Below, one piece after another: positions 1 through 64,000 of a stretch of 64,000 bases of DNA. Origin of the DNA: an uncultured Gammaproteobacteria bacterium (lineage in GTDB: Bacteria > Patescibacteriota > Microgenomatia > Woykebacterales > RBG-16-39-9b). The notes beneath the pieces are model-generated. The model was not told where the DNA came from. It did no database searches and worked only from the letters and a program-made list of their open reading frames with translations. Within the stretch, counting starts at the first letter, position 1; each line of letters opens with the position of its first letter. Where the stretch lies: the NCBI GenBank assembly GCA_964360785.1, contig CAYHXX010000002.1, positions 28,107 to 92,106 on the forward strand, written 5' to 3'. The position numbers and the translations under genes were made by a program.

Positions 1-978
1 ATTTGGTACCTCAATACCAACCAAGGACTTTCCCGGAATTGGAGCTTCTATTCGAACAGTTCCAGTTGGAGCCGCTAACCCAAGGGCAATGTCATTGGAC
101 AAAGCTGTAATCTTGGTAAGTTTTGTTCCAAGGGCAATCTCCAAAGCATATTGGGTAATTGCAGGACCCATATTGACCTCAACTACTCTTGCTTGAATTC
201 CAAAACTTTCAAGTGTTCTTTCGATAATAGAAGCGTTTTGTTTCAAGTCACCTCTCTCGGCTTTGGCACCAAGAGAATCAGTCAGTAAATCAAGAGGTGG
301 GTACTCCCAAACTTGGGACTCTCCAGGTAGATTGGCTACAACTGCAGTACTAATAGCCGGAGTTTCTTCTAGTTTTGGTTTCGGCTGATTTACTTTCATA
401 CCATTGGTGGCAAATGCAGGTTCTTTCTTTTCCTCACCTTCCTTGTTAGCTTTCCCAGCTAGAGTTTTGGCCGCGTTGTAGGAAAAAGATGCTGATTTTC
501 CAACTGCTCCAAACGCTGTTTCCAAAGAAGTATTTAAGGTAACTACTAGAGCAATAAGAGCGGTGATAAACAAAATAAAGGCAGCCCCCGGCTTTGTTAG
601 GAAGTCTCCAAGATATTGGGCAATTGTTGCACCAACCAAACCTGATTGATTGGGGATAAATGTTCCAGTGAACGAAAGTAGAGTTATGAGAAAGATTGAA
701 AAACCAATTGAAGTATTAGCATTGAGAAAAGGCAAGTTTATTTTTAAGAACATCAAACCAAGTAAGACTAACGAAAGTGGGAGGAAAATGACTCCCCAAC
801 CAAAATAATCAAATTCTGCTTGTTTGAGAAGAGCTGCAAAACCGGTATCACTACCCAAGGTAGCTAATAACGACAAACCTGCAAACCCAATCAGAAGCAA
901 ACCAGAAATAGTCTGTAAGGTTTTCTTCTTAAGCTTGAGCTTTATGGGATTTCGGAAAGTTTGTCGTCGTCGGCGCAT
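1..978 (-). CDS. ftsK: FtsK/SpoIIIE DNA translocase, partial; the C-terminal part lies beyond the window start. Not in the ORF track because it is incomplete.
   Basis: Minus-strand translation from the ATG at 976-978 gives an N-terminal TM region, then WEYPPLDLL and IQARVVEVNMGPAITQYALEIALGTKLTKI...VRIEAPIPGKSLVGIEVPN, which matches the conserved FtsK linker/motor entry region. The reading frame stays open to position 1. Confidence 0.75.
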   Translation of the reverse strand, partial: MRRRRQTFRNPIKLKLKKKTLQTISGLLLIGFAGLSLLATLGSDTGFAALLKQAEFDYFGWGVIFLPLSLVLLGLMFLKINLPFLNANTSIGFSIFLITLLSFTGTFIPNQSGLVGATIAQYLGDFLTKPGAAFILFITALIALVVTLNTSLETAFGAVGKSASFSYNAAKTLAGKANKEGEEKKEPAFATNGMKVNQPKPKLEETPAISTAVVANLPGESQVWEYPPLDLLTDSLGAKAERGDLKQNASIIERTLESFGIQARVVEVNMGPAITQYALEIALGTKLTKITALSNDIALGLAAPTGTVRIEAPIPGKSLVGIEVPN

Positions 979-1084
979 TACTTCAATTCTAAACTTTGCT
1001 GCTCGGAGATTCAATGGTAAGAGGTTGAGCAGTAAGTTTTATTAGACTAGCAGAAAAAATTTAGAAAGTCAAACTATGGGTTGT

Positions 1085-1204
1085 TTAAGAAGATAACTTG
1101 AAATCCTTCATTATATATACTACCCAAAATAAAATCCCAATAAGAACTACTAGTAAGATAGTTGCTACAACCAACAAAATTCTGGTTAAACTTTTTGAAT
1201 TCAT
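1085..1204 (-). CDS. possible small single-TM protein (38 aa), not in the ORF track
   Basis: Minus-strand ORF MNSKSLTRILLVVATILLVVLIGILFWVVYIMKDFKLSS between ftsK and rnj. Hydrophobic core, but no clear SD sequence. Confidence 0.2.
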   Translation of the reverse strand: MNSKSLTRILLVVATILLVVLIGILFWVVYIMKDFKLSS

Positions 1205-1212
1205 TTACTTAA

Positions 1213-2928
1213 TTAGATCTCGACAATAACTGGCACAACCATAGGTTTCCGCTGCGTTTTTTGGTAGAGAAAGCGCTCGAGGTCATTGGTGACCTTTTCT
1301 TTTACACTCATCCAGTTTTTTATCTTGTTACCACCATTCAGAGATTTCTTGATCACATTTGTTGCTTCTTTGATCAAAGGTTCAGATTGTTTCATATAAA
1401 CAAACCCACGGGAAACCAGATCCGGCTCTCCAATAATAGCTCCTCGAGCTTTATCGATGGTAAGGATAACGACTACAATCCCTTCTTCTGCCAAAACTTT
1501 GCGGTCGCGCAGCACCACTTCACCAACATCACCAACACCAATACCATCAACAAAGATATTTTCAGTGGGTATCTCTCCTACAATCTTGGCTCCCTGTTCA
1601 CTAAACTCTATTACCCCAGCTTCATCAACTATTAAGACGTTTTGTTTTGGGATCCCAGTACTTTCAGCCAATACCCCGTACTGTTTCATCATTCGATGCA
1701 TCGCTGAGATAGGAACAGCGTATTTTGGTTTGGTCAAGGAAAGCATCAAGATCAGCTCGTCTTGGGCAGCGTGCCCAGAGACGTGGAAGTCAGAAGTGAT
1801 ATCAGAATAGAGAACATTGGCTCCGAGTCTTGAGAGATTATCAATCATTTCATAAACGGCGTCTTGGTTCCCTGGGATTGGGTCAGCCGAAAAAACAACT
1901 TCGTCGCCTGGTTTGATACAAATAAAACGGTGATCGCTGTTGGCAATTCGATTTAGAGCACTACCCGGTTGTCCTTGGCTGCCAGCAACGATTAAAGTCA
2001 AGTTCTTATCGTTAGTTCGTTCGATTTCCTCTTGTTTAATGAGAAGATCCTTCGGGATTGAAATGTAGCCGAGATTTTGGGCGGTAAGCAAATTATTGTC
2101 CATGGACCGACCGACAACACAAACCTTGCGGTGAAACTTGATGGAAGCGTTTATAGCTTGTTGGACTCGGGAAATGTTTGAAGCAAATGTAGTGATTATT
2201 ACCCTTCCTTTGGCATTCTCCATCACTTTCTCAAACTTTTCTTGAATTGCTGCCTCCGAAAGTGTGTTACCAGGCTTTTCGCTACGTAAACAATCACTCA
2301 TGAGAGCGAGAACTCCTTTTCGTCCATACTCAGTCAAAAGATCAACATCTGTGGTTTTCCCATCGAGCGGTGTCCAGTCAAATTTGTAGTCTCCAGTGTG
2401 GATAGTAGTACCAAGTGGGGTGGTAAGAGCGTAGCCGACAGAATCTGGTATCGAGTGGCTTACACGAAACGCTTCGACTCGAAATGCTCCCAGATTAAAC
2501 TGCTCCCCAGGATTAATCTGAACAATTTTAGTTGTATTGAGTTTATTGGCTTCCTTAAGTTTATTTTTAATCAAACCGACAGTTAACCGAGTGGCATAAA
2601 CAGTTGTGTTTAACTTATCAATCAAATAAGGAATTGCGCCAATATGGTCTTCATGGCCGTGAGTGATAAGTAAACCCCGAATTTTCTTTTGTTTATCTCG
2701 CAAATAGGAAACATCTGGAATCACCATATCCACCCCATAGAGCTGCTCACTGGGAAAACCCATACCGCAATCAACTAAAACAATGTCGTCACCATATTCG
2801 TAGACAAACATGTTTTTGGTAACCTGACCATTACCTCCAAGAGGTATGAACTTTAAAACTTTTTTATTTTGTTGACTATTCTGAGAATTAAATTTTTTAT
2901 CCATAACTTTGTTTATTTTAGTCTTCAA
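1213..2928 (-). CDS. rnj: ribonuclease J (beta-CASP metallo-beta-lactamase RNase)
   Basis: HGHEDHIGAIPY motif, beta-CASP layout, 571 aa. Confidence 0.85.
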   Translation of the reverse strand: MKTKINKVMDKKFNSQNSQQNKKVLKFIPLGGNGQVTKNMFVYEYGDDIVLVDCGMGFPSEQLYGVDMVIPDVSYLRDKQKKIRGLLITHGHEDHIGAIPYLIDKLNTTVYATRLTVGLIKNKLKEANKLNTTKIVQINPGEQFNLGAFRVEAFRVSHSIPDSVGYALTTPLGTTIHTGDYKFDWTPLDGKTTDVDLLTEYGRKGVLALMSDCLRSEKPGNTLSEAAIQEKFEKVMENAKGRVIITTFASNISRVQQAINASIKFHRKVCVVGRSMDNNLLTAQNLGYISIPKDLLIKQEEIERTNDKNLTLIVAGSQGQPGSALNRIANSDHRFICIKPGDEVVFSADPIPGNQDAVYEMIDNLSRLGANVLYSDITSDFHVSGHAAQDELILMLSLTKPKYAVPISAMHRMMKQYGVLAESTGIPKQNVLIVDEAGVIEFSEQGAKIVGEIPTENIFVDGIGVGDVGEVVLRDRKVLAEEGIVVVILTIDKARGAIIGEPDLVSRGFVYMKQSEPLIKEATNVIKKSLNGGNKIKNWMSVKEKVTNDLERFLYQKTQRKPMVVPVIVEI

Positions 2929-2932
2929 TTTG

Positions 2933-3553
2933 CTAGAAGAGCTTCACCTGATTTGTATCTTCGTCTGGGTCCTTCTCTATCATAAAGCCCTGATCTGGAT
3001 TTTGCAGCAACTCTTTATTCTTAAGGAAATCCTCCTGAAAAGCTTGCATCATCCCAGTACCTCTCAAAGCGGCTGCCGGGTGATACATCGGGATCACAAT
3101 GTAAACTCCGACTCTTCTAGCTTGCCCGTGAACTGCTGAAATCTTGACACTGGGCAAAAACTTCGCCATCGAGAACCTTCCTAAGGTAACTACAATCTTT
3201 GGCCGAATTATCAAAAGTTGCTGATCAAGCCAATGGCTACAGGAAAGTATTTCACTTGGAAATGGGTCTCGGTTTTCCGGTGGTCGGTGCTTGACTACAT
3301 TTCCAATAAAAACTTCACTTCTTTTCAAGCCTACTTTCTCAAGCGTGCTATCAAGTAACTTGCCAGCCCGACCGACAAATGGTCGTCCCGATTGATCCTC
3401 AAAGTAACCAGGACCTTCACCAATAAAGAAGATCTTGGCGTTTGGGTCACCCTCTCCCGAAACTGCGTTGGTAGTACCTTTGTAAAGAGGACAAGCAGTA
3501 CACTTTTTGATTTTCTCACTTAAGTTTTCAAGAGCAATCTCGTTACTTTCCAT
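2933..3553 (-). CDS. uracil-DNA glycosylase, family 4
   Basis: CTACPLYK...GEGPGYFEDQSGRPFVGRAGKLLD and HPAAALR motifs typical of family-4 UDG. Confidence 0.75.
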   Translation of the reverse strand: MESNEIALENLSEKIKKCTACPLYKGTTNAVSGEGDPNAKIFFIGEGPGYFEDQSGRPFVGRAGKLLDSTLEKVGLKRSEVFIGNVVKHRPPENRDPFPSEILSCSHWLDQQLLIIRPKIVVTLGRFSMAKFLPSVKISAVHGQARRVGVYIVIPMYHPAAALRGTGMMQAFQEDFLKNKELLQNPDQGFMIEKDPDEDTNQVKLF

Positions 3554-3619
3554 AATCGAGTCTTCAAGATTATATGACGCCTCAGCGACATATATTCAAG
3601 CCATCGAAAAAATATAGTG

Positions 3620-5713
3620 TTACCCTTCAAACTTCCGGGTTAGATTGAGCCTGCCCTTTTCATCCACCTCTTTGACGATCACATCAATTTTTTGACCCAA
3701 CTTAACTTCGCGATTTATATCCTCAACCCGGTACGGAGCGATTGCCGAAATATGAACCAAACCCTCTAGCCCTGGCATAATCTCCACAAAAGCCCCAAAC
3801 GGCATTATTTTTTTGATCGTTCCAGAAAACTGTTCCCCTGGTTTTGGTTCGTGTGTCAAACCATCAATAATTTTCATGGCTTCTTCGGTTTTCTCTGGGT
3901 CGTTTCCGGAAATCATCACCGTACCATCATCTTCGATATCAATCTCGACGCCAGTATCTTCGATAATCTTATTGATTGTTTTACCACCAGTACCGATCAC
4001 AGCACCGATTTTCTTTGGTGAAATATGCATGACACTCACTCTTGGAGCGTATTTGGACATATCTTCACGAACCTTGGGCATTACTTCAAGCATCTTGCCG
4101 AGAATGTGATCGCGCCCAACTTTTCCATCTTTGAAAGTTTCTTTAACCATTTCTATTGTCAGCCCGTCAATTTTTACATCTAGCTGGATTGCGGTAATAC
4201 CTTTTTCTGTTCCGGCAATCTTGAAGTCCATATCGCCATAAAAATCTTCGAGTGCTTGAATATCTGTCAGAACTTTCCAGGTATCACCTTCTGTGACCAG
4301 CCCCATGGCAATACCAGAAACTGGAGCTGAGATAGGAACACCTGCGTCCATCAAAGCTAGTATTGATCCACAAGTAGATCCCATTGAAGTTGATCCAGAA
4401 GAACTCATTACCTCAGAAACTACTCGCACAGTGTAGGGAAATTTATCCGATGGCGGCATTACATTTACCATAGCTTTCTCCGCAAGTGCGCCATGACCAA
4501 TTTCGCGTCTTCCAGGAGTACCCATACGACGTACCTCTCCAGTAGAGAATGGTGGGAAGTAGTAGTGGTGCATGAAACGTTTTGTTTCTTCACCTTCCAT
4601 AGTGTCAATCATCTGCTCAAGTGACGTAGATCCGAGAGTAGCTACTGACAAAACGTGGGTCTCACCGCGTTTGAAAAGTGCAGAACCATGAGTTCGTGGT
4701 AACAAACCAACCTCAACCTCGATCTTACGGACATCCTGTGTTTTACGTCCATCTGGGCGCTTACCTTCGTCAATAATAGCTTCTCGCACCATTTTCTTCA
4801 CAGTTTCTTCAAAGATCTCGGTCATTACATCTTTGGAAAGCTTACCTTCATAGTCAACAAAGATTGCTTCTTTCAGCTCTTCAGCGGCTGTCTCACGATC
4901 AGCTCTTTCTGCGTTAAACAACTTTTCCTTGAAGTTGTCTTTGATGTGCTGAACAATTTCTTTCTTGAGCTCCTGATTAACCTCTTTGATTTCGTAAGAA
5001 TGGTCAACCTTTCCAACTTCCTTGACCCATTGATCAATAAAGTCAAAAACTGGCTCAACGCTCTTTTTGGCAAACTCAATTGCCTCGAGAACTGTCTTTT
5101 CTGGAACTTCTTTGGCTTCCGCTTCGATCATAACTGTTTTATCGCGGTTGAAAGTCACCAGCAGTTGCAATTCGCTTTGTTCCTCCTGAGTATGGGTTGG
5201 GTTTAGTACAAACTTACCGTCGATAAGTCCGACTGTAGCCGAGGCTACTGGACCCTTCCAAGGTACGCTGGAACTTTTGATGGCTGCTGAAGCGGCAATC
5301 AAACCAAGGTTGGCGGCGTCGTTTTCCATATCATAAGAAAGTACAGTGATGATCACTTGGACTTGATTGAAATAATCTTTGGGAAAAAGGGGTCTGATGG
5401 AACGGTCGATCAATCTGCCCGAAAGTATGGCATTCTCAGTCGGACGACCTTCGCGTTTGATAAATCTCGATCCAGAGATTCTTCCGGAAGCGTAAAACTT
5501 TTCCTCAAACTCAACTGAGAGTGGAAAGTAGCCCAGGTCTTCTGAGGCTTGCGCGTGAACTACGGTAACTAGTACAACGGTATCACCATATTGGGCAAGA
5601 ATCGTACTATCAGCTTGGGTCTCAATCCGACCGGTTTCAAAGCTTAAAGTCCGACCTCCCCAGGTAATTTCTTTTTTAATAACACCTTGGTTTTTAGCAG
5701 ATTTTTCTGTCAT
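3620..5713 (-). CDS. pnp: polynucleotide phosphorylase
   Basis: 697 aa. Two RNase PH domains plus KH and S1 at the C-terminus (GEQFSGTIKKIMPFGAFVEI). Confidence 0.9.
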   Translation of the reverse strand: MTEKSAKNQGVIKKEITWGGRTLSFETGRIETQADSTILAQYGDTVVLVTVVHAQASEDLGYFPLSVEFEEKFYASGRISGSRFIKREGRPTENAILSGRLIDRSIRPLFPKDYFNQVQVIITVLSYDMENDAANLGLIAASAAIKSSSVPWKGPVASATVGLIDGKFVLNPTHTQEEQSELQLLVTFNRDKTVMIEAEAKEVPEKTVLEAIEFAKKSVEPVFDFIDQWVKEVGKVDHSYEIKEVNQELKKEIVQHIKDNFKEKLFNAERADRETAAEELKEAIFVDYEGKLSKDVMTEIFEETVKKMVREAIIDEGKRPDGRKTQDVRKIEVEVGLLPRTHGSALFKRGETHVLSVATLGSTSLEQMIDTMEGEETKRFMHHYYFPPFSTGEVRRMGTPGRREIGHGALAEKAMVNVMPPSDKFPYTVRVVSEVMSSSGSTSMGSTCGSILALMDAGVPISAPVSGIAMGLVTEGDTWKVLTDIQALEDFYGDMDFKIAGTEKGITAIQLDVKIDGLTIEMVKETFKDGKVGRDHILGKMLEVMPKVREDMSKYAPRVSVMHISPKKIGAVIGTGGKTINKIIEDTGVEIDIEDDGTVMISGNDPEKTEEAMKIIDGLTHEPKPGEQFSGTIKKIMPFGAFVEIMPGLEGLVHISAIAPYRVEDINREVKLGQKIDVIVKEVDEKGRLNLTRKFEG

Positions 5714-5838
5714 TTATTTTTTATTTGAGGGAAGAACAAGTGCCAACGTGACCAAAGAAGCATTTCCCGAACCCTGCCTTGGTTACATCGGCTCTCAAAT
5801 TCCCTTTTTTACTCCTTAATAATATTTTAATAGTAATC

Positions 5839-6108
5839 TTACTTACTTAGTCCCAACTTCTCGACAATTTGTTTGTAGCGGTCTGGGTCTTTTCTTGTCA
5901 AATACATCAGAATCCGACGTCTCTTATTGACCATCTGCAAAAGACCCCGACGGGAATGGACATCCTGCTTGTGCAGCTTGAGATGTTCTGTCAGTTTCTT
6001 AACTCGCTCGGTCAAAAGTGCGATTTGGACTTCTGGTGAACCAGTATCGCCCTCGTGTTGAGCGTAATCAGATAATATTTTTTGCTTTTCTTCTTTTACT
6101 AAACTCAT
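5839..6108 (-). CDS. rpsO: 30S ribosomal protein S15
   Basis: 89 aa. Conserved [41 protein letters not shown]. Confidence 0.9.
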
Positions 6109-6249
6109 AAATTCTTATTTATACGTCTTCGTATATTTTTTTAGTAGTTTTTGGCAGCATTTTAATTATAACTCGCTAGAGTTACAAGCGCGAGATGTAT
6201 TCTTGCGATTATACCAGACTCTAGCTTCAACTTTCAACCTAGAACAAAC

Positions 6250-7071
6250 TTAAGACACTCTTGAGCTTCGGAAAATTTTTGGTGAAAGCCAATTTTCAGG
6301 AGTTTCTTGCTTCTCAGTTTCCTCTGTTTTGGTCGTCTCCTTTTCAAAACTGACCATCCCCGGTATCATACAGCGCTTTAGGTAAGCTGCTGCCTCAAAG
6401 GTTGTTGGGTCAGAAACTGCCGTGAAATTGTTGGTTGCTTCTCTGATACCGACCAACATTATCTCCGCTGCTTTTGTTGGCAAAAGAATTTTCGCATTCT
6501 TGAATGTATTGGTTGCCAGATAACAAACCCCGTCTGTAGTTGTTGAAACTAAGTTAATTTTTGCAAACTGTGTGTTTTCTCGATTTGTATCAAAATTCAG
6601 GCTTGGTAGTCGGTTGAAAAGATCAAGCTCTACACCGAAATTTCTCAATTCCTCAAGGTTGGCAACCCCAACCGTTAGAACCAAGTCAAACTTCTGTCCC
6701 TTATAAGAATAGGTTATATCTGCTGGATTGATTCTTTTTCCGTGTGAATTAACTATCAGGTCAAACCTGTTGCCTTCGATGTTGTAACTTACTTTATCAA
6801 GCTGAGCTGCCGCCCAGTCAAAACTAATGACCAAACTTTCTGGGTCAAGTTTTGCTCTAATAAATTCTGGTTTTACTAGGGGTCTAGCTGCTATCGGAAG
6901 TTCTCTATTTGTCAGAAGCAAACTTTGCTTTTTGTAGGCCCCAAAAATTTCAACCAAACTCGCTGCTAAACAAGCAAGGTCATTATCCATATTGTCGCCC
7001 AGGATAACCAGAGCGCTCTGGGATTTGTCAAACAATTCTTTTAGCTGAAAACTGACAACATTAATCTGCAT
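6250..7071 (-). CDS. hypothetical protein, possibly a degenerate DHH-family (NrnA-like) phosphoesterase, in the infB-rpsO interval
   Basis: ILGDNMDNDLACLAASL resembles DHH motif I/II. The DHH triad itself is not conserved (NSHG). Synteny with rbfA/nrnA/truB positions in other bacteria. Confidence 0.35.
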   Translation of the reverse strand: MQINVVSFQLKELFDKSQSALVILGDNMDNDLACLAASLVEIFGAYKKQSLLLTNRELPIAARPLVKPEFIRAKLDPESLVISFDWAAAQLDKVSYNIEGNRFDLIVNSHGKRINPADITYSYKGQKFDLVLTVGVANLEELRNFGVELDLFNRLPSLNFDTNRENTQFAKINLVSTTTDGVCYLATNTFKNAKILLPTKAAEIMLVGIREATNNFTAVSDPTTFEAAAYLKRCMIPGMVSFEKETTKTEETEKQETPENWLSPKIFRSSRVS

Positions 7072-7115
7072 AAGCTAATTCAGTATAATAAAGACACTAG
7101 ATAATACTATGGGTA

Positions 7116-8591
7116 TTAAGAAAATGCAACAATAACATCGCCTTTGTCAAAATCGGCGAAATTCTCAAACAATAAACCACATTCTTCACCTTCCTTGGCC
7201 GTGTTAATTTCTTTTTGGAGATGACGAATACTTTTTATCCTAGTAGTTCCAATCTCCTCTTCATCCCTGAGAAATCTTACGCGATCACCTTTAGCTAATC
7301 GGGACTCAGTTATCTTTGTTCCCGCAATTTTTCCGTAGCTCGTGTCAAAGATCGCAATGATCTGACCTCGACCTAAAATCTTCTCGCGTTTTGCATCAAC
7401 CAGAAGTTCCAATCCTTCTTTTAGTTCATCAAGCAATTCGTAGATAATACTGTAGGAACGAATCATTACTTTTTCCTCTTCAGCAAGCTTTTCCGCTGAC
7501 TTCGCAATTTTTACGTTGAAAGAAATTATTAGTGCTTTTGTTGAGGCAGCCAATAGCACATCGGAGTCTGAAACTTCTCCAGTTTCTTTGTGAACAATAT
7601 TGACCTTACGTTCCTGATCACTCAAGGATTCGATTGCTGCGATTATAGCTTCCAAAGAACCGACAACATCTGCTTTCACAATTAGATTTATCTGGGTTTT
7701 TCCACTATTGGCTAGGGAAGCGAATGGGTCTCTTTTTTCGACTTTCTCTTCTGAAGTATCTACCTCTGAGTTCGCTGCGTTTACCAAGGTCACAACCTCA
7801 CCTACGCCTGGAACTTTTTCAAACCCGAGAATTTCGACTGGCATTGAAACACCAGCTTCTTTTTGTTGTTTTCCATCACTATCAATCAGTGATTTAACTT
7901 TCCCAAAACATTCTTTACTTTTTATCTGGTCGCCGATTTTCAGTTTGCCTTTTTTTACCAAAATAGTTGCTAGCGGACCACGAAATTTATCAAGGGAGGA
8001 TTCAATCACAACACCTTCAAAATTTGCAGAACTTTCATCTTTCAACTCTGCCATTTCGGCCACAAGGTTGATCATTTCAAGAAGATCGTCCACACCTTGC
8101 CCAGTCTTAGCTGAGATGGGAACAGTCACAACATCGCCACCATAACCTTCCGCCAAAACCCCAGCTTCTGAGAGCCCTTTTTTTACCCGATCAACGTTGG
8201 CACCAGGAGCGTCCATCTTGTTTATCGCAACTATCATTGGAACCCCAGCGCTCTTGATGTGAGTAATCGATTCTTTTGTCTGTGGCATCACACCATCATC
8301 TGCAGCAACCACCAGAATAACAATATCAGTTATGTTTGCCCCGCGAGCACGCATGGCGGAAAAAGCCGCGTGTCCCGGAGTATCAATAAAGGTAATCGTC
8401 TTACCATCTTTGGTGATCTGATAAGCACCAATGTGCTGAGTGATACCACCATGTTCTTTTTCGGCAACTTTTGTGCTACGGATGTAATCTAGAAGAGTGG
8501 TCTTACCATGGTCAACATGACCCATGATAGTAACAATTGGGGCTCGTGAGGGAGTATTCTTTTTTGTAGTTTCTGTTTTTGTTTTTGCCAC
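7116..8591 (-). CDS. infB: translation initiation factor IF-2; short form of 491 aa that lacks the N-terminal domains
   Basis: G domain [21 protein letters not shown], followed by the IF2 beta-barrel domains. Confidence 0.85.
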
Positions 8592-8609
8592 AACAGGTTT
8601 CTTTCCACT

Positions 8610-9674
8610 TTAATTTTCTTTGGTTTTAGTTTTCTTCTTGAGCGCTGCTTTCTTTGGTTTCGCCACTTTCTTTTCTTTAGTTTTACCTGATTCTTTAGTT
8701 TCCTTGATTTTCACTTCTTCCTTTAAGGATTCTAGGCCTTCAGCACCTTTAATATCTATTCTCCAACCAGTTAATTTAGCTCCCAATCTAACATTTTGCC
8801 CGTCCTTACCAATGGCAAGTGAAAGCTGGTCTTCTGGAACTTCGACATGAGCTGTTTTTTCTGCTTCATCAATCGCTACTTTCCCCACAGTTGCGGGTGA
8901 AAGTGAAGAGGCAACAAACTTTGCTGGATCGTCGCTGTACTGGATGATATCAATTTTTTCATTTCCCAGTTCTGCAATAACTGCCTGAACTCGGACACCT
9001 TTTTGGCCAACACAACTTCCAACGGGATCCACCCCTGCTTGACGAGAAAAAACCGCAACTTTACTGCGCGATCCTGCTTCCCGAGAAATTGATTTTATTT
9101 CCACCAAACCGGAGCCGATTTCTGGAACTTCTAGTTTAAATAGGCCTTCAACCAACCCTTTGTGAGCACGGGAGACAACAATTTCCTGTCCTCGAGAACC
9201 TTCACGAATACCAACGATATAAAATTTCAGTCTTTGGTTGAGCCGAAGGTCTTCACCAGTCATTCGCTCTGCAGCTGGCATGGTACCCTCGGTCTTGCCA
9301 ATATCCACAACGACATTCGGCCCTTCAAGTCTCTGGACCATTCCGTTGACAATAGTTCCAACTTTTTTCTCATACTCGGTCAGAATGGCACCTTTTTCGG
9401 CTTCACGAATTCTTTGCAAAAGTACTTGTTTAGCAGTTTGGGCGGCAATCCTACCAAAACCTTCTGGGGTCACTTCTTTACCTTCTTTAAAGACTTTGAC
9501 GCCACCGTGCTCGGTATCTAGTTCAACTACAAGCTCATCGTCTTCTGATCCATAGTCTTTACGAAAAGCTGCTTTGATTGCTTCTTTCATGATGCTAACT
9601 ACTTCTTCTGGTTCAACACCACGTTCAGCTGCTGCTTGATTAAGGGCGGCTGCAAATTCTGTTCTCAGTGCCAC
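8610..9674 (-). CDS. nusA: transcription termination/antitermination factor NusA (GTG start)
   Basis: S1/KH architecture. Start codon is GTG at 9672-9674, preceded by GGAGG. Confidence 0.85.
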   Translation of the reverse strand: MALRTEFAAALNQAAAERGVEPEEVVSIMKEAIKAAFRKDYGSEDDELVVELDTEHGGVKVFKEGKEVTPEGFGRIAAQTAKQVLLQRIREAEKGAILTEYEKKVGTIVNGMVQRLEGPNVVVDIGKTEGTMPAAERMTGEDLRLNQRLKFYIVGIREGSRGQEIVVSRAHKGLVEGLFKLEVPEIGSGLVEIKSISREAGSRSKVAVFSRQAGVDPVGSCVGQKGVRVQAVIAELGNEKIDIIQYSDDPAKFVASSLSPATVGKVAIDEAEKTAHVEVPEDQLSLAIGKDGQNVRLGAKLTGWRIDIKGAEGLESLKEEVKIKETKESGKTKEKKVAKPKKAALKKKTKTKEN

Positions 9675-9744
9675 TTTTGTTTTCCTCCTAAATACTTACT
9701 ACCTTATTTTAAGTATTAAAAAAGTAAATTCACTTCGTTCTTTG

Positions 9745-9768
9745 CTTTTTTTGATCTAGATCAAAAAA
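9745..9768. promoter_or_regulatory. perfect 24-bp palindrome TTTTTTTGATCTAGATCAAAAAAA in the divergent nusA / tRNA-operon intergenic region; candidate operator or leader hairpin
   Basis: Read directly from the sequence. Adjacent hairpin GTGGGACGTTATCCCAC at 9769-9785. Confidence 0.4.
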
Positions 9769-9882
9769 AGTGGGACGTTATCCCACTTAAAGTAAGGCTA
9801 ATTAAACTAGTTGACAATATAGCACTTGGAACCTCGCTGGTCAAGACCGTTGGTACTAGTTTTTATTAATTGGCAGTGCTAT

Positions 9883-9911
9883 TGACAAATTTTTGCCTCA
9901 AGCATAAAATC
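9883..9911 (+). promoter_or_regulatory. sigma70-like promoter for the tRNA operon (TTGACA-17-TAAAAT)
   Basis: TTGACA at 9883-9888, 17-nt spacer, TAAAAT at 9906-9911, about 15 nt upstream of the first tRNA. Confidence 0.45.
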
Positions 9912-9925
9912 TGCAATTGTGTGCT

Positions 9926-10000
9926 GGTCCTGTAGCTCAGGGGTAGAGCCGGAGATTCCAAATCTCTAAGTCGGAGGTTCGATTCCTCCCAGGGCCGCCA
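9926..10000 (+). tRNA. tRNA-Trp (anticodon CCA)
   Basis: Cloverleaf folded by hand: acceptor GGTCCTG/CAGGGCC, T loop TTCGATT, anticodon loop TTCCAAA, encoded CCA end. Confidence 0.8.
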
Positions 10001-10002
10001 AC

Positions 10003-10077
10003 GCGGAAGTAGCTCAGTGGTAGAGCACTAGATAGGGGATCTAGGGGCCACACGTTCGAATCGTGTCTTCCGCTCCA
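10003..10077 (+). tRNA. tRNA-Pro (tentative anticodon GGG)
   Basis: Acceptor GCGGAAG/CTTCCGC, T loop TTCGAAT, CCA end. The anticodon arm CTAGA-TAGGGGA-TCTAG gives GGG with G37, but an unusual A at position 33. Confidence 0.6.
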
Positions 10078-10107
10078 AGAGAGATTCCTCCGCTTTGTCG
10101 GAGTAAA

Positions 10108-10183
10108 GGGTGCATAGCTCAACTGGAAGAGCGTTCCCTTCGCAAGGGAAAGGTTGGAGGTTCGAGCCCTCTTGCATCCACCA
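10108..10183 (+). tRNA. tRNA-Ala (anticodon CGC)
   Basis: G3:U70 identity pair in the acceptor stem. Anticodon loop TTCGCAA, T loop TTCGAGC, CCA end. Confidence 0.8.
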
Positions 10184-10186
10184 AAC

Positions 10187-10299
10187 ACCGATGTAGCTCA
10201 GTGAAGAGAGCGCCATTTAAGTCTTGCTTTGTTCGGTGGACGGGACCGAGCAACAGAGAGCATTGGAGGTCGGAGGTTCGAATCCTCCCATCGGTACCA
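10187..10299 (+). tRNA. aberrant 113-nt tRNA-like gene with an insertion of about 37-40 nt between the D arm and T arm; isotype undetermined
   Basis: Canonical acceptor ACCGATG/CATCGGT, D arm GCTC-AGTGAAGA-GAGC, T arm GGAGG-TTCGAAT-CCTCC and CCA end, but 59 nt where an anticodon arm and variable loop would normally take about 22 nt. Confidence 0.5.
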
Positions 10300-10512
10300 A
10301 AAAGATTCCTCCGAGTTTTCGGAGTTTGACTGTTCCGGAGCAAGGCTGCTCCTGACAGGGCGTGGTGGACAAGCAAAAGTCTTTCGGGAGAACTGACCGC
10401 TGTCTGTCTACCACGCCACCCAACGTTTGGATCACCTGGGTCTCTTTCCCCAGTGGTCTGCTGATTTGAGCTCGGACTGCCCCTCTAAGCTCTGGTCAGC
10501 CCCTCCCCTGTC
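10300..10512 (+). ncRNA. candidate structured RNA or leader (unassigned), co-oriented with the tRNA operon
   Basis: Locally G+C-rich with no ORF. Contains a 13-bp stem GGCGTGGTGGACA...TGTCTACCACGCC and hairpin GGAGCA-AGGC-TGCTCC. Ends at an intrinsic terminator. Confidence 0.3.
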
Positions 10513-10556
10513 GGCCCCTGGGATGACTTTACACTCGTCCCCGGGGCCATTTTTTT
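10513..10556 (+). terminator. intrinsic terminator (GGCCCCTGGG...CCCCGGGGCC stem followed by ATTTTTTT)
   Basis: 10-bp GC-rich stem followed by a T-run. Confidence 0.55.
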
Positions 10557-10610
10557 GACAAAAATATTTTTCACTAATACAATTCGCTCATTCTAAGTAG
10601 GAGGAGTTCT

Positions 10611-10847
10611 ATGGAAGACGTAACGCGTCTTGAAGACATGTCGGTGAGAGGCCGCTTAACCTTATCTTGGCAGGACGATGGAGATATCTGCATAACTGTC
10701 ATCGAAGATAGCGGAAGGAGTGCTGGCATTGAGTTTTGTAACACTGGTGGGGGTGGTGGTCAATCTCCCAATACTTTGAGGGCGTTGAGAGAACTCTACA
10801 AAGCAATGCAAAAAGACAACCAAGATAATCCGATTACGCGGGGTTAA
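10611..10847 (+). CDS. hypothetical small protein (78 aa, Gly-run TGGGGGQS)
   Basis: Strong SD: AGGAGG lies 6 nt upstream of the ATG. No recognisable family. Confidence 0.4.
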   Translation: MEDVTRLEDMSVRGRLTLSWQDDGDICITVIEDSGRSAGIEFCNTGGGGGQSPNTLRALRELYKAMQKDNQDNPITRG

Positions 10848-10984
10848 GACTTGGAAAGCCCCATTTGTTTCCACCGCTGGAACCTTGTCTTCTCTTGTCC
10901 TTGTGGTTGCGGACAAGGTCTGATCAAATGCCGAAATTGTAAAAAGGAAGAGATGTTCCGAGTCGAGATTATAAGGACACTTTA

Positions 10985-11014
10985 AGAGCAGCTAGTAACT
11001 GCTCTTCTTTTTTT
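10985..11014 (+). terminator. intrinsic terminator (AGAGCAG-CTAGTAA-CTGCTCT followed by TCTTTTTTTT)
   Basis: Hairpin plus T-run, convergent with the dnaJ 3' end. Confidence 0.45.
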
Positions 11015-12113
11015 ACTCAAGTTCCTTCAGTGCTTCTTTTTGCTTGTTGGAAAGTTTAGTTGGGGTAATTATTTTTACACGGACAAACTGGTCTCCACGA
11101 GAGTTTCCGTGTTTGATACCTTTTTCCTTGAGACGAATATCTGTTCCGGTCTGCACACCTTCGGGAATTTTCAGTTTGACTGGCCCCTCAAGAGTTGGAA
11201 CTTCGATAGTAGCGCCCAAGGCTGCCTGAGCAAAATTAATTGGTTGTTCAATATAAACATGGTAGCCAGAGCGTTTGAAATCTTTGTGTGGAGCGACCCG
11301 GATACTTAAATAGAGATCTCCATAGCTACCACCTTTTTCTCCAGCTTGCCCTAGCCCTGGAAACCTGACCGTGTCAGAATCGTCAACTCCTGGTGGAATT
11401 TTTATTTCAGTTTCTTTGACTGTTCTTGCCCTGCCAGCGCCTTTGCATTTTTGGCATTTTTTCTCGACTATTTCTCCTTCACCCTCGCAAGTAGGACAGA
11501 CCCTCCGGGTCATGATTGGCCCAAGAATTGAGTTGGTAGTTTGCTGCACCGAACCACGACCATTGCAAGTCGAACAAGTTTTTTTGCTGGAATTTCTCTC
11601 AGCACCAGATCCAGAGCACTCACTACAAATTTCATAGCGGGGAATTTCGACTTTCTTGGTAGCACCAAAAGCTGCTTGCTCAAAGGGAATAGTGATCTCG
11701 TAGTGAAGGTCTTCCCCTGTCCTGGGACCAGTTTTTCTCCTTGTTGATCCAAAGGGAGAAGAGCCACCAAAGAATTCATTGAAGATATCAAATGGGTCAC
11801 GAAAACCAGAGTCAAAATCCACATTTACTCCACCTGCTCCGTAACCATAGCTATAGCCACCAGAGCCCCGGGGAGGAGCACCGCCACCCTGGAAAGCCGA
11901 GTGTCCAAACTGATCGTAGGCTGCTTTTTTCTGTGGGTCAGAAAGTACTTGGTAGGCTTCGTTGATTTCTTTAAAGCGTTCCGCCGCACCACTGGTTTTG
12001 TCCACATCCGGGTGGTGTTTGCGCGCCATTGTACGGTAAGCTTTTTTTATATCAGATTCAGTTGAAGTTTTGGAAATGCCCAACACTTCGTAATAGTCTC
12101 GTTTACTAGACAT
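11013..12113 (-). CDS. dnaJ: molecular chaperone DnaJ
   Basis: J domain with HPD, G/F region, four CxxCxGxG zinc-finger repeats, C-terminal domain. Confidence 0.9.
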   Translation of the reverse strand: MSSKRDYYEVLGISKTSTESDIKKAYRTMARKHHPDVDKTSGAAERFKEINEAYQVLSDPQKKAAYDQFGHSAFQGGGAPPRGSGGYSYGYGAGGVNVDFDSGFRDPFDIFNEFFGGSSPFGSTRRKTGPRTGEDLHYEITIPFEQAAFGATKKVEIPRYEICSECSGSGAERNSSKKTCSTCNGRGSVQQTTNSILGPIMTRRVCPTCEGEGEIVEKKCQKCKGAGRARTVKETEIKIPPGVDDSDTVRFPGLGQAGEKGGSYGDLYLSIRVAPHKDFKRSGYHVYIEQPINFAQAALGATIEVPTLEGPVKLKIPEGVQTGTDIRLKEKGIKHGNSRGDQFVRVKIITPTKLSNKQKEALKELE

Positions 12114-12163
12114 AGTTTGAGAGAGATTTTAGCAGATAACACTCTTTATTGCCAATGTTTGGA

Positions 12164-13060
12164 TTATTTATCCGAAGTACTGTTTGAAACTTCTGAAGGG
12201 TTGTTAGCAGGTTTTTCTTTATTTTTCTTTTTGCGATAGTAGACCAAAACTCCACCCAAAATAATTGCTAGAGCAGCGAGAAGTAGAATAACCACTGGAT
12301 TCTGGAATACTCCTTTTGTTTCTGTTGCAGAAGTTGTTGCCTTTGGTGTTGTTTTAGCACTTGCTGTAGCCGCGGTTGGAGTCTTAGTTTGGGTCACCGT
12401 CTCTGTAGCTGGCGCGTCGCTTTTGTTTTCAGTTGTTGAAGTGTTTGGGTTTACTGGTGCCGGTTCTGAGCTTTCTGTAGGCGCAGGGGCTGCTGCTGGC
12501 GGATCTGCTGCAGGTGGAGCTGGTGCTGCCGCATCATAGCCGTAGGTTAAAAAACCAAAGTTTTGTTTATTAGGATCTGTATTTTTTACTACTCCGTCAA
12601 CTACAGCGTTTCCTCGAGTGTAGTCTGGTGTTTCGTCTATGCGCCAATAAGCCGTCGAGGAAGTAGTCGTCAGGATGATTTGATATATAGCTTCAGCAGT
12701 AACCGAAAGGTCGGTACTGAAATCAAAAAGAACCCAGGAACCATTTTCACTACTTGGAGCAGTCGCATCCATAGAACCAATAGAATTAGCGGCTGCATCC
12801 TTTATAGCCATGTTAACAGTCGCTGAAGAACCATCCCCATTCAAATAGACATAAACCTTGTCCAATTTATTCTTGGTTGGTTTGAAAGTTTGTTTGACCG
12901 TATGACTATTTATACGCCAGTAACCCGCATCAGCGCTTGGAGGAAGGGGAACATATTCATATTGATCAAGAACCGATGCTGCCGCAAAAGTTTGTGCTGG
13001 AAATAGTAGGAGGAAGGCCACGACAACTAAAGCTGCGGAAATTTTGGACAGTATACGCAT
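12164..13060 (-). CDS. secreted/cell-surface protein (signal peptide, beta-rich domain, Pro/Ala/Thr-rich linker, C-terminal TM anchor with KKK tail)
   Basis: N-terminal signal peptide ending AQTFA. APAPPAADPPAAAPAPTE linker. C-terminal hydrophobic helix then RKKKNKEK. Confidence 0.5.
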   Translation of the reverse strand: MRILSKISAALVVVAFLLLFPAQTFAAASVLDQYEYVPLPPSADAGYWRINSHTVKQTFKPTKNKLDKVYVYLNGDGSSATVNMAIKDAAANSIGSMDATAPSSENGSWVLFDFSTDLSVTAEAIYQIILTTTSSTAYWRIDETPDYTRGNAVVDGVVKNTDPNKQNFGFLTYGYDAAAPAPPAADPPAAAPAPTESSEPAPVNPNTSTTENKSDAPATETVTQTKTPTAATASAKTTPKATTSATETKGVFQNPVVILLLAALAIILGGVLVYYRKKKNKEKPANNPSEVSNSTSDK

Positions 13061-13097
13061 CTACTAAACTCTAGTACAGAAAAAATTAAAATGCAAG

Positions 13098-13634
13098 CTA
13101 TTTATTTAGCCAGAGTTTGGCCTTGGTAAAAGCAGCGATTGACTGGGCGTCAATTATTTCACCTTTTCGTATCAGCTCGTTAACCTCTGCAAAACTGACC
13201 TTTTTCATGTTGCTGATTCCCTCTGCTGCTTCTTTGTTTTCACTTGTCTGACGCAATTTTTGCGCTATAAACACGTATTCTGTTTCACAAGCAATTCCGT
13301 TCATTGGTTCTAGCTTTCCAATTTCTGTCCAGCTTTCCGCCTCGAAACCAGTTTCTTCCTTCAGCTCTCTTTTTGCAGCTGCTAGTATATCTTGACCATC
13401 GCTACCTCCACCAGGGAATTCCCAAGAAAAGGTTTTGGTGGGGTAGCGCCACTGGCTGACCAAATAAACATCTTGTTCGTCATCTATGGGAATTATAAAA
13501 ACAGAGTTGGGTGTTTCAACAAAGGAATATTGGCCGTGACTTCCATCTGGTCGGAGCACCTCATCCTCACGGATTTTCATCCAAGGTGTCTCGTAAACAA
13601 TTTTTGAACTTTTAGTTTTCCAAGGATTTTCCAT
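13098..13634 (-). CDS. NUDIX hydrolase
   Basis: Nudix box GGGSDGQDILAAAKRELKEETG. Confidence 0.7.
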   Translation of the reverse strand: MENPWKTKSSKIVYETPWMKIREDEVLRPDGSHGQYSFVETPNSVFIIPIDDEQDVYLVSQWRYPTKTFSWEFPGGGSDGQDILAAAKRELKEETGFEAESWTEIGKLEPMNGIACETEYVFIAQKLRQTSENKEAAEGISNMKKVSFAEVNELIRKGEIIDAQSIAAFTKAKLWLNK

Positions 13635-14215
13635 CAGATCAAATTAATACCTTCTTTACCTAAATCTAACCTTAGCTTTCCCACACTCGTGTAAATAAAG
13701 CTTTTAATCCCTAAACTTTCTGCAGCTAAGGTGTTCTTCTCCCGATCGTCAATAAAAATTATTTCCTCTTTATGCAAATTTAATCTTTTTAATACTTCCT
13801 CAAAGAATTCTTTTTCTGGTTTTATAAAGCCAATTTCTGAAGAAATAACAACTTCATCAAAATACTTATACAAATTATTATCTTCCAACATTTTCCTTAA
13901 AATTCCCGCTCTAGCATTAGACATCAACCCAATTTTGTATCTAGTCTTTAGCTGAGAAACCAGTTCTAAAAGCTCTTTATCAAGACCAAATTCTTTATGG
14001 ATCATGGGTAAAATAGTTTCGGGAGCGAATCCGGTCTTTTCAGCAATTCTTTGTACAAATTCTGCTTCCTCCATCCTACCTCTGTCTAATAGATTAGTTA
14101 GATTCTGAAAAAAATCTCTTTGATTTTCCAAGTCTTTATACGTCTTACCCAACCAACTCCACAAAAGATCTGGACAAATCACTCCAAAGAAATCAAAAAC
14201 AATTGCTTTAGTCAT
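13634..14215 (-). CDS. HAD-superfamily hydrolase
   Basis: N-terminal FDFFGV (DxDGT-like motif I) and C-terminal IDDREKN (motif IV-like). Confidence 0.6.
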   Translation of the reverse strand: MTKAIVFDFFGVICPDLLWSWLGKTYKDLENQRDFFQNLTNLLDRGRMEEAEFVQRIAEKTGFAPETILPMIHKEFGLDKELLELVSQLKTRYKIGLMSNARAGILRKMLEDNNLYKYFDEVVISSEIGFIKPEKEFFEEVLKRLNLHKEEIIFIDDREKNTLAAESLGIKSFIYTSVGKLRLDLGKEGINLI

Positions 14216-14230
14216 CTTGTAAATAGTACC

Positions 14231-14268
14231 AGAAAAAGAATGTGCCCCGACGAGTTGTTCATCGGGGC
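14231..14268 (-). terminator. intrinsic terminator of the GC-rich membrane-protein gene (GCCCCGA...TCGGGGC stem plus T-run on the minus strand)
   Basis: 7-bp GC stem at 14244-14268 followed on the minus strand by TTCTTTTTCT. Confidence 0.5.
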
Positions 14269-14290
14269 GTGGTGGGCTGCGGAACTTGAG

Positions 14291-14638
14291 TCAGGTCTGC
14301 TGCGGACGGAACATGCGGTACGTGCTGACCGGGAAACCGATGATGTGAACAGCCGACGCGATAGCTGCCATCACGGTCCAGGTCAGGAGAAGAACGTATA
14401 CACCGTCGGCATTGGCCTTATCGTTCCAACCCGAGATACCCACGTACAGGATGTACGGAGTGGCCGGAAGTACGACCAGTGCGGTGAGGAAGCCGACCAG
14501 CTTCATCACCCAATAACCCCACCGGTGGTAGGTGTCCTGGACATACTGTCCAAAGACGTATGCGCCAGCCATCGGTGTCGACAGAACGATCGACGCGGAG
14601 ACGATGATCCCCAGGTGGTCATTGATGAAAGCGAACAT
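14291..14638 (-). CDS. small integral membrane protein (115 aa, 3-4 TM) encoded by conspicuously G+C-rich DNA
   Basis: ORF with GC-rich third codon positions, flanked by AT-rich DNA. SD GGGAGGG lies 8 nt upstream. Own terminator. Confidence 0.5.
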   Translation of the reverse strand: MFAFINDHLGIIVSASIVLSTPMAGAYVFGQYVQDTYHRWGYWVMKLVGFLTALVVLPATPYILYVGISGWNDKANADGVYVLLLTWTVMAAIASAVHIIGFPVSTYRMFRPQQT

Positions 14639-14718
14639 GGAACAATCCCTCCCTGAATAGTCCCTTCCGAGACCGATTTCTTGACTTATAGTATTTTACC
14701 ACGAGGAAGGAAATCTTT

Positions 14719-15078
14719 TTAAATGGTCTTAAAAACCTTGTCTGTAGGTTCAGAGGGGATTTTAATAGTTTGGCAAAGCGTTGGTTCTTCCAAAACTTTT
14801 TTAACGGCAGTACTTACTCCCGGTGGAATAACAATGTAGTCGCCTTGGTTTAATTCGTAGTCTTCACCATCAATCTCCCAAATGGCTTTCCCACTGAAAA
14901 TAAACTCTATCTTTGTAGCTTTTTTCTGAAAATGTGGTTTTGAGGTAAAGCTTTTTTCCAGATTCTTAATTTTAATTTCCACTCTATCGTCTTTTAATAA
15001 ACCTTCAGGCATGAAAGACCCATAAAGCCAGCCCTCGCGCTCCTGTTCTTGAAAAAAGTTACCTTTGAAAAATTTCAT
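14719..15078 (-). CDS. cupin-domain protein
   Basis: 119 aa with a small beta-barrel-like sequence (GDYIVIPPG). Confidence 0.45.
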   Translation of the reverse strand: MKFFKGNFFQEQEREGWLYGSFMPEGLLKDDRVEIKIKNLEKSFTSKPHFQKKATKIEFIFSGKAIWEIDGEDYELNQGDYIVIPPGVSTAVKKVLEEPTLCQTIKIPSEPTDKVFKTI

Positions 15079-15081
15079 TTT

Positions 15082-15645
15082 TTATCCTATCGCACCCAAG
15101 ACTTTTTCGAAGATCTTTTTGTGGCCCGCTGCATTTGGATGATCTCCATCATTATAAAAATCATCTCTTGTTAAAACTCCAAAACAGTCGGCAAATTTGA
15201 GGTTTCTTTCTTGGGAAATTTCTTTAATCACTTCATTGTATTTCTTAATTTCTTCGTTTCTATAACCAAACTTGTTACTCTCCTCATCAATATTGTTAAG
15301 TTCAACTACTACAATATCCTTAGTAATTTTTTCTGCTTTATCCAAAAGCTCTTTATAAGAACTTTTAAACTCGTCTATTGGTGTTCCACCTGGGTTGTCT
15401 ATGTTTGTACTGTCATTAATTCCAATGGAAAAAATAATCTTATCTGGTCGGCGAGCGTCAACCTCTAGATCAAATCTTTTCAAAACGTCAGACACTCTGT
15501 CTCCGGAAACTCCGCAGTTATACACATAAGTTTCAGGATCATTATCAAAGAAATGCACTTTGAGCCGCTCGACCCAGCCTCCGGATTCTAGATCAAAAGC
15601 TCCCCAAGTTATACTATCCCCAAAAACACATATTCTATTGCTCAT
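15082..15645 (-). CDS. SGNH/GDSL-family hydrolase
   Basis: ICVFGDSITWG (GDS block I) and DGDHPN (DxxH block V). Confidence 0.7.
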   Translation of the reverse strand: MSNRICVFGDSITWGAFDLESGGWVERLKVHFFDNDPETYVYNCGVSGDRVSDVLKRFDLEVDARRPDKIIFSIGINDSTNIDNPGGTPIDEFKSSYKELLDKAEKITKDIVVVELNNIDEESNKFGYRNEEIKKYNEVIKEISQERNLKFADCFGVLTRDDFYNDGDHPNAAGHKKIFEKVLGAIG

Positions 15646-16097
15646 TCCTTTTTTTCTTCGTCAACTACTTCACCTTCAAGTTTTGTATCTATTCCTATTC
15701 TCAAAAACCCATTCTTCTTGTAATCTGCATCAAAACTAAAAATTTCTTGCTTATTTCTTTCCTTCAGTATTGCGATATTAACCATATCGGTAAATCTGGA
15801 ATTTTTTGAAGCTTGATTCTTGAAAACTTCAAATGCTTGATTTCTCAATTTTGTATCTACCTCAACTATTTCCACCTGGCTATTCAAAATCTCGTTAGCA
15901 AAATTTACTGCAGCAGCATGACCAACGTTTTGGCTGATAACTGTGATTGCTTCACCAAAGGCTGGATCCGATGTAACCGTCCCACAACCAACAGCGCTAG
16001 CTACACTACTAACTGCGACAGCCAGTTTGTGATTTGAGTCTTTGGAGTCTACTAGTGCTACAAAGGCATCAGCGTCGACGAAGAGTTCTTTTTCCAT
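15642..16097 (-). CDS. vapC: PIN-domain toxin (VapC-like). The start is probably at the internal Met (MEKELFVDAD), not the upstream ATG of the ORF-track entry.
   Basis: LFVDADAFVAL N-terminal PIN motif and C-terminal SFDADY. The last 10 residues ([10 protein letters not shown]) are encoded by a duplicated dnaK tail. Confidence 0.6.
   Translation of the reverse strand: MEKELFVDADAFVALVDSKDSNHKLAVAVSSVASAVGCGTVTSDPAFGEAITVISQNVGHAAAVNFANEILNSQVEIVEVDTKLRNQAFEVFKNQASKNSRFTDMVNIAILKERNKQEIFSFDADYKKNGFLRIGIDTKLEGEVVDEEKKE
15650..15678. repeat. direct repeat copy 1 (TTTTCTTCGTCAACTACTTCACCTTCAA); duplicate of the dnaK 3' end
   Basis: 28/28 identical to 16431-16459, plus flanking GTTTTG similarity. 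Confidence 0.75.
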
Positions 16098-16338
16098 AGT
16101 TCGGGGACTTACTACCATATAAGTAGGAGTTAATATTCGTGGAAAGGTTACCGGGACCAGCTGTGGCTTTTGCAGCGATCTTGAGCAAAACATCAGCCGG
16201 AGATTCGCTTGTCTTTTTTCTTAAACCAGATTTTAAAAGCTCCCTGATTATTTCAGCCTGTGGTTTATCTTGTTTCTTGGAAAGAAGGTTAATCTCCCGA
16301 TCCAGAGTCTCGGTAAGATATATTTGTTTTCTTTTCAT
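16069..16338 (-). CDS. ribbon-helix-helix (CopG/VapB-like) antitoxin
   Basis: KQIYLTETLDREINLLSKKQDKPQAEIIRELL has an RHH beta-strand/helix pattern. Sits immediately upstream of, and overlaps, the PIN gene. Confidence 0.55.
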   Translation of the reverse strand: MKRKQIYLTETLDREINLLSKKQDKPQAEIIRELLKSGLRKKTSESPADVLLKIAAKATAGPGNLSTNINSYLYGSKSPNYGKRTLRRR

Positions 16339-16424
16339 TTTCGTCCTCGATAAATATCGCGCTTATGAACTCTAATTATCGTAAATACTTACTAGCGCGT
16401 TATACGCTATACATTATACACTAC

Positions 16425-18371
16425 TTACTTCTTTTCTTCGTCAACTACTTCACCTTCAACTGTTTTGTTGTCTTCTTTTTCCTTCGACGCGCCTTCGGCT
16501 TGCTCAGGACTACCGCCTTCACCGTCTGTTGGTGGGATTTCTTCTTGGACGCCGGCGCCTTCGGGGTTGGTTCCGGGTGCGTTTTCATACATGGCTGATC
16601 CGATTTTTTGCAGCGCAGCCCCGAGTTCGTCAGCGGCTTTCTTAATATCGTCCGCATTGTCCTTTGTTATCGCCTCTTTAGCAGTAGCGACTTTTTCCTC
16701 AACTTCTTTTTTGACGTCCTCGGCTACTTTGTCACCAGCATCTTTGAGAGATTTTTCGGCGGTATAGACCAGAGAATCAGCGATGTTGCGGGCTTCAATC
16801 AATTCTTTTTTCTTGGCATCTTCCTCGGCGTGTTTTTCTGCTTCCGCGGCCATGTTGGCAGCTTCTTCCTTGGAAAGACCTGTTGAGCCGGTAATGGTAA
16901 TTTTTTGTTCTTTGCCAGAGGCCTTATCCTTGGCGTGAACGTTGAGAATGCCATTAGCATCAATATCAAAGGTTACTTCGATCTGGGGGACGCCACGCGG
17001 TGCTGGTGGTACTCCATCGAGTATGAACCGACCAAGCGATTTGTTGTCAGTTGCCATTGGTCGCTCTCCTTGTAGAACATGGACCTCGACACTAGTCTGA
17101 TTATCCGCAGCCGTTGAGAAAGTTTCTGTCTTGGCAGTTGGAATAGTTGTATTGCGCGCGATCAATACAGTTGAGACTCCGCCAAGGGTTTCAACTCCAA
17201 GGGAGAGTGGGGTAACGTCCAAAAGAACGACATCTTTAACCTCCCCGGTAAGGACTGCCCCTTGAATCCCAGCGCCAATGGCAACAACCTCGTCTGGATT
17301 GATCCCTTTGTGGGGATCTTTGCCGAAAAACTTTTTGACTGCTTCTTGCACTGCTGGCATTCGGGTCATACCGCCAACCAAAACCACCTCATCTACCTTG
17401 GCCGCGTCAATTCCAGCGTCTTTAATAGCGGCTTTACAGGCATCAAAAGTTTTATCAATCAAACTTTGGACCAAACTTTCGAGTTTGGCTCGAGAAAGTT
17501 TTACCAGCAAATGTTTTGGTCCGGAAGCGTCAGCGGTGATGAAGGGAATGTTAACCTCAGTTTCCAGAGAACTGGAAAGCTCGATCTTAGCTTTTTCCGC
17601 ACTATCGCGCAGTCGCTGCATTGCTTGCTTATCGGCTGAGAGATCAACACTATTTTCTTTTTTAAATTCTTCTACCAGAAAATCAATAATTTTTTGGTCA
17701 AAATCATCTCCTCCCAGGTGGGTGTCGCCGGAAGTAGATTTGACTTCAAAAACACCTTCGCCCAGTTCCAAAATGGAAACGTCAAAAGTTCCACCACCAA
17801 GGTCATAGACCGCAATCGTGTGGCCTTGTGATTTTTCCAGACCATAAGCCAGAGCTGCTGCAGTTGGTTCATTAATAATTCTTTTGACATCAAGACCAGC
17901 GATCTCACCGGCCTGTTTTGTTGCTTGGCGCTGGGCATCGTCAAAGTAAGCCGGGACGGTAATCACGGCATCGGTAACTTTCTCACCCAAATAACTTTCG
18001 GCATCAGCTTTGATTTTTTGGAGAATTTGCGCGGAAATTTCTTGGGGTGTGAATTCCTTACCCTCAACTTCAACCACTGCCATATCATTTTTGCCACTCT
18101 TTACAGTGTAGGGAAGCCACTTCACATCGCGTTGCACAGTCTCGTCTTTAAACTTATGTCCCATCAATCTTTTTACTGAAAAAATTGTCGTTTTTGGGTT
18201 AACCACTGCTTGGCGCTTGGCCACCCGCCCAACCACTCTTTTGATCGGATCGACAACTGAAGGGATAATATTTTCACCCTCAGCCGAGTGGATTACTTTT
18301 GGCTGGCCCCCCTCAATGATAGCTACGGCGCTGTTTGTTGTTCCTAGATCGATACCAATAATTTTTGACAT
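16425..18371 (-). CDS. dnaK: molecular chaperone DnaK (Hsp70)
   Basis: [18 protein letters not shown], 648 aa. Confidence 0.95.
16431..16459. repeat. direct repeat copy 2 (native dnaK 3' end)
   Basis: See copy 1. Together the repeats bracket the RHH-PIN cassette, about 780 bp. Confidence 0.75.
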
Positions 18372-18389
18372 ATTTTATTTTCTCCTTTT

Positions 18390-18641
18390 TTAATCAACTT
18401 CAAGAACGTAATTTTTAACAATCACCCACACTAGACTAAAGAGTACCCACCAAATCAAGACATCAAAGGCTACTGAAAAATAATTTATATGATAACCAAC
18501 TGTTCCATCGACATTAAAATTATCCCGAGCAAAGGTAAACGGAAAACCATGTTTGGACTCGTCTCTAATATAGAAAAAACTAATTGCCGTGATAATCACA
18601 GCCAGTAGAAGAGTCCACAAAAGTGAAAGTGCCTTAATCAT
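18390..18641 (-). CDS. small membrane protein (83 aa, 2 TM) between grpE and dnaK
   Basis: Hydrophobic helices. Overlaps the grpE stop by 4 nt. Confidence 0.4.
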   Translation of the reverse strand: MIKALSLLWTLLLAVIITAISFFYIRDESKHGFPFTFARDNFNVDGTVGYHINYFSVAFDVLIWWVLFSLVWVIVKNYVLEVD

Positions 18642-19090
18642 GATTTTTCCACTTTTTCGCTTACTTTAGTAACCTGAACGCGGGCTGGACGCAGTACCTT
18701 ACCTTCAAGGGAGTAACCTTTTTGCAGAACTTCGGTTATCTTGTCGTTCTCTTCACCTTCAACCACTGCGATCGCTTCGTGTAGATTTGGATCAAATTTT
18801 TTATTCTCAGCTTCGATCTCTTTGATATTTTCCGAAGTGAGTAGATCTTTAAATTTTTTGATAACTAGTTCCAAACCCTGATCATTTAAATTTTTCTGGG
18901 CTGCTTCCAGATTGTCAAGAATATCCAAAAACTTTACTACCAGAACGGTATTAGCAAATTTTACGACTGCGTGTCTTTCTTCCTCACTTCGTTTCTTTAA
19001 GTTCGCATAGTCTGCCAAAGCTCTTTTTAGCTGTCCTTCCAACTCTACTGCTTTCAAATCTTTTTCTTTTGCTTTTTTCTCTTTTGCCAT
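18638..19090 (-). CDS. grpE: nucleotide exchange factor GrpE
   Basis: Coiled-coil N-terminus, GrpE C-terminal domain, operon position. Confidence 0.85.
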   Translation of the reverse strand: MAKEKKAKEKDLKAVELEGQLKRALADYANLKKRSEEERHAVVKFANTVLVVKFLDILDNLEAAQKNLNDQGLELVIKKFKDLLTSENIKEIEAENKKFDPNLHEAIAVVEGEENDKITEVLQKGYSLEGKVLRPARVQVTKVSEKVEKS

Positions 19091-19096
19091 AGATTT

Positions 19097-19828
19097 TTAC
19101 CAGTTGCGTGTAAGCTCGGTGAGAAGATCGCCAAAATAGCGTACTGTCGGTACAACTGTGTTGAAACGCATTCTCGAAGGGCCTAGGACTGCAATCACAC
19201 CAGCATTTTTCTTACCTGATCCGAAGGGAGAGTAAACCATTCCGCAATATTCAAAGTAACCTTCACCAAGCTCCTCTCCAAGCAAAATATGGACCGGCTC
19301 ATCGCCAACTGACTTTGCAAAAACTGACTCAAGCGATTCTTGGGTGTCCATCATCTGTAGGACTGCTTTGGTCAGATCAATATCATAAAATTCTGGCATT
19401 TCCAAAATATTGGAAGCACCAGCGTAAAAGATATCCCCATCCTCGCTGTAAGCTATGGCTAGACTACCAGTCTGTGTTGAAAGTTCCCGAGCGGCTTGGC
19501 GCAGCAGCTTGTGAAATTGGAATCTTTGGTCCCAGAGCGATTCTTTGATTGTAACCTCATCTTTGACGGCCAGGTTAGTTTCTTTCATTAAGTTGCTCAC
19601 ATAGAATCTCAAACCAACAGCAGTCGGGATACGACCGGCGCTAGTATGTGGCTGTTTCAGATATCCTGAATTTGTAAGAGCCACCATTTCGTTTCGAACC
19701 GTCGCGGGCGAAACACCCAAACTGTGCTTTTCGACTATATTTTCACTACCGACAGGTTCTGCTGATTCAATATACTCATCGATAATTATTTTTAGTAAAT
19801 TTTTTTGTCGTTCAGATAGTTCCGGCAT
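19097..19828 (-). CDS. hrcA: heat-inducible transcription repressor HrcA. Start taken at the internal Met (MPELSERQKNLLKIIIDEY).
   Basis: Winged-helix N-terminus plus HrcA C-terminal domain. The ORF-track start at 19912 would add an unconserved 28-aa extension overlapping the CIRCE/promoter region. Confidence 0.75.
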   Translation of the reverse strand: MPELSERQKNLLKIIIDEYIESAEPVGSENIVEKHSLGVSPATVRNEMVALTNSGYLKQPHTSAGRIPTAVGLRFYVSNLMKETNLAVKDEVTIKESLWDQRFQFHKLLRQAARELSTQTGSLAIAYSEDGDIFYAGASNILEMPEFYDIDLTKAVLQMMDTQESLESVFAKSVGDEPVHILLGEELGEGYFEYCGMVYSPFGSGKKNAGVIAVLGPSRMRFNTVVPTVRYFGDLLTELTRNW

Positions 19829-19882
19829 AATACTTCTTCCCAAAAACTGAAGCCAATTAAACCTGTTATTTTTAAGTAGCAA

Positions 19883-19911
19883 AACTTTAGCACGAGTGCT
19901 AAAACATGTCA
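19883..19911 (-). promoter_or_regulatory. hrcA promoter (TTGACA-17-TAAAGT on the minus strand) with an embedded CIRCE-like inverted repeat TTAGCAC-GA-GTGCTAA (19886-19901)
   Basis: Perfect 7-bp CIRCE half-sites but a 2-bp spacer instead of the canonical 9. Located between the -35 and -10 elements. Confidence 0.5.
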
Positions 19912-19953
19912 ATATTTATTGAAGCTTTCCTGAGTAGGGTATAATTTTTTAGA

Positions 19954-21570
19954 TTGATGAAACCAACACTTCTTTGGTTCTTTGTTCTGACTATCCTGAT
20001 CTCAATGGGGTTGGGAATCTTCTGCGCTACAGTTAAAGATAGCCCAACTAGCGACGAGCCGCCCCATATCCTTTCCGGATATGTTTTTTTGCGCTATGGT
20101 CACAACTTTATTGATCAGGAGCACCCTTTACTTATCAAAAGTTTAGCCGCAGCTCCTTTGTTATTTCTAGACATCAAGACAAACTTGGCTGACACAAACT
20201 ACACCCAACAGCGCTATATACCACACGTGGGTAATATGTTTGACAATTCAAGGGGTTTCTTGATCTATGATGGCAACAACCCTGACCAAATCCTCTTTTG
20301 GACACGAATCCCAATGATATTGTTAACAATCTCTTTTGGTTTAGTCATCTTCCTACTGACCAGAAAATTGTTTGGTGATCTCTCTTCTTTAGTCGCCACT
20401 TTCTTTTATGCCACCGAGCCGCTTTTTCTGGGCCATGGCTCTCTGGTTAATACTGACATTGCCGCGGCAGGTTTTATCATCACCACTGTCTATGCTCTGG
20501 TTCTTTACGCTGAAAGACAAACTCCAAAACGGCTAGCTTTTTTGGCTCTTGTCTTAGCTGCCACACTACTGAGCAAGTTTTCGACTTTCTATCTTGCCCC
20601 ATTAACAGTTCTGCTGATGCTCTACATTTACAAAACCAAAAAAACTTATTTGTATAACCATATTGCTATTCTGATAGCCGGGGTTTTTACTTGCATCTCA
20701 CTCTTTTATGGTCTAATCGGTTTTCGTGATAATGGTTTTTTGGGGTTTGTACCAACCCGTTATCTGGTAGGTTTAGTATCCTCCGTTGTCTCACTTTCTG
20801 GAAAAGGTAGATACACTTACTTGCTCGGCGAGAGCTACACTGGCTCAAGGCTGTATTACTTTCCAATTTTGATTGCGACCAAAACCCAACTCTTAACTCT
20901 GTTGGGAACGGCCTTAGCGCTAGTTTTGCTTGCTTTCAAAAAGCTTAGATTCAAGAGGGTAGATCTAGTTATTTTCTTTGTTCCCTTTGTCGTTTTTCTA
21001 GGATTAGCTTTGATTGCAAAATTCAATATTGGGATCCGCCATATATCACCAATTTACCCGTTTTTGATAATTCTAGCTGCGGCGGGCATAGCTGGTCTAG
21101 TACATATTGTAAGCAAAAATATGTCCAAAACGATGAAGTTATCCACAATTGGTGTAGTTATTTTTGTTGTATTTAGCTTTAGACTCTATTCAGTAACTTC
21201 AACTTACCCACATTTCTTGAGTTATTACAATATTTTAGCTGGAGGAACGGATAATGGCTGGAAGGTAGCCAATGACAGTAACTACGATTGGGGACAGGAT
21301 ATAAAGCGATTAGAGGAATTTGTCAGAGATAACAAGATAAATTCACTAGCATTTGATAATTACACCGGTAATTACGCTGCCAAAGATTATTACAATCTAC
21401 CAGTCTTTCAATTTTATCCCGACCAGAAAAATTATCAAGGCCACCTAGCGTTATCCACATCAGTAATTACTTTTTATGAAAACAAGCCCGAAAACTACTC
21501 CTGGGTTGTGGATAACTACAAACCCATTGCCCGAGCAGGGAAGAGTATTTTTATCTATAAAATAGAGTAA
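19954..21570 (+). CDS. GT-C fold membrane glycosyltransferase (ArnT/PMT, GT39/GT83-like)
   Basis: Multi-TM protein. First periplasmic loop contains SDEPPH (the DE motif of ArnT/PMT-like enzymes). Confidence 0.55.
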   Translation: MMKPTLLWFFVLTILISMGLGIFCATVKDSPTSDEPPHILSGYVFLRYGHNFIDQEHPLLIKSLAAAPLLFLDIKTNLADTNYTQQRYIPHVGNMFDNSRGFLIYDGNNPDQILFWTRIPMILLTISFGLVIFLLTRKLFGDLSSLVATFFYATEPLFLGHGSLVNTDIAAAGFIITTVYALVLYAERQTPKRLAFLALVLAATLLSKFSTFYLAPLTVLLMLYIYKTKKTYLYNHIAILIAGVFTCISLFYGLIGFRDNGFLGFVPTRYLVGLVSSVVSLSGKGRYTYLLGESYTGSRLYYFPILIATKTQLLTLLGTALALVLLAFKKLRFKRVDLVIFFVPFVVFLGLALIAKFNIGIRHISPIYPFLIILAAAGIAGLVHIVSKNMSKTMKLSTIGVVIFVVFSFRLYSVTSTYPHFLSYYNILAGGTDNGWKVANDSNYDWGQDIKRLEEFVRDNKINSLAFDNYTGNYAAKDYYNLPVFQFYPDQKNYQGHLALSTSVITFYENKPENYSWVVDNYKPIARAGKSIFIYKIE

Positions 21571-21588
21571 AAAAAACTAGCTCGAAAG

Positions 21589-22077
21589 CTAGTTTTGGAG
21601 CAGTTTGAGTATTTTGGGCATGCTTACAATGTACTTATCTGGGTGTTCTTGTACATCTTTTGCGAGTTCTCTCTCTGAAACCCACTTAATCTGTTCAACC
21701 TCTTCTTCTTGCGGTTGAAATTCGTCCAGTGGTTTATCTACCGTAGCTGTAAACCACTGACAGAAGTAGTTTCGTGGTTCAGTTATCCGCATCTTCGATC
21801 CCTGGTTAAAGATCTCTCCAATAAGCCCAATCTCTTCTTCGGCCTCTTTGTATATATTTGTCTCGTAAGTCTCACCTTCATCAACAGTTCCGGAAACAGC
21901 TGGTCCCCATTTACCTGGGTCTTTGTCTTTATTGTGTTTGCGCTGGGCAATAAGTACCTCACCTTGCGAGTTGGTTACCCACAGAGCTGCTACTCTGTAT
22001 ACCTCGTTTTGGTGATCGACATCTGCTCGATCTTTGTGTCCGACTACTTGATCATTCTCGTCAACGATTTGGATCAC
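21589..22077 (-). CDS. NUDIX hydrolase
   Basis: GTVDEGETYETNIYKEAEEEIG Nudix box. Confidence 0.65.
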   Translation of the reverse strand: MIQIVDENDQVVGHKDRADVDHQNEVYRVAALWVTNSQGEVLIAQRKHNKDKDPGKWGPAVSGTVDEGETYETNIYKEAEEEIGLIGEIFNQGSKMRITEPRNYFCQWFTATVDKPLDEFQPQEEEVEQIKWVSERELAKDVQEHPDKYIVSMPKILKLLQN

Positions 22078-22140
22078 CAGACACCTCCTTAACTAGACTA
22101 ACTCCGGTTTTTCCTGTCAGAGCAATTATACTTTATACCT

Positions 22141-22761
22141 TCAACTTATATTAATATCCTTGATTTCCTCAACAGTAAAATCTTCACCTCTAACAGCCAG
22201 TCTTACCTCAGCGCCATTACCAACAGCTCCAGGTAATATTGTTGAATAATTTCCAATTTTCAGGTGTATCAGTATCGCTCGTATAACTGTTTCGTGGGTA
22301 ACTATAAGAACAGTTTTATCCTGATAATTAGTAATAATTTCTTGAAAGAGGGAAAAGACCCGTTCAATAACCTCAGCATCGCTTTCCATTTCGAAACCTT
22401 TGAAATAAAGTTTCTCTTGGTTTGTTAGTCCTACTATAGCCTCGTCTAGCTCTTTCAGTGCTGCTTTTGGTTTGCCTTCGAACTGGCCAAAATCTCGCCC
22501 ACGTAATTTTTCAGAAGTTTTTATTTCTAGCTTTCTCTCTGTTGCAATTATTTCAGCTGTCTTACTAGCTCGTGATAAATCTGACGAGAAAATTGCTTCG
22601 AATCTAATATCCTCTAGCTGTTGGGCTAAACTATATGCTTGCTCTATTCCAGTTTCGTTTAAAGGAACGTCTATGTGACTTTGTGTCACTTTTTTCGTAT
22701 TCCAATCAGTTTCCCCATGCCGGACAATATAAATTGTGCCTTTTTGCTGATTGTCGATCAT
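22141..22761 (-). CDS. histidine phosphatase family protein (phosphoglycerate-mutase-like)
   Basis: IYIVRHGETDWN catalytic RHG motif. Confidence 0.7.
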   Translation of the reverse strand: MIDNQQKGTIYIVRHGETDWNTKKVTQSHIDVPLNETGIEQAYSLAQQLEDIRFEAIFSSDLSRASKTAEIIATERKLEIKTSEKLRGRDFGQFEGKPKAALKELDEAIVGLTNQEKLYFKGFEMESDAEVIERVFSLFQEIITNYQDKTVLIVTHETVIRAILIHLKIGNYSTILPGAVGNGAEVRLAVRGEDFTVEEIKDINIS

Positions 22762-24524
22762 ATCTTTAAAACTGATAAAAACGCTTCTTGGGGGATTTGT
22801 ACTTTGCCAAATTGTTTTAGGCGTTTTTTACCTTTTTTCTGTTTGTCCAACAACTTATTTTTTCTGGTTACATCACCACCATAAAGTTTGGCAGTGACAT
22901 CTTTGCGGAAGGCGGGAACATCGGCTCGGGCAATGATTTTCCCCCCAATCGCTGCTTGGATCGACACTTCAAAATTTTGGCGGGGAAGGACCTCTTTTAA
23001 CTTTTCAACCAATTTGCGGCCAACTTCTTCTGATTTTTTCTTGACCACGATCTGGGAAAGAGCATCAACCACGTCTTTGGCTACCAAAATATCCATCTTT
23101 ACAGCTTCGACCTCTTCCCAACCTGCTAGTTCATAATCAAACGAGGCGTAACCGGAGGAAACTGATTTTAATTTATCGTAAAAATCACTGACAACTTCTG
23201 CCAAGGGGAGAGTAAACTCGATAACTACTTGGGAAGAGATATATCTGATATCCGCAACGGTTGCCCGCCGATTGTTAAGTAGTTCCAGAATCCCACCGAG
23301 ATAATCACTTCGGGAAACAATTGTCGCGGTAATAATTGGTTCCTTCAGGGAACGGATTTCTGATGGATCAGGAAACTTAGTTGGGTTGGAAATTTCAACA
23401 TTCTCACCACTAGTCAACTCTAGTTGGTATTTAACGGTTGGGCTGGAAGCAACCAAGTCTAGGTCATATTCGCGTTCCAATCTTTCCTGCACAACTTCAA
23501 AATGAAGTAGCCCCAAGAAACCACAGCGAAACCCAAAACCCAAAGCTGTGCTGCTATCAGCCTCAAATGTTAACGAGGCATCATTGAGCTTGAGCTTTTC
23601 TAAAGCGTCTTTAAGGCTCGGGAATTTGTCATTATCGGCAGGGTAAAACCCGGCAAAAACCATCGGCCGCACTTCCCGATAACCCGGCAGGGGAGAGCTA
23701 GTCTTTTCCCCTTTCGCTACCACTGTATCCCCTACCCTAACCAAACTCACGTCTTTCAAACCAGTGGCCAAATAGCCGATCTCCCCCTCTTCCAGTACTT
23801 CTTTCTCGACTAGATTGGGCTTGAATACTCCAATTTCAACTAAGTTCCCTTCTCCAGAAGTTCCCAGAAATTTTACCTGTTCTCCTTTGGTGAAGTTACC
23901 ATCAAAAACTCTCACGTAGGCAATCACACCTTTAAATTGATCAAAGCTTGAATCAAAGATCAGGGCGCGCTTTTCCGCTTGCCCTACTCTTGGAGCTGGA
24001 ACTTTCTCAACAATTCTGTCGAGTAGTGCTTCTATATTGGTCCCCTCTTTGGCGGAAATTTTTGTAACGTCATCTGCAGATATATTTAAGATCTCGGTCA
24101 TTTCCGAAATTACTTTTTCGGGATTTGCTGCTGGCATATCGATCTTATTGATAACTGGAATGATTATCAGATTCTGTCTTTGGCTCAAATAAAAATTACT
24201 GAGAGTTTGGGCTTGGACACCTTGGGTCGCGTCAACTAGTAAGACTACCCCCTCAACCGCAGCTAAAGAACGGCTAACTTCGTAGGTAAAGTCAACATGG
24301 CCGGGGGTATCGATCAGGTTAAGTTCGTAACCCTTCCAATTCATTTGTACTGGCTGGAGTTTGATCGTAATCCCCCGCTCACGCTCGATGTCCATCTGGT
24401 CAAGAAGTTGGGCCTTCATTTTTGAGCGCTCGACTGTACCAGTAATCTCGAGCATACGATCAGCCAAAGTAGATTTACCGTGGTCAATATGGGCGGCAAT
24501 AGCGAAATTCCGAATCTTTTGCAT
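22758..24524 (-). CDS. lepA: elongation factor 4 (LepA)
   Basis: IRNFAIAAHIDHGKSTL, DTPGHVDF, LepA C-terminal domain. Confidence 0.9.
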   Translation of the reverse strand: MQKIRNFAIAAHIDHGKSTLADRMLEITGTVERSKMKAQLLDQMDIERERGITIKLQPVQMNWKGYELNLIDTPGHVDFTYEVSRSLAAVEGVVLLVDATQGVQAQTLSNFYLSQRQNLIIIPVINKIDMPAANPEKVISEMTEILNISADDVTKISAKEGTNIEALLDRIVEKVPAPRVGQAEKRALIFDSSFDQFKGVIAYVRVFDGNFTKGEQVKFLGTSGEGNLVEIGVFKPNLVEKEVLEEGEIGYLATGLKDVSLVRVGDTVVAKGEKTSSPLPGYREVRPMVFAGFYPADNDKFPSLKDALEKLKLNDASLTFEADSSTALGFGFRCGFLGLLHFEVVQERLEREYDLDLVASSPTVKYQLELTSGENVEISNPTKFPDPSEIRSLKEPIITATIVSRSDYLGGILELLNNRRATVADIRYISSQVVIEFTLPLAEVVSDFYDKLKSVSSGYASFDYELAGWEEVEAVKMDILVAKDVVDALSQIVVKKKSEEVGRKLVEKLKEVLPRQNFEVSIQAAIGGKIIARADVPAFRKDVTAKLYGGDVTRKNKLLDKQKKGKKRLKQFGKVQIPQEAFLSVLKI

Positions 24525-24549
24525 ATTAGTTTTCTAATAAATTAACCGG

Positions 24550-26244
24550 TTAAGGGCGCGGTGAATTAGGATTGGGGTCAACTGATTCTTCGAAGTTAAG
24601 CACGCGACGCACTTTGCGAAAATCAGGAAACAAACCAAGAAAAATTCTCAGCTCTTCAGATTTCAGCCACCAAGTCAAAATTCCGTAAATAAATAAACCA
24701 GCAGTCGCCACCCCAGTGGTCAGAAATAGCAAATTCAACGCTCTCTTGGTGTCAATTATATAATCAATGACAAACTCACCATTGGGCAACTGAATATGCA
24801 AAGGCACGTATAAGAACACAGCCATTACCAAAGAGGCAGTTACAATCTTTGCAGTCGGATAGAAAATTTGTTTCATTCCAAAATGTCCGAGCTTTCTATC
24901 AAGTAGGAAAAGTAGCGTGATAAAACTAAATATTCCTGAAATTGATGTGGTCAAACCCAAGTAAGCAACTGGAATCTCAAGTTGTTTTGAGTACCCGAGT
25001 ATAAAGAAGCTTCCAATAGTGACATGCACCAACAAACCACCCAAAGCCACTTTTAAGGGTGTCACCGTGTCGTGCATGGCATAGAAAGCTTTAGTAACCA
25101 GCAAAAAACCAGCTTGGGCAAATACTCCGACTGCGAAATAGGACACTGTAGTTGCTGTAGCTACGGTTGCGGCCCAATCAAAAAGCCCACTCCCAAGGAC
25201 CAAACGTACGATCGGAATACGCAAAACAATCAGTATCAAACTTGCCGGTACCGCCAGATAAAGTAGTTGAAAAAGGCTATTAAGAAAGGTTTTCTTAAAA
25301 TCTTCTACTCTCTCAGCTGCCCATTCACCCGACAAAGTCGGTAAAGAAGCTGTAGCCAGGGCAACCCCAAACAAACTGATTGGTAGCATTTGTAAGTCGG
25401 CTGCAAACTCCAAGATCGCGATCGAACCAACTGCCAGAGTTGAGGCTAATATTATATTGACCACAACTTCAAGCTGGCCCACACCCACACCAATTGCCCG
25501 CGGCAGGGAGAGTTTTAGAATCCTCTGGACATCTCTATTTCTAAAACGAAGAACTTGACGATAATTAAAACCAAGCCGTTTTATTGCAATCAGCTGTATG
25601 GTAACGTGACAGACTGCACCAATCACTACTCCTAAACCAACTCCCAAAATCCCAAAACTACGACTCAAGACGACAATCCCAAAGATAATCCCCAAGTTAT
25701 AAACAACTGGTGCAACTGCAGCAATAAGAAAACGATGGTAACTTTGTAGTACTGAGGTAAAGAAACTACCGATTATTAGAAGTAACTCCCCGAAAATAAT
25801 AATTCGCATCAAATCAGCTGCCTGTTGATCGTATGGCGGTGCCAACCGAATATGAAACAGGTGATTTATTTGCATTGGGAAAATAAAAACGATGACTGCA
25901 AAAACCGCGAATATCAGTAAGATAAGATTGAGCACACTGGAGGCAACAATTTCCGCTTCTTCGTTCTTCTTTTTGATCAGATACTCTGTAAAGATTGGGA
26001 TAAAAGCCGCTGATAGCGCTCCTGTTATTAGAATATTGGCGATTAAATCAGGAATCACAAAGGCGGTGTTGAAAGCATCAAGTGGCCCGGAAGCTCCGAA
26101 ATAGCGTGCCAAGAACCAATTTCTGAAAACTCCCAAGATCTTACTTGCCAAGGTTAAGATCATGATGATTACTGCCGCTGAGAGAATGGTGTTTTGTTTA
26201 GCTAGTATCAGGGAGCTGCCTCGAGAAAGAAGTTTATTTACCAT
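24550..26244 (-). CDS. murJ: lipid II flippase MurJ (MviN)
   Basis: 14-TM protein with a typical MurJ N-terminus (SRGSSLILAKQNTILSA...LGVFRNWFLARYFGAS). Confidence 0.8.
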   Translation of the reverse strand: MVNKLLSRGSSLILAKQNTILSAAVIIMILTLASKILGVFRNWFLARYFGASGPLDAFNTAFVIPDLIANILITGALSAAFIPIFTEYLIKKKNEEAEIVASSVLNLILLIFAVFAVIVFIFPMQINHLFHIRLAPPYDQQAADLMRIIIFGELLLIIGSFFTSVLQSYHRFLIAAVAPVVYNLGIIFGIVVLSRSFGILGVGLGVVIGAVCHVTIQLIAIKRLGFNYRQVLRFRNRDVQRILKLSLPRAIGVGVGQLEVVVNIILASTLAVGSIAILEFAADLQMLPISLFGVALATASLPTLSGEWAAERVEDFKKTFLNSLFQLLYLAVPASLILIVLRIPIVRLVLGSGLFDWAATVATATTVSYFAVGVFAQAGFLLVTKAFYAMHDTVTPLKVALGGLLVHVTIGSFFILGYSKQLEIPVAYLGLTTSISGIFSFITLLFLLDRKLGHFGMKQIFYPTAKIVTASLVMAVFLYVPLHIQLPNGEFVIDYIIDTKRALNLLFLTTGVATAGLFIYGILTWWLKSEELRIFLGLFPDFRKVRRVLNFEESVDPNPNSPRP

Positions 26245-26432
26245 GAAGTCTCTGGAAAAAAGTAATTGTTGATATTGGATTCGAGTATAACAACTTCAAT
26301 TGGGTTAAACAATAGCTTCGGCGTTGTTGACTTTGCGGAGCAGCTATGGCTCAGATAGATGCCCTAGCAACGAGCAATGCAAAACCGCAGGTTTGACAAC
26401 GTAAGGTAAACTAAGTAATAGAGAATTTAACT

Positions 26433-26732
26433 ATGCCGATAATTCGTTCAGCTATCAAGAAAATGCGCCAAGACCAGAAAAGAACACTGGCCAACCGTGC
26501 TCAAAAAGAAAACCTTAAAAAGGCGATAAAGCTTGCTGAGACTAAGCCAACAGCCGAAAATGTCAGCAAAGCTTTTAGTGCCCTAGACAAAGCAGTAAAA
26601 GTTCATTTGATTCCAAAAGGTCGGGCCGACCGTAAAAAATCAAGATTACCAAAGGTCTCCGCAACAACTCAGAAAACAAAATTGACTAAAACAGCGCCAA
26701 AAACTACAAAACCCTCTCCAAAAAAAGTATAA
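26433..26732 (+). CDS. rpsT: 30S ribosomal protein S20
   Basis: MPIIRSAIKKMRQDQKRTLANRAQKENLKKAIK. Confidence 0.8.
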   Translation: MPIIRSAIKKMRQDQKRTLANRAQKENLKKAIKLAETKPTAENVSKAFSALDKAVKVHLIPKGRADRKKSRLPKVSATTQKTKLTKTAPKTTKPSPKKV

Positions 26733-26775
26733 GTCAGTTGTACCCCCAATCCAGTTTTGTTATACTAGTTTCCAG

Positions 26776-27384
26776 ATGCCCAAAGCTGCCCAGAAGTCCA
26801 CTGATATCAATATTGATCTTTTGCCCAAATCAACACCTTCCGGAACCACTGGAGAAGCTGTTCACTGGGCACTAACTGTTGGTCGCTACCTCGTAATCTT
26901 TACCGAAGTAGTTGCGCTTGGAGCTTTCCTAGTCGCAATTTGGTTTTCCAAAGAAAAGAATGATCTCAAAACCTCCATCAAACAAAAACAAGCAGAAATA
27001 ACTGTTTATCAAACCTGTGACTCAAAAGATAAGACCAAATTTTGTGAAGATCGTTTTCGCAAAGTACAAGGCCAAATAAACCAAGTAGTTTCTCTTGAAA
27101 ATAGTCAGGTTGAAAACAATAAAGTCCTCAGCGAACTACTAACAATCCTCCCCGTTGGTATAAAACTCGAGGGTTTAGGAATTGAGAAGAACAAACTTAA
27201 CTTTTCCGGAACTCTTCCTTCTGAAACCGAGCTACAAACTTTGATAAAGAGTATTAACAGTTCTACAAAGATTACTGGCTTGGATGTAACTAGTCTGACC
27301 CGAGAAAACAATCTTCTGAAATTCACTGCTTCTGCCTCAATTCAAAGAGGTGTTTTCGCGACAACTGAAAGTGGGGGTAACTAA
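26776..27384 (+). CDS. type IV pilus assembly protein, PilN-like (single N-terminal TM)
   Basis: Bitopic topology and coiled segment typical of PilN. Followed by a PilO-like gene. Confidence 0.4.
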   Translation: MPKAAQKSTDINIDLLPKSTPSGTTGEAVHWALTVGRYLVIFTEVVALGAFLVAIWFSKEKNDLKTSIKQKQAEITVYQTCDSKDKTKFCEDRFRKVQGQINQVVSLENSQVENNKVLSELLTILPVGIKLEGLGIEKNKLNFSGTLPSETELQTLIKSINSSTKITGLDVTSLTRENNLLKFTASASIQRGVFATTESGGN

Positions 27385-27386
27385 AG

Positions 27387-28016
27387 ATGCAATTTTACGA
27401 GCAAGCAATGACGCGCTACAACCAAACAACTGCTGATCCAAAGAAGAAAAACTATTTTGAAATAACTCTCACTTTGATTTTATTGATAATTCTTCTGGTA
27501 ATGATTTACCCAGCAATTACTCACATAATCACCTTAAACAAAGAGATTCAAGCAGGTCGAGTGGTCGACAAAGCCCTTGGAGACAAGATTGTTGCCTTAA
27601 ATCAGGCTCAGGATAATTTTGCTAAGGTAGAGAAGGATCTACCTCTACTTGAACTTGCACTACCTGTTGGTTCTGACCTGGACAAATATGTCCAAAAACC
27701 TATCGAGAGTCTTTCAACAAAGAACAGTCTGACGGTAAAGTCTATCCAATTCAGCGATGTTCCAGTGTCAAAACCAACTACAGAAGATGTCCGCCTTCGC
27801 CAGATGGAGTTTACAATGAGTTTAACTGGAGCTTTTCCAAACCTGCTTGCCTTTGTTAAAGATTTGGAAAGCTTTGTTCGAGTCACAAGTGTGGATACAC
27901 TCCAGCTGAAAGCAAGCGGTGCTGAGCTAGCAATCACTCTTCAAGGTACTACCAATTTTCTCGGAACAGCGGTGACTGCAGCCAAACAAGCAAATCAAAA
28001 GGAGGCAGCCCAATGA
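27387..28016 (+). CDS. type IV pilus assembly protein, PilO-like
   Basis: Single TM plus periplasmic domain. 3-nt gap from the preceding gene. Confidence 0.4.
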   Translation: MQFYEQAMTRYNQTTADPKKKNYFEITLTLILLIILLVMIYPAITHIITLNKEIQAGRVVDKALGDKIVALNQAQDNFAKVEKDLPLLELALPVGSDLDKYVQKPIESLSTKNSLTVKSIQFSDVPVSKPTTEDVRLRQMEFTMSLTGAFPNLLAFVKDLESFVRVTSVDTLQLKASGAELAITLQGTTNFLGTAVTAAKQANQKEAAQ

Positions 28017-28201
28017 GTAAAAACCTAGTTCCAATTCTTACTGCTTTTCTCATTGTTCTGGTACTTTTTATAATCCTGCAGGTCGTACAAATAGCTACTA
28101 AAGATCCTATTCCAGAAGCAACACAGAAACAAATCGAAACGTTAAATCCAAAGTTAGATACGAAAGTATTTGAGGAAATAAAAACTAAATCAGCTAACTA
28201 G
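28013..28201 (+). CDS. small single-TM protein (62 aa), translationally coupled to the PilO-like gene
   Basis: 4-nt overlap with the preceding gene. TM helix ILTAFLIVLVLFIILQVV. Confidence 0.35.
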   Translation: MSKNLVPILTAFLIVLVLFIILQVVQIATKDPIPEATQKQIETLNPKLDTKVFEEIKTKSAN

Positions 28202-28853
28202 CTTTGCTTATACGGCAAAGGTCGATCGTCAGATTTGTTAGAAGCGTCTCTGCCGAGAGTTTACCTTGTTTCAACCATAAATCTGTTTTCAGCAAATAGA
28301 CCAAAGCCGAACGCAATTTTCGAAAGTTCCAATTCTTTGTTTGTTCGGAAACCTTATCTTGCAAAAACTGGCTTCTAGAAATTTCCTGCCTTTCGCCACT
28401 CAAACTTAAAGCCATTAGTCGCATTTGTCTAACCAAGCTACCTATTATCATTTCTTTCTCTCGAGGTTCCCGCAACAGTTCTTTTAACACTGTCAGGGCT
28501 TGTTTTTCTTGTCCATACGCAACTGCGTCGGCAAGCCTAAAACTAGAATTAGTTTCTCTTTGTTTAAAATACCAAACTTTGTCGACCCAAGTCGGGGCAG
28601 TAACAGACTCTGCAAACCACAGGACTACATCAAAATCTAGATTCTTAGGTAGTTCAAAGTCCTTACGAATAGGAAATTTTTCAATTATTACAAGTTTCTT
28701 TTCAGAAAAAAGGCCCTTCCCGCTTGGTAACAATTCAGCTACATTTTTCGCGTTTTTAAAGGAAACTTGATCGAAACCAGAATAATCATTTTTCATCTTC
28801 AATAAAAAGTTTTTCGAAGATACGCTATCTTCGCCGTGGATAAGGTAGATCAT
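28194..28853 (-). CDS. holA: DNA polymerase III delta subunit-like (HolA)
   Basis: MIYLIHGEDSVSSKNFLLKMK N-terminus is typical of HolA. Short (219 aa). Confidence 0.5.
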   Translation of the reverse strand: MIYLIHGEDSVSSKNFLLKMKNDYSGFDQVSFKNAKNVAELLPSGKGLFSEKKLVIIEKFPIRKDFELPKNLDFDVVLWFAESVTAPTWVDKVWYFKQRETNSSFRLADAVAYGQEKQALTVLKELLREPREKEMIIGSLVRQMRLMALSLSGERQEISRSQFLQDKVSEQTKNWNFRKLRSALVYLLKTDLWLKQGKLSAETLLTNLTIDLCRISKAS

Positions 28854-28861
28854 TTATTTTT

Positions 28862-30031
28862 TTAGTTTTGGGCAGATTCACTACTAGGTGGGTTTAAAAG
28901 CTTCTCAACTGCTTTGTGAACTTCCAACCAACTGTTACCCTTGGGAAGTAGCGCATAGGCTCCACCGTACTGTCCTGCAGGAGCTACCTGAAGATAGCTA
29001 TCGCTAGCGTTGCTGAGAACCAAATTGTTTATCTTGCTAGTGTCGACTTCTTTTGACAGACTATACAAAGCTACCAGCGCACTTATATCAATATCAGTTT
29101 CTACTGACTCTCCTAGATCTTTAAAGAGTGAGTTTACTTTCGCTGGATCTAAAAGATTTTCTGTCTTCAAGGCCTTATCTTTGGCTGCTACTAGTACTTT
29201 TTGCTGTCGGGCTGCTCGCGCAAAGTCACTACCCTCACCATTTGTACCCTGACGACTGCGTGCATATTTCAGTGCTGTGTTACCCGACATATGAGTAAGA
29301 CCAGCTGTAAAATGTAAATGCTCGAAGCGACAAGAGTCAGTCCCGTCTTTACAAAACGTTTTCTCATTACCTTCAACTGGGTAGCGATAATCGTCAAAAC
29401 TCTTATCAACCACAATATCTACACCACCTAGGCTATCAATACCCTTGCGGAAACTGTCAAAATCTACCCGGGCAGTGTAATGAATATCCTCGATACCCAA
29501 AGTTTGCTCGACCACATCTTTGAGCAACCCCATACCACCCCCATCGGGGTAGCTATTGGATTCTCCAAGAGAGTAGATCGAATTTATTTTTCCCTGAGCC
29601 CCTTTGACTTTTCCAAAGTTTGGAACCTTAACCCAAACATCCCTCGGGATTGAGATCATTGAAACCTGTTTTGTGTTTTTATCCACCGAAGCAACAATGA
29701 TGGTGTCGGTCAAGAACCCATTGTGTTTTATCTCACCACTACCAACACTGTAGGTATAAGGAATATTTACTCGCTTATCAATACCTACCAACAAGAAGTT
29801 TGTCCTTCCATCAGTAGATTTGAGTTCTCCTTGCGGATTCTTAATCAAAGAAAGCGCTGCTCTTGGTTGCTTGGCAATTTGTTTAAGCAACGACACTGTT
29901 GGCCAGTAAAGAATATAGCCTGTGTAAATTATTGAGGACAGTAGTAGTACAACGATTCCAAGTTTTAGAAATTTTTTTCGCCGTGGGTTTTTTGGTTTTT
30001 GCGGCAACCTACCTAGGTCAAAATACTGCAT
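28862..30031 (-). CDS. LytR-CpsA-Psr (LCP) family phosphotransferase
   Basis: N-terminal TM, LLVGIDKR and DTIIVASVD motifs. Confidence 0.7.
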   Translation of the reverse strand: MQYFDLGRLPQKPKNPRRKKFLKLGIVVLLLSSIIYTGYILYWPTVSLLKQIAKQPRAALSLIKNPQGELKSTDGRTNFLLVGIDKRVNIPYTYSVGSGEIKHNGFLTDTIIVASVDKNTKQVSMISIPRDVWVKVPNFGKVKGAQGKINSIYSLGESNSYPDGGGMGLLKDVVEQTLGIEDIHYTARVDFDSFRKGIDSLGGVDIVVDKSFDDYRYPVEGNEKTFCKDGTDSCRFEHLHFTAGLTHMSGNTALKYARSRQGTNGEGSDFARAARQQKVLVAAKDKALKTENLLDPAKVNSLFKDLGESVETDIDISALVALYSLSKEVDTSKINNLVLSNASDSYLQVAPAGQYGGAYALLPKGNSWLEVHKAVEKLLNPPSSESAQN

Positions 30032-30063
30032 AGTTTAGGGGTAAAATTCACAAAGAAAATTGA

Positions 30064-30774
30064 TTATATCACAGCCTCGCTCGCTACCGAGACTAGTCTA
30101 ACAAAGGTTTCTTCTTCCAAGCTAGCCTGTCCAGGTAAAGCACCATGAATTTCTGGCATGGAGAGAAAACTTTTAATATTTTCTGGATTTACACTACCAC
30201 CATAAATAGTCACAACCTCCCTACCAATCTTTTCTTTTATACTTTTACAAACTTGATCAGCTGCTTCTGGTGTTTCTGGATGATAGTCTCCCCCGCCACT
30301 GATAGCACTTGGTGGCTCATAAACAAAGATTATTTCTTCTGCCTTTTCTCTTATAGCTAAGCTTTCCTTTAAATAGGACTCAAGTTGTTCCTGATTTGCT
30401 GTACACAAAACTGGAATGATTTTCTTCTCAAGCAAAAACTCCACTTTTTTTACAATCATCTGGTCAGTTTCTGCAAAGTATTTTTTTCTTTCGGAGTGTC
30501 CCACAATGCAGTATTCGACCAAACCCTGAAGCATCTCTGCAGTCACCTCTCCGGTGAAAGCACCTTGGCCAAGATGGGAGACAGTCTGTGCTCCTACTTT
30601 TACAGAAGTTCCAGAAAATAGGTTGTTTAGTAGCGGTAGTGTTACAAAGGACCCACAAACGACAACTTGTATTTTTTCCAAACTACCAAGTGGGGCTTTT
30701 GTTTTTTCAACCCAACTCGTGGCTTCAGAAATAGTTTTGTTTGCTTTCCAATTGGCCACAATAAGAGGTTTCAT
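30064..30774 (-). CDS. tpiA: triosephosphate isomerase; start taken at MKPLIVANWKAN
   Basis: NWK, GHSERK (IVGHSERKKYF), YEPPSAISGGG motifs. The ORF-track N-terminal extension would overlap the NUDIX gene. Confidence 0.85.
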   Translation of the reverse strand: MKPLIVANWKANKTISEATSWVEKTKAPLGSLEKIQVVVCGSFVTLPLLNNLFSGTSVKVGAQTVSHLGQGAFTGEVTAEMLQGLVEYCIVGHSERKKYFAETDQMIVKKVEFLLEKKIIPVLCTANQEQLESYLKESLAIREKAEEIIFVYEPPSAISGGGDYHPETPEAADQVCKSIKEKIGREVVTIYGGSVNPENIKSFLSMPEIHGALPGQASLEEETFVRLVSVASEAVI

Positions 30775-31319
30775 AAGTTTAGTTTCTCCCCTAGTAATAA
30801 TAAAGAAAGTTGGCTCTGACAATCAACAAAAACACTCCTTTGATTTTTAATATCTGCAAATAACTCTTGCAAATCAAACAATTTCACTTCTATTTCTTCA
30901 TTCTGATCCAGATGTTGCTCTGCCACCTTGGTAGCATCTTTGGCAAGGAAGACAAAGTTTCTGTTGTTGGAAATACTCGGATTTGGTGCATATCTGCCCA
31001 GCAATTCAAATTCCGTTGCTTCAAAACCGGTTTCTTCAGAGAGCTCTCTTCGAGCTGCTAGCTCTGGCTCTTCCTTTTCTTCAATAAATCCAGCTGGCAG
31101 TTCCCAGATTAGATCCTTGACTCCATTCTTGTATTGAAAAACTAGTGGAACTTGTTTATTAGATGTCAAAGCAATTATAAAGGCAGCATCACGACGTTTC
31201 ACAGAATAATATTGTGGAATTATTCTGCCGTCTGAGCTTCTTAACTCTTCCTCATAAATCGTCAGGAAAGGGTTTTCATAAACTGTAGTTTGTTTTAGCA
31301 GAGTCCACTTTTCGATCAT
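30771..31319 (-). CDS. NUDIX hydrolase (ADP-ribose pyrophosphatase-like)
   Basis: ELPAGFIEEKEEPELAARRELSEETG. Confidence 0.65.
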   Translation of the reverse strand: MIEKWTLLKQTTVYENPFLTIYEEELRSSDGRIIPQYYSVKRRDAAFIIALTSNKQVPLVFQYKNGVKDLIWELPAGFIEEKEEPELAARRELSEETGFEATEFELLGRYAPNPSISNNRNFVFLAKDATKVAEQHLDQNEEIEVKLFDLQELFADIKNQRSVFVDCQSQLSLLLLGEKLNL

Positions 31320-31323
31320 AAGA

Positions 31324-32328
31324 TTAAACTCGGTAGAAACCTAAAGCTACCAGTGCCGGTAATTTCTTTCCTTCAAGAAACTCAAGCATTGCCCCACCGC
31401 CAACTGAAACAAAATCGACCTTGTCAAGCATCCCAATCTCTTTAAGTGCAGCGATGGTATCGCCACCACCAACTAAACTGTAGGCAACAGAATCTGCCAC
31501 CATTTTTGCTACTTTCTTGGTACCCAGCGAATACTCTTTCTCTTCAAAAAGTCCCAGCGGTCCGTTCCAAACAATCATTTTAGCCTTATCGATTTCTTTT
31601 TTAAACAATTCAACGGATTCCGGCCCAATGTCTTTCTGATCAATATTGTCCGTGGCTACCAACACATTTTCCGGCAAAGTTGTTTCTCCCAATTCAAACA
31701 TCAGCCTACCACCCACCAAAACCTTATCAGCGACTTTGGCGAGATTTGTGATCGCGGGGAGTTTTGTCTCGAGTTTTGCCCCACCAATTATTGCGACCAA
31801 GGGACGCTCGGGATTTTCTAGTATCTTTTGTAGCTCCGTCACTTCCATCCCTAATTCCAGCCCAGCGTAACAAGGTAAAAAAGTGGGTAAAAAGGCAACT
31901 GAGGCATGGTTACGGTGGGCTACTGAGAAACATTCATTAACATAAATCTCCCCAAAACTTGCCAGTTTTTTGGCAAATTCCGGATCATTTGCTTCCTCTT
32001 CGGGCCAAAACCTTAGGTTTTCCAAAAGCACGATTTTACCTTCTGCTGGTTGGTCAAAATCTTCTTTAAAGGCTACTTTTTCTCCAAGCAGTTCCTCTAG
32101 TTTCGGCAAAAGTAGTTTAAAAGAAAAGTTTTGATCCCTACCTTTAGGCCGACCTACGTGGGAGATAAGGAAAATTTGATTTTGGTTGTTGAGTAGGTTT
32201 TTCAGAGTACCGACTGTTTTCTCAATTCTTGTCGCATCTTCGATTTGTCCATTTTCCAGTGGAACATCCAGGTCACCACGGACAATAACCTTTTTTGCAG
32301 TTATGCTCTCCTCTTTGAGAAATTTCAT
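31324..32328 (-). CDS. pgk: phosphoglycerate kinase (short form, 334 aa)
   Basis: RGDLDVP, ISHVGRPKG, LLENLRFW, IIGGAKL, SVGGGA motifs. Confidence 0.8.
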   Translation of the reverse strand: MKFLKEESITAKKVIVRGDLDVPLENGQIEDATRIEKTVGTLKNLLNNQNQIFLISHVGRPKGRDQNFSFKLLLPKLEELLGEKVAFKEDFDQPAEGKIVLLENLRFWPEEEANDPEFAKKLASFGEIYVNECFSVAHRNHASVAFLPTFLPCYAGLELGMEVTELQKILENPERPLVAIIGGAKLETKLPAITNLAKVADKVLVGGRLMFELGETTLPENVLVATDNIDQKDIGPESVELFKKEIDKAKMIVWNGPLGLFEEKEYSLGTKKVAKMVADSVAYSLVGGGDTIAALKEIGMLDKVDFVSVGGGAMLEFLEGKKLPALVALGFYRV

Positions 32329-32357
32329 TCAGTTAATTCTAACAAGAAAACGGTAAA

Positions 32358-32693
32358 CTAGGAAAGGTGAGCGGTAATTTTGGATACTATCGAGTCTTTT
32401 GGCTGAGAACCGACTGCCCGATCTACTTCTTTACCGTCTTTAAGTACAATAAAAGTTGGAATACTCATAACTCCAAATTGCATTGCGGTATCGTTGTCAG
32501 AATCGACGTCGATTTTCTTAACCTGAATTTTTTCGCCCATTTCGTTTTTTATTTCTTCGATCAAAGGCTCCATGACCTTACAAGGACCACACCAATCTGC
32601 ATAGAAATCGAGAAGTTCTACTGACACTGTTTTTTTACCTCCGAAAATTAAGTTTTTAAGAAAATGGGTTCTTCCTAGAAGATAGTATAACAC
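32358..32693 (-). CDS. trxA: thioredoxin
   Basis: WCGPCK active site. Confidence 0.8.
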   Translation of the reverse strand: MLYYLLGRTHFLKNLIFGGKKTVSVELLDFYADWCGPCKVMEPLIEEIKNEMGEKIQVKKIDVDSDNDTAMQFGVMSIPTFIVLKDGKEVDRAVGSQPKDSIVSKITAHLS

Positions 32694-32733
32694 AAGACTT
32701 TACCCCAAAAAGAATGGTAATATTGTTTTTCCG

Positions 32734-34569
32734 ATGAAAGTCCTTGAGCATCTAAATAAAGACCAGCTGGAGGCTGTAAAAACCACGCAGGGCCCACTTT
32801 TGGTCCTTTCTGGTCCAGGTAGCGGTAAGACTCGTGTTATCACCCACCGCATTGCCTATATTTTGGAACAGAAACTCTGTCAACCTGAAGAATTACTAGC
32901 CGTTACTTTTACCAATAAAGCTGCTGGTGAAATGAAAGAGCGACTTAAGAAATTAGCTCCAACTACGCCACCTTGGATGGGTACTTTCCACTCAATCTGC
33001 GCCAGAATTCTTCGATCTGATGGCGATGTTCTTGGGATTGGCAATCGTTTTGTTATTTATGATGATTCTGACAGTTTGGATCTGATCAAAGATATTCTCA
33101 AGGAGTTTGATATTGATCCAAAGAATTTCTCTCCTTACTCAATCAAAAACTCGATCAGTTCGTCGAAGAACGAGTTGATCGGACCAGAGGATTACAAAAA
33201 TTTCGCGCGCGGCTATTTCCAAGAAATGGTCTCCAAAGTTTACTTCCGCTACCAGGAAGTTCTGAAAGAAAACAATTCTTTGGATTTTGATGATTTGCTG
33301 ATGCAGACAGTGGCTCTTTTCGACACTCATCCAGAAATCCTCGAAAAATACCAAAATAGATTTAAATATATTCTGGTTGACGAATACCAAGATACCAACA
33401 AATCGCAGTACATGCTCACCAAGCTAGTCGCTTCAAAACACAAGAATATCTGTATTGTCGGCGACGCTTCCCAAGCGATTTATGGTTGGAGGGGTGCCGA
33501 TTACCGCAATATTCTCAATTTCCAGAAAGATTTCCCAAATACAAAAGTAGTCAACCTCGCTCAAAACTACCGCTCGACCAAAAATATTCTCGAAATTGCC
33601 AAAAACATTATCTCCCAAAACCGTTCCCATCCAATACTCGAACTTTGGACCGAAAACCCCGAAGGAGTACCAACTGTCCTTTATCAGGCAAAGAACGAGG
33701 TTGAAGAGGCTGAGTTTATTATTCGCACTATCAAGAATCTGTCTCTCAAGCAGCACTACCCTTTGTCCTCCTTTGCTATTTTGTACCGCACCAATGCCCA
33801 AAGCCGTGTCTTAGAAGAAACCCTGCTGCGTGAAGGCTTGCCCTACCGTTTAGTTGGTGGGACGAGATTTTATGACCGTAAAGAAATTCGTGATGTCGTC
33901 GCTTACTTGCGGTTTCTTGACAACTCTCGGGATCAACTCAGTTTCAAAAGAATCGTTAATACTCCCCCTCGTGGTATCGGCCCAAAAGCATTGTTAGAAA
34001 AGGAAAACCCCAAACTTCTATCTTTTTTGGAGCTAATAGAATCCTTAAAGCTAAAAATCCAAAATTTACAAACGATTGATATTATTGACCTTGTACTATC
34101 AACTACAAAATATCTCGAGTATTTGGACGATGGAACCGAAGAATCGCTAGCCCGGATCGAAAACGTTAAGGAATTGCGCAGTGTTGCTTCAGAGTTTCCA
34201 GAACTTCCTGATTTTCTGGAAAATGTTTCCTTAGTTGAGAATCACTCTTTACCAAACCAAAATAGCTCTGTCTCCGACGATGCAGCTATCACTCTCATGA
34301 CCTTGCATTCTGCCAAGGGTCTAGAGTTCCCGGTTGTTTTCATAACTGGAATGGAAGAAGGTCTTTTCCCTCACAACCAATCCCTGACTGATACTTCCGA
34401 AATTGAAGAGGAGCGTCGGCTCTGTTACGTCGGGGTCACTCGTGCCCAAGAACAACTCTATCTTACTTACACCCAATCAAGACTATATTTTGGTTCACGA
34501 ACCGAAGGAATCATATCCAGATTTATCTTAGAGATTCCAGAGGAATTACTCATTCCAATTAGGTTCTAA
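32734..34569 (+). CDS. UvrD/PcrA-family ATP-dependent DNA helicase
   Basis: GPGSGKTRV (Walker A), DEYQDTN, VGDASQAIYGWRGA, TLHSAKGLEF, VGVTRA. Confidence 0.8.
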   Translation: MKVLEHLNKDQLEAVKTTQGPLLVLSGPGSGKTRVITHRIAYILEQKLCQPEELLAVTFTNKAAGEMKERLKKLAPTTPPWMGTFHSICARILRSDGDVLGIGNRFVIYDDSDSLDLIKDILKEFDIDPKNFSPYSIKNSISSSKNELIGPEDYKNFARGYFQEMVSKVYFRYQEVLKENNSLDFDDLLMQTVALFDTHPEILEKYQNRFKYILVDEYQDTNKSQYMLTKLVASKHKNICIVGDASQAIYGWRGADYRNILNFQKDFPNTKVVNLAQNYRSTKNILEIAKNIISQNRSHPILELWTENPEGVPTVLYQAKNEVEEAEFIIRTIKNLSLKQHYPLSSFAILYRTNAQSRVLEETLLREGLPYRLVGGTRFYDRKEIRDVVAYLRFLDNSRDQLSFKRIVNTPPRGIGPKALLEKENPKLLSFLELIESLKLKIQNLQTIDIIDLVLSTTKYLEYLDDGTEESLARIENVKELRSVASEFPELPDFLENVSLVENHSLPNQNSSVSDDAAITLMTLHSAKGLEFPVVFITGMEEGLFPHNQSLTDTSEIEEERRLCYVGVTRAQEQLYLTYTQSRLYFGSRTEGIISRFILEIPEELLIPIRF

Positions 34570-34620
34570 TCACTTCTAAATTTGCAAAAATTCCGAAATA
34601 ACTTTAGAATTTATTGCTAA

Positions 34621-35418
34621 ATGAGCGTTTTTGTGGCAGCTATTTCTGCCAAATGGACAGGCAAGACTGATCTTCTAGCTACAACTATTGAGGGTTTTTT
34701 CTCTCAACTTTTTGCCCGTCTTACCTATAAATCATCGGGGATAATATTTTTGCTTTTGCTTTTCACTTTTTTCGAATTTGTCTTCCCAAAAACAAACCTT
34801 GCATTTGTAAAAGCATCGGAAACATTTGATCTTGAAACTACTTTCTCAACAAGAACAAGCACTGCTTTCTCAGAAAAGACGGATCTAAAAACTCAAGTCT
34901 TAAGTTTTAAGAGTCGGTCAATCCCTGATTCAGGTTTAGCCCAAGGAGAGACAAAAATAATTCAGACAGGTGTGGCGGGTGAAAAAGTCATCCAAATAAA
35001 AACTATCCTCCACAATGGTCAAAAATATGCAGTTGAAAACACAATCGTCTCCGAAACTAAACCAATTGAGGAAGTTCTCGCGGTTCACCCATCAGTTCTC
35101 GCAAAGACAATTGATTCTCCTTACGGGGCTTTGAAATACACTGCCAAACTAAATGTTTGGGCAACCTCTTACGACCCTTTCTGCCCAGGCTGCAACCAAA
35201 CAACTTCCATCGGGCTTAAAGCTGGTTTTGGTGTTATTGCGGTTGACCCAAAGGTCATACCGCTACGATCGAAGGTTTATATCCCCGGTTACGGGATCGC
35301 TATCGCCGGCGACACTGGTGGTAGTATCAAAGGCAACAAGATTGATCTTGGTTTTGCTGATGTCAGAAATGGTAACTGGTCGGCTCGCTTTACTGATATT
35401 TACATTTTGACGGATTAA
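34621..35418 (+). CDS. cell-wall protein with G5-like and C-terminal 3D domains
   Basis: N-terminal TM. C-terminal WATSYDPFCPGCNQTTSIGLKAGFGVIAVDP...GDTGGSIKGNKIDL matches a 3D domain. Confidence 0.55.
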   Translation: MSVFVAAISAKWTGKTDLLATTIEGFFSQLFARLTYKSSGIIFLLLLFTFFEFVFPKTNLAFVKASETFDLETTFSTRTSTAFSEKTDLKTQVLSFKSRSIPDSGLAQGETKIIQTGVAGEKVIQIKTILHNGQKYAVENTIVSETKPIEEVLAVHPSVLAKTIDSPYGALKYTAKLNVWATSYDPFCPGCNQTTSIGLKAGFGVIAVDPKVIPLRSKVYIPGYGIAIAGDTGGSIKGNKIDLGFADVRNGNWSARFTDIYILTD

Positions 35419-35459
35419 AAACTTCCCTACTTTTCCAAAAATAGTTTAATATAGTACTA

Positions 35460-36362
35460 ATGACCGATATCCGCCAATGTCGTCTTTGGGCAAGCTTTAT
35501 GGAAGATCTGGGTTGGGGTGTTGAGAATATCCGCACTCGCGACAAGGACAACTTTGTTTACCTCAAAAAAATTCCTTTATTTGGTACCATCCTCAAAGCC
35601 CCGAGAATTTCTTTGCCGCTACCTTTTTCTGAGATTGAAGCTTTAGCTAAAGACAAAGGTGTCTTTTTTTCAAAAATTGAGCCAAAAACTTCTCTTCCGA
35701 ATTCCAAAGTCCTTTCCGAGCTCAAGGACTCTGGTTACGCTAGTGAGCGCTGGTCGCTCCATCCCACCAAAACAATTGTTCTGGATCTGCGTAAAAGTTC
35801 TGACGAGCTGCTAAAAAATATGGAAAAAGATACCCGCTACAGCATCCGAGCTTCACAAAGACGCGGAATCAGAGTAGTCAAAAGTAACGATCTCAACCGC
35901 TTTCTCAAACTCTACCGTGCTACTGCCAAACGCCAAGGTTTTTGGATCCCGGAAAAGGACTTAGGCTCCTTGTGGGACATCTTTTCCAACGAAGGCAAGG
36001 CTTTTATTCTGATTGCTGTTTGGAATCACACCGACATTGCCGGTTGTTTGATCCTGCATCATGAGAAAAGTGCTTACTATTATCACGCGGCTTCACTACG
36101 AGAATATAAAGAATTCTTTGCGCCATATTTATTAATTTGGGAAAGTATGAACCAAGCCAAAAAACTAGGGCTAAAAGAGCTCGATCTGGAAGGCATCTAC
36201 GATCATCGGTTTCCAGCCACCAACAAATGGAAGGGTTTTACTCATTTCAAAAAAGGTTTTCGCGGTGAAGAAGTCGAGTTGCTAGGTTCTTTTGTCAAAA
36301 ATTACAATCCAATTCTTTCGACATTTTATAAAGTTTCCAACTTCTCCCTGAATTTTAGGTAA
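35460..36362 (+). CDS. FemAB-family peptidyl/aminoacyl transferase (peptidoglycan cross-bridge formation)
   Basis: KDTRYSIRASQRRGI and the overall FemX-like pattern. Confidence 0.55.
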   Translation: MTDIRQCRLWASFMEDLGWGVENIRTRDKDNFVYLKKIPLFGTILKAPRISLPLPFSEIEALAKDKGVFFSKIEPKTSLPNSKVLSELKDSGYASERWSLHPTKTIVLDLRKSSDELLKNMEKDTRYSIRASQRRGIRVVKSNDLNRFLKLYRATAKRQGFWIPEKDLGSLWDIFSNEGKAFILIAVWNHTDIAGCLILHHEKSAYYYHAASLREYKEFFAPYLLIWESMNQAKKLGLKELDLEGIYDHRFPATNKWKGFTHFKKGFRGEEVELLGSFVKNYNPILSTFYKVSNFSLNFR

Positions 36363-36420
36363 AAGAAAGCCGCTAGTTCATGCCTGGCTGGCACAAACGT
36401 AGCGGCCTCCTCTCTCTTTT
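36361..36420. terminator. bidirectional intrinsic terminator between the FemAB-like gene and the GC-rich large gene (GCCGCTA...TAGCGGC)
   Basis: 7-bp stem at 36369-36406 with T-rich tracts on both strands. Confidence 0.45.
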
Positions 36421-36432
36421 CCTCCGATCTCT

Positions 36433-38766
36433 TTACTGCTTGATGACGACGATGGTCTCACCGCAGTTGGCGCAGGCCTTGGCAGTGAGAGCGTTCTTGT
36501 ACCCGCATCCGGCCGTGCAGTAGATGAAGTCCCTTGCAGGCTGAGCCGGGGCGGGGGATGTCGTCGGTACCGGAGCCGGCGTTGGTGCTGGCTCTGGCGC
36601 GGGCGCGGGGGCCGGAGTCGGCCTTCCCGTTACCCTCACCGACTTCGTCTTTGGCCCTGGGGCGGGTGCGCTAGCGGCGGCGGCCTTCCTTGCTGCTTCT
36701 ACCACCTCGGGGGGAAGCTCAGCAGCAACGGAACCATCTTCAGGCTCCACCACTGCCTCTTCCTTCGGCAGCTCGCAGCCGCACTCGTCGCAGCGCTTGC
36801 GACCAGGCTGCGCTGGTGTCTTGCAGTTCGGGCAGACCCTTTCCTGTGGCTCGACGATGGCGGCGGGTACGGGGACCGTTGCCAAAGTGCCACACTCGTC
36901 GCAGCGCTTGCGCTCCGGCGCGATCGGCCCGCCGTACTGCACACAGTCCGGGTTCGGGCAGACCTTACCGTCGCCATTGGCCCCAATGGCCTTCATCTGC
37001 TCGGCGACACCAGCCAGGGTGGCCACGTCCCCTAAGGTGGCTGGCTGGACCTCGTCCTGCTGCGGCCCAAAACCGAGATCCCACGACCCTTCGGACGCGA
37101 TCGCATCGATCTCCTTACTCCGACTCACGGTCTGCTCGACATTCGAGGCTTCCGCCACGAGCGTGCGGGCTCCGTTGATCAGAGTTCGTGATTCGACGAG
37201 CGGACTCCTTTGGGCATGAGCTACGCTCGGGTTGTCGAAGTTCTGCCGGTTGGCCACCAGGTTGTCGATCTTGCTCAAGACTGAGCGTCCGGGCGGTGTT
37301 TCGGCGAAGGGTCCGACCGCGTGCTGAGCGTCAGCAATGAACTTGTCGATCTGCTCAAGATTGGCGTCGATCTCCTCGACGGCCAACGAAGCCTCGTACA
37401 GCTCCTCTGCCCGACCAACCAGCTTGAAGGACCCGCCACGCTTCTCACGGGGTGCTGACCCCTTCAAACGCCTTAGCTCGACTTCAAGCTCGCTTGCCTC
37501 AGCAAGGAACCGCTGTGCGTAGCCGTTGTCCGGAAATGCGCCGACCGCCTCCTTGGCCGCACCGACAAAGCACGTCGTCGCCTCAAAGTCAACCTCGGCT
37601 CGGACATCGCGAGCGGCACTGACACTGAGCGTGTAGTTCCGCGCCGGTAGGTGTTGTTGGCGGATCTCGCTGAGTTTGTCCTGAGCCTTCTTGCCGACTT
37701 CACTGGGGTCCCATTTGGGGTCAGCGGCCCGCGCCTTCTCGACGACCTCCTTGATGTGCTCGACGACGCTGAGGATCTGCTGATTAGCGTTGTTCGTCGC
37801 ACAGCTGTCACACCCTTCGACCTGGTTTTCGCGGTCGATGTAGTAGGGCGGGCGGTCTTTCGGGATCGGTTTCAAGCACGGCTCGCCGCTGGGGAGTGTG
37901 TTCTGACACTCTTTCGTTTCGGTCGTCTGCACGGTCACTTCTGCTTCCCTTTCCTCGTGCGTTCGCACGACTACTGACTTGACGCTTGGACTGTGATGTA
38001 CTGCCATTTCTGGCTCCTCTTCTGTTGTCGCAACTGCGGTTGCTCCTCCTTTCGCAACCAAATCAGTCCAGTACTTACTTGCGATTCTGGTTATCTCGTC
38101 CGTCGAGAACTCACTGTTGCGTGTTTCCCAACCGTAAACAGAAGACTCAACCTCTGCCCCGTCCGGGAAATAAACGATCCTGCGGCACTCGCGTGCTATC
38201 TTGATCGTTCTAATCTGCTTTGGCCACGTGATACCCTCCACAGCGGGCAGTTCTGGCTTCTTACCAACTGTGTTTTGGAGAATAGTGATGTTTCGGTTCA
38301 TGAGCGCGACCAGAAACTCAATATCTCTCACGATGTTTCGAAGTTGGCGCTCCACCTCCCTGTTTGGGCCAGAATGTTTGATCTCAACTAGACCTACAAC
38401 CCAAGCGGTTTTGGCTTCGATACTGATGAGAATCCCGTCTGGGTTGTGAAATGCGAGTTTCGGATAGTCAGAGAAAAACGGGGAGCGTGTTCTCAGAAAT
38501 GCCAGAAAGTAATCAGCCACTACCTGCTCTTCAGCAGACATTTGCCTGCCTTCATAATCTGGCGCACTGAGTACAAGCTCTTGAAGAACTCTTCCTCGCT
38601 TATCTGAGATGGTTGGTTCCTGTGAATTATATGTAATTGTTCGGGTGCCTAGGTCATGAAGGTTCGCTGTTTGTAGCGCTCTTTTATCCGGTGTCAGATA
38701 GGGTCGAACCGGGGTGATATGCGCTACGACCTCAGAAACCCAGTGATCGACATCGCGAATACTCAT
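36433..38766 (-). CDS. G+C-rich foreign-looking protein of about 778 aa: N-terminal PD-(D/E)xK nuclease-like domain, long Ala/Glu-rich central region, Pro/Ala linker, three C-terminal zinc ribbons. Start taken at MSIRDVDHW.
   Basis: HNPDGILISIEAKTAWVVGLVEIKHS (PD...ExK). CPNPDCVQYGGPIAPERKRCDECG, CPNCKTPAQPGRKRCDECG, CTAGCGYKNALTAKACANCG. SD GGAAGGAGG lies 8 nt upstream of the ATG at 38764-38766. The ORF-track start 38874 is upstream in AT-rich DNA and unlikely. Confidence 0.55.
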   Translation of the reverse strand: MSIRDVDHWVSEVVAHITPVRPYLTPDKRALQTANLHDLGTRTITYNSQEPTISDKRGRVLQELVLSAPDYEGRQMSAEEQVVADYFLAFLRTRSPFFSDYPKLAFHNPDGILISIEAKTAWVVGLVEIKHSGPNREVERQLRNIVRDIEFLVALMNRNITILQNTVGKKPELPAVEGITWPKQIRTIKIARECRRIVYFPDGAEVESSVYGWETRNSEFSTDEITRIASKYWTDLVAKGGATAVATTEEEPEMAVHHSPSVKSVVVRTHEEREAEVTVQTTETKECQNTLPSGEPCLKPIPKDRPPYYIDRENQVEGCDSCATNNANQQILSVVEHIKEVVEKARAADPKWDPSEVGKKAQDKLSEIRQQHLPARNYTLSVSAARDVRAEVDFEATTCFVGAAKEAVGAFPDNGYAQRFLAEASELEVELRRLKGSAPREKRGGSFKLVGRAEELYEASLAVEEIDANLEQIDKFIADAQHAVGPFAETPPGRSVLSKIDNLVANRQNFDNPSVAHAQRSPLVESRTLINGARTLVAEASNVEQTVSRSKEIDAIASEGSWDLGFGPQQDEVQPATLGDVATLAGVAEQMKAIGANGDGKVCPNPDCVQYGGPIAPERKRCDECGTLATVPVPAAIVEPQERVCPNCKTPAQPGRKRCDECGCELPKEEAVVEPEDGSVAAELPPEVVEAARKAAAASAPAPGPKTKSVRVTGRPTPAPAPAPEPAPTPAPVPTTSPAPAQPARDFIYCTAGCGYKNALTAKACANCGETIVVIKQ

Positions 38767-38797
38767 TCGGATGCCTCCTTCCTCACTTATGAGGCCT

Positions 38798-38825
38798 ATT
38801 ATACACAAAAAGTTGTAAAAGTCAA
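38798..38825 (-). promoter_or_regulatory. sigma70-like promoter of the large GC-rich gene (TTGACT-16-TATAAT on the minus strand)
   Basis: Minus-strand -35 TTGACT at 38820-38825 and -10 TATAAT at 38798-38803. AT-rich, unlike the ORF. Confidence 0.5.
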
Positions 38826-38857
38826 TCCTATAGCAGTTGTCGTGTGATTCTGGGCAT

Positions 38858-38879
38858 AAAAAAACTCCATCCAATGGAG
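38858..38879 (-). terminator. intrinsic terminator downstream of the small zinc-ribbon gene (CTCCAT-TGG-ATGGAG plus TTTTTTT on the minus strand)
   Basis: Hairpin followed by a 7-T run on the minus strand. A second upstream hairpin GGGAGACAG...CTGTCTCCC at 38903-38941. Confidence 0.5.
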
Positions 38880-39039
38880 TTAATTACTTTAAAGATATAG
38901 GTGGGAGACAGTTAGCGCGAGGCTAAACCGATCTGTCTCCCCTGGCGTCCTTCCTGTCTCGGTAAACAGGCACATGAGCTTACGTCATGACAAATCTCCT
39001 GGCCACAGTCTTGTGGCTAACCGCTCACCGTGATGGAAG

Positions 39040-39443
39040 CTACTTGCGCTTCCCCCCGTGAGCCATCTCCTGGTCGTGGCTGCGGCGTTCGGATTGCCGG
39101 GCACGCCATCGCTCCTTCTTGGCCATCTTCCGCACCTTGCGGTTGGCGGCCTCGATGCGGTCGCTGCTGGACTGCTCCGACAGTTCCACGATGAGCTCCT
39201 GGGCCCTGACGAACTTGCCGTTCGTCTTGGCTGTGACCGCCGCGAAGAAGAGTTTCTTCGCCACCGATCCGAGCTCACGCGGGTTGAACCGCCTGAGACT
39301 GCTCTCGACCTGAGAACAGAGGCTCCGGCAACGGCGGCACGTGCTCACGTTGCGGTCCTCGGCCTCGAGGTCTACAACGAACCCCGTATCGCACGAGCGG
39401 CACAGAGTTTCCACTTCAGCCTTGCCGAAAATCGTAACCATTT
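39040..39443 (-). CDS. G+C-rich small zinc-ribbon protein with basic C-terminal tail (about 133 aa; start at MVTIFGKAEV)
   Basis: CRSCD...CRRCRSLC zinc-ribbon-like spacing. Lys/Arg-rich C-terminus (RKVRKMAKKERWRARQSERR). GC-rich third codon positions. Confidence 0.45.
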
Positions 39444-39644
39444 CGTGTCCCCTTTCACAGGAACAACTCACACTTTAGGACGGGGTGAGTAACCGCTTTG
39501 GCTTGAAGCCAAAAAGCCATTCCAAAGGAAACCTTTGGAACAGCTTTATAGCCTCAACTTACCTTCACAAATTTGGCTCTTAAGTTTCGGGGAAGTTTGT
39601 ATTCACCTCCTTTTGATAGATATCCCGTAATTTCTTACGAGCCA

Positions 39645-39709
39645 AGTTTGAAAAGATAAAGGTTTAGGGCGGGTGGGAGGATACTTTGCATTGCTTTCTC
39701 CTCCCACCC
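39645..39709 (-). terminator. intrinsic terminator (11-bp stem GGGTGGGAGGA/TCCTCCCACCC) downstream of the 50-aa ORF on the minus strand
   Basis: Long GC stem at 39671-39709 followed on the minus strand by a T-rich tract. Confidence 0.4.
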
Positions 39710-39745
39710 ATGTGCCCCGCATGTTGTCGTCGCCGGCGTACCTGG

Positions 39746-39898
39746 TTAGCGCTTCTGAGCGGCCAGGGCCCGACAGGTCTGGGTGATCGCGTCGCCGTTG
39801 CCGTACACCCGTGTGGCAACACCACCCGGGAGAACGATCATGCGCGACGGGCCGGTGTTGAAGCTCTTGTATGATACCTTCTGACCAGAACGTGACAT
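39746..39898 (-). CDS. G+C-rich small ORF (about 50 aa, MSRSGQKVSYKSFNTGPSRMIVLPGGVATRVYGNGDAITQTCRALAAQKR); below the ORF-track length cutoff
   Basis: Consensus SD: AGGAGG lies about 8 nt upstream of the ATG. Followed by a terminator. No family recognised. Confidence 0.3.
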   Translation of the reverse strand: MSRSGQKVSYKSFNTGPSRMIVLPGGVATRVYGNGDAITQTCRALAAQKR

Positions 39899-40088
39899 GT
39901 TGGCGGGACCTCCTGTAAAAGCTGAGTCACCTCATTTTGGTGTCTCAAACCTCACTACTAGATAGGGAGATTTCAGATACCAAGACCTCTCTCAAAAAGC
40001 CTGATGCACCACTCAATCTTGATAAAAAGTATAGCACACTTTAGTCCTTTTGTCAAGTACTATGGGTTGTTCTCTGGGTTAGTGGTGA

Positions 40089-43010
40089 TTATTTTTTAGT
40101 TAGGGAAAACGGGCATATAGAATTGTAAGGGCAATAGTTACAGGCAGGTAAGCGGCCGAAGTATTTCGGGTTAGCAGGAAAATTATCGTTTTGTAAATTC
40201 TCTTGAATGTTTTGGGCAACGGTGATAACTTCTTCCTCAGTTTTTTTGATCTCTTCGAGTTTTGGCTGGTAACCGCCTTCAAAACCACTTTCCAGGTCGG
40301 AAATACCAACAAACTCGGGGACAATCCCATAGTTTTTGTAGTAAGCGAGTGTATAAATTTTCAGTTGGACGCTGTCTTTGGCATTTTTTTCTAGCTCTTC
40401 AGCTGTGCGATTTTCTGTGGATTTATAATCAATGATCCTTACTTTTTTGTTTTTTTTATCCTCATCAACTCGATCAAATCTTCCTTTAACCAAAACTTCC
40501 ACACCAGAGATTTTTAACCCGAAACGAAACTCTTTCTCAATATAAGTTGGGAGAATCTTGGAACCTTTCTCGCGCTGCCAAAAAGATTTGAGGACTGCTT
40601 TGGCTTGGATCAACCTTCTTTCCTCGTGTTCAGCGGTGAGGAAACCTTCGTTTATCCAAGTGTTTTCCAAAACTTCGGTGATCTGCGATAGTTTTGGAGT
40701 TTTACCAGCCATTTTACTTTGCCAAAAATCTGCCACGGCGGCGTGCAAGGCAAAACCATAAACAATGGTGTGGTGACGAAGTATCGGTAGGCGCAATATG
40801 TGCGCATAGCGGTATTTGTAGGCACAAGTTTCATAATCATCAATCGAAGATTGGGAAAGAGAAATAATTTTTTTGATACGTATCGGACTTTTGGTTTTTT
40901 CTTTTGCGAAATTGAATTGTTCGATTTTTTCCAGAGCACTCTTTTTTACAGTAACTTGAGTCGCTACGGGTTTATCAAGTGCTTCGAGAACAAAGGGAGA
41001 AACTTTCTTGAGTCTTTTGCCTCCAGCATCTTTGTGCCAAGTGTAGTAAAGCTTGTCCTTGGCCCGGGTACTACCAACATAAAACAACCGCCGCTCCTCC
41101 TGTATATGAAAATCCCCTTCCGGCAGCTCTTCTTTGATCAGCTGCTCGGGGAGCGGGATACTCTCGCCCCTTTCTCTCGAAGGGAAACGGTCTGCCGTCA
41201 AACTGACCATAAAGACAGTGGCGAATTCTAAGCCTTTGGCTGCGTGCACCGTCAGTACGGAAACTGCGTCAAGATCGGGGTCAAAATCAGCGGCGGCCGG
41301 GTCGTCCCCAACTTGCTGCATCGTGATAAGGAAATCGACAAACACTTGCACCGACTCGTTGCGAGCGAGATCAATAAACTCCCGGATCTTGTCAAAAAAC
41401 TTAGCTATGTTTTGGATTTTTAGCTGCGCCTCAACGGTATTTTCCCGTTCCAACTTTTTTAGATATTCGGTCTTTTCCAAAAATTTATAAAGTACTCGTC
41501 CCACATTTTCTTTGCGAGAAAGCGAAAGCAGCTCTTCTTGATCGTTGATTATGTTTTCCACGATCGCACGGCCTTCCGGACTTACTTCAACTTCATCTAG
41601 GACACCTAGATTTTGAAAAACGTAATGCAGATTTTTGTTGCGACGTCGGGCTAAGTCCATACAAGCAATGCAGTCAGGCAGAGGGAGTTGGTAGATTTCT
41701 GAAGTTGCCAAATCGTAAAGACTAAGGCTGTCATCAAAATTTGACAGGCTTTTCAAAAAAGAGATTAATAAACTGATTTCTGGCTGGTTGTACAATCCAG
41801 AGACACCGGAAAATTTAAACGGGATTCCTTTGATATTTAGCGATCTCAAGAAAGGCTCTGCCTGAGAATTTGCTCTCACCAGTATCGCTATGTTCTTAAA
41901 ACTATTAGTTTTGTTTTTTGTAAGTTTTTCTATTTGCCCGGCTACAAAATCAGCTTCCTGGGAAAGAGTTTCAAAAGAAACTTCCTTTGGAGACTCTCCT
42001 GGGGATTCACGAGTCGAAACTAATTTCTTATTAATTTTATTGCGCACTTCTAGCCGATCTGGGTCATTAAAGCGGATCAACCGATAGCTCCTGTCAAGTA
42101 AGTTTTGGTTTGAACGATAATTTTTGGTCAGGACAATTTGCGCTGCTTTTTTGTAGTCAATCTTGAATTTCAAAATATTGGAAATTGCTGCCCCCCGAAA
42201 CTTGTAAATACTTTGATCATCATCTCCCACCACACAAATATTTTTATGAGAGTTGGCCAGCAATTTTACTAGCTCATTCTGGGCATAATTTGTGTCTTGG
42301 TACTCATCGACCAGAATATATTTAAACTTGTTTTGATACTCCTTCAAGATTTGTGGCTGATCTCTGAAAAGTTTTAGAGTGAGATAAACTTGATCGCCAT
42401 AGTCCACTTTTCCGGCGGAGAGCTTGAGGTCCTCATATTTGGTGTAAAAGGAAGCTAGTTCGAACTGTTTCTCGTATTCTTCTTTATCTTGAGATTTCTT
42501 CAGGCCTTTAGCAACTTCCAAGTAATCTTCGGGACTGACATCCTCATCTTTACAACGGCTGATGAGGGCGAGAATACCTTCAATAAACTTTGTTGGATTC
42601 GACAGGGGTCGGTAATGTCTCAGGTCGAAAGCAAAAAGGTTTTGCTGAACAAAAAGAATCTGTTGGGGTTTAGTCAAAACTTGAAAATCCGTCGGCATAC
42701 CCAAATCTAGCGCTTCTTCTCTCAAGATTCGATCTCCAAAAGCATGGAAGGTTGAGATCCAAGTATCAACATAGCCATAGGGAACAAGGATATCGACCCG
42801 TTCTTCCATCTCCGCAGCTGCCTTCTCAGTGAAAGTTAGTGCCAGAATTTCTGAAGGTTTTGCTAGTTTTTTCTCAATGATATAAGCAATTCGTCGACTG
42901 ATAACGGTAGTCTTACCAGTCCCGGCTCCAGCAATTATCAACAAGGGTCCAGCTGTATTGGAAACTGCTTTTGCTTGATCTGGGTTCAGTCCTTTTAAAA
43001 TTTCGCTCAT
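40089..43010 (-). CDS. AddA-like helicase-nuclease: UvrD-family helicase fused to a C-terminal PD-(D/E)xK (RecB/Cas4-like) nuclease with a Cys cluster
   Basis: GAGTGKTTV, DEYQDTN, VGDDDQSIYKFRGA, TVHAAKGLEF. C-terminus has GRFDRVD...IIDYKS and CNYCPYNSIC. Confidence 0.8.
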   Translation of the reverse strand: MSEILKGLNPDQAKAVSNTAGPLLIIAGAGTGKTTVISRRIAYIIEKKLAKPSEILALTFTEKAAAEMEERVDILVPYGYVDTWISTFHAFGDRILREEALDLGMPTDFQVLTKPQQILFVQQNLFAFDLRHYRPLSNPTKFIEGILALISRCKDEDVSPEDYLEVAKGLKKSQDKEEYEKQFELASFYTKYEDLKLSAGKVDYGDQVYLTLKLFRDQPQILKEYQNKFKYILVDEYQDTNYAQNELVKLLANSHKNICVVGDDDQSIYKFRGAAISNILKFKIDYKKAAQIVLTKNYRSNQNLLDRSYRLIRFNDPDRLEVRNKINKKLVSTRESPGESPKEVSFETLSQEADFVAGQIEKLTKNKTNSFKNIAILVRANSQAEPFLRSLNIKGIPFKFSGVSGLYNQPEISLLISFLKSLSNFDDSLSLYDLATSEIYQLPLPDCIACMDLARRRNKNLHYVFQNLGVLDEVEVSPEGRAIVENIINDQEELLSLSRKENVGRVLYKFLEKTEYLKKLERENTVEAQLKIQNIAKFFDKIREFIDLARNESVQVFVDFLITMQQVGDDPAAADFDPDLDAVSVLTVHAAKGLEFATVFMVSLTADRFPSRERGESIPLPEQLIKEELPEGDFHIQEERRLFYVGSTRAKDKLYYTWHKDAGGKRLKKVSPFVLEALDKPVATQVTVKKSALEKIEQFNFAKEKTKSPIRIKKIISLSQSSIDDYETCAYKYRYAHILRLPILRHHTIVYGFALHAAVADFWQSKMAGKTPKLSQITEVLENTWINEGFLTAEHEERRLIQAKAVLKSFWQREKGSKILPTYIEKEFRFGLKISGVEVLVKGRFDRVDEDKKNKKVRIIDYKSTENRTAEELEKNAKDSVQLKIYTLAYYKNYGIVPEFVGISDLESGFEGGYQPKLEEIKKTEEEVITVAQNIQENLQNDNFPANPKYFGRLPACNYCPYNSICPFSLTKK

Positions 43011-44023
43011 ATTTCTTCTGGGGTGGGTAGGGCTTCTTTGTCTTCCTTCTTCTCAATTGTAGCGATGGTGGAAATTTTGGAATTTAGGCTGCTATAGCGA
43101 TTGTTGACCATATCGGAAGTATTTTTCGTGTCCGTGATATGTTTGGTTAACACTCTTAAACTTTCGCCAAATTTACCAGATTCTGTCTGAATACTACGCA
43201 AGGCCGTCAAAATAGTTTTGGCCCGTTCTTCAATCTTCTTGCCTTCAAAACTCATCAGAATTGTGCGCATATAAGCATAAAAGGTTGCCGGGGAAACTGG
43301 TAGAACTCTTTTCTTGTAAGCGTAATCAGAAAGCTCGGGCAGGTTGGCCATTATCTCGTAATAGACCGATTCGCTCGGGATATACATCAGAGCATAATCA
43401 ATCGTGCCCTCTTCGGGTAAGATGTACTTATTTGCGATATCGTCAATGTGTTTTTTTACATCGCGAACAAACTCTTTCTGTAAACTCAGTTTTTCAGTTT
43501 CCGCTTCAGCTGAATTGAATGCATTGAAACGCTCGAGGGGAAACTTAGAATCAATCACGATCAAACCGCTTTCAGTTTTTATGGCGGCATCAACAATCTC
43601 TCCAGTTTTAAACCGGTACTGCAAATAAAAACTTTCCTTGGGGAGAAAATCTCCCAAAATTTCTTTGAGTATTTGCTCACCTAAATTTCCGCGAAGTTTG
43701 GGAGAACGTAAAAAATCCTGAAGTTGTTTCATGGAACGACCGATTTCGCTCATTTGACCAATCTCTTTTTGAACTCCGGCTATTACCACCGCGGCTTTGT
43801 CTAGTCGTTCCCCCAAAATTTTGCTACTTTCGCTGAGTTGTTTTTGGGTAACTTCAGAATTTTTATCAACAGAGGCTTGCATACCCTTCAACCACTCTGT
43901 TAGAACTCTGAGACTTTCTTCGCTGCTTTTATTTTGGTTTGATTTTTCGATAACTTTGTAGAGAAAGAAAAAACCAACAATTATTATTATCCCGATAGCA
44001 ATAAGAAGTGTTTGTGTATCCAT
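43007..44023 (-). CDS. rmuC: DNA recombination protein RmuC
   Basis: N-terminal TM plus coiled coil. VIDSKFPLE, ALMYIPSESVYYE, VLPVSPATFYAYMRTI match the RmuC domain. Confidence 0.7.
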   Translation of the reverse strand: MDTQTLLIAIGIIIIVGFFFLYKVIEKSNQNKSSEESLRVLTEWLKGMQASVDKNSEVTQKQLSESSKILGERLDKAAVVIAGVQKEIGQMSEIGRSMKQLQDFLRSPKLRGNLGEQILKEILGDFLPKESFYLQYRFKTGEIVDAAIKTESGLIVIDSKFPLERFNAFNSAEAETEKLSLQKEFVRDVKKHIDDIANKYILPEEGTIDYALMYIPSESVYYEIMANLPELSDYAYKKRVLPVSPATFYAYMRTILMSFEGKKIEERAKTILTALRSIQTESGKFGESLRVLTKHITDTKNTSDMVNNRYSSLNSKISTIATIEKKEDKEALPTPEEI

Positions 44024-44124
44024 TTGTTTTTTCTAGATCTTGTAATGATCTGCGGATAGATTGCCATCTTAGCAAAGGCTATCCTAGTTGTAAACCAAAA
44101 GTAGCTACTTTAAACTTGATGTAG

Positions 44125-44526
44125 ATGTTTCTCTATATCTTGCCCACCATCCTACTCACCGCTATCTCCGTGGCTGTCTTTATTTTCACTTCTCTCTATA
44201 CCAACCCAAAGGATAGCGCTGGAAACTTAATTGTGATCAATCTTGTGTATTTTCTCCTGTCTGGTTTCGGTAGCCTTGCTGGCTTCCTGACCTTGGTGCT
44301 ATACTGGCTTTCGAATTTCAGATCCGAACAGAGTAGATCTCTCTCTGTCGAAGCGCTTCACAAACCAAAAATAAGGTTTAGGAAAAGTCTTCGTCACGGT
44401 CTCTTGGTATCACTGAGTGTTGTCGGAATCGGATTACTTAATAGCTTGGGCTTTGCCAATCCAGTGAATATTATTCTTCTGATTTCAGCAGCTATTCTGA
44501 TAGAGGTGTATTTTTTCGGGCACTAA
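44125..44526 (+). CDS. small membrane protein (133 aa, 4 TM)
   Basis: Hydrophobic helices only. Confidence 0.4.
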   Translation: MFLYILPTILLTAISVAVFIFTSLYTNPKDSAGNLIVINLVYFLLSGFGSLAGFLTLVLYWLSNFRSEQSRSLSVEALHKPKIRFRKSLRHGLLVSLSVVGIGLLNSLGFANPVNIILLISAAILIEVYFFGH

Positions 44527-44532
44527 ATACTT

Positions 44533-45933
44533 ATGGAAAAGAAAAAGTTTTTTGTTACAACACCAATATACTATATCAACGATGTCCCCCACATCGGGCA
44601 TGCCTATGCCACAATTGCGGCTGATATTCTCGCTCGTTACTATCGCGCACTTGGGACCGAAACTTTTTTCCTGGCTGGTCTTGATGAGAACTCTCAAAAA
44701 ACCGTACTTGCAGCGGAGAAATCTGGAAAGGATATTGTTTCTTACACAAACGACCTGGCAATAACTTGGCAAAACACCTGGAAAAGTTTGGAGATATCCA
44801 ATGATGATTTTATCCGTACAACTGAAGGTAGGCACAAGAAGTTAGTTTTAGAATTTTTCAAAAAAGTTGAGTCTTCCGGAGACATCTACAAAGGTCATTA
44901 CGAGGGGCTTTATTGTGTTGGGCATGAAGCGTTTTTGAAAGAAGGGGATTTGGATGAAAACGGTTTGTGTCCAGATCACAAAAGCAAACCTGAGACTTTA
45001 GTCGAAGCAAACTATTTTTTCAAGCTCTCCAAATATCAAGATCAGCTACTTTCTTTTTACAAAGCCAACCCAGGTTTTGTCGAACCAAAAGAGCGTTTTC
45101 ATGAGGTAATAAATTTTGTTGAGAGCGGTCTTCAGGATATCTCGGTAACCAGAGAAAGCCAGAAATGGGGAATACCTGCTCCCATCGATAATAAACAAGT
45201 GATTTATGTTTGGTTTGACGCTCTGATCAACTATATTTCTGCCAACCCAAGTAAGTGGCCGGCAGATCTCCACATTATCGGCAAGGATATTTTGCGCTTT
45301 CACGCTGTAATTTGGCCAGCAATGCTCCTGTCCGCTGGATATCCCCTACCCAAGAAAATCTTTGCTCATGGCTTCTTCACCGTCGATGGACAAAAGATCA
45401 GCAAATCGCTGGCAAACAGCATCGACCCGATCAAGTTGGTCGAGGAGTACGGCAACGACGCCTTGCGCTACTTCTTATTTCACGAATTTCCTTTTGGCAA
45501 TGATGGCGATTTTTCTTTTGAGCGCTTGCGCGAAGTTTATAACTCTGATCTAGCAAACGGTCTTGGCAACCTTATTTCCCGCATAGCAAAACTCGCGGAA
45601 AGTTTAGAACTTAGTGGTGCCTCTTTGCACAAGAACCCGTTACTTGATTCTAGCTTTCGTATCCATATTGAAAAACTAGAATTTCTCGAAGGCTTAAACT
45701 ATATTTGGGGAAAAATCAGAAAAATCGATAAGAGTATTGAGACGTCAAAACCTTGGGAGGCTCTTGAGACTGATCGGCCCAAAGCTAGCAGTATTGTTGA
45801 GAACTTGATAAGACAAGTAATCGAAATACAAGAACTCCTGATTCCTTTTTTACCCGAAACAGCAGAAACAATCGCCAAGCAATTCTCAGCCGAGAAAATT
45901 AAATCAGAAGCGCCGCTTTTCCCGCGTAAGTAA
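44533..45933 (+). CDS. metG: methionyl-tRNA synthetase (short form without C-terminal tRNA-binding domain)
   Basis: PIYYINDVPHIGHAY (HIGH) and KISKSL (KMSKS). Confidence 0.85.
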   Translation: MEKKKFFVTTPIYYINDVPHIGHAYATIAADILARYYRALGTETFFLAGLDENSQKTVLAAEKSGKDIVSYTNDLAITWQNTWKSLEISNDDFIRTTEGRHKKLVLEFFKKVESSGDIYKGHYEGLYCVGHEAFLKEGDLDENGLCPDHKSKPETLVEANYFFKLSKYQDQLLSFYKANPGFVEPKERFHEVINFVESGLQDISVTRESQKWGIPAPIDNKQVIYVWFDALINYISANPSKWPADLHIIGKDILRFHAVIWPAMLLSAGYPLPKKIFAHGFFTVDGQKISKSLANSIDPIKLVEEYGNDALRYFLFHEFPFGNDGDFSFERLREVYNSDLANGLGNLISRIAKLAESLELSGASLHKNPLLDSSFRIHIEKLEFLEGLNYIWGKIRKIDKSIETSKPWEALETDRPKASSIVENLIRQVIEIQELLIPFLPETAETIAKQFSAEKIKSEAPLFPRK

Positions 45934-45935
45934 TT

Positions 45936-46706
45936 ATGGAACTAATCGACACCCACGCCCATCTTCAATTTGAGAATTTCGCAGACGACAGAGAAGAAGT
46001 CATCTCCAGAAACTCCTCACAATTAAAGGCAGTAATAAATCCTGGAGCAGACCTGGATTCATCAGAAAATGCCGTCGTGCTTTCTCAAAAAGTAGCCAAT
46101 TTCTACGCTGCTGTTGGGGTACACCCACACCACGTCGATCATTGGACCGAAGATTACTTGCCCAAATTGGAAATAATGGTTAAAAACGACAAAGTTGTTG
46201 CAGTTGGAGAAATTGGACTAGATAACCACGTTTATGAAGGTTATCCACAACCTGATTTGGAAAAGCAAAAAGGAATACTGCTACCCCAGATAGAGCTAGC
46301 TCGAACTTACAAAAAACCTATTCTTTTTCATTGCCGAAACGCCTATGATGAACTTTACGACACCATTAAAAGCTACCATCCAATTTCTGGTTTAGTACAC
46401 TGTTTTATGGGGGACAAAGAACTTGCAAAGAAGTTCGTGGATTTGGGACTTTTAATCTCGTTTGCTGGAAATATTACTTACAAAAATAATGGCCATATGC
46501 GAGAAGCAGCTGCAAGTCTTTCCCTTGATCAGATTTTACTAGAAACTGACTCTCCCTACCTCACACCAGAACCTCTCCGCGGACAGAGAAACGAACCTAT
46601 CAATGTATCACTAGTTGCTGAAACTATTGCCCAAGTTCGGGAAATTGCAGTAGAGGAAGTAGCCAAGAGAACAACAAAAAACACTGAAAGGCTCTTCAAA
46701 CTATGA
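45936..46706 (+). CDS. tatD: TatD-family metal-dependent hydrolase/DNase
   Basis: IDTHAHL, GEIGLD, HCR, DSPY motifs. Confidence 0.8.
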   Translation: MELIDTHAHLQFENFADDREEVISRNSSQLKAVINPGADLDSSENAVVLSQKVANFYAAVGVHPHHVDHWTEDYLPKLEIMVKNDKVVAVGEIGLDNHVYEGYPQPDLEKQKGILLPQIELARTYKKPILFHCRNAYDELYDTIKSYHPISGLVHCFMGDKELAKKFVDLGLLISFAGNITYKNNGHMREAAASLSLDQILLETDSPYLTPEPLRGQRNEPINVSLVAETIAQVREIAVEEVAKRTTKNTERLFKL

Positions 46707-48178
46707 GTAAACTTTCGAACAGCTTTCTTGAAAAACTAACTCCAATTTTTTCTCTTGTTCTTTTGACCTCCCCGTTTTGGCTCTCTTTTTTCTTACCAAA
46801 ACTAACGGTCTATTTGATCTTTATTTTTGACCTTTATTTTGTTTACCGCGGTGCCTCTCTCGGTATCAATTCTGTTCGTTCCTACCTCAAGATTAGAAAA
46901 TCTGTCAAAACTGATTGGCTTGAAAAGTGTCGGCAAGAAAACCTTGATTATCAGAAAATGCACCACGTTGTGTTTATACCAACGTATAAGGAACCAGTTC
47001 TGATATTGGAAAGAACTCTTAGTTTTTTATCTGAACAAGAGTTTCCCACCAAAAATATTTTAGTAGTCCTTGCCGGGGAGGCACGTGAAGAGGATTTTCT
47101 GGTGAAAGCTGGTGACCTCAAAGAAAAGTTCAAGGAAAAATTTTTAGATATCTTGATCACTAAACACACCTTGCTGGAGGGTGAAGTAGCTGGTAAAAGC
47201 TCAAATCAAAATTTTGCCTCACAAACTGTAAACGCTTACTTGGCTGAAAAAAACATCGATAAAGACCACCTAACTTTTACCTCGTGTGATGCAGATGTTG
47301 CCATGCACCCAAAATATTTTTCTAACGTATCCTATCTTTTTCTGAGAAACCCAAACCGCTATCTGCGTTTTTGGCAGGGGGCACTACTTTTCTACAACAA
47401 CATTTGGCGTGTACCCATCCCAATTCGCGTAGTTCACACCCTTTACTCAATATCGGGTGTAGCTGAGTTGATGCGGCCACAAACTGCCTTTATTTATTCC
47501 ACCTATACCGGGAGCTGGCGACTACTTGAAAAAACTGGGTTCTGGGATCCTGATGTTATCTCTGAGGATTGGCATTTATTTTTTAAGGCCTTCTTTGCAA
47601 CCAACGGTCATGTGGAGCTGGAACCGGTTTTCCTACCGCTTTCGGCCGATGCGGTTGAAGGCAGAAATCTTCGAGAGTCCCTGGCTGCCCAATATCAGCA
47701 AAATCGTCGTTGGGCATGGGGAGTTGTTGATGTTGCTTATGCCATTAAGCAGTTTAGAATTCACAAGGGAAGTGTTTCAATCCCAAACTTTATTCTGAGA
47801 TTCTTGCGTGTTTTTGAGCAGCATCTGCTCTGGCCTGTTAATTGGTGGGTAATCACACTAGGTGCAACCTTACCTCCTTTGATAAACGCACAATTAAGAT
47901 TCACAACTCTTGGCTACTACTTACCAAAATTGGCTGGGCTAATCCTAACTATAACCACCGTGTTTATCCTTTTAATAATTGTTGTTGATTTTATGCTCAG
48001 ACCACCACGTCCACAAAATCTTAAAAAGACATTTTTCCTGACCAATATCTTGCAATATTTACTTCTTCCCATTACTGGTTTTTTGTTTGGTTCCCTACCT
48101 GGTATGGATGCTCACACCCGTTTGATATTAGGAAAAAGGCTGGATTATAAAGTGACTGAGAAGTTTGAAGAGAAATAA
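46703..48178 (+). CDS. membrane-embedded processive GT2-family glycosyltransferase (QxxRW type)
   Basis: N-terminal and C-terminal TM helices. Cytoplasmic domain with DAD and QQNRRW (QxxRW). Confidence 0.55.
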   Translation: MSKLSNSFLEKLTPIFSLVLLTSPFWLSFFLPKLTVYLIFIFDLYFVYRGASLGINSVRSYLKIRKSVKTDWLEKCRQENLDYQKMHHVVFIPTYKEPVLILERTLSFLSEQEFPTKNILVVLAGEAREEDFLVKAGDLKEKFKEKFLDILITKHTLLEGEVAGKSSNQNFASQTVNAYLAEKNIDKDHLTFTSCDADVAMHPKYFSNVSYLFLRNPNRYLRFWQGALLFYNNIWRVPIPIRVVHTLYSISGVAELMRPQTAFIYSTYTGSWRLLEKTGFWDPDVISEDWHLFFKAFFATNGHVELEPVFLPLSADAVEGRNLRESLAAQYQQNRRWAWGVVDVAYAIKQFRIHKGSVSIPNFILRFLRVFEQHLLWPVNWWVITLGATLPPLINAQLRFTTLGYYLPKLAGLILTITTVFILLIIVVDFMLRPPRPQNLKKTFFLTNILQYLLLPITGFLFGSLPGMDAHTRLILGKRLDYKVTEKFEEK

Positions 48179-48293
48179 CGGGTAATGTCACTTTGCGTTC
48201 TTCGAACTAAACGTGACTGAGAAGTTTGAAGAAAATTGCATTTTTTAGCTCTTTAGTTTTGGTTGCGGTATAATCTCCCTGCTTAAATTACTT

Positions 48294-48635
48294 ATGAGTA
48301 ACAAATTTTTTTCCCCCGTTAGTTTGTGGGCATTGGTTTTAAACCTAATTGTTTTTTTCACTGCCGTAACTTTGCTGCTGCTCCACAGAAACTCCCTGCC
48401 ACCAACTTTACCTCTGTGGTTTTCGAAGCCTTGGGGGGCCGAGAGGCTAGCCCCACCGCTAGCTTTATGGCTTTTGCCCAGTATCATTCTAATTTCTCTG
48501 GTATTAAACAGCCTGGTCGCCAAGATACTTTTCGAAAACCAGAGAACTTTAGCTTTAATTTTAGTTTGGGCCACCCTGCTCGTTTCACTAATACTGTTTT
48601 TTCCACTGTACCGAATACTTTTGGTAATAGTTTAG
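48294..48635 (+). CDS. small membrane protein (113 aa)
   Basis: 3 hydrophobic helices; weak. Confidence 0.3.
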   Translation: MSNKFFSPVSLWALVLNLIVFFTAVTLLLLHRNSLPPTLPLWFSKPWGAERLAPPLALWLLPSIILISLVLNSLVAKILFENQRTLALILVWATLLVSLILFFPLYRILLVIV

Positions 48636-48638
48636 TTT

Positions 48639-49748
48639 ATGGAGTATCTTTTTTCTTTCCTAGTAGCCTTCTTAATTTCGTTTTTTATAACTCCTGCGTG
48701 TATCTCGTTAGCTAAAAAGTTTGGTTTTGTTGACCAACCAACGCGACCCCATCCTGCAATTTTGCATAAAAATATTTTACCTCGAGGAGGGGGCGTACCG
48801 GTACTAATCGCCCTCCTAATATCACTTAGCGTTGTCATTTTGTTCAGCTCACAACTCCAACTGACCAAGGCTTTGGTGGGAATTGTAACCGCCTCTGTGT
48901 TTCTTGTCGGCCTGGGTCTTGCTGATGACAAATACGACCTCAACCCCTATATGCGACTAGGCGCCAATGTGCTTATTGTTTTGATTGTGGTTGCCTCTGG
49001 TATTGGTATCAGCTCGTTTACGAATCCTTTTGGAGGCATTATTAACCTGGATACCATTGTTTTTCACTTTAATTTAGGAGAAAACTTTCTTTTTCTTGCT
49101 GGGCCACACTCAATTGTTGTCTTAGCTGATTTAGTTGCTCTCTTTTGGATCATTTGGCTTATGAATGCAATGAACTGGTCCAGTGGTATTGATGGCCAAC
49201 TAACCGGTACTGCTGTTATTGCTTTAGGCCTACTTGGTTTTGTTTCTGCTTCCTTGATCAGTAACGACAGTGTTCAAATCTTGCCAGCGACACTTGCCTT
49301 TGCCGGTGCTGGAGCTTTCCTTGGCTTTCTACCTTCTAGTTTTTACCCACAGAAAATTATGCCTGGCTATGGCGGGGCCGCCTTAGCAGGTTTTTTGATA
49401 GCGGTACTAGCAATACTTGCAGGAGCCAAACTTGCCTCGGTACTATTGATAATCTTAATCCCTCTTATCGATAGTCTTTGGACAGTAACAAGAAGGGTTC
49501 TTGGCCGCCATTCGCCGGTGTGGGGGGATAGCTTTCACCTTCACCATCAGCTCTTGCGTATGGGTTGGAGTGTTCCCCAGATCTGTTTTCTTTATTACAG
49601 TGTGACCTTCGTTTTTGGTCTGCTCGCGCTCAACCTGGACTCAGAAGGCAAATTTTTTGCAATTGCCATACTCGGTGCGTTAATATTCTCGAGTCTATTT
49701 ACAATTTTTGTATTAGCCAGAAAGCTGGACCTAAGAAGAAATGCATAA
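48639..49748 (+). CDS. MraY/WecA-family polyprenyl-phosphate sugar-1-phosphate transferase (GT4)
   Basis: DDKYDL (DDxxD), NAMNWSSGIDGQ (NxxNxxDGxDG), HLHHQ. 10-11 TM. Confidence 0.6.
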   Translation: MEYLFSFLVAFLISFFITPACISLAKKFGFVDQPTRPHPAILHKNILPRGGGVPVLIALLISLSVVILFSSQLQLTKALVGIVTASVFLVGLGLADDKYDLNPYMRLGANVLIVLIVVASGIGISSFTNPFGGIINLDTIVFHFNLGENFLFLAGPHSIVVLADLVALFWIIWLMNAMNWSSGIDGQLTGTAVIALGLLGFVSASLISNDSVQILPATLAFAGAGAFLGFLPSSFYPQKIMPGYGGAALAGFLIAVLAILAGAKLASVLLIILIPLIDSLWTVTRRVLGRHSPVWGDSFHLHHQLLRMGWSVPQICFLYYSVTFVFGLLALNLDSEGKFFAIAILGALIFSSLFTIFVLARKLDLRRNA

Positions 49749-50676
49749 GTTTTTCGATCAATCTTATTATTTGCTTATTTCACTTCGCCCCCGTCAATGG
49801 TTAAAGAACTTGAGTGTTTTCGCCGCTATTTTCTTCGGTGGTCGTTTTTTTGATCTAGCGGATTTCCAAACAACTTCTCTTGTTTTTATCATCTTTTGCT
49901 TACAGTCCTCCGCTGTCTATTTACTTAACGATGTTATTGATATCAAGGCCGATCAAAGCCACTTTTCAAAAAGGGAGCGTCCAATAGCAAAGGGTTTGAT
50001 TTCTCCCCGTATAGCAATCACAAGCGGTGTATTACTTTCCAGTTTTAGTTTGTTTTTGAGTTACCAAGTTTCTGACTTGGTCTTTTTGACAAATCTAATT
50101 TTTCTTGGCACTCAGGTTATTTATAGTCTGTACCTTAAGCAGGTAATTATTTTTGATATCCTCGCTATTTCCTTGACATTTATGCTCAGAGTTTTTGCCG
50201 GCTCTTTCGCAATTAGTGAACCACTCTCTGCCTGGTTGATACTAACCGTGATGATGCTATCACTATTTCTAGCAATTGGAAAAAGGCGTAGTGAAGTAAC
50301 CTTACTAAGCTTTCAACAGGCAGTGGAACATAGAAAAATATTGTCTCACTACCCACTAAATCTGCTTGATGGTTTGGTTTTTATGATGGCAACTTCAAGT
50401 TTATTAACTTACAGTCTTTTCACATTCAACACTGGGCGGACAACCAATACAAACTTTTTGGGGGACTATCTACCGATAACACTGGCAAACCCGCGCTGGT
50501 TAATGCTCACTATTCCTTTTGTTGTCTACGGAATTTTTCGTTACCTTTATTTGATATTTGAGAAAAAAGAAGGAGAATCACCAGAAAAAGTACTCTTGAC
50601 TGACACACCCCTTTTTACAACAGTTCTTTCTTGGATCCTTCTTACATTTGTAGTTATCTACGTTTTTGGAGCCTAA
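49741..50676 (+). CDS. UbiA-family prenyltransferase (decaprenyl-phosphate phosphoribosyltransferase-like)
   Basis: YLLNDVIDIKADQSHFSKRERPIAKG (NDxxDxxxD) plus second Asp-rich region. 8-9 TM. 8-nt overlap with the upstream gene. Confidence 0.65.
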   Translation: MHKFFDQSYYLLISLRPRQWLKNLSVFAAIFFGGRFFDLADFQTTSLVFIIFCLQSSAVYLLNDVIDIKADQSHFSKRERPIAKGLISPRIAITSGVLLSSFSLFLSYQVSDLVFLTNLIFLGTQVIYSLYLKQVIIFDILAISLTFMLRVFAGSFAISEPLSAWLILTVMMLSLFLAIGKRRSEVTLLSFQQAVEHRKILSHYPLNLLDGLVFMMATSSLLTYSLFTFNTGRTTNTNFLGDYLPITLANPRWLMLTIPFVVYGIFRYLYLIFEKKEGESPEKVLLTDTPLFTTVLSWILLTFVVIYVFGA

Positions 50677-51224
50677 TTCCGGTTTACGAATTTATAGTAA
50701 GCGAAGGTAAGAGCTACAGTAATTGCCAAACTCATCCCCAATACAAATTTCGAACTTAACCCTTGATAAACATTTACTAAAATAAAAAATAGTATTAGCC
50801 AAGACAACACTAACCAAACAGTTGCAGTGTGGTAAATTGATCCAGTTGTCGTCAACCAAAATTCTTTACCTTTACTGTAAAGTTTGCTTATCAGCGTCGG
50901 GTGAGTAGTATCAATATTGAGATGATTTGCTTGAAAAAGTGCCCAACTAAAACCTATTCCACAAGCTAGCATAGTTAAGGTATCAGAAAAATTTACCAAA
51001 GTAGATAAATCCTCTTCGCTATTAAACTGTAGGATTAGGAAATTATTTTCAGACCCTGCGAAATTAGTTTTCCAAGCAATATTAAAAAGTATGCTACCGA
51101 CAAAGATACCTAATATCTTAGTTGCGATTAGGATTACAGATGGTAGTATCGCGCGATCAACTACCCTGATAGCAGAAATTCGGGGCATATACTTGAGACT
51201 AACAATTTTTGCGCCCTTAGACAA
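50673..51224 (-). CDS. integral membrane protein (183 aa), function unknown
   Basis: 5 TM helices. 4-nt convergent overlap with the ubiA-like gene. Confidence 0.4.
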   Translation of the reverse strand: MSKGAKIVSLKYMPRISAIRVVDRAILPSVILIATKILGIFVGSILFNIAWKTNFAGSENNFLILQFNSEEDLSTLVNFSDTLTMLACGIGFSWALFQANHLNIDTTHPTLISKLYSKGKEFWLTTTGSIYHTATVWLVLSWLILFFILVNVYQGLSSKFVLGMSLAITVALTFAYYKFVNRN

Positions 51225-51276
51225 GTGAGACAGAATTTGCTATCCTACCATGAGAATTTAATTGCACGGTTAGCAT

Positions 51277-52158
51277 ATGGCTAAGAAGCTGCTCTTCTTC
51301 TTTTTTCTAATAACTACTCTAGGTGCCTTGGTTTTCTTCGTCTTCAACTGGGTAATACCTTTTCTACAGCCAAATATCGGACAGCTTTCGGTCAATACGC
51401 CATTTCAAAGTTCCACTGCTTTTTTAGATAACAAAAAACTTGGGGCCACTCCTTTTTATTCCAAAAACTTGAAGATCGGGGATCACACCCTAACTATCGA
51501 ATCAGAGGAAACAAAATGGGAAACAAAGACCACACTTTCCTCTGGAACCTTTAATACTTTGGATATCAACATCACCAAGGCAGAAGAGTTTATCTCGGGA
51601 GAGAATTTATTTTTTCGAAAGGGCCAGAAAAGTTTAGTGGTAACTTCAAAACCACAAGGGGTAAAGGTTTTCCTCGACAATAAGGAAAAAGGCTCTACCC
51701 CCATAAAACTCGAGCCTTCGGAAGGCGTCTCGACCTTAATTTTGAAAAAAGATGGTTATCTTAGCCGTGAAATAAATCCAAATGTAGTTAACGGCTACCG
51801 ACTGACAGTTAATGTCTTTTTGTCAGTTGACCCGTTTGGAACCACAAAGAAACTGGATGCAAATTCAAAAATAGCCTTGTTTTCCCTGCACAATAATTTC
51901 ATTAATTTATCAAAATCATATTCTGACTGGGCCGAGGGTGTGGAGTTTACTCAACGCCAGCTTGGCAGCACCGACACCCGGTTTGATCTCCTGATTGACC
52001 CAGGTGGTAAAACTTACATTCTTGATGAAACTTCATGGAAGAATAAACTCGCTACCAAAGCGGTTGCAAATGTTGGTTACCTGGCCACGAAACAAAATGA
52101 TACTTTATCTGAAAAAGCCAATTCCGAATGGCAGAAACTGAAAACCCAATTCAACTAA
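51277..52158 (+). CDS. PEGA-domain-containing secreted protein
   Basis: N-terminal TM/signal. SKPQGVKVFLDNKEKGSTPIKLE and TKWETKTTLSSG PEGA-like repeats. Confidence 0.45.
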   Translation: MAKKLLFFFFLITTLGALVFFVFNWVIPFLQPNIGQLSVNTPFQSSTAFLDNKKLGATPFYSKNLKIGDHTLTIESEETKWETKTTLSSGTFNTLDINITKAEEFISGENLFFRKGQKSLVVTSKPQGVKVFLDNKEKGSTPIKLEPSEGVSTLILKKDGYLSREINPNVVNGYRLTVNVFLSVDPFGTTKKLDANSKIALFSLHNNFINLSKSYSDWAEGVEFTQRQLGSTDTRFDLLIDPGGKTYILDETSWKNKLATKAVANVGYLATKQNDTLSEKANSEWQKLKTQFN

Positions 52159-52198
52159 CGGATCTCGCTGTGATATAATCCGAACCTACTGATAGCTT

Positions 52199-52272
52199 GG
52201 CGTCGTGACCGAGTGGCTAGGTAGAGGTCTGCAAAACCTTTTACAGCGGTTCGAATCCGCTCGACGCCTCCA
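52199..52272 (+). tRNA. tRNA-Cys (anticodon GCA)
   Basis: Acceptor GGCGTCG/CGACGCC, anticodon arm GAGGT-CTGCAAA-ACCTT, T arm AGCGG-TTCGAAT-CCGCT, CCA end. Confidence 0.75.
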
Positions 52273-52378
52273 ATTTTACGGTTCGCTCCCGATGCAATCG
52301 GGATTGGATGCGAAGCATCTGCTTCCCCTCCGCACCTCCAAACTTGACATCCTATAACTATTCTGTTAGACTACGTTC

Positions 52379-52408
52379 GTCCTTCCAATCTTGTGGAAGG
52401 ATTTTTTG
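52379..52408 (+). terminator. intrinsic terminator-like hairpin (CCTTCCA-ATCTTG-TGGAAGG followed by ATTTTTTG), preceded by TTGACA-17-TAGACT at about 52330-52358
   Basis: Hairpin plus T-run. Overlaps the first codons of the ORF-track start for the M23 gene. Confidence 0.4.
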
Positions 52409-52432
52409 TTTCCCCCGATTTATTCGGGGTCT

Positions 52433-53140
52433 ATGATAAAAACTTATCTATCTGCTCTCACTGTCTTTTTACCTGCTGTCTCAAAAATTAATACTTTAGT
52501 AAGGGCCTTTTCAAACACGGTCGCTACTGCATTAGCTCTAACCTTCAAAGTTCTCTCCAAGCTACGTCGAATAGGAATATTTCTTTTCCAAAAACAACTC
52601 TCTTCCACTTTCACTATTTCAAAGTTTGCACGACTCCCAGTCGTTAGCCTTCTTATCCTTTTATTTCTAGCCATTGGTCCTCACACCAGTGTATTAGCCG
52701 GTTGGGAGGAAAAAGTAGTTCCCGACAATCACACCATTCTTGGCCAAAAAATTACTGATGAAATTAGAGCAGTGGAAATACCAAAGTTTCATCGACCTGT
52801 TGAAATAAGCTATATCTCTACCTATTTTTCTCGGTATCACCAAGGTATTGATTTACCCAATTTCTTCGGGGCACCAGTCAGACCCAGCGCGGGGGGAGTA
52901 GTTACTTTTGCTGGTTGGTCAAATCTCGGTTATGGAAATTTGGTTATTGTCCGTCATGAGCTTGGTTATGAATCTTTGTATGCACACTTGTCTGACACTT
53001 CGATTAAAGAAGGGGCCGTTGTAACTTCTGAATCGATTATCGGTAGGGTGGGATCAACTGGAGTTGCTTCTGGAAATCATCTTCACCTTGAAATTCACTT
53101 CAAGGGAAACCCGATCAATCCTTTGACTTTGATTCCTTAG
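52433..53140 (+). CDS. M23-family metallopeptidase (LytM-like); start uncertain (52391 or 52433)
   Basis: HQGIDL, GYGNLVIVRH, HLHLEIH motifs. Confidence 0.7.
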   Translation: MIKTYLSALTVFLPAVSKINTLVRAFSNTVATALALTFKVLSKLRRIGIFLFQKQLSSTFTISKFARLPVVSLLILLFLAIGPHTSVLAGWEEKVVPDNHTILGQKITDEIRAVEIPKFHRPVEISYISTYFSRYHQGIDLPNFFGAPVRPSAGGVVTFAGWSNLGYGNLVIVRHELGYESLYAHLSDTSIKEGAVVTSESIIGRVGSTGVASGNHLHLEIHFKGNPINPLTLIP

Positions 53141-53874
53141 ATTAGTAGGTAGATCTTGGCTTTTTTCTGAAGTTCGTCGTACCAAGACTGAAATTTCTCG
53201 TTCAATTTCTCGTTCTGCAATTGGTCTTTGACCGCGTTTCGATCTTTGATATCAACTCCCAAGGAAGAATTGTCCTTGTTGTTAGCAATATACTCATCGA
53301 TTTCTTTGTCCTCAACTTTGATTTTGTCTTTCAGGAGTTTTTCGACGAGTAGTTGGATCCTGATTTGGTTTTTGAATTCTGTTTCTGAAATACCTCTTGA
53401 TTCCAAGGCTTGCTTAAGCTGCTCTTTACCACCTAGTTGTTTTTCAATTTCCCCGGTCTTCTTATCGAGATCTTCTTGGGAGAGCACAATTCCGTTCTTG
53501 TTGGCTTCTTGACTGATGAGTTTGTCTCTGACTATTTGATTCAAGATTTCTTTGTTATCCTTGGCTTTGAGGTTTTGGTAGTATTCAACAGTTGTTATAG
53601 GTTGGTTGTTTACCACGGCTGCCACAAACCAGTTTTTCTTAAAAAAGAGGAATGCACCCAAAGCGACGACTACCAAAGTGATAGCTAGATAACGAGTATA
53701 AAGTGTGCGGTTGTTGGAAATGTTCTTACGAATTGCAGAGTAGACTGCTTTTGGCGAAAATCTCGCCTCTTTGGCCTTGTTAGTTTTCTTCGCTACAGGC
53801 GAAGCTTTTGTAGTGGCTTTCTTTGTTTTGCTTTTAGTAGCTTCTGACGTGGTTTCTTTCTTTTTAGTTGCCAT
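53137..53874 (-). CDS. SurA-N/PrsA-like periplasmic chaperone-like protein (no PPIase domain); Lys-rich N-terminus plus TM
   Basis: Architecture only: basic tail, TM, then helical domain resembling a SurA N-terminal domain. Confidence 0.35.
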   Translation of the reverse strand: MATKKKETTSEATKSKTKKATTKASPVAKKTNKAKEARFSPKAVYSAIRKNISNNRTLYTRYLAITLVVVALGAFLFFKKNWFVAAVVNNQPITTVEYYQNLKAKDNKEILNQIVRDKLISQEANKNGIVLSQEDLDKKTGEIEKQLGGKEQLKQALESRGISETEFKNQIRIQLLVEKLLKDKIKVEDKEIDEYIANNKDNSSLGVDIKDRNAVKDQLQNEKLNEKFQSWYDELQKKAKIYLLI

Positions 53875-54312
53875 AGGATGAGATTTATTCTAAAACATCC
53901 TTTAGCAATTTTTCAAGGGGTACTTTTGAAAATGAAAAACGACAGCAAGCTTGTAGGCTAACGCTGTCGTTTGTTTCTAGTCGTCCGGGTCTCCATTCTG
54001 CCGTGTCAGAATTTCGCGGAGACCCGGTATAGGCGAACGAAACCAGTCTTCTGATCCATCTCCATCTGTTGCAACACCTTTTGAGTCAAGCTCGAAGGTG
54101 GAACAGACTTCATCGACGGACCAGTCGCTCTGTCGCTGCCTCGCTCCTCATTAAGGATTAACACGGTACATCCTGGGTGCGGACTACAATATAACATAAA
54201 ATTAAGAGTTTGTCAATACTATGGGTTACAGTTGTTTACTTTAGTTACGAAAAAAGGGCCTCATCAGAAGCCCTTTTTCTTGACACATGCAACTTGCTAC
54301 TTGTAACTTAGT

Positions 54313-55950
<1,638 letters not shown>

Positions 55951-56030
55951 CTAAAATATCGATCGTAATACTAATTCTTTGTTTCTCAGAAACAACTTTC
56001 TGATCGATATAATTTACCTCCTTTAAATTA

Positions 56031-56324
56031 TTAATCTACTATTGCCATTACATCTTCAAACTTAACCAATTTGAATTCCTCACCATCAAGTTTGAGCTCA
56101 TCGCCACCCCATTTTTTGTAAATTACAGTGTCCCCAACACTAAACTCCGCTTTCTCTTCGTGTTCGGGGTGTTTGATCGGGGAACCAACGGCAATAACCT
56201 TACCTTTGGCTGGTCGTTCTTGAGCATTGTCTGGTAAATAGATCCCGGAAGCGGTCTTCTCAACTGCTTCTTCTGGTTTTATTAACGCATAACCAGCAAG
56301 CGGCTTTAATGTAACTTTTGACAT
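56031..56324 (-). CDS. groS: co-chaperonin GroES
   Basis: 97 aa, LKPLAGYALIKP...VGDTVIYKKWGG. Confidence 0.9.
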   Translation of the reverse strand: MSKVTLKPLAGYALIKPEEAVEKTASGIYLPDNAQERPAKGKVIAVGSPIKHPEHEEKAEFSVGDTVIYKKWGGDELKLDGEEFKLVKFEDVMAIVD

Positions 56325-56378
56325 AAACCTCCTAAAATTAAACTCTTTAAATTGTTAGTGTGGGCAAAATCTATAAAC

Positions 56379-56403
56379 AGCACTCTCAACTCTTTTGTGC
56401 TAA
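56379..56403 (-). promoter_or_regulatory. CIRCE-like operator upstream of groES (minus strand TTAGCAC-N11-GAGTGCT)
   Basis: Inverted repeat about 60 nt upstream of the groES start. TTGACA lies upstream on the minus strand. Confidence 0.45.
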
Positions 56404-56447
56404 CGTAGTTTATAGATTCCTGTTTTTGTTGTCAAGGGATACTACTT

Positions 56448-57803
56448 TTAGTTTGCGGTTACCGATGATATCAGGCTGTATTTTTTAAGCACTGCGGTTA
56501 GCTTTTTGTCCAAATCCTTAAGCTGTCCTGAAGCCGATCCACCTGTTTCTACCTCCAAAACTACATTTTTGAATTCGGTTACGATATTGTCATTTAAACC
56601 TTGGTCGTACGTATCACTGTGCAAATACCAACTTCTTGCACTCGGAGCTTGCACAAGGTAGGCCGCCAAGTAGGGGTTGGTTGTCTGCTCTTTGGCCATA
56701 TCGACTCGGGGGAAGGCTCTACCGAAAATATTTTGCTCACTCTCATACTTAAAAACTTCCCGCAAAACTTCCTTTGAAGTCAGGTAGGCGGCTAATTTCC
56801 AACTAGCTTGTTTTTGATTACTTTTTTCCGAAACTCCAATGGCCCAGTAGCTTCCCCAGGTAACAGTTTCCGAATCTGGAAGCTGTGGGGTCGGGGCAAC
56901 ACCAAAATCAAGTTTTAGGTTTTCTTTTTTCAGTGTTTCCAGCAGGGTGTGGATCTTCTCTGCTGGCAAAATAATCATGGCTGTCTTACCCGTAGAGAAA
57001 GCAGCGATACTATTTGGCAAGGTGTTATCCCAGATCTTGTCCTCTTTCGAGAATTTCAGATAGCCATCAACGGCGTCACTGACAAGATTTGTTCCGCGTG
57101 AGCCTTTGTTATCAAGGATATTTAGTTTCCCATTGTTGACAAATGCAACACCGTTTTGCAGCAAAAAGAGCCCAATTATTTCCGAAAAATTCTCAACGTT
57201 GTTTACTGTACCCAAGGCAATTGCTGAGTTGAGGATACGTTGTTTGTCCCGGATAGTGAGGGCTGGACCATAAACTTGACGGAGTTGGGCCCAAGTTGTC
57301 GGTGCCTCTTTGAAGTTGGACGAAGCAAATATTGATTTATTATAAAGCAGGGCAAGCCCATCAATCTCCAAGGGAAATCCTCTGTAAGAACTTCCGAGTT
57401 TCATATCGGTTTTTGTGATTGGGTAAAAAGTTTTTTCGTATTCGATAGCACTCATAACACTCTCTGGGAGCGAGGCTAAGCTTTTGCCCAACTCAGGACC
57501 CCAACCGCTGTGCCACCAAAAAAGGTCTGGGGTAGTATCTTTGTTCACAAGGTCAGCTTTCAAAGTTGGAAAATAATTTTCCTTTTGCCGTTGTTCGTAT
57601 TCAATCGTAATCTCGGGATTTTTTTCTTGAAAGTCTTTTTTTATCGTATTAAAAACTACTGGGTCCCAAAAACCAACTACTTTGAGGAAAATTGGTTTGG
57701 GCTCACTTTCTCTTTTGAATACAAGGGTGAGGATAAAGTAGGTAACTACAAGTGTAATGAGGAATAAAACTATGTAGAGTATTTTTGTCTTGGCAGTAGA
57801 CAT
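56448..57803 (-). CDS. extracellular solute-binding protein (ABC transporter SBP family 1-like)
   Basis: N-terminal TM/signal anchor. Size and composition typical of sugar-binding SBPs. No permease adjacent. Confidence 0.45.
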   Translation of the reverse strand: MSTAKTKILYIVLFLITLVVTYFILTLVFKRESEPKPIFLKVVGFWDPVVFNTIKKDFQEKNPEITIEYEQRQKENYFPTLKADLVNKDTTPDLFWWHSGWGPELGKSLASLPESVMSAIEYEKTFYPITKTDMKLGSSYRGFPLEIDGLALLYNKSIFASSNFKEAPTTWAQLRQVYGPALTIRDKQRILNSAIALGTVNNVENFSEIIGLFLLQNGVAFVNNGKLNILDNKGSRGTNLVSDAVDGYLKFSKEDKIWDNTLPNSIAAFSTGKTAMIILPAEKIHTLLETLKKENLKLDFGVAPTPQLPDSETVTWGSYWAIGVSEKSNQKQASWKLAAYLTSKEVLREVFKYESEQNIFGRAFPRVDMAKEQTTNPYLAAYLVQAPSARSWYLHSDTYDQGLNDNIVTEFKNVVLEVETGGSASGQLKDLDKKLTAVLKKYSLISSVTAN

Positions 57804-57814
57804 GAAATTATTTT

Positions 57815-58687
57815 TTACTTTATTCTGTTTAAGTACTCTTTCAAGGAAGCTGCTATATCTTCTCGTTTCAAACCAAACTCAATATTGGCCTCGATAAATC
57901 CAAGTTTGTCTCCAATGTCATAATAGCGTGCGTTTTCAACTAGTACCGTGTAGACTGGCTCGTTTTTAATTAGTTCTGAGATCGCGTCGGCCAGCCAGAT
58001 TTCACCGGATTTACCAGGTTGCAAGTTGTCTAGATATTTCCAGATCGAGGGTGTAAAAATGTAGGCTCCATGAGTAGCAATGTCGCTTGGCGCCTCATCG
58101 GGGGAGGGTTTTTCAACTATTTTCTCTATTTGGTAGATGTTGCCTTCGATATGCTTTACTTGTGCAATTCCGTATTTACTCAGAGCCGTTTGGTCCGTAA
58201 TTTTAACCCCACTGATCATACTTACTTGATACTTGTCGTAAGCATCGATTAGCTGCTTCAAACGCGGGGGTTCAGAGTAAATAAACTCATCTCCCCAGAC
58301 AACTGCAAAAGGCTCATCTTCAACCAAGGGTTTTGCTGAGATAACCGGGGAAGCGTTACCATAGGGTCCTTTTTGACGAACGTAAATAAAATTCGCCATC
58401 GTCGCAATATTTTTAATCTCTTGTGCTTTTTCAGTTTTTCCAGTTTCGATCAGGAAATCTTCGAAATCTTTACTTCGATCAAAATGGTCCTCAATCGCTC
58501 TTTTGCTGCCCCCCGTAACGATGATGATATCCTTGACTCCTGAGGCTACAATTTCTTCGACGACATACTGGATCACAGGTTTATCCACAATTGGTAACAT
58601 TTCCTTGGGCATGGCTTTGGTTGCCGGTAAAAACCTTGTTCCGAGGCCAGCGGCAGGGATGATTGCTTTGGTGATTTTATTGCTCAT
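57815..58687 (-). CDS. galU: UTP--glucose-1-phosphate uridylyltransferase
   Basis: KAIIPAAGLGTRFLPATKAMPKEMLPIVDKPVIQY. Confidence 0.8.
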   Translation of the reverse strand: MSNKITKAIIPAAGLGTRFLPATKAMPKEMLPIVDKPVIQYVVEEIVASGVKDIIIVTGGSKRAIEDHFDRSKDFEDFLIETGKTEKAQEIKNIATMANFIYVRQKGPYGNASPVISAKPLVEDEPFAVVWGDEFIYSEPPRLKQLIDAYDKYQVSMISGVKITDQTALSKYGIAQVKHIEGNIYQIEKIVEKPSPDEAPSDIATHGAYIFTPSIWKYLDNLQPGKSGEIWLADAISELIKNEPVYTVLVENARYYDIGDKLGFIEANIEFGLKREDIAASLKEYLNRIK

Positions 58688-58749
58688 TTTGACGGTTTTT
58701 AATTGTAGTTATGCTATCATAGCAGGAGTAGACAGACAATTGAAGGGAG

Positions 58750-59328
58750 GTGGAAAAAATAATGATTAAAAATCCTTCACAACGAGTCGGAGTTTTTATA
58801 GATGTCCAAAATCTTTATTACTCGGCCAAAAATTTATATAACGCAAAAGTAAATTTCGGAAAAATACTGGAAAAAGCAGTCGCTGGTCGACAGCTTATCC
58901 GCGCTTTTGCCTACGTAATCAACGCAGATATCCCTGAGCAGCAATCTTTTTTCGAAGCCCTAGCCAAAGCTGGTTTTGAGGTAAAAAGTAAAGATATTCA
59001 GCTATTTCCTGGTGGGGTCAAAAAAGGCGATTGGGATGTCGGTATTGTCATTGATATGATCCGAATGGGAGCAAAACTTGATGTCATGGTGTTGGTTTCT
59101 GGAGATGGGGATTACGTACCAGCTCTTGAGTACTTGCGCAATCAGGGACATTTGATCGAAGTAATTGCTTTTGGAAAAAGTACTAGTGCAAAATTGATTC
59201 TTGAAACAGACGAGTTTATTGACCTTGATCAGGACAGCGCTCACTATCTGATTGCCAATCGAAGGCCGCCTTACGCCAAAAGAGGTTATACAAAACCTCC
59301 CAGCAACGAGTCTTTGTCCGAATTATAG
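58750..59328 (+). CDS. NYN/LabA-like domain protein
   Basis: VGVFIDVQNLYYSA N-terminus and LVSGDGDY motif. Confidence 0.6.
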   Translation: MEKIMIKNPSQRVGVFIDVQNLYYSAKNLYNAKVNFGKILEKAVAGRQLIRAFAYVINADIPEQQSFFEALAKAGFEVKSKDIQLFPGGVKKGDWDVGIVIDMIRMGAKLDVMVLVSGDGDYVPALEYLRNQGHLIEVIAFGKSTSAKLILETDEFIDLDQDSAHYLIANRRPPYAKRGYTKPPSNESLSEL

Positions 59329-59426
59329 AAAGTTCCAAGGAAAAGCAACCAAAACCGCTAGTCTTCTTAGACGCAAGTCTAAAAGAGACTTATAGTGTTG
59401 TTCGGTTTTCTTTGGGTACTCTGAAA

Positions 59427-59686
59427 TGAAAAAGCCCGCCCGTACGACCAACCAGCAGGTTGTTTTGTGTCGTACGGAACGGGCTCTTGTGACTTCCGGT
59501 TCGTGTTCAGCTCGTCAGGGTGATGCCTGAGTTGCTGAGTTCAGTGCCGGCGCCGCGCACGCGAGATCAGCCGGACGCGCCGTCGATCTCCAGGTCGAAC
59601 AAGCTTTCGAAAATCACCTGGGACAACCGTCTCATGAAAGGTATCCTTTCCTCGCTACTGAACCAGTTCACTCGAACCAGTCGATA
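59427..59686 (-). ncRNA. candidate structured sRNA (about 260 nt), unassigned, with its own near-consensus promoter and intrinsic terminator
   Basis: Minus-strand TTGACA(59716-59721)-17-TAGAAT(59693-59698). G+C-rich body with no ORF of 60 aa or more. Terminator hairpin at 59433-59485 plus U-run. Confidence 0.45.
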
Positions 59687-59745
59687 AAAAATATTCTAGC
59701 ATATCTTAGCAAATCTGTCAACTATGGGTCTATTGGGATTTTTGT

Positions 59746-60069
59746 TTGGAAATAAAAACGCGGTCAGTGGAAAGCTCATCCGGTACAGCCGATACACAGC
59801 CCGAGCCGGATAATTCTGTTGCCATCCACTAACCGCGGCCGACACTATTCGACTGATTGCTGGTCGCAGGAGCACCTACTGGTATGCAGGTGTGTCGGCT
59901 CTGCCCTCGACCTAAACGTTCGTGTAGCTGTTACGGCTACAGGCGGTGCCCATTTGCCGTACCCTCCTTAGACATGCGCCCTTCTTCCAAACTTAGGTGG
60001 AAGCACCTAGTCGCAGATATCTAGCTTCGCCTCTGTATCTCCCATACGAGCGCTTGCCTACCTGCCACA
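59746..60069 (-). ncRNA. candidate structured RNA (about 320 nt) with RNase P RNA-like motifs (possible reduced rnpB)
   Basis: Minus-strand promoter TTGAAG(60100-60105)-17-TATAAT(60077-60082). RNA contains AAGGAGGGUACGGCAAAUGGGCACCGC...GUAACAG and ACAGAAUUAUCCGGCUCGGGCU, resembling RNase P CR-II/III and CR-V. CR-I was not found. Confidence 0.35.
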
Positions 60070-60141
60070 ATTTCTAATTATATTCCTTTGTCAAGTCTTC
60101 TTCAAACCTAACTGTGTCCAAAATATGCTAAGATATCTGGG

Positions 60142-61125
60142 ATGAAAATTCTTGGTATTGAAACTTCTTGCGATGAAACCGCCGCGGCAATAGTCGAAGA
60201 TGGTACAAAAATTCTATCCAACACCGTCTCCTCTTCTCTACCCTACCACGCCGAAACTGGCGGAATAATTCCGGAAAAAGCCGCGCGCGAACAACTTAAA
60301 GCTATGGTTCCAGTACTGGAAAAAACTTTTAAAGCCGCTTCTCTCTCCCCTGCCTCTATCGATGCAATTGCTGTTACTAGCGGCCCTGGACTATTTGGTT
60401 CTCTTATTTTGGGGGTTGAGTCGGCTAAATCTCTCGCCTTTGCATTGGATAAACCAATTGTTCCAATCAATCATTTAGTCGGACATATCTATGCAAATTG
60501 GCTTGAAAATCCTGACCCACCGACTTTCCCAAATCTTACTTTGATTGTTTCTGGCGGACATTCGGAGCTAGTTTTGATGAGCGATCACGGAAATTTTGAA
60601 TGGCTCGGCGGGACTCGTGACGACGCTGCTGGAGAGGCTTTTGACAAAACGGCCCGCGTTCTGGGACTTACTTATCCTGGCGGCCCGGCAATACAGAAAG
60701 CAGCTGGGAGAGTAAAAAAACTAGACAACTTTCTTCCCCGTCCACTTTCAACCAGTTCTGATTTTGATTTTTCTTTTTCTGGGCTTAAAACTGCGGTAGT
60801 AAACCTAGTTGGCGAGAAGAAGTTAACAGATGATGAGATTTCCCAATACGCGGCTGAGATTCAGGAAGCAATTGTTGATTCTTTATTGATCAAAACTATA
60901 AAAGCAGCTGAGAAATATCAGGTTAAAGAGTTGCTGCTAGCAGGCGGGGTTGCAGCCAACACTCGTCTGGTTGAAAAAACAAAAGAAAAATTCAAAGGTG
61001 TTGTCCACTCTCCCTCTCCCAAGCTTTGCATTGATAATGGAGCAATGATCGCCGCCGCGGCTTTCTTTAACTACAAACCAATTCCATGGCAAGAAATCCT
61101 CGCCGACTCCGGTCTTTTCTTTTAA
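60142..61125 (+). CDS. tsaD: tRNA N6-adenosine threonylcarbamoyltransferase TsaD
   Basis: MKILGIETSCDETAAAIV, Kae1/YgjD family. Confidence 0.9.
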   Translation: MKILGIETSCDETAAAIVEDGTKILSNTVSSSLPYHAETGGIIPEKAAREQLKAMVPVLEKTFKAASLSPASIDAIAVTSGPGLFGSLILGVESAKSLAFALDKPIVPINHLVGHIYANWLENPDPPTFPNLTLIVSGGHSELVLMSDHGNFEWLGGTRDDAAGEAFDKTARVLGLTYPGGPAIQKAAGRVKKLDNFLPRPLSTSSDFDFSFSGLKTAVVNLVGEKKLTDDEISQYAAEIQEAIVDSLLIKTIKAAEKYQVKELLLAGGVAANTRLVEKTKEKFKGVVHSPSPKLCIDNGAMIAAAAFFNYKPIPWQEILADSGLFF

Positions 61126-61142
61126 CTTCTCACCACCGTTGC

Positions 61143-61250
61143 GAGCACGCGTTCCCTTTACCCAGCTTTGTAACCGGAGCGCTGGAAATCCTTTTAGCGA
61201 CCTACGAGCATGCGTTCGCAGTTTCCAGCTTTGTAACCGAAGCGTTAAGA
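61143..61250. repeat. tandem imperfect repeat of about 61 nt (2 copies) in the tsaD-valS intergenic region
   Basis: CGAGCACGCGTTCCCTTTACCCAGCTTTGTAACCGGAGCG and CGAGCATGCGTTCGCAGTTTCCAGCTTTGTAACCGAAGCG. Confidence 0.5.
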
Positions 61251-61457
61251 AAATTTCCTGTAGATTTTCGTTGTGAAACAAAATTTCAAATGTTTGACGA
61301 AAAATTGAGGAGTTTTTGAAATTTAGAAAATCGAAAGAAAATTTTTAGCCAGAGGTTACCCGCTGGCCGCTTTGGCGTCACCCTTTCGGCAAAAGGTGAC
61401 TTAAGCTAACAAAATCTCTGTTTACGAAGCCCAACTTCTTCGATATAATCCTCCCCA

Positions 61458-63596
61458 ATGGATAAAGTTTACAACCACAAAGAAATCGAAGACAAATGGT
61501 ACTCGTTTTGGGAAGAAAAAGGCTATTTTCAGCCTAATAATTCCGAAAAATCTTTTTCGATCATCCTTCCCCCACCCAATGCCCACGGTCGTTTGCACAT
61601 TGGTCACGCTATGTATGTGATTGAGGATATTATGATCCGTTACCACCGGATGCTGGGTGAATCCACCCTTTGGCTACCGGGAGCCGATCACGCTGGGATT
61701 CTCACTCAAGTAGTTTACGAACGAGAACTCGAAAAAGAAGGTAAAACCCGTCACGACCTCGGCCGGGAAGAGTTTTATAAACAAACCTATGATTTTACTC
61801 AAAAGAACAAAAAAGAAATGTACGACCAGCTTCGCGCCATGGGTTTCTCTTTGGATTGGTCTCGTGAGAAATTTACTTTGGACTCAGAAATTTCAAAGAT
61901 AGTCTACTCGACTTTCAAAAAACTCTATGACGATGGTTTGATTTATCGCGGTACTCGCATGATCAATTGGTGCCCCCGCTGCGCTACTGTTCTTTCTGAT
62001 TTGGAAGTCGTGCACAAAGAAAAGGAAGGCAATCTTTGGTTTATCAAATACCCGATCAAGTCAGATAACAGAGATCAGAAATCAGATATCAGTCAGGAAA
62101 CCTTTATTACTGTGGCGACAACTCGTCCGGAAACTATGCTGGGAGATACCGCAGTAGCAGTTAATCCCGAAGATACCCGCTATAAAGATTTTGTTGGAAA
62201 AACAGTAATACTACCGCTGATGAACCGGGAGATTCCAATTTTGGCCGATTCGTACGTTGATCCGAAGTTTGGAACCGGTGCAGTCAAAATTACCCCGGCG
62301 CATGATCCGAATGATTATGAAGTTGGTTTGAAACACAAACTTGAGCAAATCCAAGTCATTGGCCAAGACGACAAAATGACATCAAAAGCTGTTGGGTACT
62401 CTGGTTTGGACAAATACGCTGCTCGAAAGCAAGTTGTAGCTGACCTTGAAAAACTTGGACTGGTGGAAAAGACGGAACGTTATGTTAACAATATTGGTGT
62501 TTGTGAACGTTGCGCTACCGTAATCGAACCACTAGTGTCCAAGCAATGGTTTATTGCAGTTAACAAAACGGGAAAATCTGGCAAAAACCTAGCTAAAGAC
62601 GCCCTAACCGCGGTCAAATCCGGCAAGATCAAGGTAATTCCCTCTCGTTTTGAGAAAATTTACTACAACTGGATGGAAAATCTACACGATTGGTGTATTT
62701 CCCGCCAGCTTTGGTGGGGCCACCAAATTCCGGTTTGGTACCGTGGAGAGGAAACTTATGTTGGGGTTGAAGCACCGGCTGGTGAAGGCTGGGTTCAGGA
62801 TCCGGATACGCTCGATACCTGGTTCTCGTCGGGACAGTGGCCGTTTACGACTTTAGGCTACGGCCAAAAGGATGATTTTGATTTCAAAAAATTCTATCCT
62901 ACCTCAGTCATGGAGACTGGCTACGATATTCTCTTTTTCTGGGTCGCCCGCATGATCATGCTTGGTCTGTATGTAACTGATGCTGTTCCATTTGAGACTG
63001 TTTACCTTCATGGTCTGGTTCGGGACGAGAAGGGACAAAAAATGAGTAAAAGCAAAGGCAACGCTATTGACCCGTTAATTGCCGCTGATCAGTACGGTGC
63101 TGATGCCGTCCGTATGGCCCTGGTTTTCGGTACTGGAGCTGGAAACGATGCCAACATTGGTGAAAGTAAGATCAAAGGTATGCGTAATTTTACCAATAAA
63201 CTCTGGAATATTGGCCGTTACGTGATCGATATGAAGCCCGCCTCGCCGGCAGGCAGGCCTGAGTATATAAACTATGAGGCAAAGCCAAATGAGACTGACA
63301 AACTAATCTTAGCTGAGCTTGAGTCAGTCAAGGCTAGTGTCAATAAAGCTTTTACTGACTATAGGTTTTCTCAAGCCGCTGAGGAGCTCTACGACTTCGT
63401 TTGGCACAAATTCGCAGATAGATACATTGAGGAATCAAAAAACCGTAGAAATGAGGCTCAGAGTGTCCTGGAGCAGGTTTTGGAAGAGTCCCTCCGCCTA
63501 CTTCATCCTTTCATGCCTTTAATCACCGAAGAGATCTGGCAAAAGCTCCCTCGCAAGAAGGGCGCTTCGATCATGGTCTCCCCTTGGCCAAAGTAA
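61458..63596 (+). CDS. valS: valyl-tRNA synthetase (short form, 712 aa, lacking C-terminal coiled coil)
   Basis: PPPNAHGRLHIGHAM (HIGH), KMSKSKGN, typical ValS N-terminus. Confidence 0.85.
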   Translation: MDKVYNHKEIEDKWYSFWEEKGYFQPNNSEKSFSIILPPPNAHGRLHIGHAMYVIEDIMIRYHRMLGESTLWLPGADHAGILTQVVYERELEKEGKTRHDLGREEFYKQTYDFTQKNKKEMYDQLRAMGFSLDWSREKFTLDSEISKIVYSTFKKLYDDGLIYRGTRMINWCPRCATVLSDLEVVHKEKEGNLWFIKYPIKSDNRDQKSDISQETFITVATTRPETMLGDTAVAVNPEDTRYKDFVGKTVILPLMNREIPILADSYVDPKFGTGAVKITPAHDPNDYEVGLKHKLEQIQVIGQDDKMTSKAVGYSGLDKYAARKQVVADLEKLGLVEKTERYVNNIGVCERCATVIEPLVSKQWFIAVNKTGKSGKNLAKDALTAVKSGKIKVIPSRFEKIYYNWMENLHDWCISRQLWWGHQIPVWYRGEETYVGVEAPAGEGWVQDPDTLDTWFSSGQWPFTTLGYGQKDDFDFKKFYPTSVMETGYDILFFWVARMIMLGLYVTDAVPFETVYLHGLVRDEKGQKMSKSKGNAIDPLIAADQYGADAVRMALVFGTGAGNDANIGESKIKGMRNFTNKLWNIGRYVIDMKPASPAGRPEYINYEAKPNETDKLILAELESVKASVNKAFTDYRFSQAAEELYDFVWHKFADRYIEESKNRRNEAQSVLEQVLEESLRLLHPFMPLITEEIWQKLPRKKGASIMVSPWPK

Positions 63597-63625
63597 CCTT
63601 CGTTCGAAAATAACCCCCTGAAAAC

Positions 63626-63680
63626 GCAAAAAGGACAGATTCACAGCTTGTTTCGCATAGAAACAAACCGGAACCTGTCC
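63626..63680 (-). terminator. hairpin (GGACAG...CTGTCC) with a minus-strand T-run downstream of the GC-rich gene; convergent with the valS 3' end
   Basis: Stem at 63631-63680, + strand A-run at 63626-63630. Confidence 0.35.
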
Positions 63681-63700
63681 CCTTGCACACTGTTGATCCT

Positions 63701-64000
63701 CTAGCGCAGCGGCGAAATGCCGTACTGGCCGAGGAACTCGTTCGCCACGACGACGGGCAGAGACCTATTGACCACTGCCTCCAACGCAAGTCTCGTCACT
63801 GTGGCCTCGAACTCCGCGCGGGCCTCGAACTCCTTGCGGAAGAACCGTCGGAGGTACCGCTTCCACCATGCCGGTACCTGAACGACGCCGACATACTCGA
63901 TGTACCTTTGTAGGCGGTCGTAAACCTGCTGGTAGCGGGTCAGCAAGACCCACTTCCAACCCTCGACCTCCCAGTCGATGTCGGCGCTTGGGTGGCGTGG
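63701..64000 (-). CDS. G+C-rich hypothetical protein, 3' part; the gene may start beyond the window end
   Basis: Minus-strand ORF ending at 63701 (…EFLGQYGISPLR) with GC-rich third positions. Reading frame open to 64000. Confidence 0.4.
   Translation of the reverse strand, partial: PRHPSADIDWEVEGWKWVLLTRYQQVYDRLQRYIEYVGVVQVPAWWKRYLRRFFRKEFEARAEFEATVTRLALEAVVNRSLPVVVANEFLGQYGISPLR

Follow-up and report, generated by a model that had tools for sequence, protein, structure and literature searches.

A tRNA-like gene with a hairpin-extended anticodon arm in a variable tRNA operon of Candidatus Woykebacteria

A 113-nt tRNA-like gene was found in a window of 64 kb (the whole stretch of DNA analysed here) from a member of Candidatus Woykebacteria (Patescibacteria), and, judging from its sequence, it is almost certainly unable to decode as it stands. 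We lean towards reading it as a lineage-specific relic, that is, a tRNA-derived, decoding-dead and still processable member of an accessory array with fast turnover. As in degenerate members of such arrays, its tRNA ancestry is clear, the decoding feature has been lost, the gene is missing from the syntenic loci of close relatives and its locus is in flux. The gene is real and unusual in form, and its context, a hypervariable tRNA cassette together with a conserved RNA of no known family, is more interesting than the gene alone.

The tRNA operon and its host

The closest relatives of the NusA protein encoded in the window belong to Candidatus Woykebacteria and other Microgenomates, and the genes near the tRNA-like gene encode RNase J, PNPase, S15, IF-2, NusA, DnaJ, DnaK, GrpE, HrcA, LepA and MurJ. 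The tRNA-like gene itself is part of an operon (Table 1), the sole terminator of which was located after the downstream RNA. Because the gene starts 3 nt past the CCA of tRNA-Ala and lies directly before the conserved RNA within one transcription unit, its position argues that it is transcribed and processed. The promoter at the head of the operon would thus drive the co-transcription of tRNA-Trp, 'tRNA-Pro', tRNA-Ala, the tRNA-like gene and the downstream RNA.

Table 1 Features of the tRNA operon and of the 113-nt tRNA-like gene (window coordinates)
Feature	Position	Strand	Remarks
Operon promoter, sigma-70-like, TTGACA-17-TAAAAT	9882-9910	+	11/12 matches; block conserved upstream of the L110, L001 and L005 arrays
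tRNA-Trp(CCA), canonical, operon gene 1	9926-10000	+	64.7 bits
'tRNA-Pro(GGG)', loop UAGGGGA (A33, G37), discriminator U	10003-10077	+	Body orthologous to tRNA-Thr(CGU) of relatives
Spacer module copy 1 (repeat 10085-10103), hairpin CTCCG-CTTTGT-CGGAG	10078-10107	+	
tRNA-Ala(CGC), canonical, G3:U70, A73	10108-10183	+	Ends 3 nt (10184-10186) before the tRNA-like gene
tRNA-like gene, 113 nt, operon gene 4	10187-10299	+	Rfam tRNA 51 bits; fold; identical copy in L081
Acceptor stem, 5' strand ACCGATG	10187-10193	+	7/7 pairs with 10289-10295
D arm GCTC-AGTGAAGA-GAGC, 4 bp	10196-10211	+	G19 missing from loop
Basal 'anticodon' stem, 5' strand CCATT	10213-10217	+	Pairs with 10262-10266, one U-U mismatch
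44 nt replacing the 7-nt anticodon loop	10218-10261	+	Irregular closed helix of ~14 bp, extends the stem
Terminal loop UGGACGGGA	10237-10245	+	9 nt on 5-bp stem UUCGG/CCGAG; 7 nt (GGACGGG) if U-A closes
Basal stem, 3' strand ATTGG	10262-10266	+	
Variable loop AGGTC	10267-10271	+	Class I length
T arm GGAGG-TTCGAAT-CCTCC	10272-10288	+	
Acceptor 3' strand CATCGGT, discriminator A73, encoded CCA	10289-10299	+	
Spacer module copy 2 (repeat 10305-10324), hairpin CTCCG-AGTTTT-CGGAG	10300-10330	+	Joined to the start of the downstream RNA
Structured RNA, ~225 nt, no known family	10331-10556	+	Intrinsic terminator: stem 10513-10548 plus T run, to 10556

A tRNA-like gene with an intact upper half

Read from the window, the gene has the layout ACCGATG-TA-GCTC-AGTGAAGA-GAGC-G-CCATT-[44 nt]-ATTGG-AGGTC-GGAGG-TTCGAAT-CCTCC-CATCGGT-A-CCA, and the acceptor stem, D arm, T arm and encoded CCA that had been described in an earlier, sequence-only reading were all confirmed. 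The acceptor stem ACCGATG/CATCGGT is entirely Watson-Crick paired (7/7, with A1:U72), no mismatch occurs in the 16 bp of the three stems (7 in the acceptor, 4 in the D and 5 in the T arm), and the T loop follows the consensus TTCRANY. The Rfam tRNA model (RF00005) scored 51 bits against a gathering score of 29 (E 5.3e-8 for the 64-kb window searched), and its alignment ran from end to end of the gene except for 48 nt that stood opposite 11 model positions of the anticodon arm. A further departure from the model tRNA was found in the D loop (AGTGAAGA), which has a single G in place of the expected G18-G19, the elbow contact with the T loop. Like the U-U mismatch of the basal stem and the absence of U33 described below, it went unmentioned in the earlier reading. 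The distance between the D and T arms is 60 nt, compared with 23 nt in a normal class I tRNA, which gives an excess of 37 nt. The insertion of about 37-40 nt proposed in the earlier reading was therefore upheld, and its spacing of 59 nt between the two arms was corrected by one nucleotide. No tmRNA or YrlA match was obtained for the gene in the ARAGORN tmRNA search of the window or in Rfam.

The same gene is present without any change in L081, a separately recorded 23.9-kb ENA contig originating from a groundwater sample, and the surrounding 1.5 kb differs from the window by 1 mismatch in 1500 nt. An assembly artefact is unlikely because the gene is identical in this independently recorded contig. 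Such an artefact would have fused one half each of two tRNA genes where tRNA sequence is repeated, and assemblies of this population do often break inside the tRNA array, since contigs L082-L084, L115 and L116 all end there. Against this, the two halves make a perfect 7-bp acceptor stem and so belong together, the same 1.5-kb region was recovered in the separate ENA contig, and no other match to the insert was obtained in the window or in the loci compared. We regard a chimeric origin as scarcely credible.

Structure and origin of the extended arm

The predicted fold of the whole molecule (-42.2 kcal/mol, z -2.8) is a cloverleaf in which the 'anticodon' arm forms one long irregular closed helix. 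When folded alone, the arm (10213-10266, z -2.1) was predicted to contain a 9-bp inner stem with the 7-nt loop GGACGGG or, alternatively, the 9-nt loop UGGACGGGA on UUCGG/CCGAG. An alternative register of the fold draws the variable loop into the helix, and the core geometry is uncertain for this reason. The inner hairpin noticed earlier, TTGC..TCGG-TGGACGGGA-CCGA-GCAA, is indeed present. The possible anticodon stem CCATT/ATTGG, proposed in the same reading, does flank the insert but contains a U-U mismatch.

Some known structures that could resemble the arm were considered and rejected. The gene is not a class II tRNA with the hairpin as its variable arm, since no anticodon arm with a 5-bp stem and a 7-nt loop was seen upstream of the hairpin, either by eye or by ARAGORN. 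Inspection by eye also excluded a K-turn, for which the required G-A pairs are missing, and SRP domain IV, for which the GGAA/AGCA motifs are missing.

As to the source of the insert, neither a second copy within the 64-kb window nor a similar sequence in the fetched loci was found, and the 7-nt repeat AGAGAGC, which occurs in the D arm and at the end of the insert, is by estimate within chance expectation. The suggestion that the gene is an integration remnant received no support, as no insert repeat or source was found in the window or the fetched loci.

Is the insert an intron?

A canonical anticodon arm, in which a stem of 5 bp closes a 7-nt loop with U33 and R37, is lacking in the gene, and 44-48 nt are found instead of the loop. 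All contiguous excisions that leave a 17-nt arm were enumerated; to count as legal, an excision had to give at least 4/5 paired positions in the stem, U33 and a purine as nucleotide 37. No solution was obtained for this gene, which has no usable register with U33. As a control, 15 of 23 insert-bearing tRNAs from metagenomes gave legal solutions in the same test, mostly with archaeal-type introns at canonical or non-canonical positions.

ARAGORN did not call the gene in its default mode. The intron search of ARAGORN, which the earlier reading had recommended as a check, does call it, but the product is a forced Ser(AGA) with a 37-nt intron at 33/34; the loop of the spliced form, UAAGAGC, has A33 and a Ser anticodon in a class I body without the long variable arm. 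Since the default mode skips the gene and the intron mode mislabels it, annotation pipelines may report a spurious intron-containing tRNA here.

Intervening sequences are unusually common in Patescibacteria, some of them being group I introns at odd sites within tRNA genes, and group I is the only kind of intron described in their tRNA genes (PMC13011429). The gene resembles these cases in that it comes from the same phylum, carries its insert in the region of the anticodon loop and is missed by standard annotation. The known group I introns of Patescibacteria, however, are full self-splicing ribozymes that interrupt the loop at fixed sites following a U, so that a legal loop of 7 nt remains, whereas the insert of 37-48 nt studied here shows no group I signature and would not leave any legal loop. 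No Rfam match to the group I intron (RF00028) was obtained for the gene even at E up to 10, and no contiguous excision of the group I type, after U, gives a legal anticodon loop. A group I ribozyme with its P1-P9 core is typically more than 200 nt long, a size that the insert misses by an order of magnitude.

Bulge-helix-bulge (BHB) introns of archaea and eukaryotes are closer in size, as they too comprise tens of nt, lie in or near the anticodon arm and pair with neighbouring sequence. The BHB scan gave one exact BHB-like register in the gene (gene positions 38-72), which would leave a 30-nt arm, and the scan is too permissive to be informative, as 98% of shuffled cores match. An archaeal-type intron is not supported, since no splice-competent register was found and the one exact register would not leave a 17-nt anticodon arm. 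The gene thus differs from BHB introns in lacking a productive BHB and a legal mature loop and in its bacterial host, and the archaeal-type examples from metagenomes resolve cleanly in the excision test that it fails. No splicing-endonuclease or RNA-ligase domain was detected in the 30 ORFs of the 64-kb window that were scanned against Pfam. With no legal excision, no group I match and no productive BHB, the option of an intron-containing tRNA raised by the sequence-only reading is not supported.

A working tRNA could still result if the insert were removed by a bacterial mechanism that has not been described, such as an RNase III-type excision followed by RtcB-type ligation, or two excisions flanking UUCGG-UGGACGGGA-CCGAG. 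The abundance of intervening sequences in Patescibacteria speaks for such a mechanism (PMC13011429). The loop rules of the lineage may also be relaxed, as A33 occurs in 'Pro(GGG)' and in Thr(CGU) of the related locus L110. In addition, there may be a likeness between the inner hairpin and the arm that bears the anticodon in E. coli tRNA-Arg(ACG), CUCGG-CUACGAA-CCGAG, with ACG at the centre of the loop. The inner loop of the gene has 9 nt, however, or 7 nt without U33, and sits on top of about 14 extra bp. Removal of the insert by new splicing is also opposed by the failure of every contiguous excision to restore U33 and R37, by the form of the ARAGORN product, by the size of the insert and its lack of a group I signature or a BHB in a productive register, by the lack of splicing-endonuclease and RNA-ligase domains among the 30 ORFs, and by the loss of G19 from the D loop. 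Taken together, these points make a spliced, working tRNA very unlikely.

A hypervariable tRNA cassette in related genomes

The locus was compared with those of three relatives, L110 (NusA 95% identical), L001 (86%) and L005 (74%), the cassette spans being 9880-10330 in the window, 2640-2960 in L110, 3830-4200 in L001 and 4160-4900 in L005. The promoter block and the downstream RNA are common to all four, and the tRNA content between them is completely different. The window has Trp(CCA), 'Pro(GGG)', Ala(CGC) and the tRNA-like gene; L110 has Thr(GGU) and Thr(CGU); L001 has 'Ala(UGC)', Val(GAC) and Thr(CGU); and L005 has a Lys-like gene, Pro(CGG), a structured RNA, a tRNA-like gene and Gly(UCC). 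The 113-nt gene is absent from the syntenic arrays of L110, L001 and L005, as judged from the synteny-anchored loci. Among eight closer relatives by NusA, the contigs either had no array, were broken inside it or carried other tRNAs, and some had unrelated genes upstream of NusA.

Several of the neighbouring tRNA genes are themselves defective. The 'Pro(GGG)' gene is the orthologue, in both position and sequence, of Thr(CGU) in L110 (loop UACGUAA, with A33) and in L001 (UUCGUAA, with a normal U33), so that the copy in the window either has undergone a shift of its anticodon or is decaying. The tRNA-like gene of L005 (4385-4453, minus strand; 54 bits) has an anticodon loop of only 4 nt (AAGU) and flanks the same kind of structured RNA, and the Lys(CUU)-like gene of the same locus (4720-4791, minus strand) has two broken pairs in the anticodon stem. 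In L001, 'Ala(UGC)' (4018-4093, minus strand) has C33, and G3-C70 instead of G3:U70. The defects lie mostly in the anticodon arm and the upper halves are intact, a pattern that is partly due to ascertainment because tRNA finders need an intact upper half. In the array of the window, however, no gap of tRNA size is left unassigned.

The other options of the earlier reading, an aberrant arm or a tRNA-derived, non-decoding gene, fit these results, given the closed hairpin extension, the absence of the gene from the relatives examined and the defects of its array neighbours.

The downstream RNA and the spacer module

The RNA downstream of the gene is strongly structured (z -7.66 for its minimum free energy) and conserved in L110 (about 2386-2618, minus strand) and L001 (about 3556-3815, minus strand), and 17 of the 48 pairs predicted for it show compensatory changes. 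No Rfam family matched it, and it is probably an undescribed non-coding RNA of Woykebacteria or of the candidate phyla radiation (CPR).

A spacer module of the form GAUUCCUCCG-N6-CGGAG follows 'Pro' and occurs again after the tRNA-like gene, and it was also found in L001 (about 3990-4015, minus strand). In L110 and L001, a hairpin of other sequence stands at the equivalent spot before the downstream RNA. The presence of the module after both 'Pro' and the tRNA-like gene suggests that tRNA-Ala and the tRNA-like gene may have been inserted together by recombination within the array.

Just past the terminator of the operon, a 78-aa ORF (10611-10847, plus strand) has a consensus promoter of its own at 10555-10583. 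Homologues of the ORF, at 53-54% identity, were detected only on phage-like contigs, beside holin and lysozyme genes.

Searches for homologues

The locus set comprised NusA-anchored loci from 80 genomes, which were checked by ARAGORN in intron mode, by BLAST and with a custom cloverleaf scanner. In 806 kb of related loci, the cloverleaf scan returned only the gene and its identical copy, and there is effectively one sequence of the gene (the window and L081). An exact pattern built from the gene's own D arm and T loop had no matches in the metagenome scan, a search that divergent orthologues could escape. With a generic D arm and the gene's T arm, the exact pattern gave 23 matches, none of them homologous to the gene; they comprised tRNAs with archaeal-type introns, partial duplications of the att type and a few unrelated tRNA-like genes with long arms. 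Three viral scans returned nothing related to the gene, E. coli genomes contained no match to it, a phage search with the stretch 9900-10600 matched only the neighbouring tRNAs, and the 78-aa ORF, when used as a search anchor, led only to phage-like contigs.

Long closed arms without a legal anticodon loop were found in three phage-like metagenome contigs, L098 (1909-2005, minus strand), L087 (1733-1825, minus strand) and L109 (467-550, plus strand), and none of these arms is homologous to the insert. The gene in L098 encodes its ACCA and is mismatched at 1:72, and that in L087 adjoins a DnaB-like helicase and small uncharacterised ORFs, which suggests a phage. In a further contig, from IMG/VR (L086, 3401-3823, minus strand), ARAGORN called a two-piece (permuted) tmRNA overlapping a tRNA-like element at its T-arm end; this element has a 29-nt insert after position 38.

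Relic or functional RNA

If the gene is a relic of the array, a self-complementary insertion of about 37 nt would have turned the 7-nt anticodon loop into a closed helix (about 14 bp) stacked on the old anticodon stem. The product would then have no U-turn, no anticodon and no legal excision, and its arm would greatly exceed the length that the ribosome can accommodate. The acceptor/T-arm half is the part of a tRNA recognised by RNase P and the 3' processing enzymes. They could still cut out the product as a stable, CCA-ended species of 113 nt, and any role that remains would most likely be the punctuation of processing, at the 3' end of tRNA-Ala and on the 5' side of the downstream RNA. Selection for clean processing of the neighbours would explain why a perfect upper half stands beside an unconstrained anticodon arm. 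Because the stems have no mismatch and the CCA has been kept, a purely neutral relic would need either young age or selection. It also counts against reading the gene as a relic that the insert is well structured and not random.

The gene could instead be a functional, non-decoding tRNA-like RNA, in which the long arm and the loop UGGACGGGA do the work and the upper half provides processing, CCA and stability. Such an RNA could possibly act together with the structured RNA, donate aminoacyl groups outside translation, or serve a nuclease or a tRNA-binding protein as decoy or partner. The perfect upper half with its CCA, the stable closed helix predicted for the arm and the shared transcription unit with the conserved structured RNA are all in its favour, as are the long-arm genes without a legal loop in L098, L087 and L109 and the position of the 4-nt-loop gene of L005 beside the same kind of RNA. 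Conservation speaks against it, however: the gene was found in no relative examined, even at 95% NusA identity, and neither the arm nor the odd D arm has a homologue in the metagenome and viral scans or the fetched loci. Evidence for an RNA partner is also lacking from the comparisons made, since sites complementary to the terminal loop are not above chance frequency in the window, and the insert is predicted to pair only marginally with the downstream RNA (equalled by 12 of 300 shuffles). Nor does the gene belong to an Rfam family of its own or match YrlA or tmRNA. On this evidence, we consider a functional RNA unlikely, though with a chance that is not negligible.

A stronger form of this idea would make the gene the first bacterial tRNA-scaffold RNA. 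Its upper half would be under selection for RNase P, the 3' enzymes and the CCA machinery, and its anticodon arm would have been rebuilt as a functional hairpin that works with the downstream RNA or punctuates it; the 4-nt-loop gene of L005 and the tRNAs with A33 or C33 would then be the same phenomenon. We hold this to be quite unlikely. A bolder variant would be a new pathway for the splicing of short introns in bacteria.

Comparison with known systems

Degenerate tRNA genes are known from accessory arrays. In cyanobacterial L-arrays, 3 of the 26 tRNAs of the operon could not be detected and were classed as pseudogenes (PMC8421152). Like degenerate tRNAs of accessory arrays, the gene described here is tRNA-derived, lies in a multi-tRNA operon and has lost decoding features, and its array likewise changes by insertion, duplication and deletion between relatives. 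Unlike the known array pseudogenes, its defect is a structured hairpin extension of 37 nt, with the other stems perfect and the CCA kept. The array also differs from cyanobacterial L-arrays in that it has only four genes, is fused to a conserved structured RNA and belongs to a genome-reduced Patescibacterium.

The tRNA domain of tmRNA, YrlA and mascRNA-type signals provide another parallel, as in these elements the upper half is kept for tRNA-processing enzymes and the anticodon arm is replaced. Elements of the mascRNA type punctuate a longer transcript, as the gene may do here. In contrast to tmRNA and YrlA, the gene matches no model and has no mRNA-like part. Its topology is also normal, with the ends at the acceptor stem, in which it presumably differs from YrlA.

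The intervening sequences (IVS) of bacterial rRNA are hairpin extensions that are excised by RNase III without religation. The gene is similar to them in that a helix of a stable-RNA gene has been prolonged by a hairpin inserted at its terminal loop. We know of no description of IVS-type excision for a tRNA, and without ligation it would yield two tRNA halves and no anticodon. In the literature, nothing was found on anticodon arms extended by a hairpin.

If the gene is a relic, it still gives an example of how the streamlined CPR genomes reshape and lose their tRNA genes. The occurrence of different and often defective tRNAs in the same promoter-to-ncRNA cassette matters for annotation and for estimates of completeness and of 'missing tRNAs'. 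If the upper half is under selection, the gene would be a bacterial tRNA-like element kept for RNA processing and not for decoding, and it would also point to the uncharacterised conserved RNA beside it.

Other features of the window

A PIN-domain protein of 183 aa, which may be a VapC-like RNase, is encoded a few kb from the tRNA operon (15642-16193, minus strand). Farther along the window, the region 36000-40000 forms a GC island (58%, compared with 41% GC for the genome) with an ORF of 813 aa (36433-38874, minus strand), the only Pfam signal of which is a weak match to a double zinc ribbon.

Follow-up and report, generated by a model that had tools for sequence, protein, structure and literature searches.

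A G+C-rich gene between dnaK and dnaJ

The window, by which we mean the whole stretch of 64,000 nucleotides that was analysed, carries dnaK at 16425-18371 and dnaJ at 11013-12113, and between the two lies, on the minus strand, a compact cassette with a single open reading frame (ORF), the features of which are collected in Table 1. The cassette is flanked directly by genes for a HAD hydrolase and a cupin, and the interval also contains a GDSL hydrolase gene, an RHH-PIN pair and a NUDIX gene. An earlier note on this DNA had placed the cassette between dnaK and dnaJ, beside the HAD hydrolase and cupin genes, and had described it as a stand-alone unit with a GGGAGGG Shine-Dalgarno (SD) sequence, a terminator at 14244-14268, third codon positions that are G+C-rich unlike those of its neighbours, and a 115-aa membrane protein as its product. 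The location is borne out, the SD sequence and the terminator were both found, together with an extended -10 element, and three hydrophobic helices are predicted for the protein both from hydropathy and by AF2. The note was also right that the cassette is not an assembly error. Contigs of four assemblies, two from Hainich groundwater (ERZ1292618 and ERZ1292616) and two Logan assemblies of the runs SRR32696699 and ERR3654040, span both cassette junctions with an identity to the window of 99.98-100%; some of the runs may share a site, so that these are independent assemblies, not necessarily independent populations. Because both junctions are reproduced by all four, a chimeric assembly is excluded.

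Table 1. Features of the cassette, in coordinates of the window (GC3, G+C fraction at third codon positions; TM, transmembrane)
Feature	Position	Strand	Remarks
Conserved cassette unit, promoter to terminator	14222..14702	-	blastn and alignments with homologous loci
Extended -10, TGgTAAAAT	14693..14701	-	consensus scan; promoter-like
5' leader hairpin, GGUCUC-GGAA-GGGACU	14659..14674	-	predicted in all four folded leaders
SD sequence, GGGAGGG	14647..14653	-	8 nt from ATG; AGGAGGG or AAAGGAG in homologues
Coding sequence (CDS)	14291..14638	-	ATG start, 115 aa, three predicted TM helices, GC3 0.741
Codons 1-19, conserved 5' end	14582..14638	-	window vs L011, codons 2-19 scored: pS 0.15
Codons 20-100, divergent allele interior	14339..14581	-	window vs L011: pS 0.693, pN 0.383
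Codons 101-115 and stop, conserved 3' end (GFPVSTYRMFRPQQ)	14291..14338	-	window vs L011: pS 0.0
Intrinsic terminator, T-run included	14232..14268	-	stem GCCCCGA-N11-TCGGGGC at 14244-14268
Antisense ORF, 178 aa	14120..14656	+	spurious; 2 stops in same frame of L005

The composition of the ORF sets it apart from the rest of the window. Its G+C content is 0.569, with 0.552, 0.414 and 0.741 at the first, second and third codon positions (GC1, GC2 and GC3), and its GC3 stands at z = 7.7 relative to the 50 other likely genes of the window (0.376 ± 0.047, maximum 0.470). Its codon index, calculated against the window's own usage, is 0.632, which is 7.5 SD below the background of 0.754 ± 0.016, and the three G+C-rich ORFs of the window have its three lowest values. 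Measured over 100-nt windows, G+C is 0.33-0.37 before it rises to 0.57-0.59 between ~14235 and ~14650, and it drops to 0.38 beyond, a sharp step that coincides with the transcription unit. At the third positions G and C are both elevated and A is down to 6%, and codon choice is pronounced, with ATC for all nine Ile, CCG for all five Pro, CAG for all four Gln and CTG for six of the ten Leu residues. This is the deviation from the host genome, in composition as well as in codon usage, by which horizontal acquisition is recognised.

The ORF is a genuine protein-coding gene. Its closest homologue, protein P0002 on contig L005, shares 84% amino-acid identity with it, and the 61 nucleotide differences between the two coding sequences fall 13, 9 and 39 at the first, second and third codon positions, with a dN/dS of 0.116; a ratio well below 1 and changes concentrated at third positions are the pattern of purifying selection. 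The long antisense ORF was rejected as a gene: substitutions follow the codon phase of the minus strand and the frame is closed in L005, which marks it as a spurious open frame of the kind that G+C-rich DNA yields.

Transcription signals and the predicted membrane protein

The limits of the cassette are conserved. A blastn alignment matched L005 2681-3159 with window 14702-14222 at 84% identity while the flanks differ, and outside 14222-14702 the homologous loci have different neighbours. Upstream of the extended -10 lies a weak -35-like TTAAAA (14717-14722, minus strand), and TGnTAAAAT is kept in the window, L005, L011 and L007, with L010 having TAAAAT without the TG. The TG-extended promoter would drive a leader of ~50 nt bearing a small 5' hairpin, which in L007 takes the form GAUCUC-GAGU-GAGAUC and thus differs by one two-sided compensatory change and several one-sided changes, none of them disruptive. 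Fold z-scores of the leaders against shuffles are not significant; the predicted hairpin may serve as a 5' stabiliser. The strong SD would start translation of an ORF composed mostly of G/C-ending codons, which are disfavoured in this genome, and a Rho-independent terminator would end the transcript: its stem of 10 bp includes 7 G-C pairs and is followed by a T-run, as is characteristic of such terminators, and the stem sequence is kept in L005, L011, L007 and L010. Judged from these sequence signals, which comprise promoter, leader, SD, ORF and intrinsic terminator, the gene is by all appearances independently transcribed and monocistronic.

Folding of the RNA added little to this picture. 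Compared with dinucleotide shuffles, the transcript as a whole is the more stably folded (z = -3.5), mostly on account of the leader and terminator hairpins, and from composition alone the mRNA has ~1.6 times the folding strength per nucleotide of its neighbours. For the CDS, minimum free energy z-scores against synonymous-codon shuffles in the seven homologues were -2.8, -0.2, -1.6, -0.4, -0.4, -1.6 and -1.5, only the window copy falling below -2, and with values so weak and inconsistent a conserved RNA structure in the CDS was rejected as a cause of the high GC3. A thermometer sequestering the SD was likewise rejected, as the leader folds no better than shuffles and Rfam covariance models gave no matches at E <= 1 in 13500-15500.

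Hydropathy delimits three hydrophobic segments at residues ~9-30, 43-68 and 79-102, and the AF2 model built from seven sequences, which was used in place of a poor one from two sequences (pLDDT 52), shows three long helices with a pLDDT of 85.1 and a pTM of 0.75. From the distribution of charges (R39 and K46 in loop 1, D73 and D78 in loop 2, R108 and R111 in the tail), the positive-inside rule predicts an N-out/C-in topology. The 115-aa protein had no meaningful match in Pfam, NCBIfam, PHROGs or PADLOC, a sequence profile search of the PDB returned nothing, and Foldseek found no match with E < 0.1 or TM > 0.5 in the PDB or BFVD. A word-indexed search of 5.8 billion clusters with the single protein as query recovered only itself and one homologue; an exhaustive HMMER search of 1.84e9 representatives added four further small relatives of 109-118 aa and two weak partial matches in long proteins, and a profile search brought the family to a total of seven proteins. 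Among GTDB species representatives, scanned with two short peptide patterns that would miss divergent members, the single match was to a Candidatus Woykebacteria MAG (JBBDPM010000006.1, locus L006), at 52% identity; the dnaK of this MAG is 80% identical to that of the window, which makes a Woykebacteria-like CPR bacterium from groundwater the most likely source of the window. No relatives were present in IMG/VR, phage genomes or plasmids, nor in JGI metagenome contigs scanned with peptide patterns, and a JGI scan with a 20-nt leader motif returned only an unrelated AT-rich repeat contig (L015). As far as these searches indicate, the gene belongs to a very small, undescribed protein family that is confined to Woykebacteria-like CPR bacteria.

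Class I holins and the immunity proteins of pore-forming colicins are small proteins with three TM segments. The cassette product resembles them in its ~105-115 aa, three TM helices, predicted N-out/C-in orientation, short basic C-terminal tail and stand-alone promoter, and this is a resemblance only: the cassette differs in having no sequence, profile or fold match, neither an endolysin nor a toxin gene next to it and no context of phage or plasmid genes, and it is conserved at a chromosomal housekeeping locus. It is not recognisable as a class I holin or an immunity protein, there being no significant PHROG or Pfam match and no viral fold match, and the neighbours being housekeeping or accessory metabolic genes. 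With low confidence, we suggest a role like that of receptors or immunity proteins, in which the protein would interact with a partner that varies and is either external or intramembrane.

Synteny and proposed exchange of alleles among related lineages

All seven family members lie in the dnaK-dnaJ interval or beside its genes (Table 2); the six related lineages were found through the gene itself, and the seven sequences are mostly on contigs of 1-4.5 kb. The accessory genes vary, with the PIN, GDSL and cupin genes found only in the window and the HAD gene only in the window and L006, and the TM gene is the constant element across the recovered loci. In the six lineages recovered via the gene, the patchy presence at one site that is expected of recent insertions is not seen. 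An ACP-like neighbour was considered as a functional clue and set aside, as it occurs in only some lineages and is missing from the window.

Table 2. Gene order at the homologous loci, and GC3 of the TM gene and of its neighbours
Locus	Gene order	GC3, TM gene	GC3, neighbours
Window		0.741	0.376 ± 0.047
L005	dnaK, 61-aa antisense ORF, TM gene, NUDIX	0.69	0.32-0.40
L006 (Candidatus Woykebacteria MAG)	dnaK … NUDIX, TM gene, HAD, dnaJ	0.817	0.27-0.43
L007/L008	dnaK, 88-aa ORF, TM gene, surface protein	0.714 (L007)	0.36-0.44 (L007)
L009	TM gene, NUDIX	0.429	~0.38
L010	ACP, TM gene, dnaJ	0.518	0.35-0.46
L011	dnaK end, 90-aa ORF, TM gene, surface protein, dnaJ, nusA	0.724	0.26-0.37

No integrase, transposase or flanking repeat marks the cassette as mobile. 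Within 14150-14800 no direct or inverted repeats of at least 14 nt flank it, the sole inverted repeat being the terminator stem, and no second copy of any part of it occurs elsewhere in the window. Neither a donor lineage nor closer homologues in distant taxa were found, and there is no homologue beyond the seven syntenic members. Because six other lineages carry orthologous cassettes in or beside this interval, and synonymous sites are near saturation, the TM gene reads as an old, lineage-restricted resident of a variable dnaK-dnaJ interval and not as a recent insertion. In its sharp break in G+C and codon usage, its narrow clade, its own promoter and terminator and its seat in a variable interval between dnaK and dnaJ, the cassette is like the atypical genomic islets and ORFans; it differs from them in that its composition is common to orthologues across saturated synonymous divergence and in that no donor is detectable.

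The history of the gene is at odds with that of its neighbours. Relative to the window, dnaK is 92.6% identical in L007, 92.5% in L005 and 79.6% in L006, while the TM protein is 33% identical in L007 and 51% in L006, which is incongruent with dnaK. In the comparison of the window with L005, dS is ~0.72 for the cassette and for the NUDIX gene, while dnaK and grpE are saturated. The comparison with L011 divides the gene itself. Leader and terminator are 96.9% and 97.1% identical in the two loci while the CDS is 65.5% identical at the nucleotide level, and within the CDS both ends are close to identical (codons 101-115 have no synonymous changes in 9.8 sites) while sliding nucleotide identity over the interior of codons 20-100 ranges from 0.33 to 0.67. 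Against L007 the corresponding identities are 72% for the leader (90% over the first 30 aligned nt), 85% for the terminator and 55% for the CDS. The gene ends are less conserved between the window and L005 (pS 0.29 and 0.36), and therefore constraint at the nucleotide level alone cannot explain the pattern seen with L011. These conserved ends are also the part of the gene that is richest in GC3 (0.82-0.85).

The window/L011 pattern is a mosaic, and we infer that it arose by recombination. It is explained more simply if the conserved ends have recently served for exchange, or if the interior has been replaced: alleles would be swapped between lineages via the conserved ends, and the interior would evolve fast or diversify, as its divergence suggests. 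Near-identical ends around a divergent interior (window vs L011), and a gene tree incongruent with that of the housekeeping neighbours, are likewise found in mosaic allelic-replacement loci such as those for pherotypes, immunity and surface-protein alleles; here, in a comparison drawn from seven sequences with saturated pS, the gene has no known toxin, peptide or phage partner. A likeness to integron cassettes, in which a single short ORF is also a compact exchangeable unit, does not extend further, as the present gene brings a promoter and a terminator of its own and has no attC-like repeat besides the terminator stem and no integrase nearby. Lacking attC, a promoterless ORF and an integrase or attI, it was rejected as an integron gene cassette, and exchange appears to be homologous and not site-specific as in integrons. 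A diversity-generating retroelement (DGR) target was rejected as well, for the window contains neither a template repeat nor a second cassette copy.

Persistence of high GC3 and its possible origins

Five of the seven family members hold GC3 at 0.69-0.82 in genomes of ~42% G+C; L009 and L010 are not strongly G+C-rich. The divergence over which this composition has been kept is large. Between lineages, pS for dnaK and dnaJ is 0.67-0.83, at or near saturation. For the TM gene, synonymous codons drawn independently from each gene's own usage would give a pS of 0.66-0.71; the observed values are 0.46-0.66, with five of ten pairs indistinguishable from independence and the four pairs involving the window at 68-94% of the independence value. 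By a rough two-state calculation, for which the tools used elsewhere in this work were not employed and which took a genomic GC3 of ~0.37, even a gene that started at 0.95 would be expected to have come down to a GC3 of ~0.5 or less. When the synonymous changes between the window and L005 were polarised with three outgroups, seven were from S to W and seven from W to S, against the ~4.8:1 expected for neutral decay (binomial P = 0.005). Deeper polarised comparisons gave an S-to-W excess (6:0, 10:1 and 6:4), in tiny counts and by a parsimony that is biased toward G/C ancestors, and at synonymous differing sites transitions dominate, so that their G+C content is uninformative on maintenance.

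Since GC3 has been kept in five of seven lineages over near-saturated synonymous divergence, we infer, with moderate confidence, that high GC3 is a heritable trait of the TM gene that is held up by a fixation bias. This bias could be selection on a property of the mRNA or of its translation, or it could be the import of G+C-rich alleles by recombination. A possible cause is selection that favours a stable mRNA or codons otherwise disfavoured. GC-biased gene conversion acting across the locus is unlikely, because the NUDIX, HAD and surface-protein genes of the same interval are AT-rich. Taken together, it is probable, though by no means assured, that the cassette is a real, independently transcribed gene for a three-helix membrane protein, long resident at dnaK-dnaJ, with its GC3 held by fixation bias and its alleles exchanged by recombination. 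A more specific form of active GC3 maintenance at a hypervariable membrane-protein locus is speculative, and we hold it doubtful: either selection would favour a highly structured mRNA of rare codons that tunes expression at the heat-shock locus, or there would be continual import from an unsampled G+C-rich pool, which may also feed the ORFs at 36.4-39.9 kb and 63.7-64 kb.

The strongest competitor, although rather unlikely in our estimate, is a single ancient transfer from a G+C-rich donor into the ancestor of the clade, followed by slow passive amelioration, with the mosaic attributed to ordinary homologous recombination. A graded loss of G+C would fit the spread of GC3 in the family (0.82, 0.74, 0.72, 0.71, 0.69, 0.52 and 0.43), the two lowest members, L010 and L009, agree equally well with passive amelioration, the codons preferred (CTG, CCG, ATC and CAG) are typical of a high-GC genome, and the S-to-W excess of the deeper comparisons is in the direction of decay. 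Amelioration that slow is difficult to reconcile, however, with synonymous sites at or near saturation among the G+C-rich members, as in dnaK and dnaJ, with a two-state expectation near 0.5 or below, and with the balanced changes between the window and L005; moreover, GC3 alone is extreme, GC1 and GC2 being close to native, and no donor family was found. In amelioration models third codon positions are expected to ameliorate fastest.

Recurrent import we consider improbable. An unsampled G+C-rich reservoir (a mobile element, a sister lineage or a host) would repeatedly feed in interior alleles by homologous recombination at the conserved ends, and the remaining G+C-rich orphan ORFs of this genome might come from it as well. 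Such import would account for a mosaic of near-identical ends and a saturated, G+C-rich interior, for the three G+C-rich orphan-bearing segments of the window and for the incongruence of the TM and dnaK trees, but the conserved ends are themselves the most GC3-rich part of the gene, neither an integrase nor an attC site nor a terminal motif in common was detected, and the searches of 1.84e9 representatives, 5.8e9 clusters, IMG/VR, JGI metagenomes, phages and plasmids turned up no copy beyond the dnaK-dnaJ context. A recent single insertion of a foreign cassette into this genome is very improbable: the match of the sharp G+C step to the transcription unit, the atypical codon usage and the differences in adjoining accessory genes between relatives are what such an event would leave, but orthologous cassettes with protein identity down to ~30% lie in the same interval of six other lineages, and the cassette has neither flanking repeats nor a mobility gene. 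That the cassette is no protein gene at all, but a structured G+C-rich RNA, an antisense gene or an assembly chimera, deserves practically no credence, as the z-score of the whole transcript and the long antisense ORF that speak for it are outweighed by a dN/dS of 0.12, the minus-strand codon phase, the antisense stops in L005, the empty Rfam search, CDS folding that is by itself unremarkable in most homologues, and the agreement of four assemblies.

Atypical G+C is routinely taken as a mark of recent transfer, and here an orphan gene stays foreign-looking near synonymous saturation. If the proposed maintenance of GC3 is true, a selective or recombinational force maintains the codon composition of individual genes within a reduced CPR genome, composition-based dating of horizontal transfer calls for caution, and the cassette offers a compact, testable case for selection or conversion on synonymous sites. 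If a foreign-composition gene pool does circulate and persist in AT-rich CPR genomes, this would run against the picture of acquisition followed by amelioration. The mosaic, which is a new observation, suggests gene flow between lineages of uncultured Woykebacteria at a dnaK-dnaJ hot spot, and the gene adds a new family of small membrane proteins.

The window has two other G+C-rich segments, at ~36.4-39.9 kb and 63.7-64.0 kb, and the earlier note had counted three G+C-rich insertions in 64 kb, from which it argued for a recurrent source of foreign ORFs. Three orphan-bearing segments do exist, but the cassette as a recent insertion is contradicted by synteny, and the note's case for such an insertion is largely refuted by the homologues in six other Woykebacteria-like lineages, which make it a conserved protein of the lineage. 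The recurrent source is not supported either: the three segments have no terminal motif and no repeat in common, the leader and terminator of the cassette do not recur in the other two, and no donor of the cassette was found. A common origin of the three islands is neither demonstrated nor excluded; their third-position composition is broadly alike, with G and C both high, which is not diagnostic. An incomplete ORF on the minus strand, which matches no family, lies in the segment at 63.7-64.0 kb. The product of the 36.4-39.9 kb island is a protein of 778/813 aa that has zinc-ribbon motifs and a PAPAP tract and is a singleton in the 5.8-billion-cluster database; an independent Hainich contig carries this island between identical neighbouring sequences.

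History of the dnaK-dnaJ interval

The genes lying between dnaK and dnaJ appear to have a history of their own. When the window was compared with L005, the locus carrying the closest homologue of the GC-rich cassette that encodes the 115-aa membrane protein, the cassette and the NUDIX gene (13098-14702) gave a dS of ~0.72, whereas the adjacent dnaK and grpE genes were saturated. Similarly, in the comparison with L011, another related locus, pS was 0.49 for the surface-protein gene (12164-13060) and 0.78 for dnaJ. The lower synonymous divergence of interval genes relative to dnaK, grpE and dnaJ argues that the interval is younger than its bounding genes or has been exchanged.

At the dnaK side of the interval, the 3′ end of dnaK is duplicated as a 28-bp exact direct repeat, the two copies of which flank an RHH-PIN toxin-antitoxin pair, and the DnaK C-terminus (11 residues) is copied at the end of the PIN ORF. 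This repeat, together with the copied C-terminus, suggests that the toxin-antitoxin module came to lie at the dnaK end by insertion or recombination, with a duplication. At the 3′ boundary of the cassette lies the HAD hydrolase gene, whose GC content (0.326) is the lowest of any gene in the window. L005 lacks this gene, and NUDIX there directly adjoins the cassette terminator and the TGGTACTAT promoter that comes next; in the more distant L006 (Candidatus Woykebacteria) the HAD gene again follows the cassette. The difference is a precise gain or loss of the HAD gene at this boundary.

Features of the window and of related loci
Feature	Locus	Coordinates	Strand	Remarks
tRNA match	window	10187-10296		110 nt
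HAD hydrolase gene	window	13634-14215		
PIN ORF	window	15642-16193		
RHH ORF	window	16069-16338		
28-bp repeat copies	window	15652-15679, 16432-16459		
83-aa hydrophobic ORF	window	18390-18641		between grpE and dnaK, overlaps grpE stop
GC-rich island	window	36433-39900		GC up to 0.73
Partial ORF	window	63703-64000	minus	runs off window end; GC 0.54-0.66; downstream of leuS
Small divergent gene	L010	123-380		just upstream of membrane-protein gene
Small divergent gene	L011	130-402		as in L010
Small divergent gene	L007	2077-2343		as in L010

Small genes beside the cassette and in the heat-shock operon

In L010, the product of the small divergent gene is a genuine acyl carrier protein of the PP-binding family (PF00550). 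In L011 and L007 the gene codes for an ACP-like sequence from which the canonical DSL serine motif is missing, and no counterpart of it occurs in the window. Within the heat-shock operon, the 83-aa ORF, which has two hydrophobic stretches as judged by eye and no match in Pfam, is kept at the equivalent position in L005 (71% identity) and L006; its product has the look of a small membrane protein encoded inside the operon.

Other GC-rich segments and a tRNA match

The large protein of the GC-rich island, 778/813 aa long, combines a PAPAP-rich tract with several zinc-ribbon motifs of the CxxC type and is a singleton among 5.8 billion clusters. The island also contains a 143-aa ORF with a GC3 of 0.80. 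It is flanked by FemAB and a UvrD/PD-(D/E)XK helicase, and it lies between these same flanks in an independent Hainich contig. Searches of Pfam and PHROG returned no match for the partial ORF at the window end.

Directly after the tRNA-Trp/Pro/Ala cluster, an Rfam tRNA match (51 bits) was found at which ARAGORN called no tRNA; it may represent an intron-containing or otherwise unusual tRNA.

Follow-up and report, generated by a model that had tools for sequence, protein, structure and literature searches.

Results

Gene order and features at the dnaK locus

The window, which is the whole 64-kb stretch of DNA that was analysed, contains a heat-shock locus with the order hrcA–grpE–orf83–dnaK–(RHH–PIN)–…–dnaJ, where hrcA, grpE and an 83-aa ORF lie upstream of dnaK. 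Besides the RHH–PIN module, the dnaK–dnaJ gap holds ORFs annotated as SGNH, cupin, orf115, HAD, NUDIX and orf298. The module, dnaK and the SGNH gene are on the minus strand throughout. The RHH and PIN reading frames share 29 nt. Identical genes were obtained when the source contig was called independently. The features discussed below are these.

15082–15645, minus strand: SGNH/GDSL hydrolase gene, the downstream boundary of the module (ORF; its ATG overlaps the PIN stop as ATGA)
15642–16097, minus strand: PIN toxin gene, VapC20-like, 151 aa (Pfam PIN, E=2.4e-7; AF2; Foldseek)
15645–15680, minus strand: C-terminal tail of the PIN toxin, a copy of the DnaK C-terminal motif that contains repeat copy 1 (predicted disordered)
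15828–16236, minus strand: allele-specific core, comprising the C-terminal half of RHH and the first ~90–115 PIN codons (DNA comparison with relatives)
16069–16338, minus strand: RHH antitoxin gene, VapB-like, 89 aa (Pfam RHH_1, E=3.6e-4)
16399–16424, minus strand: promoter/operator-like element abutting the dnaK stop (conserved upstream block; putative function)
16425–18371, minus strand: dnaK, 648 aa (ORF; HSP70 Pfam match on the identical gene of the source contig)
16432–16459, minus strand: repeat copy 2, at the 3′ end of dnaK and coding for (V)EGEVVDEEK (repeat comparison; extended similarity 16425–16464)

No terminator was predicted 3′ of dnaK, and the CIRCE operator had no match at ≤3 mismatches within the 64-kb window. 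An assembly artefact was considered and found to be unlikely; identical DnaK occurs on four contigs, and the toxin sequence (P0001) is on record from two. When two of the DnaK-identical contigs were read, one spanned the whole region and the other ended within the antitoxin gene.

The RHH–PIN pair belongs to the VapBC type

By sequence, the RHH–PIN pair is a type II toxin–antitoxin module of the VapBC type and is ordinary in itself. That the two genes form a toxin–antitoxin pair had been proposed in a sequence-only reading of this DNA, and the proposal was borne out by Pfam matches, by the VapC20 fold and profile, by four invariant acidic residues and by the 29-nt overlap. The acidic residues D8, E49, D104 and D123 of the PIN protein were invariant in 41 family members. 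The AF2 model of the toxin had a mean pLDDT of 90.9, and its best Foldseek match was Mycobacterium tuberculosis VapC20 (TMt 0.87, rmsd 2.1, 27% identity), which was also matched by the PIN family profile (E=2.3e-14). The NCBIfam VapC model scored far below its cut-off on this toxin (16 vs 73.6 bits). The RHH_1 score of the antitoxin, 20.8, was barely over the cut-off of 20.5, and a search by sequence found no solved relative of it. Its N-terminal DNA-binding part is conserved, its C-terminal half is allele-specific, and the RHH–PIN pairing was conserved in all related loci.

At rank 4 of the Foldseek matches stood entry 5x3t, listed as 'VapBC from Mycobacterium tuberculosis', which we take to be VapBC26. 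VapC20 and VapC26 cut 23S rRNA at its sarcin–ricin loop, and Winther et al. showed that VapC targets can be predicted from phylogeny (PMC5175351). The sarcin–ricin loop is thus possibly the RNA target of the PIN toxin as well, a prediction drawn from its relatedness to VapC20 and VapC26. The module resembles VapBC20 and VapBC26 in its PIN fold, sequence family, four acidic residues and small overlapping upstream antitoxin gene. However, the alignment with VapC20 reaches the PIN core only, VapC20 being without a comparable C-terminal extension, and VapBC20 and VapBC26 have no linkage to dnaK.

A candidate operator abuts the dnaK stop codon

The element between dnaK and the antitoxin gene, GTAGTGTATAATGTATAGCGTATAAC (16399–16424), contains three TGTATA(A/G) heptads and a TATAAT at 16413–16418. 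In each of the seven loci that were compared, the block (G)GTGTATAATGTATAG(T/C)GTAT lies upstream of RHH. The heptad array overlaps TATAAT, and it is a candidate operator at the putative promoter of the module. A simple promoter scan did not list the element, its −35 spacing of 20 nt from TTGACG being non-canonical. The idea that the tail DNA is kept as a −35 box (TTGACG in GTT GAC GAA) was rejected; TTGACG is missing in the PIN tails of L007 and L020 as well as in several dnaK tails, and its spacing to TATAAT in the window is 20 nt.

The PIN and dnaK 3′ ends share an exact 28-nt repeat

An exact direct repeat of 28 nt, TTTTCTTCGTCAACTACTTCACCTTCAA, occurs at 15652–15679 and 16432–16459. The repeat described in the sequence-only reading is therefore real, with coordinates 1–2 nt away from those first given. 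It can be extended without gaps to 40 nt at 90% identity (36/40; 15645–15684 vs 16425–16464). The start-to-start spacing of the copies was measured as 780 nt, and RHH and PIN are the sole ORFs between them, in agreement with the roughly 780 bp and two overlapping genes described before. The repeat is not a common motif in the window, where TTTTCTTCGTCAACTACTTCACCTTCAA had two matches even when 3 mismatches were allowed (0 in 100 shuffles), and the peptide motif EGEVVD was encoded by the dnaK and PIN ORFs only. All 8 codons of EGEVVDEE agree between the copies; given identical amino acids and the codon usage of this genome, the chance of this is ~0.002, indicating that the shared peptide alone does not account for the DNA identity. 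With its PIN and DnaK tails identical at 28/28 positions, the window is an outlier among genomes. A further string upstream of the repeat, ACAAAAC(+2 nt)TTGAAGG, is common to the window copies and not to other lineages, and was treated as chance.

The toxin tail copies the DnaK C-terminus

The last 11–12 residues of the PIN toxin copy the C-terminus of DnaK of the same genome. Like the DnaK motif, the PIN tail fits an acidic (D/E)(D/E)VVD... motif in a disordered C-terminal tail, and PIN residues 142–151 had pLDDT <50 in the AF2 model, so that the tail is predicted to be disordered. We found that six PINs of two allelic types, 42–69% identical, end in LEGEVV(D/N/E); besides the window toxin these are P0002, P0058, P0064, P0112 and P0116, and the DNA context is known for five of the six. 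When the ends of PIN homologues were checked, the family was found to stop usually at ...GID(K), without the tail. Together with VapC20, which has no such extension, this supports the earlier proposal that the tail is DnaK-derived, with the direction from DnaK to PIN. The tail was also looked for on PINs unlinked to dnaK, and each tailed PIN with a readable context directly follows dnaK.

Within LEGEVV, all five variable sites are at third codon positions and synonymous, the peptide being unchanged in six lineages. Among themselves the PIN tails are similar, having the Leu codon CTT in 6/6 cases vs the Val codon GTY (once GTA) in DnaK. Identity between PIN and DnaK tail DNA was 70–86% within L003, L006, L007 and L020, so that most lineages show little sign of ongoing homogenisation, and within-genome tail identity was only marginally above between-genome identity (p=0.05; p=0.08 without the window). 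The residues that follow VV differ between PIN and its cognate DnaK (DKDKK vs DEDKK; DEDKS vs EEEKKE). Sequences 3′ of the PIN stop codons are unrelated between loci.

About half of the PINs in the dnaK–dnaJ gap have no tail (P0003–5, P0113–115 and P0117–119), so that the tail is dispensable. Relic tails after the stops of tail-less PINs were looked for in L008, L011, L014, L147, L149 and L150 and none was found; the ancestry of the tail is thus not proven, and its loss by recent nonsense mutation is not supported. The PIN directly adjoins dnaK in 5/5 tailed vs 2/6 tail-less cases (Fisher p=0.06), and the tail is absent in 4/4 loci with genes between dnaK and PIN. At L017, a PIN away from dnaK has no tail though the DnaK carries the motif.

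The locus is a mosaic

An RHH–PIN module lies in the dnaK–dnaJ gap of ten related loci (L001, L003, L007, L008, L011, L014, L020, L147, L149 and L150), the DnaK proteins of which are 74–93% identical. The closest relative, L020 (DnaK 93%), has a tailed module at the same site, an SGNH orthologue that is 84% identical and two extra ORFs between PIN and SGNH. In Daviesbacteria/Curtissbacteria relatives, the pair lies 3–5 kb upstream of hrcA, just after lepA, and is without the tail; DnaK of these relatives ends ...VEGEVVEEDNKKE.

When the window was compared with type-B loci, DNA similarity was found in dnaK, the promoter, the RHH 5′ end and the last 105–180 nt of PIN including the tail. The core (15828–16236) had no DNA similarity to the type-B alleles of close relatives; its boundaries are approximate, falling at 16214–16237 and 15747–15830 and varying with the relative compared. 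The C-terminal half of the antitoxin and the N-terminal two-thirds of the toxin change in step from allele type A to type B, which would indirectly favour neutralisation of the toxin by direct binding. The C-terminus of the antitoxin is a basic stretch common to tailed and tail-less loci. Furthermore, the allele types do not follow the relatedness of the DnaK proteins. The structure of the locus is thus mosaic: the central part of the module has been exchanged between lineages, and the 3′ end of PIN, tail included, remains with the backbone. At L147 a relic second PIN 3′ end follows the PIN stop. An empty site with a single repeat copy was not seen in the ten related loci; since every locus compared had been retrieved by PIN similarity, such a search would overlook genomes in which the dnaK flank is empty.

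Discussion

Origin of the tail

As the comparison of loci indicates, the dnaK-adjacent module is an old, preserved arrangement and not a recent insertion footprint. The sequence-only reading had favoured the latter, with the 28-nt repeat as the target-site duplication of a mobile toxin–antitoxin cassette inserted at the dnaK 3′ end. In favour of such an event are the exact direct repeats on either side of a compact module of two genes and 780 bp. If the copies recombined, the product would be an intact dnaK with the end ...EEKKE*, overlapping the SGNH start, an ending also seen on DnaK of relatives. The cassette, however, encodes no transposase or integrase, RHH and PIN being the only ORFs between the repeats; no terminal inverted repeats were found at its ends, and no tyrosine or serine recombinase gene was found between the repeats or in the dnaK–dnaJ gap. 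Neither the PIN family nor the promoter element was present in the viral contigs searched. Moreover, the same module, promoter element and tail occur at the same site with DnaK down to 74% identity, the closest relative included, the PIN tails are orthologous to each other, and the PIN and dnaK tails have diverged by 14–30%. A length of 28–40 nt also exceeds the usual target-site duplications of transposition. Recent insertion is largely refuted by these data and we regard it as highly improbable. The other proposal made at that time, recombination that joined a PIN gene to a terminus derived from dnaK, agrees better with the data, as the locus is a mosaic and the PIN 3′ end with the tail belongs to the backbone.

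We therefore propose, with a probability of roughly 0.6, that capture of the dnaK 3′ end by a resident VapBC module took place long ago and that the DnaK motif has since been kept on the toxin. The module, with its own conserved putative promoter/operator, sits directly after dnaK in a Woykebacteria-like member of the candidate phyla radiation (CPR) from groundwater. The tail would most likely have arisen once, when the dnaK 3′ end was duplicated or captured as the module came against dnaK, and would have been kept as coding sequence under purifying selection, staying with the locus backbone while the antitoxin–toxin interface region was exchanged between lineages. The identity of the window copies over 28 nt would most likely reflect a recent short gene conversion between them.

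Gene conversion might also account for more than the window. The tail could be a neutral leftover of the old duplication, functionless on the toxin and repeatedly overwritten from the constrained dnaK 3′ end 0.8 kb away. The 28/28 identity needs a DNA-level event, and both the constant position of tailed PINs beside dnaK, with no tail in the four loci that have intervening genes, and the slightly raised within-genome identity (p=0.05–0.08) fit maintenance by conversion from dnaK better than by selection on the toxin; many relatives also do without the tail. On the other hand, the 14–30% difference between the two tails was found in 4/5 genomes, suggesting that conversion is rare relative to divergence, and LEGEVV has nevertheless remained without amino-acid change in six lineages. 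The first codon, always CTT in PIN, would require conversion tracts to end at the same base every time, and beyond VV the residues of PIN are not those of its cognate DnaK. We consider this explanation unlikely. Still less probable, in our view, is that the repeated stretch matters as DNA and the peptide is incidental, the PIN 3′ end and tail on one side and the dnaK end and promoter on the other serving as homology arms for exchange or excision of the core. The swapped core within conserved flanks and the relic PIN 3′ end mentioned above would suit such a role, and direct repeats are able to mediate precise deletion. Yet the tail varies only at synonymous sites, suggesting that it is the peptide and not the DNA that is constrained. 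Tail-less alleles share the same mosaicism, and a stretch of 30 nt offers little to homologous recombination beside the adjoining 100–180 nt of conserved PIN coding sequence. We judge that role very unlikely.

Possible function of a DnaK motif on a toxin

For the working of the module, the following course may be envisaged. The antitoxin would repress the promoter via the TGTATA heptads and neutralise the toxin; the freed toxin would cut RNA needed for translation, possibly the 23S sarcin–ricin loop as VapC20 and VapC26 do; and the DnaK-like tail might serve as a short linear motif, linking the toxin to any factor by which the DnaK motif is recognised or employed. A stronger form of this proposal, which we find unlikely and put forward tentatively, is genuine molecular mimicry, by the tail, of the C-terminal motif of Hsp70. 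With the docking or auxiliary-client peptide of DnaK on display, the VapC toxin would be drawn to the partner of DnaK, compete for it or be helped by it. Candidates for this partner are co-chaperones such as DnaJ, misfolded clients and a protease. A nuclease that arrests translation and is encoded in the heat-shock locus would then be switched by the load on the chaperone system, which would be a cis-encoded version of the dependence of GraT on the DnaK tail. Such mimicry would also offer a way into the function of the bacterial DnaK tail.

The DnaK C-terminal motif, 625-DDVVDAEFEEVKD-637, is conserved and has been proposed as an auxiliary client-binding site; it is needed for full GraT toxicity in Pseudomonas putida, and mutating it relieves the toxicity (PMC7918210). 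The HigBA-type GraTA system thus links a toxin functionally to the conserved disordered motif of DnaK (DDVVDAEFEEVKD in P. putida and E. coli), and a comparable link may exist here. In GraTA, however, the motif exerts its effect in trans, as part of DnaK itself, and the toxin has a RelE/HigB fold and a disordered N-terminus, whereas here the motif is fused in cis to a PIN toxin.

In TAC systems such as M. tuberculosis HigBA1 with its SecB-like chaperone, a dedicated SecB-like chaperone is encoded in the operon and the antitoxin carries the chaperone-binding ChAD extension. Both there and here, a toxin–antitoxin module is genetically coupled to a chaperone gene, with a short C-terminal extension as the candidate coupling element. 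In our case, however, the neighbour is the housekeeping Hsp70 gene dnaK and the extension is on the toxin, copying the chaperone's own tail; therefore, the module is not a TAC member. The C-terminal EEVD of eukaryotic Hsp70 and Hsp90 is read by TPR co-chaperones and class B J-proteins. It too is short and acidic and lies on a chaperone tail that is disordered, and the PIN tail has an EVVD core; but the eukaryotic motif is a docking peptide at the extreme C-terminus, and docking of the PIN tail is hypothetical. We know of no partner or reader of the DnaK tail in bacteria. In genomic islands and phages, att sites in tRNA or protein genes duplicate the 3′ end of the target gene, so that a direct repeat of this end flanks foreign genes and the target gene stays intact, as seen here. 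The present element differs in having no integrase and a length of only 780 bp, and its distal copy is translated in a resident gene and conserved as protein.

What is unusual about the locus is that a toxin permanently carries the conserved C-terminal motif of the neighbouring housekeeping Hsp70 and keeps it in alleles that are deeply diverged. A functional tail would amount to a natural experiment on the binding or action of DnaK tails in bacteria, and to a new wiring of a toxin to the proteostasis network, unlike TAC extensions or the trans effect on GraT. If the tail is merely kept by conversion, the locus would still be a clean example of an insertion scar turned into coding sequence of a neighbouring gene, and of allele swapping at a toxin–antitoxin interface inside a fixed genomic frame.

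Further searches for tail mimicry

A second case of mimicry was considered for PINs ending in ...STKID or ...AKVD, of which the one with a readable context (L146) is not beside dnaK. Metagenomes were scanned with a loose degenerate DNA pattern for G-x-D-x-x-L-E-G-E-V-V, which gave many chance matches. Among the matches listed there was one true locus, L051, which is the same as L020.

A VapBC-type module adjoins dnaK

All relevant genes of the dnaK–RHH–PIN–SGNH region lie on the minus strand of the window and are arranged as follows.

Features of the dnaK-proximal region
16425-18371, minus strand: dnaK ORF
16399-16424, minus strand: candidate promoter/operator block, (G)GTGTATAATGTATAG(T/C)GTAT, conserved in 7 of 7 loci compared
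16069-16338, minus strand: RHH ORF, 89 aa, Pfam RHH_1
15642 to ATG at 16097, minus strand: PIN ORF, 151 aa; start agrees with an independent gene call on the source contig
15082-15645, minus strand: SGNH/GDSL hydrolase gene; its ATG overlaps the PIN stop as ATGA

The RHH and PIN reading frames share 29 nt, and the PIN protein is identical to a database entry (P0001). Pfam analysis revealed a PIN domain (E=2.4e-7) and an RHH_1 domain that was barely over the cut-off (E=3.6e-4). An AlphaFold2 model of PIN built from 41 family members had a mean pLDDT of 90.9, and its top Foldseek match in the PDB was VapC20 of M. tuberculosis (27% identity, TMt 0.87, rmsd 2.1 Å). The fourth-ranked match was 5x3t, titled 'VapBC from Mycobacterium tuberculosis', which we take to be VapBC26. 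Furthermore, the PIN family profile matched VapC20 (E=2.3e-14), and D8, E49, D104 and D123 were invariant in the family. Collectively, these data upheld the toxin-antitoxin call made by a sequence-only reading of this region and identified the pair as a type II module of the VapBC type. VapC20 and VapC26 cleave the 23S sarcin-ricin loop (PMC5175351), which would also be the PIN target as predicted by relatedness only. VapBC is a known kind of system, and what is unusual here is the conserved tail of the toxin; the link to the heat-shock locus is conserved as well. Membership of the TAC systems was rejected: these combine a SecB-like chaperone with an extension on the antitoxin, whereas the window module lacks a SecB-like chaperone and it is the toxin that is extended.

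The toxin ends in a copy of the DnaK C-terminus

The 28-mer TTTTCTTCGTCAACTACTTCACCTTCAA was found in exactly two copies, at 15652-15679 within PIN and at 16432-16459 in the dnaK tail, with no third match at ≤3 mismatches; 100 shuffles yielded no copy. Without gaps, the repeat similarity extended over 40 nt at 90%, with a spacing of 780. The peptide motif EGEVVD occurred in the window only at the C-termini of DnaK and PIN. The earlier description of a 28-bp direct duplication, with the toxin's end encoded by the duplicate of the dnaK tail, was thus accurate apart from coordinates that were off by 1-2 nt.

It had also been asked whether other PIN homologues end before this tail. We found that they usually do, since the family typically terminates in ...R(F/I)GID(K), and that VapC20 aligns no further than the PIN core and lacks a comparable extension. 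A DnaK-end copy was present as an extension in 6 of the 267 family proteins retrieved.

PIN proteins carrying the DnaK-like tail
P0001: window toxin
P0002: LEGEVVDKDKK
P0058: LEGEVVDDKK
P0064: LEGEVVDEDKS
P0112: LEGEVVNEEKK
P0116: LEGEVVEEAKKE

In the five tailed loci with readable context (L001, L003, L006, L007 and L020/L051), the module begins 50-90 nt after the dnaK stop and DnaK ends in VEGEVV(D/E)E(E/D)KK(E). DnaK of another locus, L017, ends in ...VEGEVVEEDNKKE even though its PIN is tail-less and not adjacent to dnaK, which argues that the copying ran from DnaK to PIN. The counterpart of the tail motif is DDVVDAEFEEVKD, the conserved C-terminal motif of bacterial DnaK (PMC7918210). Tail residues 142-151 had pLDDT values below 50 in the AlphaFold2 model and the tail is predicted to be disordered.

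Other add-ons were seen outside the window. A second subgroup of the family (P0088, P0090, P0092, P0102, P0104, P0107, P0108 and P0139) has C-terminal extensions ending in -QAA, -KAA, -EAA or -PAA, reminiscent of ssrA-type Ala-Ala degradation tags, and a third subgroup ends in ...STKID or ...AKVD, the one of which with readable context (L146) is not beside dnaK. Toxins of this VapC20-like family may thus have acquired C-terminal additions repeatedly.

Long residence of the module in the heat-shock neighbourhood

An identical DnaK was found on contigs of Hainich groundwater metagenomes (ENA ERZ1292618 and ERZ1292617), where the gene order is lepA ... hrcA-grpE-orf83-dnaK-RHH-PIN-SGNH-cupin-orf115-HAD-NUDIX-orf298-dnaJ. 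PIN homologues belonged to the Microgenomates group of the candidate phyla radiation (Woykebacteria, Daviesbacteria, Blackburnbacteria and Curtissbacteria). Ten distinct Woykebacteria-like loci (L001, L003, L007, L008, L011, L014, L020, L147, L149 and L150) have RHH-PIN in the interval from dnaK to dnaJ; their DnaK proteins are 74-93% identical. In five Daviesbacteria- or Curtissbacteria-like loci (L017-L019, L022 and L024), dnaK adjoins dnaJ, and a homologous pair without the tail is located 3-5 kb upstream of hrcA(-grpE-dnaK-dnaJ), in L017 directly after lepA; linkage of the family to the heat-shock genes therefore spans Microgenomates, though here in a different position and without the tail. 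All comparison loci were retrieved through PIN similarity, a route that reaches only genomes with the module, and the presence of RHH-PIN near dnaK or hrcA in these loci indicates that the module has long resided here.

The duplication had been read as a target-site-duplication-like footprint of cassette insertion. This did not hold for a recent or transposase-type event: neither a recombinase gene nor inverted repeats were found at the repeat-flanked module, the PIN family was absent from the viral contigs searched, and the site, the putative promoter and the tail have all been retained over a wide clade. The likeliest origin is that the module, on coming to adjoin dnaK, captured the 3' end of this gene long ago.

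Gene content of the dnaK-dnaJ gap differed between all loci compared, and the gap behaves as an insertion hotspot. In L020, the PIN and SGNH genes are separated by two additional ORFs (78 and 201 aa; 6444-7282), of which the first begins at a TAATG that overlaps the PIN stop. L147 carries a second, unrelated PIN pair in the same gap (4979-5628).

The locus is a mosaic

When the window was compared with its closest genome (L020/L051), DnaK, SGNH and HrcA were 93%, 84% and 78% identical, respectively, but by protein comparison PIN was only 49% and RHH 59-62% identical. At the DNA level, similarity to L020 ran from dnaK through the intergenic element into the RHH gene, where it reached over the first ~125 nt (about 78%). 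It resumed in the final 105 nt of PIN, which contain the tail (82%), and in the SGNH gene (83%), leaving out the 3' half of the antitoxin gene and PIN codons 1 to ~115. L006, L007 and L151 gave this pattern as well. Two allele types were distinguished, type A in the window, L003, L008, L011 and L014, and type B in L020, L006, L007, L147, L149, L150 and L151. The two types do not follow DnaK relatedness, and both include tailed and tail-less members. Similarity in the flanks rather than the core, together with this incongruence, indicates that the toxin-antitoxin interface region either has been swapped from lineage to lineage or persists as an old polymorphism. The PIN 3' end with its tail is part of the locus backbone. 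In L147, a relic second PIN 3' end (...ELKKNGFIRVGIDEGI*; 6424-6510) lies in another frame right behind the stop of the tail-less PIN, and resembles a remnant of allele replacement within the gap.

The tail peptide appears to be maintained

The question of interest is why the scar persists as an intact, conserved peptide. DNA identity between the PIN tail and its cognate dnaK tail was ~75% in L003, 86% in L006, 70-81% in L007 and 81% in L020. The first tail codon is Leu CTT in all six PINs versus Val GTY (once GTA) in DnaK, and the PIN tails are alike among themselves, with core codons CTT GAR GGK GAR GTR GTW. All five variable sites in LEGEVV are third-codon positions, with zero amino-acid replacements, in proteins whose cores are only 42-69% identical; DNA past the PIN stop codons could not be aligned from locus to locus. 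A single old origin with later constraint on the peptide agrees with this pattern, and independent recent duplications do not. Our preferred reading is that a short linear motif is under purifying selection, with a probability of about 0.6 for some kind of functional constraint.

The main rival, upkeep of the tail by occasional gene conversion from dnaK, is unlikely in our estimate, though three observations favour it. A conversion-like event is visible in the window itself, where no difference separates the PIN and dnaK copies over 28 nt; for two identical peptides, the chance that all eight codons agree under this genome's codon usage is ~0.002, which makes a recent short gene conversion the most economical explanation of this identity. 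Directly adjacent to dnaK are 5 of 5 tailed PINs and 2 of 6 tail-less ones (Fisher p=0.06), and half of the relatives lack the tail. Across genomes, tail identity was only marginally higher within than between genomes (p=0.05; 0.08 without the window). Selection on the motif, our preferred reading, could take a specific form. In P. putida, the acidic C-terminal motif of DnaK is needed for full toxicity of GraT and adds to fitness (PMC7918210), the sole experimental precedent found for a link between a DnaK tail and a toxin. There the motif is on DnaK, whereas the window toxin would carry it in cis. By this analogy, mimicry of the DnaK motif with GraT-like coupling is conceivable but, in our estimate, unlikely.

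The module has its own putative promoter

The conserved block upstream of the RHH gene consists of TGTATA(A/G) heptads over a TATAAT and abuts the dnaK stop in the window, L003 and L020. Prediction gave no terminator downstream of dnaK, and a CIRCE search of the window was negative. We infer that the heptad block is the putative promoter and operator of the module. In L006, L008 and L150 the antitoxin ATG is in or just after the heptads, which suggests leaderless or near-leaderless transcripts. The RHH antitoxin would repress this promoter and neutralize PIN, free PIN would cut an RNA essential for translation, and through its DnaK-like tail the toxin could be coupled to the chaperones. The antitoxin leader (window 16339-16424, minus strand) shares with L020 a conserved 6-bp stem, CGCGCT...AGCGCG.

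Two further features were observed in the window. A hydrophobic ORF of 83 aa without a Pfam match lies between grpE and dnaK (18390-18641, minus strand); it is kept at 81-85 aa in most Woykebacteria-like loci examined, with no such gene called in L147/L148, and may represent a heat-shock operon gene specific to this lineage. In addition, Rfam found a fifth tRNA (10187-10296, plus strand; 51 bits, complete against the model) that was absent from the ARAGORN output. It closes a Trp-Pro-Ala tRNA cluster, and its anticodon loop region has 48 nt, normally 11, implying an insertion or intron of ~37 nt.

Follow-up and report, generated by a model that had tools for sequence, protein, structure and literature searches.

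A G+C-rich cassette with a conserved structured RNA occupies a variable locus between AddA-like and FemAB-like genes in Curtissbacteria-related Patescibacteria

Between a FemAB-like and an AddA-like gene, the window (the whole 64,000-nucleotide stretch that was analyzed) carries a G+C-rich island at 36.4-39.9 kb with three co-oriented genes on the minus strand, each with its own ribosome-binding site, as the initial annotation had described (Table 1). Mean G+C content is 0.571 versus 0.420 for the remainder of the window. In 300-nt windows it reaches 0.59-0.68 between 36.45 and 37.95 kb and 0.61-0.63 between 39.0 and 39.45 kb, with flanks of 0.35-0.47. Elsewhere, 500-nt windows exceed 0.50 only at the tRNA cluster (10 kb) and in one window each at 14.25 and 59.5 kb. 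The enrichment is uneven: the spacers and the 5′-terminal third of the large gene, at 38.1-38.85 kb, have just 0.45-0.52. G+C at third codon positions (GC3) reached 0.65-0.83 in the island genes against 0.389 ± 0.041 in the 34 other window ORFs of at least 200 aa (z-scores of +6 to +10.6), and a codon-adaptation index built on these reference ORFs lay 6 to 10.6 SD under their mean, confirming a sharp outlier in composition and codon usage. Within the large gene, GC3 rises from 0.50 across the first 240 codons to 0.72 across the rest. No integrase or transposase match was found among the window ORFs, in keeping with the earlier description of accessory DNA without visible mobility genes, and no attachment or flanking repeat was found at the island. 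The closest tRNA genes lie at 10 kb and 52 kb, and the sole 13-mer repeat at the island consists of a -35 box and FemAB codons and is not conserved.

Table 1. Features of the FemAB-like/AddA-like gap, in positions of the window
Feature	Position	Strand	Description or basis
Whole gap	36363-40088		Between FemAB-like and AddA-like genes
Promoter P1 (predicted)	40028-40056	-	σ70-type, TTGACA-17-TATACT, extended TG; 11/12 consensus match
Structured 5′ leader of small ORF	39899-40027	-	Conserved with L089, L090
Small gene	39746-39898	-	50 aa, conserved peptide, GC3 0.74; homologue at same position in L008
Hairpin 0	39671-39709	-	GGGUGGGAGGA...UCCUCCCACCC, 11-bp G+C-rich stem after small ORF; read from sequence
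RNA motif	39562-39653	-	~90 nt, conserved; covariance model R1, nucleotide identity, covariation
Hairpin 2	39497-39557	-	15 bp, then U5 run overlapping small hairpin UUUGGCU-UCA-AGCCAAA; covariation
Middle gene	39040-39441	-	133 aa, GC3 0.83; homologues in L087, L113
Terminator-like hairpin	38863-38881	-	Upstream of P2; sole one of its kind in signal scan
Promoter P2 of large gene (predicted)	38798-38825	-	TTGACT-16-TATAAT; 11/12 consensus match
Large gene	36433-38766	-	777 aa counted from ATG, GC3 0.65
Large ORF, residues 1-240	38047-38766	-	PD-(D/E)xK-like domain, candidate nuclease head, GC3 0.50
Large ORF, residues 280-600	36967-37929	-	Cys4 zinc ribbon and rod of 9-10 long helices
Large ORF, residues 603-777	36436-36960	-	Double zinc ribbon, linker, terminal zinc ribbon; cysteine map

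The best-conserved elements of the island are non-coding (promoter, structured leader, and RNA motif) and were overlooked in the initial annotation. P1 lies just 3′ of the AddA-like stop codon, in a block of 37-44 nt that is 82-93% identical at loci L008, L009, L010, and L087 of related genomes, and was also found in L089, L090, and L102. For the leader, RNAalifold gave a long hairpin with four compensated pairs, which is weak evidence because only three sequences were available. L008 has a 48-aa ORF in the corresponding position that is 52% identical to the small ORF (E = 3e-16); the slot holds a second, weakly related peptide type in L089, L090, and L113 and a third type in L009 and L102, and no family match was found for the small ORF. 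Hairpin 0, with analogous GGGAGG/CCUCCC stems at the same place in L008, L089, L090, L096, L100, and L102, is probably a terminator or processing site. The strong promoter proposed earlier for the large gene was recovered as P2, and the L089 orthologue is preceded by a near-identical one (TTGACTTTTCCAATAATTTGTGTATAAT). Promoters, termination, and read-through all count as predictions.

A 14-bp stem closes the RNA motif, which also has a GUAA-GNRA-UUAC inner hairpin and a GGGG/CCCC stem presenting the invariant loop AAGGAGGUGAA, a maximal Shine-Dalgarno (SD) mimic with no start codon after it. Nucleotide identity to relatives is 80-87% in the motif, compared with 69-71% at the 3′ end of AddA and 60-64% in the large gene. 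The closing stem shows covariation, judged on 5-10 closely related sequences in which much of the motif is invariant and invariance is silent on structure, and tetraloop variation is confined to GNRA (GAAA, GCAA, GUAA, and GUGA). The z-score was -4.6 versus shuffles. Covariance-model scores were 85-103 bits for the sense strand but just 21-35 bits for the antisense strand, with one match per locus and zero in distant relatives, and Rfam gave no match to the motif at E ≤ 1. Hairpin 2, recovered also by a separate repeat scan (I1), has both-sided changes in 5 of 15 pairs and none broken across five sequences. No promoter-like site was found between it and the start of the middle gene, and our reading is that an intrinsic terminator or attenuator here separates that gene from the RNA motif. 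The comparisons show a fixed core in which P1 precedes the structured RNA motif and the covarying hairpin with its U-run; many lineages also have a short G+C-rich ORF after P1.

The middle protein has an N-terminal CxxC...CxxC zinc ribbon, a helical center, and a very basic C-terminal tail. Homologues lie at the same position in L087 (41% aa identity, E = 2.5e-21) and in L113 (84%); protein searches elsewhere gave only the protein itself and the 84% variant, and the middle slot in L008, L089, and L090 holds unrelated genes. Against L113, a dN/dS of 0.22-0.29 at a dS of ~0.5, with 17/20/37 differences by codon position, indicates that strand and frame are coding. The large protein looks like a zinc-ribbon nuclease with a divergent PD-(D/E)xK-like head, in agreement with its first description as a nuclease/zinc-ribbon protein. 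As in that restriction-endonuclease-like superfamily, an α/β core is confidently predicted for the head, and an invariant D...E-x-K triad (D110, E128-x-K130) on two adjacent β-strands is followed by a helix with an invariant Q (Q141); the longest structural alignments were with type II restriction enzymes. Four Cys4 zinc ribbons follow: the first (C287, C297, C319, C322) with a PPYYxD motif, a double ribbon (C603/608/622/625 and C645/648/659/662), and, past a disordered Ala/Pro-rich linker, a terminal one (C750/754/765/768). Residues 603-777 form the most G+C-rich part of the gene, their layout recurs in homologues P0006-P0008, P0010, P0012, and P0015, and an internal 31-nt repeat (D1) reflects the two ribbons. 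Among Pfam families, the C-terminus matched DZR at E = 4.4e-05 and Zn_Ribbon_1 at E = 0.009, neither reaching its curated cut-off, and searches of the island proteins against PADLOC, Pfam, NCBIfam, PHROG, and PDB gave nothing beyond such sub-threshold zinc-ribbon matches. No transmembrane segments are present in the large protein (maximum 19-residue hydropathy 1.46).

The abrupt GC steps at either end of the island and the low coverage (~4-5x per contig names) could point to an assembly chimera, in which a contig from a high-GC organism was joined into a low-GC genome. Both junctions, which the initial annotation had singled out for checking, are nevertheless spanned at 99.95-99.97% identity by contigs assembled separately from two Hainich H52 0.1 µm replicates (R2, L001, 29.7 kb; R1, L002, 14.2 kb), and replicate R3 covers parts at 100%, as do three Logan assemblies made from other runs. 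Along with the same arrangement in other species from other studies, and island spacers that are host-like in composition and conserved with relatives, this rules out a chimera for practical purposes.

At least seven related lineages of Patescibacteria, with AddA 67-76% identical, have orthologous cassettes flanked by the same AddA-like and FemAB-like genes. Orthologues were placed in this gap in L087, L089, L090, L008, and L112, and the promoter and/or RNA motif occurs at the same site with other cargo or none in L007, L009, L010, L091, L096, L100, and L102. All of these relatives are uncultivated MAG or contig fragments of groundwater Patescibacteria, and the closest named relatives are Candidatus Curtissbacteria, which does not fit the earlier suggestion of a Saccharibacteria host. 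Gene order and GC3-rich ORFs are common to the orthologous cassettes. Across five species, cassette ORFs have a GC3 of 0.44-0.88 versus 0.33-0.44 in flanking genes (0.44-0.57 in the N-domain of the large gene and 0.57-0.88 in other cassette ORFs), and spacers have a host-like GC of 0.36-0.51. More distant relatives keep UvrD, AddA, and RmuC, but their gap holds a methyltransferase-like gene, which argues against the functional link to these neighbors that had been proposed. The large-protein family has 14 representatives among 1.84 billion proteins, and all members with visible flanks are at the AddA/FemAB locus; none of the cassette protein families was found elsewhere in those representatives or in a collection of 5.8 billion proteins, and word-indexed protein searches returned self only.

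These results bear on the proposal that the 3.5-kb island was recently gained between FemAB and AddA from a donor of high G+C content, whether an actinobacterial host, a phage, or a plasmid. The strongly foreign codon usage described above would fit it, as would the differing content of the locus among relatives. High-GC bacteria commonly have double zinc ribbons and Ala/Pro-rich linkers, and the presence of both here also agrees with such a source. However, lineages whose AddA is 69-76% identical have the same three-slot cassette at this very site and with this GC3 pattern, its spacers are host-like and conserved, no integrase, transposase, nearby tRNA, or flanking repeat accompanies it, and homologues outside the locus are absent among the 1.84 billion representatives and viral contigs, so that the protein families name no donor lineage. 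On these sequence comparisons, recent acquisition appears largely refuted and would be a very improbable origin. A phage remnant or known defence system, also suggested initially, is likewise disfavored by zero PHROG or PADLOC matches and no viral-contig match.

Downstream of the non-coding core, the comparisons show shuffled clade-specific genes that are all G+C-rich in codons and all fast-evolving. The large N-domain is 37-48% identical between species versus 69-76% for the C-terminal 335 aa of AddA, at least three unrelated families occur in the middle slot, and relatives have the large gene fused, split, or replaced. L113 and the window are ~98% identical over a 235-nt RNA region, yet the adjacent middle gene has a dS of ~0.5 and the upstream small ORF is of a different type. 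Such mosaicism could reflect a site-specific system of exchangeable or mobile cassettes, integron-like or hot-spot, with the promoter and RNA region as recombination anchor. G+C-rich cargo would circulate horizontally in the clade, be exchanged through homologous recombination in the conserved RNA and the flanking core genes, and owe its richness to GC-biased gene conversion at this recombination hot spot; such conversion has been suggested to occur in bacteria (PMC4450053). Among five genomes at roughly equal distances, N-domain identities do not follow those of AddA, but this comparison resolves too little for tree incongruence. Neither a recombinase nor attC-like repeats were found, and pure conversion bias predicts uniform GC3 rather than 0.44-0.57 in the N-domain and 0.57-0.72 in the rest. 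We consider this reading unlikely as the main explanation, although of the alternatives it has the most in its favor; it is compatible with the interpretation we prefer and overlaps it in part.

In L102, a minimal version is found in a gap of ~840 bp, with promoter, small ORF, and RNA and no downstream gene, so the RNA may function independently of the protein genes. It is the most conserved and sole universal element, and in L007 and L091 it begins ~35 nt past a promoter of its own, with an intrinsic terminator after it, which would suit a real gene encoding a small regulatory RNA or an RNA antitoxin, with the proteins as toxin partners or passengers. Type III toxin-antitoxin systems such as ToxIN have a promoter, an RNA, a terminator, and then a promoter-less protein gene, a layout that this locus shares, as it does that of terminating riboswitches and leaders, down to the covarying terminator-like hairpin. 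Unlike type III systems, the cassette has neither the tandem RNA repeats that define their antitoxins nor a known toxin fold, and the downstream proteins match no toxin family. The family of the protein adjoining the RNA differs between species, as would hardly be expected of a specific RNA-protein pair. Unlike riboswitches and leaders, the RNA has no Rfam family match, and the regulated genes suggest no ligand; its occurrence without a downstream gene in L102 departs from both classes. An independent RNA gene is thus an improbable account of the locus.

We favor, with a probability of about 0.5, the reading that the whole FemAB-like/AddA-like gap is a variable accessory locus, and that its cassette is confined to a small Curtissbacteria-related clade of Patescibacteria, being neither a recent insertion nor a chimera, and forms a mosaic, nucleic-acid-targeting conflict module under RNA-leader control, a function suggested by its pattern. 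Transcripts from P1 would end mostly at hairpin 2 with its U-run. The RNA motif would expose a perfect ribosome-binding-site mimic lacking a start codon and probably bind the 30S subunit or a protein, and we propose that this binding determines how stable the RNA is and how much transcription reads through into the middle gene. The large gene would be transcribed from its own promoter, P2, into a putative cytoplasmic nuclease that zinc ribbons may tether to nucleic acid or partner proteins, and its rare G+C-rich codons could keep the expression of a potentially toxic enzyme low. The module may serve genetic conflict, as defence against phage or other mobile DNA or with a toxin-like function.

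Like defence and accessory hot spots, the locus is a fixed chromosomal site between conserved genes, with content that differs by species, fast evolution, deviant composition, and at least one nuclease-like member. Unlike them, it has no known defence family, its cargo families are endemic to one site and G+C-richer rather than A+T-richer than the host across species, and a conserved promoter and structured RNA belong to the site. The closest parallel for the SD mimic is the STAB-SD of cry3A in Bacillus thuringiensis, a non-initiating SD that binds 30S and stabilizes mRNA (PMC4113751). Both are strong leader SDs complementary to the 16S rRNA 3′ end with no start codon after them, but here a conserved three-helix RNA that includes a GNRA hairpin displays the mimic in a loop, with a terminator-like hairpin after it, and 30S binding and stabilization are candidate roles.

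The G+C-rich three-gene stretch that the initial annotation had placed on the minus strand between the FemAB-like and AddA-like genes was borne out by quantitative analysis. Against a sliding-window background of ~0.40, GC stood at 0.59-0.68 in 36.45-37.95 kb and reached 0.61-0.63 in 39.0-39.45 kb before falling again at 39.9 kb, and it averaged 0.571 for the island versus 0.420 for the remainder of the 64-kb window. Codon usage was deviant as claimed, with GC3 values of 0.65, 0.83, and 0.74 in the large, middle, and small genes versus 0.389 ± 0.041 in the 34 other long ORFs of the window, and with a codon-adaptation index, trained on those 34 ORFs, that was 6 to 10.6 SD low for the island genes. 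The composition of the island is nevertheless uneven: codons 1-240 of the large gene have a GC3 of just 0.50, and the three spacers inside the island have a GC of 0.43-0.47. The promoter proposed for the large gene was also recovered (P2), and an equally good σ70-type site, P1, lies near the stop codon of the AddA-like gene. Coordinates of these and all other features are listed in the table.

Features of the cassette and of related loci. L-numbers designate related loci or contigs, except for L001 and L002, which are the Hainich well H52 contigs of replicates R2 and R1; gap, the interval between AddA and FemAB genes; P-numbers, homologues of the large protein.
Locus	Feature	Position	Strand	Description
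Window	Large gene	36433-38766	minus	777 aa
Window	Middle gene	39040-39441	minus	133 aa
Window	Small gene	39746-39898	minus	50 aa
Window	P1, promoter-like site	40056-40028	minus	11/12 matches
Window	P2, promoter-like site	38825-38798	minus	11/12 matches
Window	Hairpin 0	39671-39709	minus	
Window	RNA motif	39562-39653	minus	~90 nt
Window	Hairpin 2 + U5	39497-39557	minus	15 bp
Window	Antisense ORF	39058-39492	plus	144 aa, overlaps middle gene
L001	Antisense ORF	9275-9691		Gene call in one public assembly
Window	1-nt deletion in R1 assembly	42206		L002 1500-1590
L087	Gap			Middle-gene homologue (41% aa), large-gene homologue P0006 (36-40%)
L089	Gap			45-aa ORF, 337-aa ORF, large homologue P0008
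L090	Gap			45-aa ORF, 132-aa ORF, large homologue P0010
L008	Gap			48-aa peptide 52% identical to small ORF (E 3e-16), 142-aa ORF, start of large homologue cut by contig end
L112	Gap			Large-protein N-domain and middle domain as two separate genes adjoining FemAB
L088	Contig too short for flanks			Family B ORF, then stand-alone N-domain
L089	Family B	5837-6850		
L088	Family B	1-975		
L007	Family B	14056-15378		
L091	Family B	1166-2047		
L009	Family B	14714-15772	minus	Inverted
L100	Tiny ORF	40-70	plus	MTWP, stop
L102	Tiny ORF	2440-2470	minus	MTWPLSH, stop
L010	Low-GC ORF	12993-13412		
L087	Low-GC ORF	8005-8397		
L007	Low-GC ORF	12879-13760		
Window	Fifth tRNA	10187-10296	plus	110 nt; Rfam, 51 bits
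Window	ORF-poor interval	59329-60141		~800 nt without an ORF >= 60 aa

An assembly artefact was ruled out. Both junctions of the island are spanned by 0.1-µm-fraction contigs from Hainich groundwater well H52, replicates R2 (29.7 kb, 99.95% identity) and R1 (14.2 kb, 99.97%). Logan assemblies of other runs, three in all, and replicate R3 add partial support, covering parts of the island at 100%. Mismatches between the Hainich contigs and the window are few and scattered, without clustering at the junctions, and several assemblies record the 133-aa protein exactly and the 777-aa protein with at most about one residue changed. Owing to a 1-nt deletion in the R1 assembly, the AddA-like gene is split there into ORFs of 279 aa and 663 aa; the cause is a variant in the population or an error of low-coverage assembly.

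The middle ORF is a real minus-strand gene, since comparison with L113, a related contig, gave a dN/dS of 0.22-0.29 and a distribution of differences over the three codon positions of 17/20/37. The ORF antisense to it, picked by a gene caller in one public assembly, was rejected on the codon-position pattern and on the homologues, which lie on the other strand; this ORF, like several more that overlap the large gene, is a by-product of scarce stop codons in G+C-rich DNA.

The initial annotation had offered insertion from a high-GC donor as one explanation of the composition. The AddA-like protein is 57-60% identical to that of Candidatus Curtissbacteria MAGs and 69-72% identical to that of Patescibacteria MAGs, some evidently mislabelled, in which the order of RmuC, AddA, FemAB, G5/3D protein, and UvrD is kept; the public records of these nearest syntenic relatives (L007-L010) bear the names Nanoarchaeia archaeon, Gammaproteobacteria bacterium, and Saccharimonadales bacterium. 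In relatives with an AddA 67-76% identical, the AddA-FemAB gap is also G+C-elevated, and the cassette occupies the identical AddA/FemAB site in five of them (L008, L087, L089, L090, and L112). The composition is shared in detail by the window, L087, L089, L090, and L008: GC3 is 0.57-0.88 in the small ORF, the middle-slot ORF, and the large gene's C-terminal part, 0.44-0.57 in the large N-domain (residues 1-240), and 0.33-0.44 in the flanking AddA and FemAB genes, and the GC of the cassette-internal spacers is 0.36-0.51. GC peaks over every ORF and troughs over every spacer in all compared species. Import is not supported, because relatives would be expected to lack a recently imported island or to carry it in ameliorated form, and neither was seen; the weaker initial proposal, an accessory module that targets nucleic acid, may still hold. 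The encoded proteins change fast, as the N-domain is 37-48% identical between species versus 69-76% for the C-terminal 335 aa of AddA.

The more distant Curtissbacteria (AddA 57-60%) contain no trace of the cassette, and a methyltransferase-like membrane protein fills the gap instead. The functional link to AddA, UvrD, and RmuC suggested initially did not hold, as these distant relatives keep the three genes with a different gene in the gap. In three of the closer relatives, the stretch from the AddA stop to P1 holds low-GC ORFs of 120-165 aa that are missing from the window; those of L010 and L087 look related by eye, with a common KGVP(V/L)W(F/Y)RE stretch.

Searches for the proteins elsewhere point in the same direction. 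When residues 1-600 of the large protein were searched exhaustively with HMMER against 1.84 billion proteins, 14 representatives emerged, and all five members with visible flanks are at this locus. In a word-indexed search of a 5.8-billion-protein collection, the full 777-aa query returned only itself among the 8000 candidates sharing most words, the N-domain profile only two stand-alone homologues, and the middle protein itself plus an 84% variant from neighboring well H51. These sequence searches, which returned no homologue placed elsewhere, indicate that the protein families are endemic to this locus in one clade, with no sign of a high-GC donor.

As noted initially, no integrase, transposase, or tRNA site accompanies the cassette: no ORF or Pfam match for an integrase, transposase, or recombinase was found in 36.3-40.1 kb, and no tRNA within 12 kb. 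The sole flanking repeat is the 13-mer TTGACAAAAGRAC, with one mismatch between copies; we rejected it as an attachment site, as it consists of the -35 box and of FemAB codons (the GSFVK stretch) and is not conserved in relatives. The idea of a phage remnant found no support, with best PHROG E values of 0.015-0.86 for the cassette proteins, none convincing, and no match in IMG/VR viral contigs by peptide or by RNA pattern. Similarly, the proposal of a defence system was not substantiated, as none of the three proteins matched a PADLOC-DB 2.0 family at E ≤ 1. Pfam, NCBIfam, PADLOC, and PHROGs gave no family for the three proteins beyond sub-threshold zinc-ribbon matches, and the same scans gave likewise only such matches for six other cargo ORFs of relatives.

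Nucleotide comparison with relatives revealed higher conservation in the spacers than in the genes. The ~90-nt element in the small-middle spacer is 80-87% identical to L087, L089, L090, and L008, compared with 69-71% for the AddA 3′ end and 60-64% for the large N-domain in the same four relatives; P1 and the 5′ leader that precedes the small ORF show conservation as well. Ten sequences of the element have a mean identity of 81% and share a 14-bp closing stem with compensatory double changes at five pairs (RNAalifold), an inner hairpin of the form GUAA-GNRA-UUAC in which the tetraloop is only GAAA, GCAA, GUAA, or GUGA, and an invariant loop, AAGGAGGUGAA, displayed on a GGGG/CCCC stem. This loop is a near-perfect complement to the bacterial 16S rRNA 3′ end. 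No conserved start codon follows it in the ten-sequence alignment, and a small ORF inside the motif was rejected, as its frame is disrupted by indels and the Shine-Dalgarno (SD) sequence lacks a start codon after it. The fold is more stable than that of shuffled sequences (z = -4.4 to -4.6).

Rfam returned no match at E ≤ 1 in 36.0-40.4 kb and, at gathering scores, only tRNAs across the window. Our covariance model of the motif, R1, scored 85-103 bits in sense and 21-35 bits in antisense orientation and matched each locus precisely once; it gave weaker variants of 34-39 bits in L009 and L010 and no match in distant relatives. When the motif was run as a DNA pattern against JGI metagenomes, five of the 21 matches were true, all in identical synteny, and the remainder were chance. 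The motif is single-copy, and no tandem repeats exist in 39.44-39.75 kb; this speaks against a type III toxin-antitoxin system, in which the antitoxin consists of tandem direct RNA repeats that the toxin processes.

Hairpin 2 and its U-run follow the RNA motif in the window, L113, L087, L008, and L090, with 5 of the 15 pairs changed on both sides and none broken, and a different intrinsic terminator stands there in L007, L089, and L091. No promoter-like site precedes the middle gene. A covarying structured domain, an intrinsic terminator, and a promoter-less gene thus succeed one another as in a terminator-type cis-regulatory leader, with termination predicted from the sequence. In L007 and L091, the motif begins ~35 nt past its own promoter without a small ORF, L100 has a 66-aa Cys-containing ORF downstream of the motif, and the L102 gap, of only ~840 bp, holds a promoter, a 27-aa ORF, the RNA, and the hairpins without a downstream gene. 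In L100 and L102, the two minimal versions of the locus, a tiny conserved ORF with a strong SD in front of it adjoins hairpin 0 on the upstream side and may encode a leader peptide.

The slot adjoining the RNA motif is occupied by at least three unrelated families. One is that of the window and L087 middle proteins; the L008 and L090 ORFs form a second, with no detectable similarity to the window middle protein or to family B; and family B is another orphan G+C-rich family of 300-440 aa, for which Pfam, NCBIfam, and PDB gave no match. L009 and L010 have other Cys-rich, G+C-rich ORFs. In L113, which comes from well H51, the 235-nt RNA region is ~98% identical to the window, the middle gene differs from the window copy by a dN of 0.10-0.145 and a dS of 0.47-0.50, and the upstream small ORF is of the L090 type, unlike that of the window. 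Such a pattern would be produced by much stronger constraint on the RNA than on synonymous sites, by exchange of modules around the RNA, or by both.

The three proteins have no predicted transmembrane segments. In an alignment of 12 homologues of the large protein, D110, E128, K130, and Q141 of the N-domain are invariant. In the AlphaFold2 model of this domain (pLDDT 83.5, pTM 0.80), D110 precedes strand 111-117 and E128-x-K130 sits where strand 120-129 ends, the two strands being adjacent and followed by a long helix, so that alignment and model both contain the D...(D/E)-x-K signature of the PD-(D/E)xK superfamily. Foldseek gave nothing significant, with the top weak matches mostly PD-(D/E)xK nucleases, and Pfam, NCBIfam, and PDB sequence searches gave no curated nuclease family for the large protein; PDB profile searches returned nothing meaningful for the N-domain or family B. 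PD-(D/E)xK nucleases are thus the closest likeness of this predicted head domain, superfamily membership is only partly established, and we rate the odds of nuclease activity as even. Beyond a first Cys4 ribbon and the helical rod (residues 280-600), residues 603-777 of the large protein comprise three further Cys4 ribbons with an Ala/Pro-rich linker between; the middle protein combines a zinc ribbon and a basic tail, and the small peptide has no recognisable feature.

Taken together, we are highly confident of a fixed, clade-endemic locus with a conserved core of promoter, RNA motif, and hairpin and a variable, fast-evolving, G+C-rich cargo, one protein of which carries a nuclease-type catalytic motif. 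We propose that transcripts from P1 would mostly stop at the hairpin with the U-run, and that the ribosome-binding-site mimic of the RNA would bind 30S subunits or a protein and thereby control how stable the RNA is and how much transcription reads through into the middle gene, which has no promoter-like site of its own. This leader role is put forward tentatively, at slightly less than an even chance. The nuclease-like large protein would be made from P2 and act on cytoplasmic nucleic acid. STAB-SD (PMC4113751) is a known case of an SD that does not initiate translation but binds 30S and protects the mRNA; the cassette RNA likewise carries an SD without a start codon. Genetic conflict, either defence or toxin-like, is suggested because of the diversity and speed of change of the cargo, although we consider such a role possible rather than probable.

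The persistent G+C richness may stem from GC-biased gene conversion where recombination has a hot spot (PMC4450053), from selection that favours rare codons or structured mRNA, or from the amino-acid composition, and the constrained spacers do not separate these candidates. The boldest reading is of a hitherto undescribed RNA-centred conflict module confined to one Patescibacteria clade, in which a conserved structured RNA with a ribosome-binding-site mimic governs shuffled orphan zinc-ribbon proteins, including a new PD-(D/E)xK branch, and G+C richness has been upheld throughout the history of the clade by a locus-specific force, which could be gene conversion or the selection just named. We give this reading a probability of roughly one in five; if it is true, the rule that deviant GC means recent import fails at this locus, and locus-specific GC enrichment, if it operates, would be directly testable by polymorphism spectra in the replicated Hainich well samples.

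The cassette is a counter-example to GC and codon deviation as evidence of recent transfer, as its 6-10 SD would be of textbook-island strength, yet it is syntenic, endemic, and compositionally stable across species with core proteins ~70% identical. The locus belongs to no curated defence, phage, RNA, or protein family tested, and it most resembles an accessory hot spot of variable content that is headed by an RNA leader of the terminator type. An accessory conflict locus with a nuclease is of a known kind; new here are a structured RNA without a class, in which the Shine-Dalgarno mimic does not vary, and several families of orphan proteins, among them what is probably a new PD-(D/E)xK branch joined to a helical rod and to zinc ribbons. 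Such a hypervariable locus is of interest in ultra-small bacteria of groundwater, as little is known about their genes for phage defence and host interaction.

Two other sites in the window deserve mention. Directly after the Trp/Pro/Ala tRNA cluster, Rfam detected a fifth tRNA without an ARAGORN report, with an apparent ~36-nt insertion past the anticodon region and the end ...GGTACCA. Between an NYN/LabA-like ORF and a tsaD-like gene, the ORF-poor interval has no Rfam match even at E ≤ 1, and its GC is raised, to 0.526 at 59.5 kb; it may encode an unclassified RNA.
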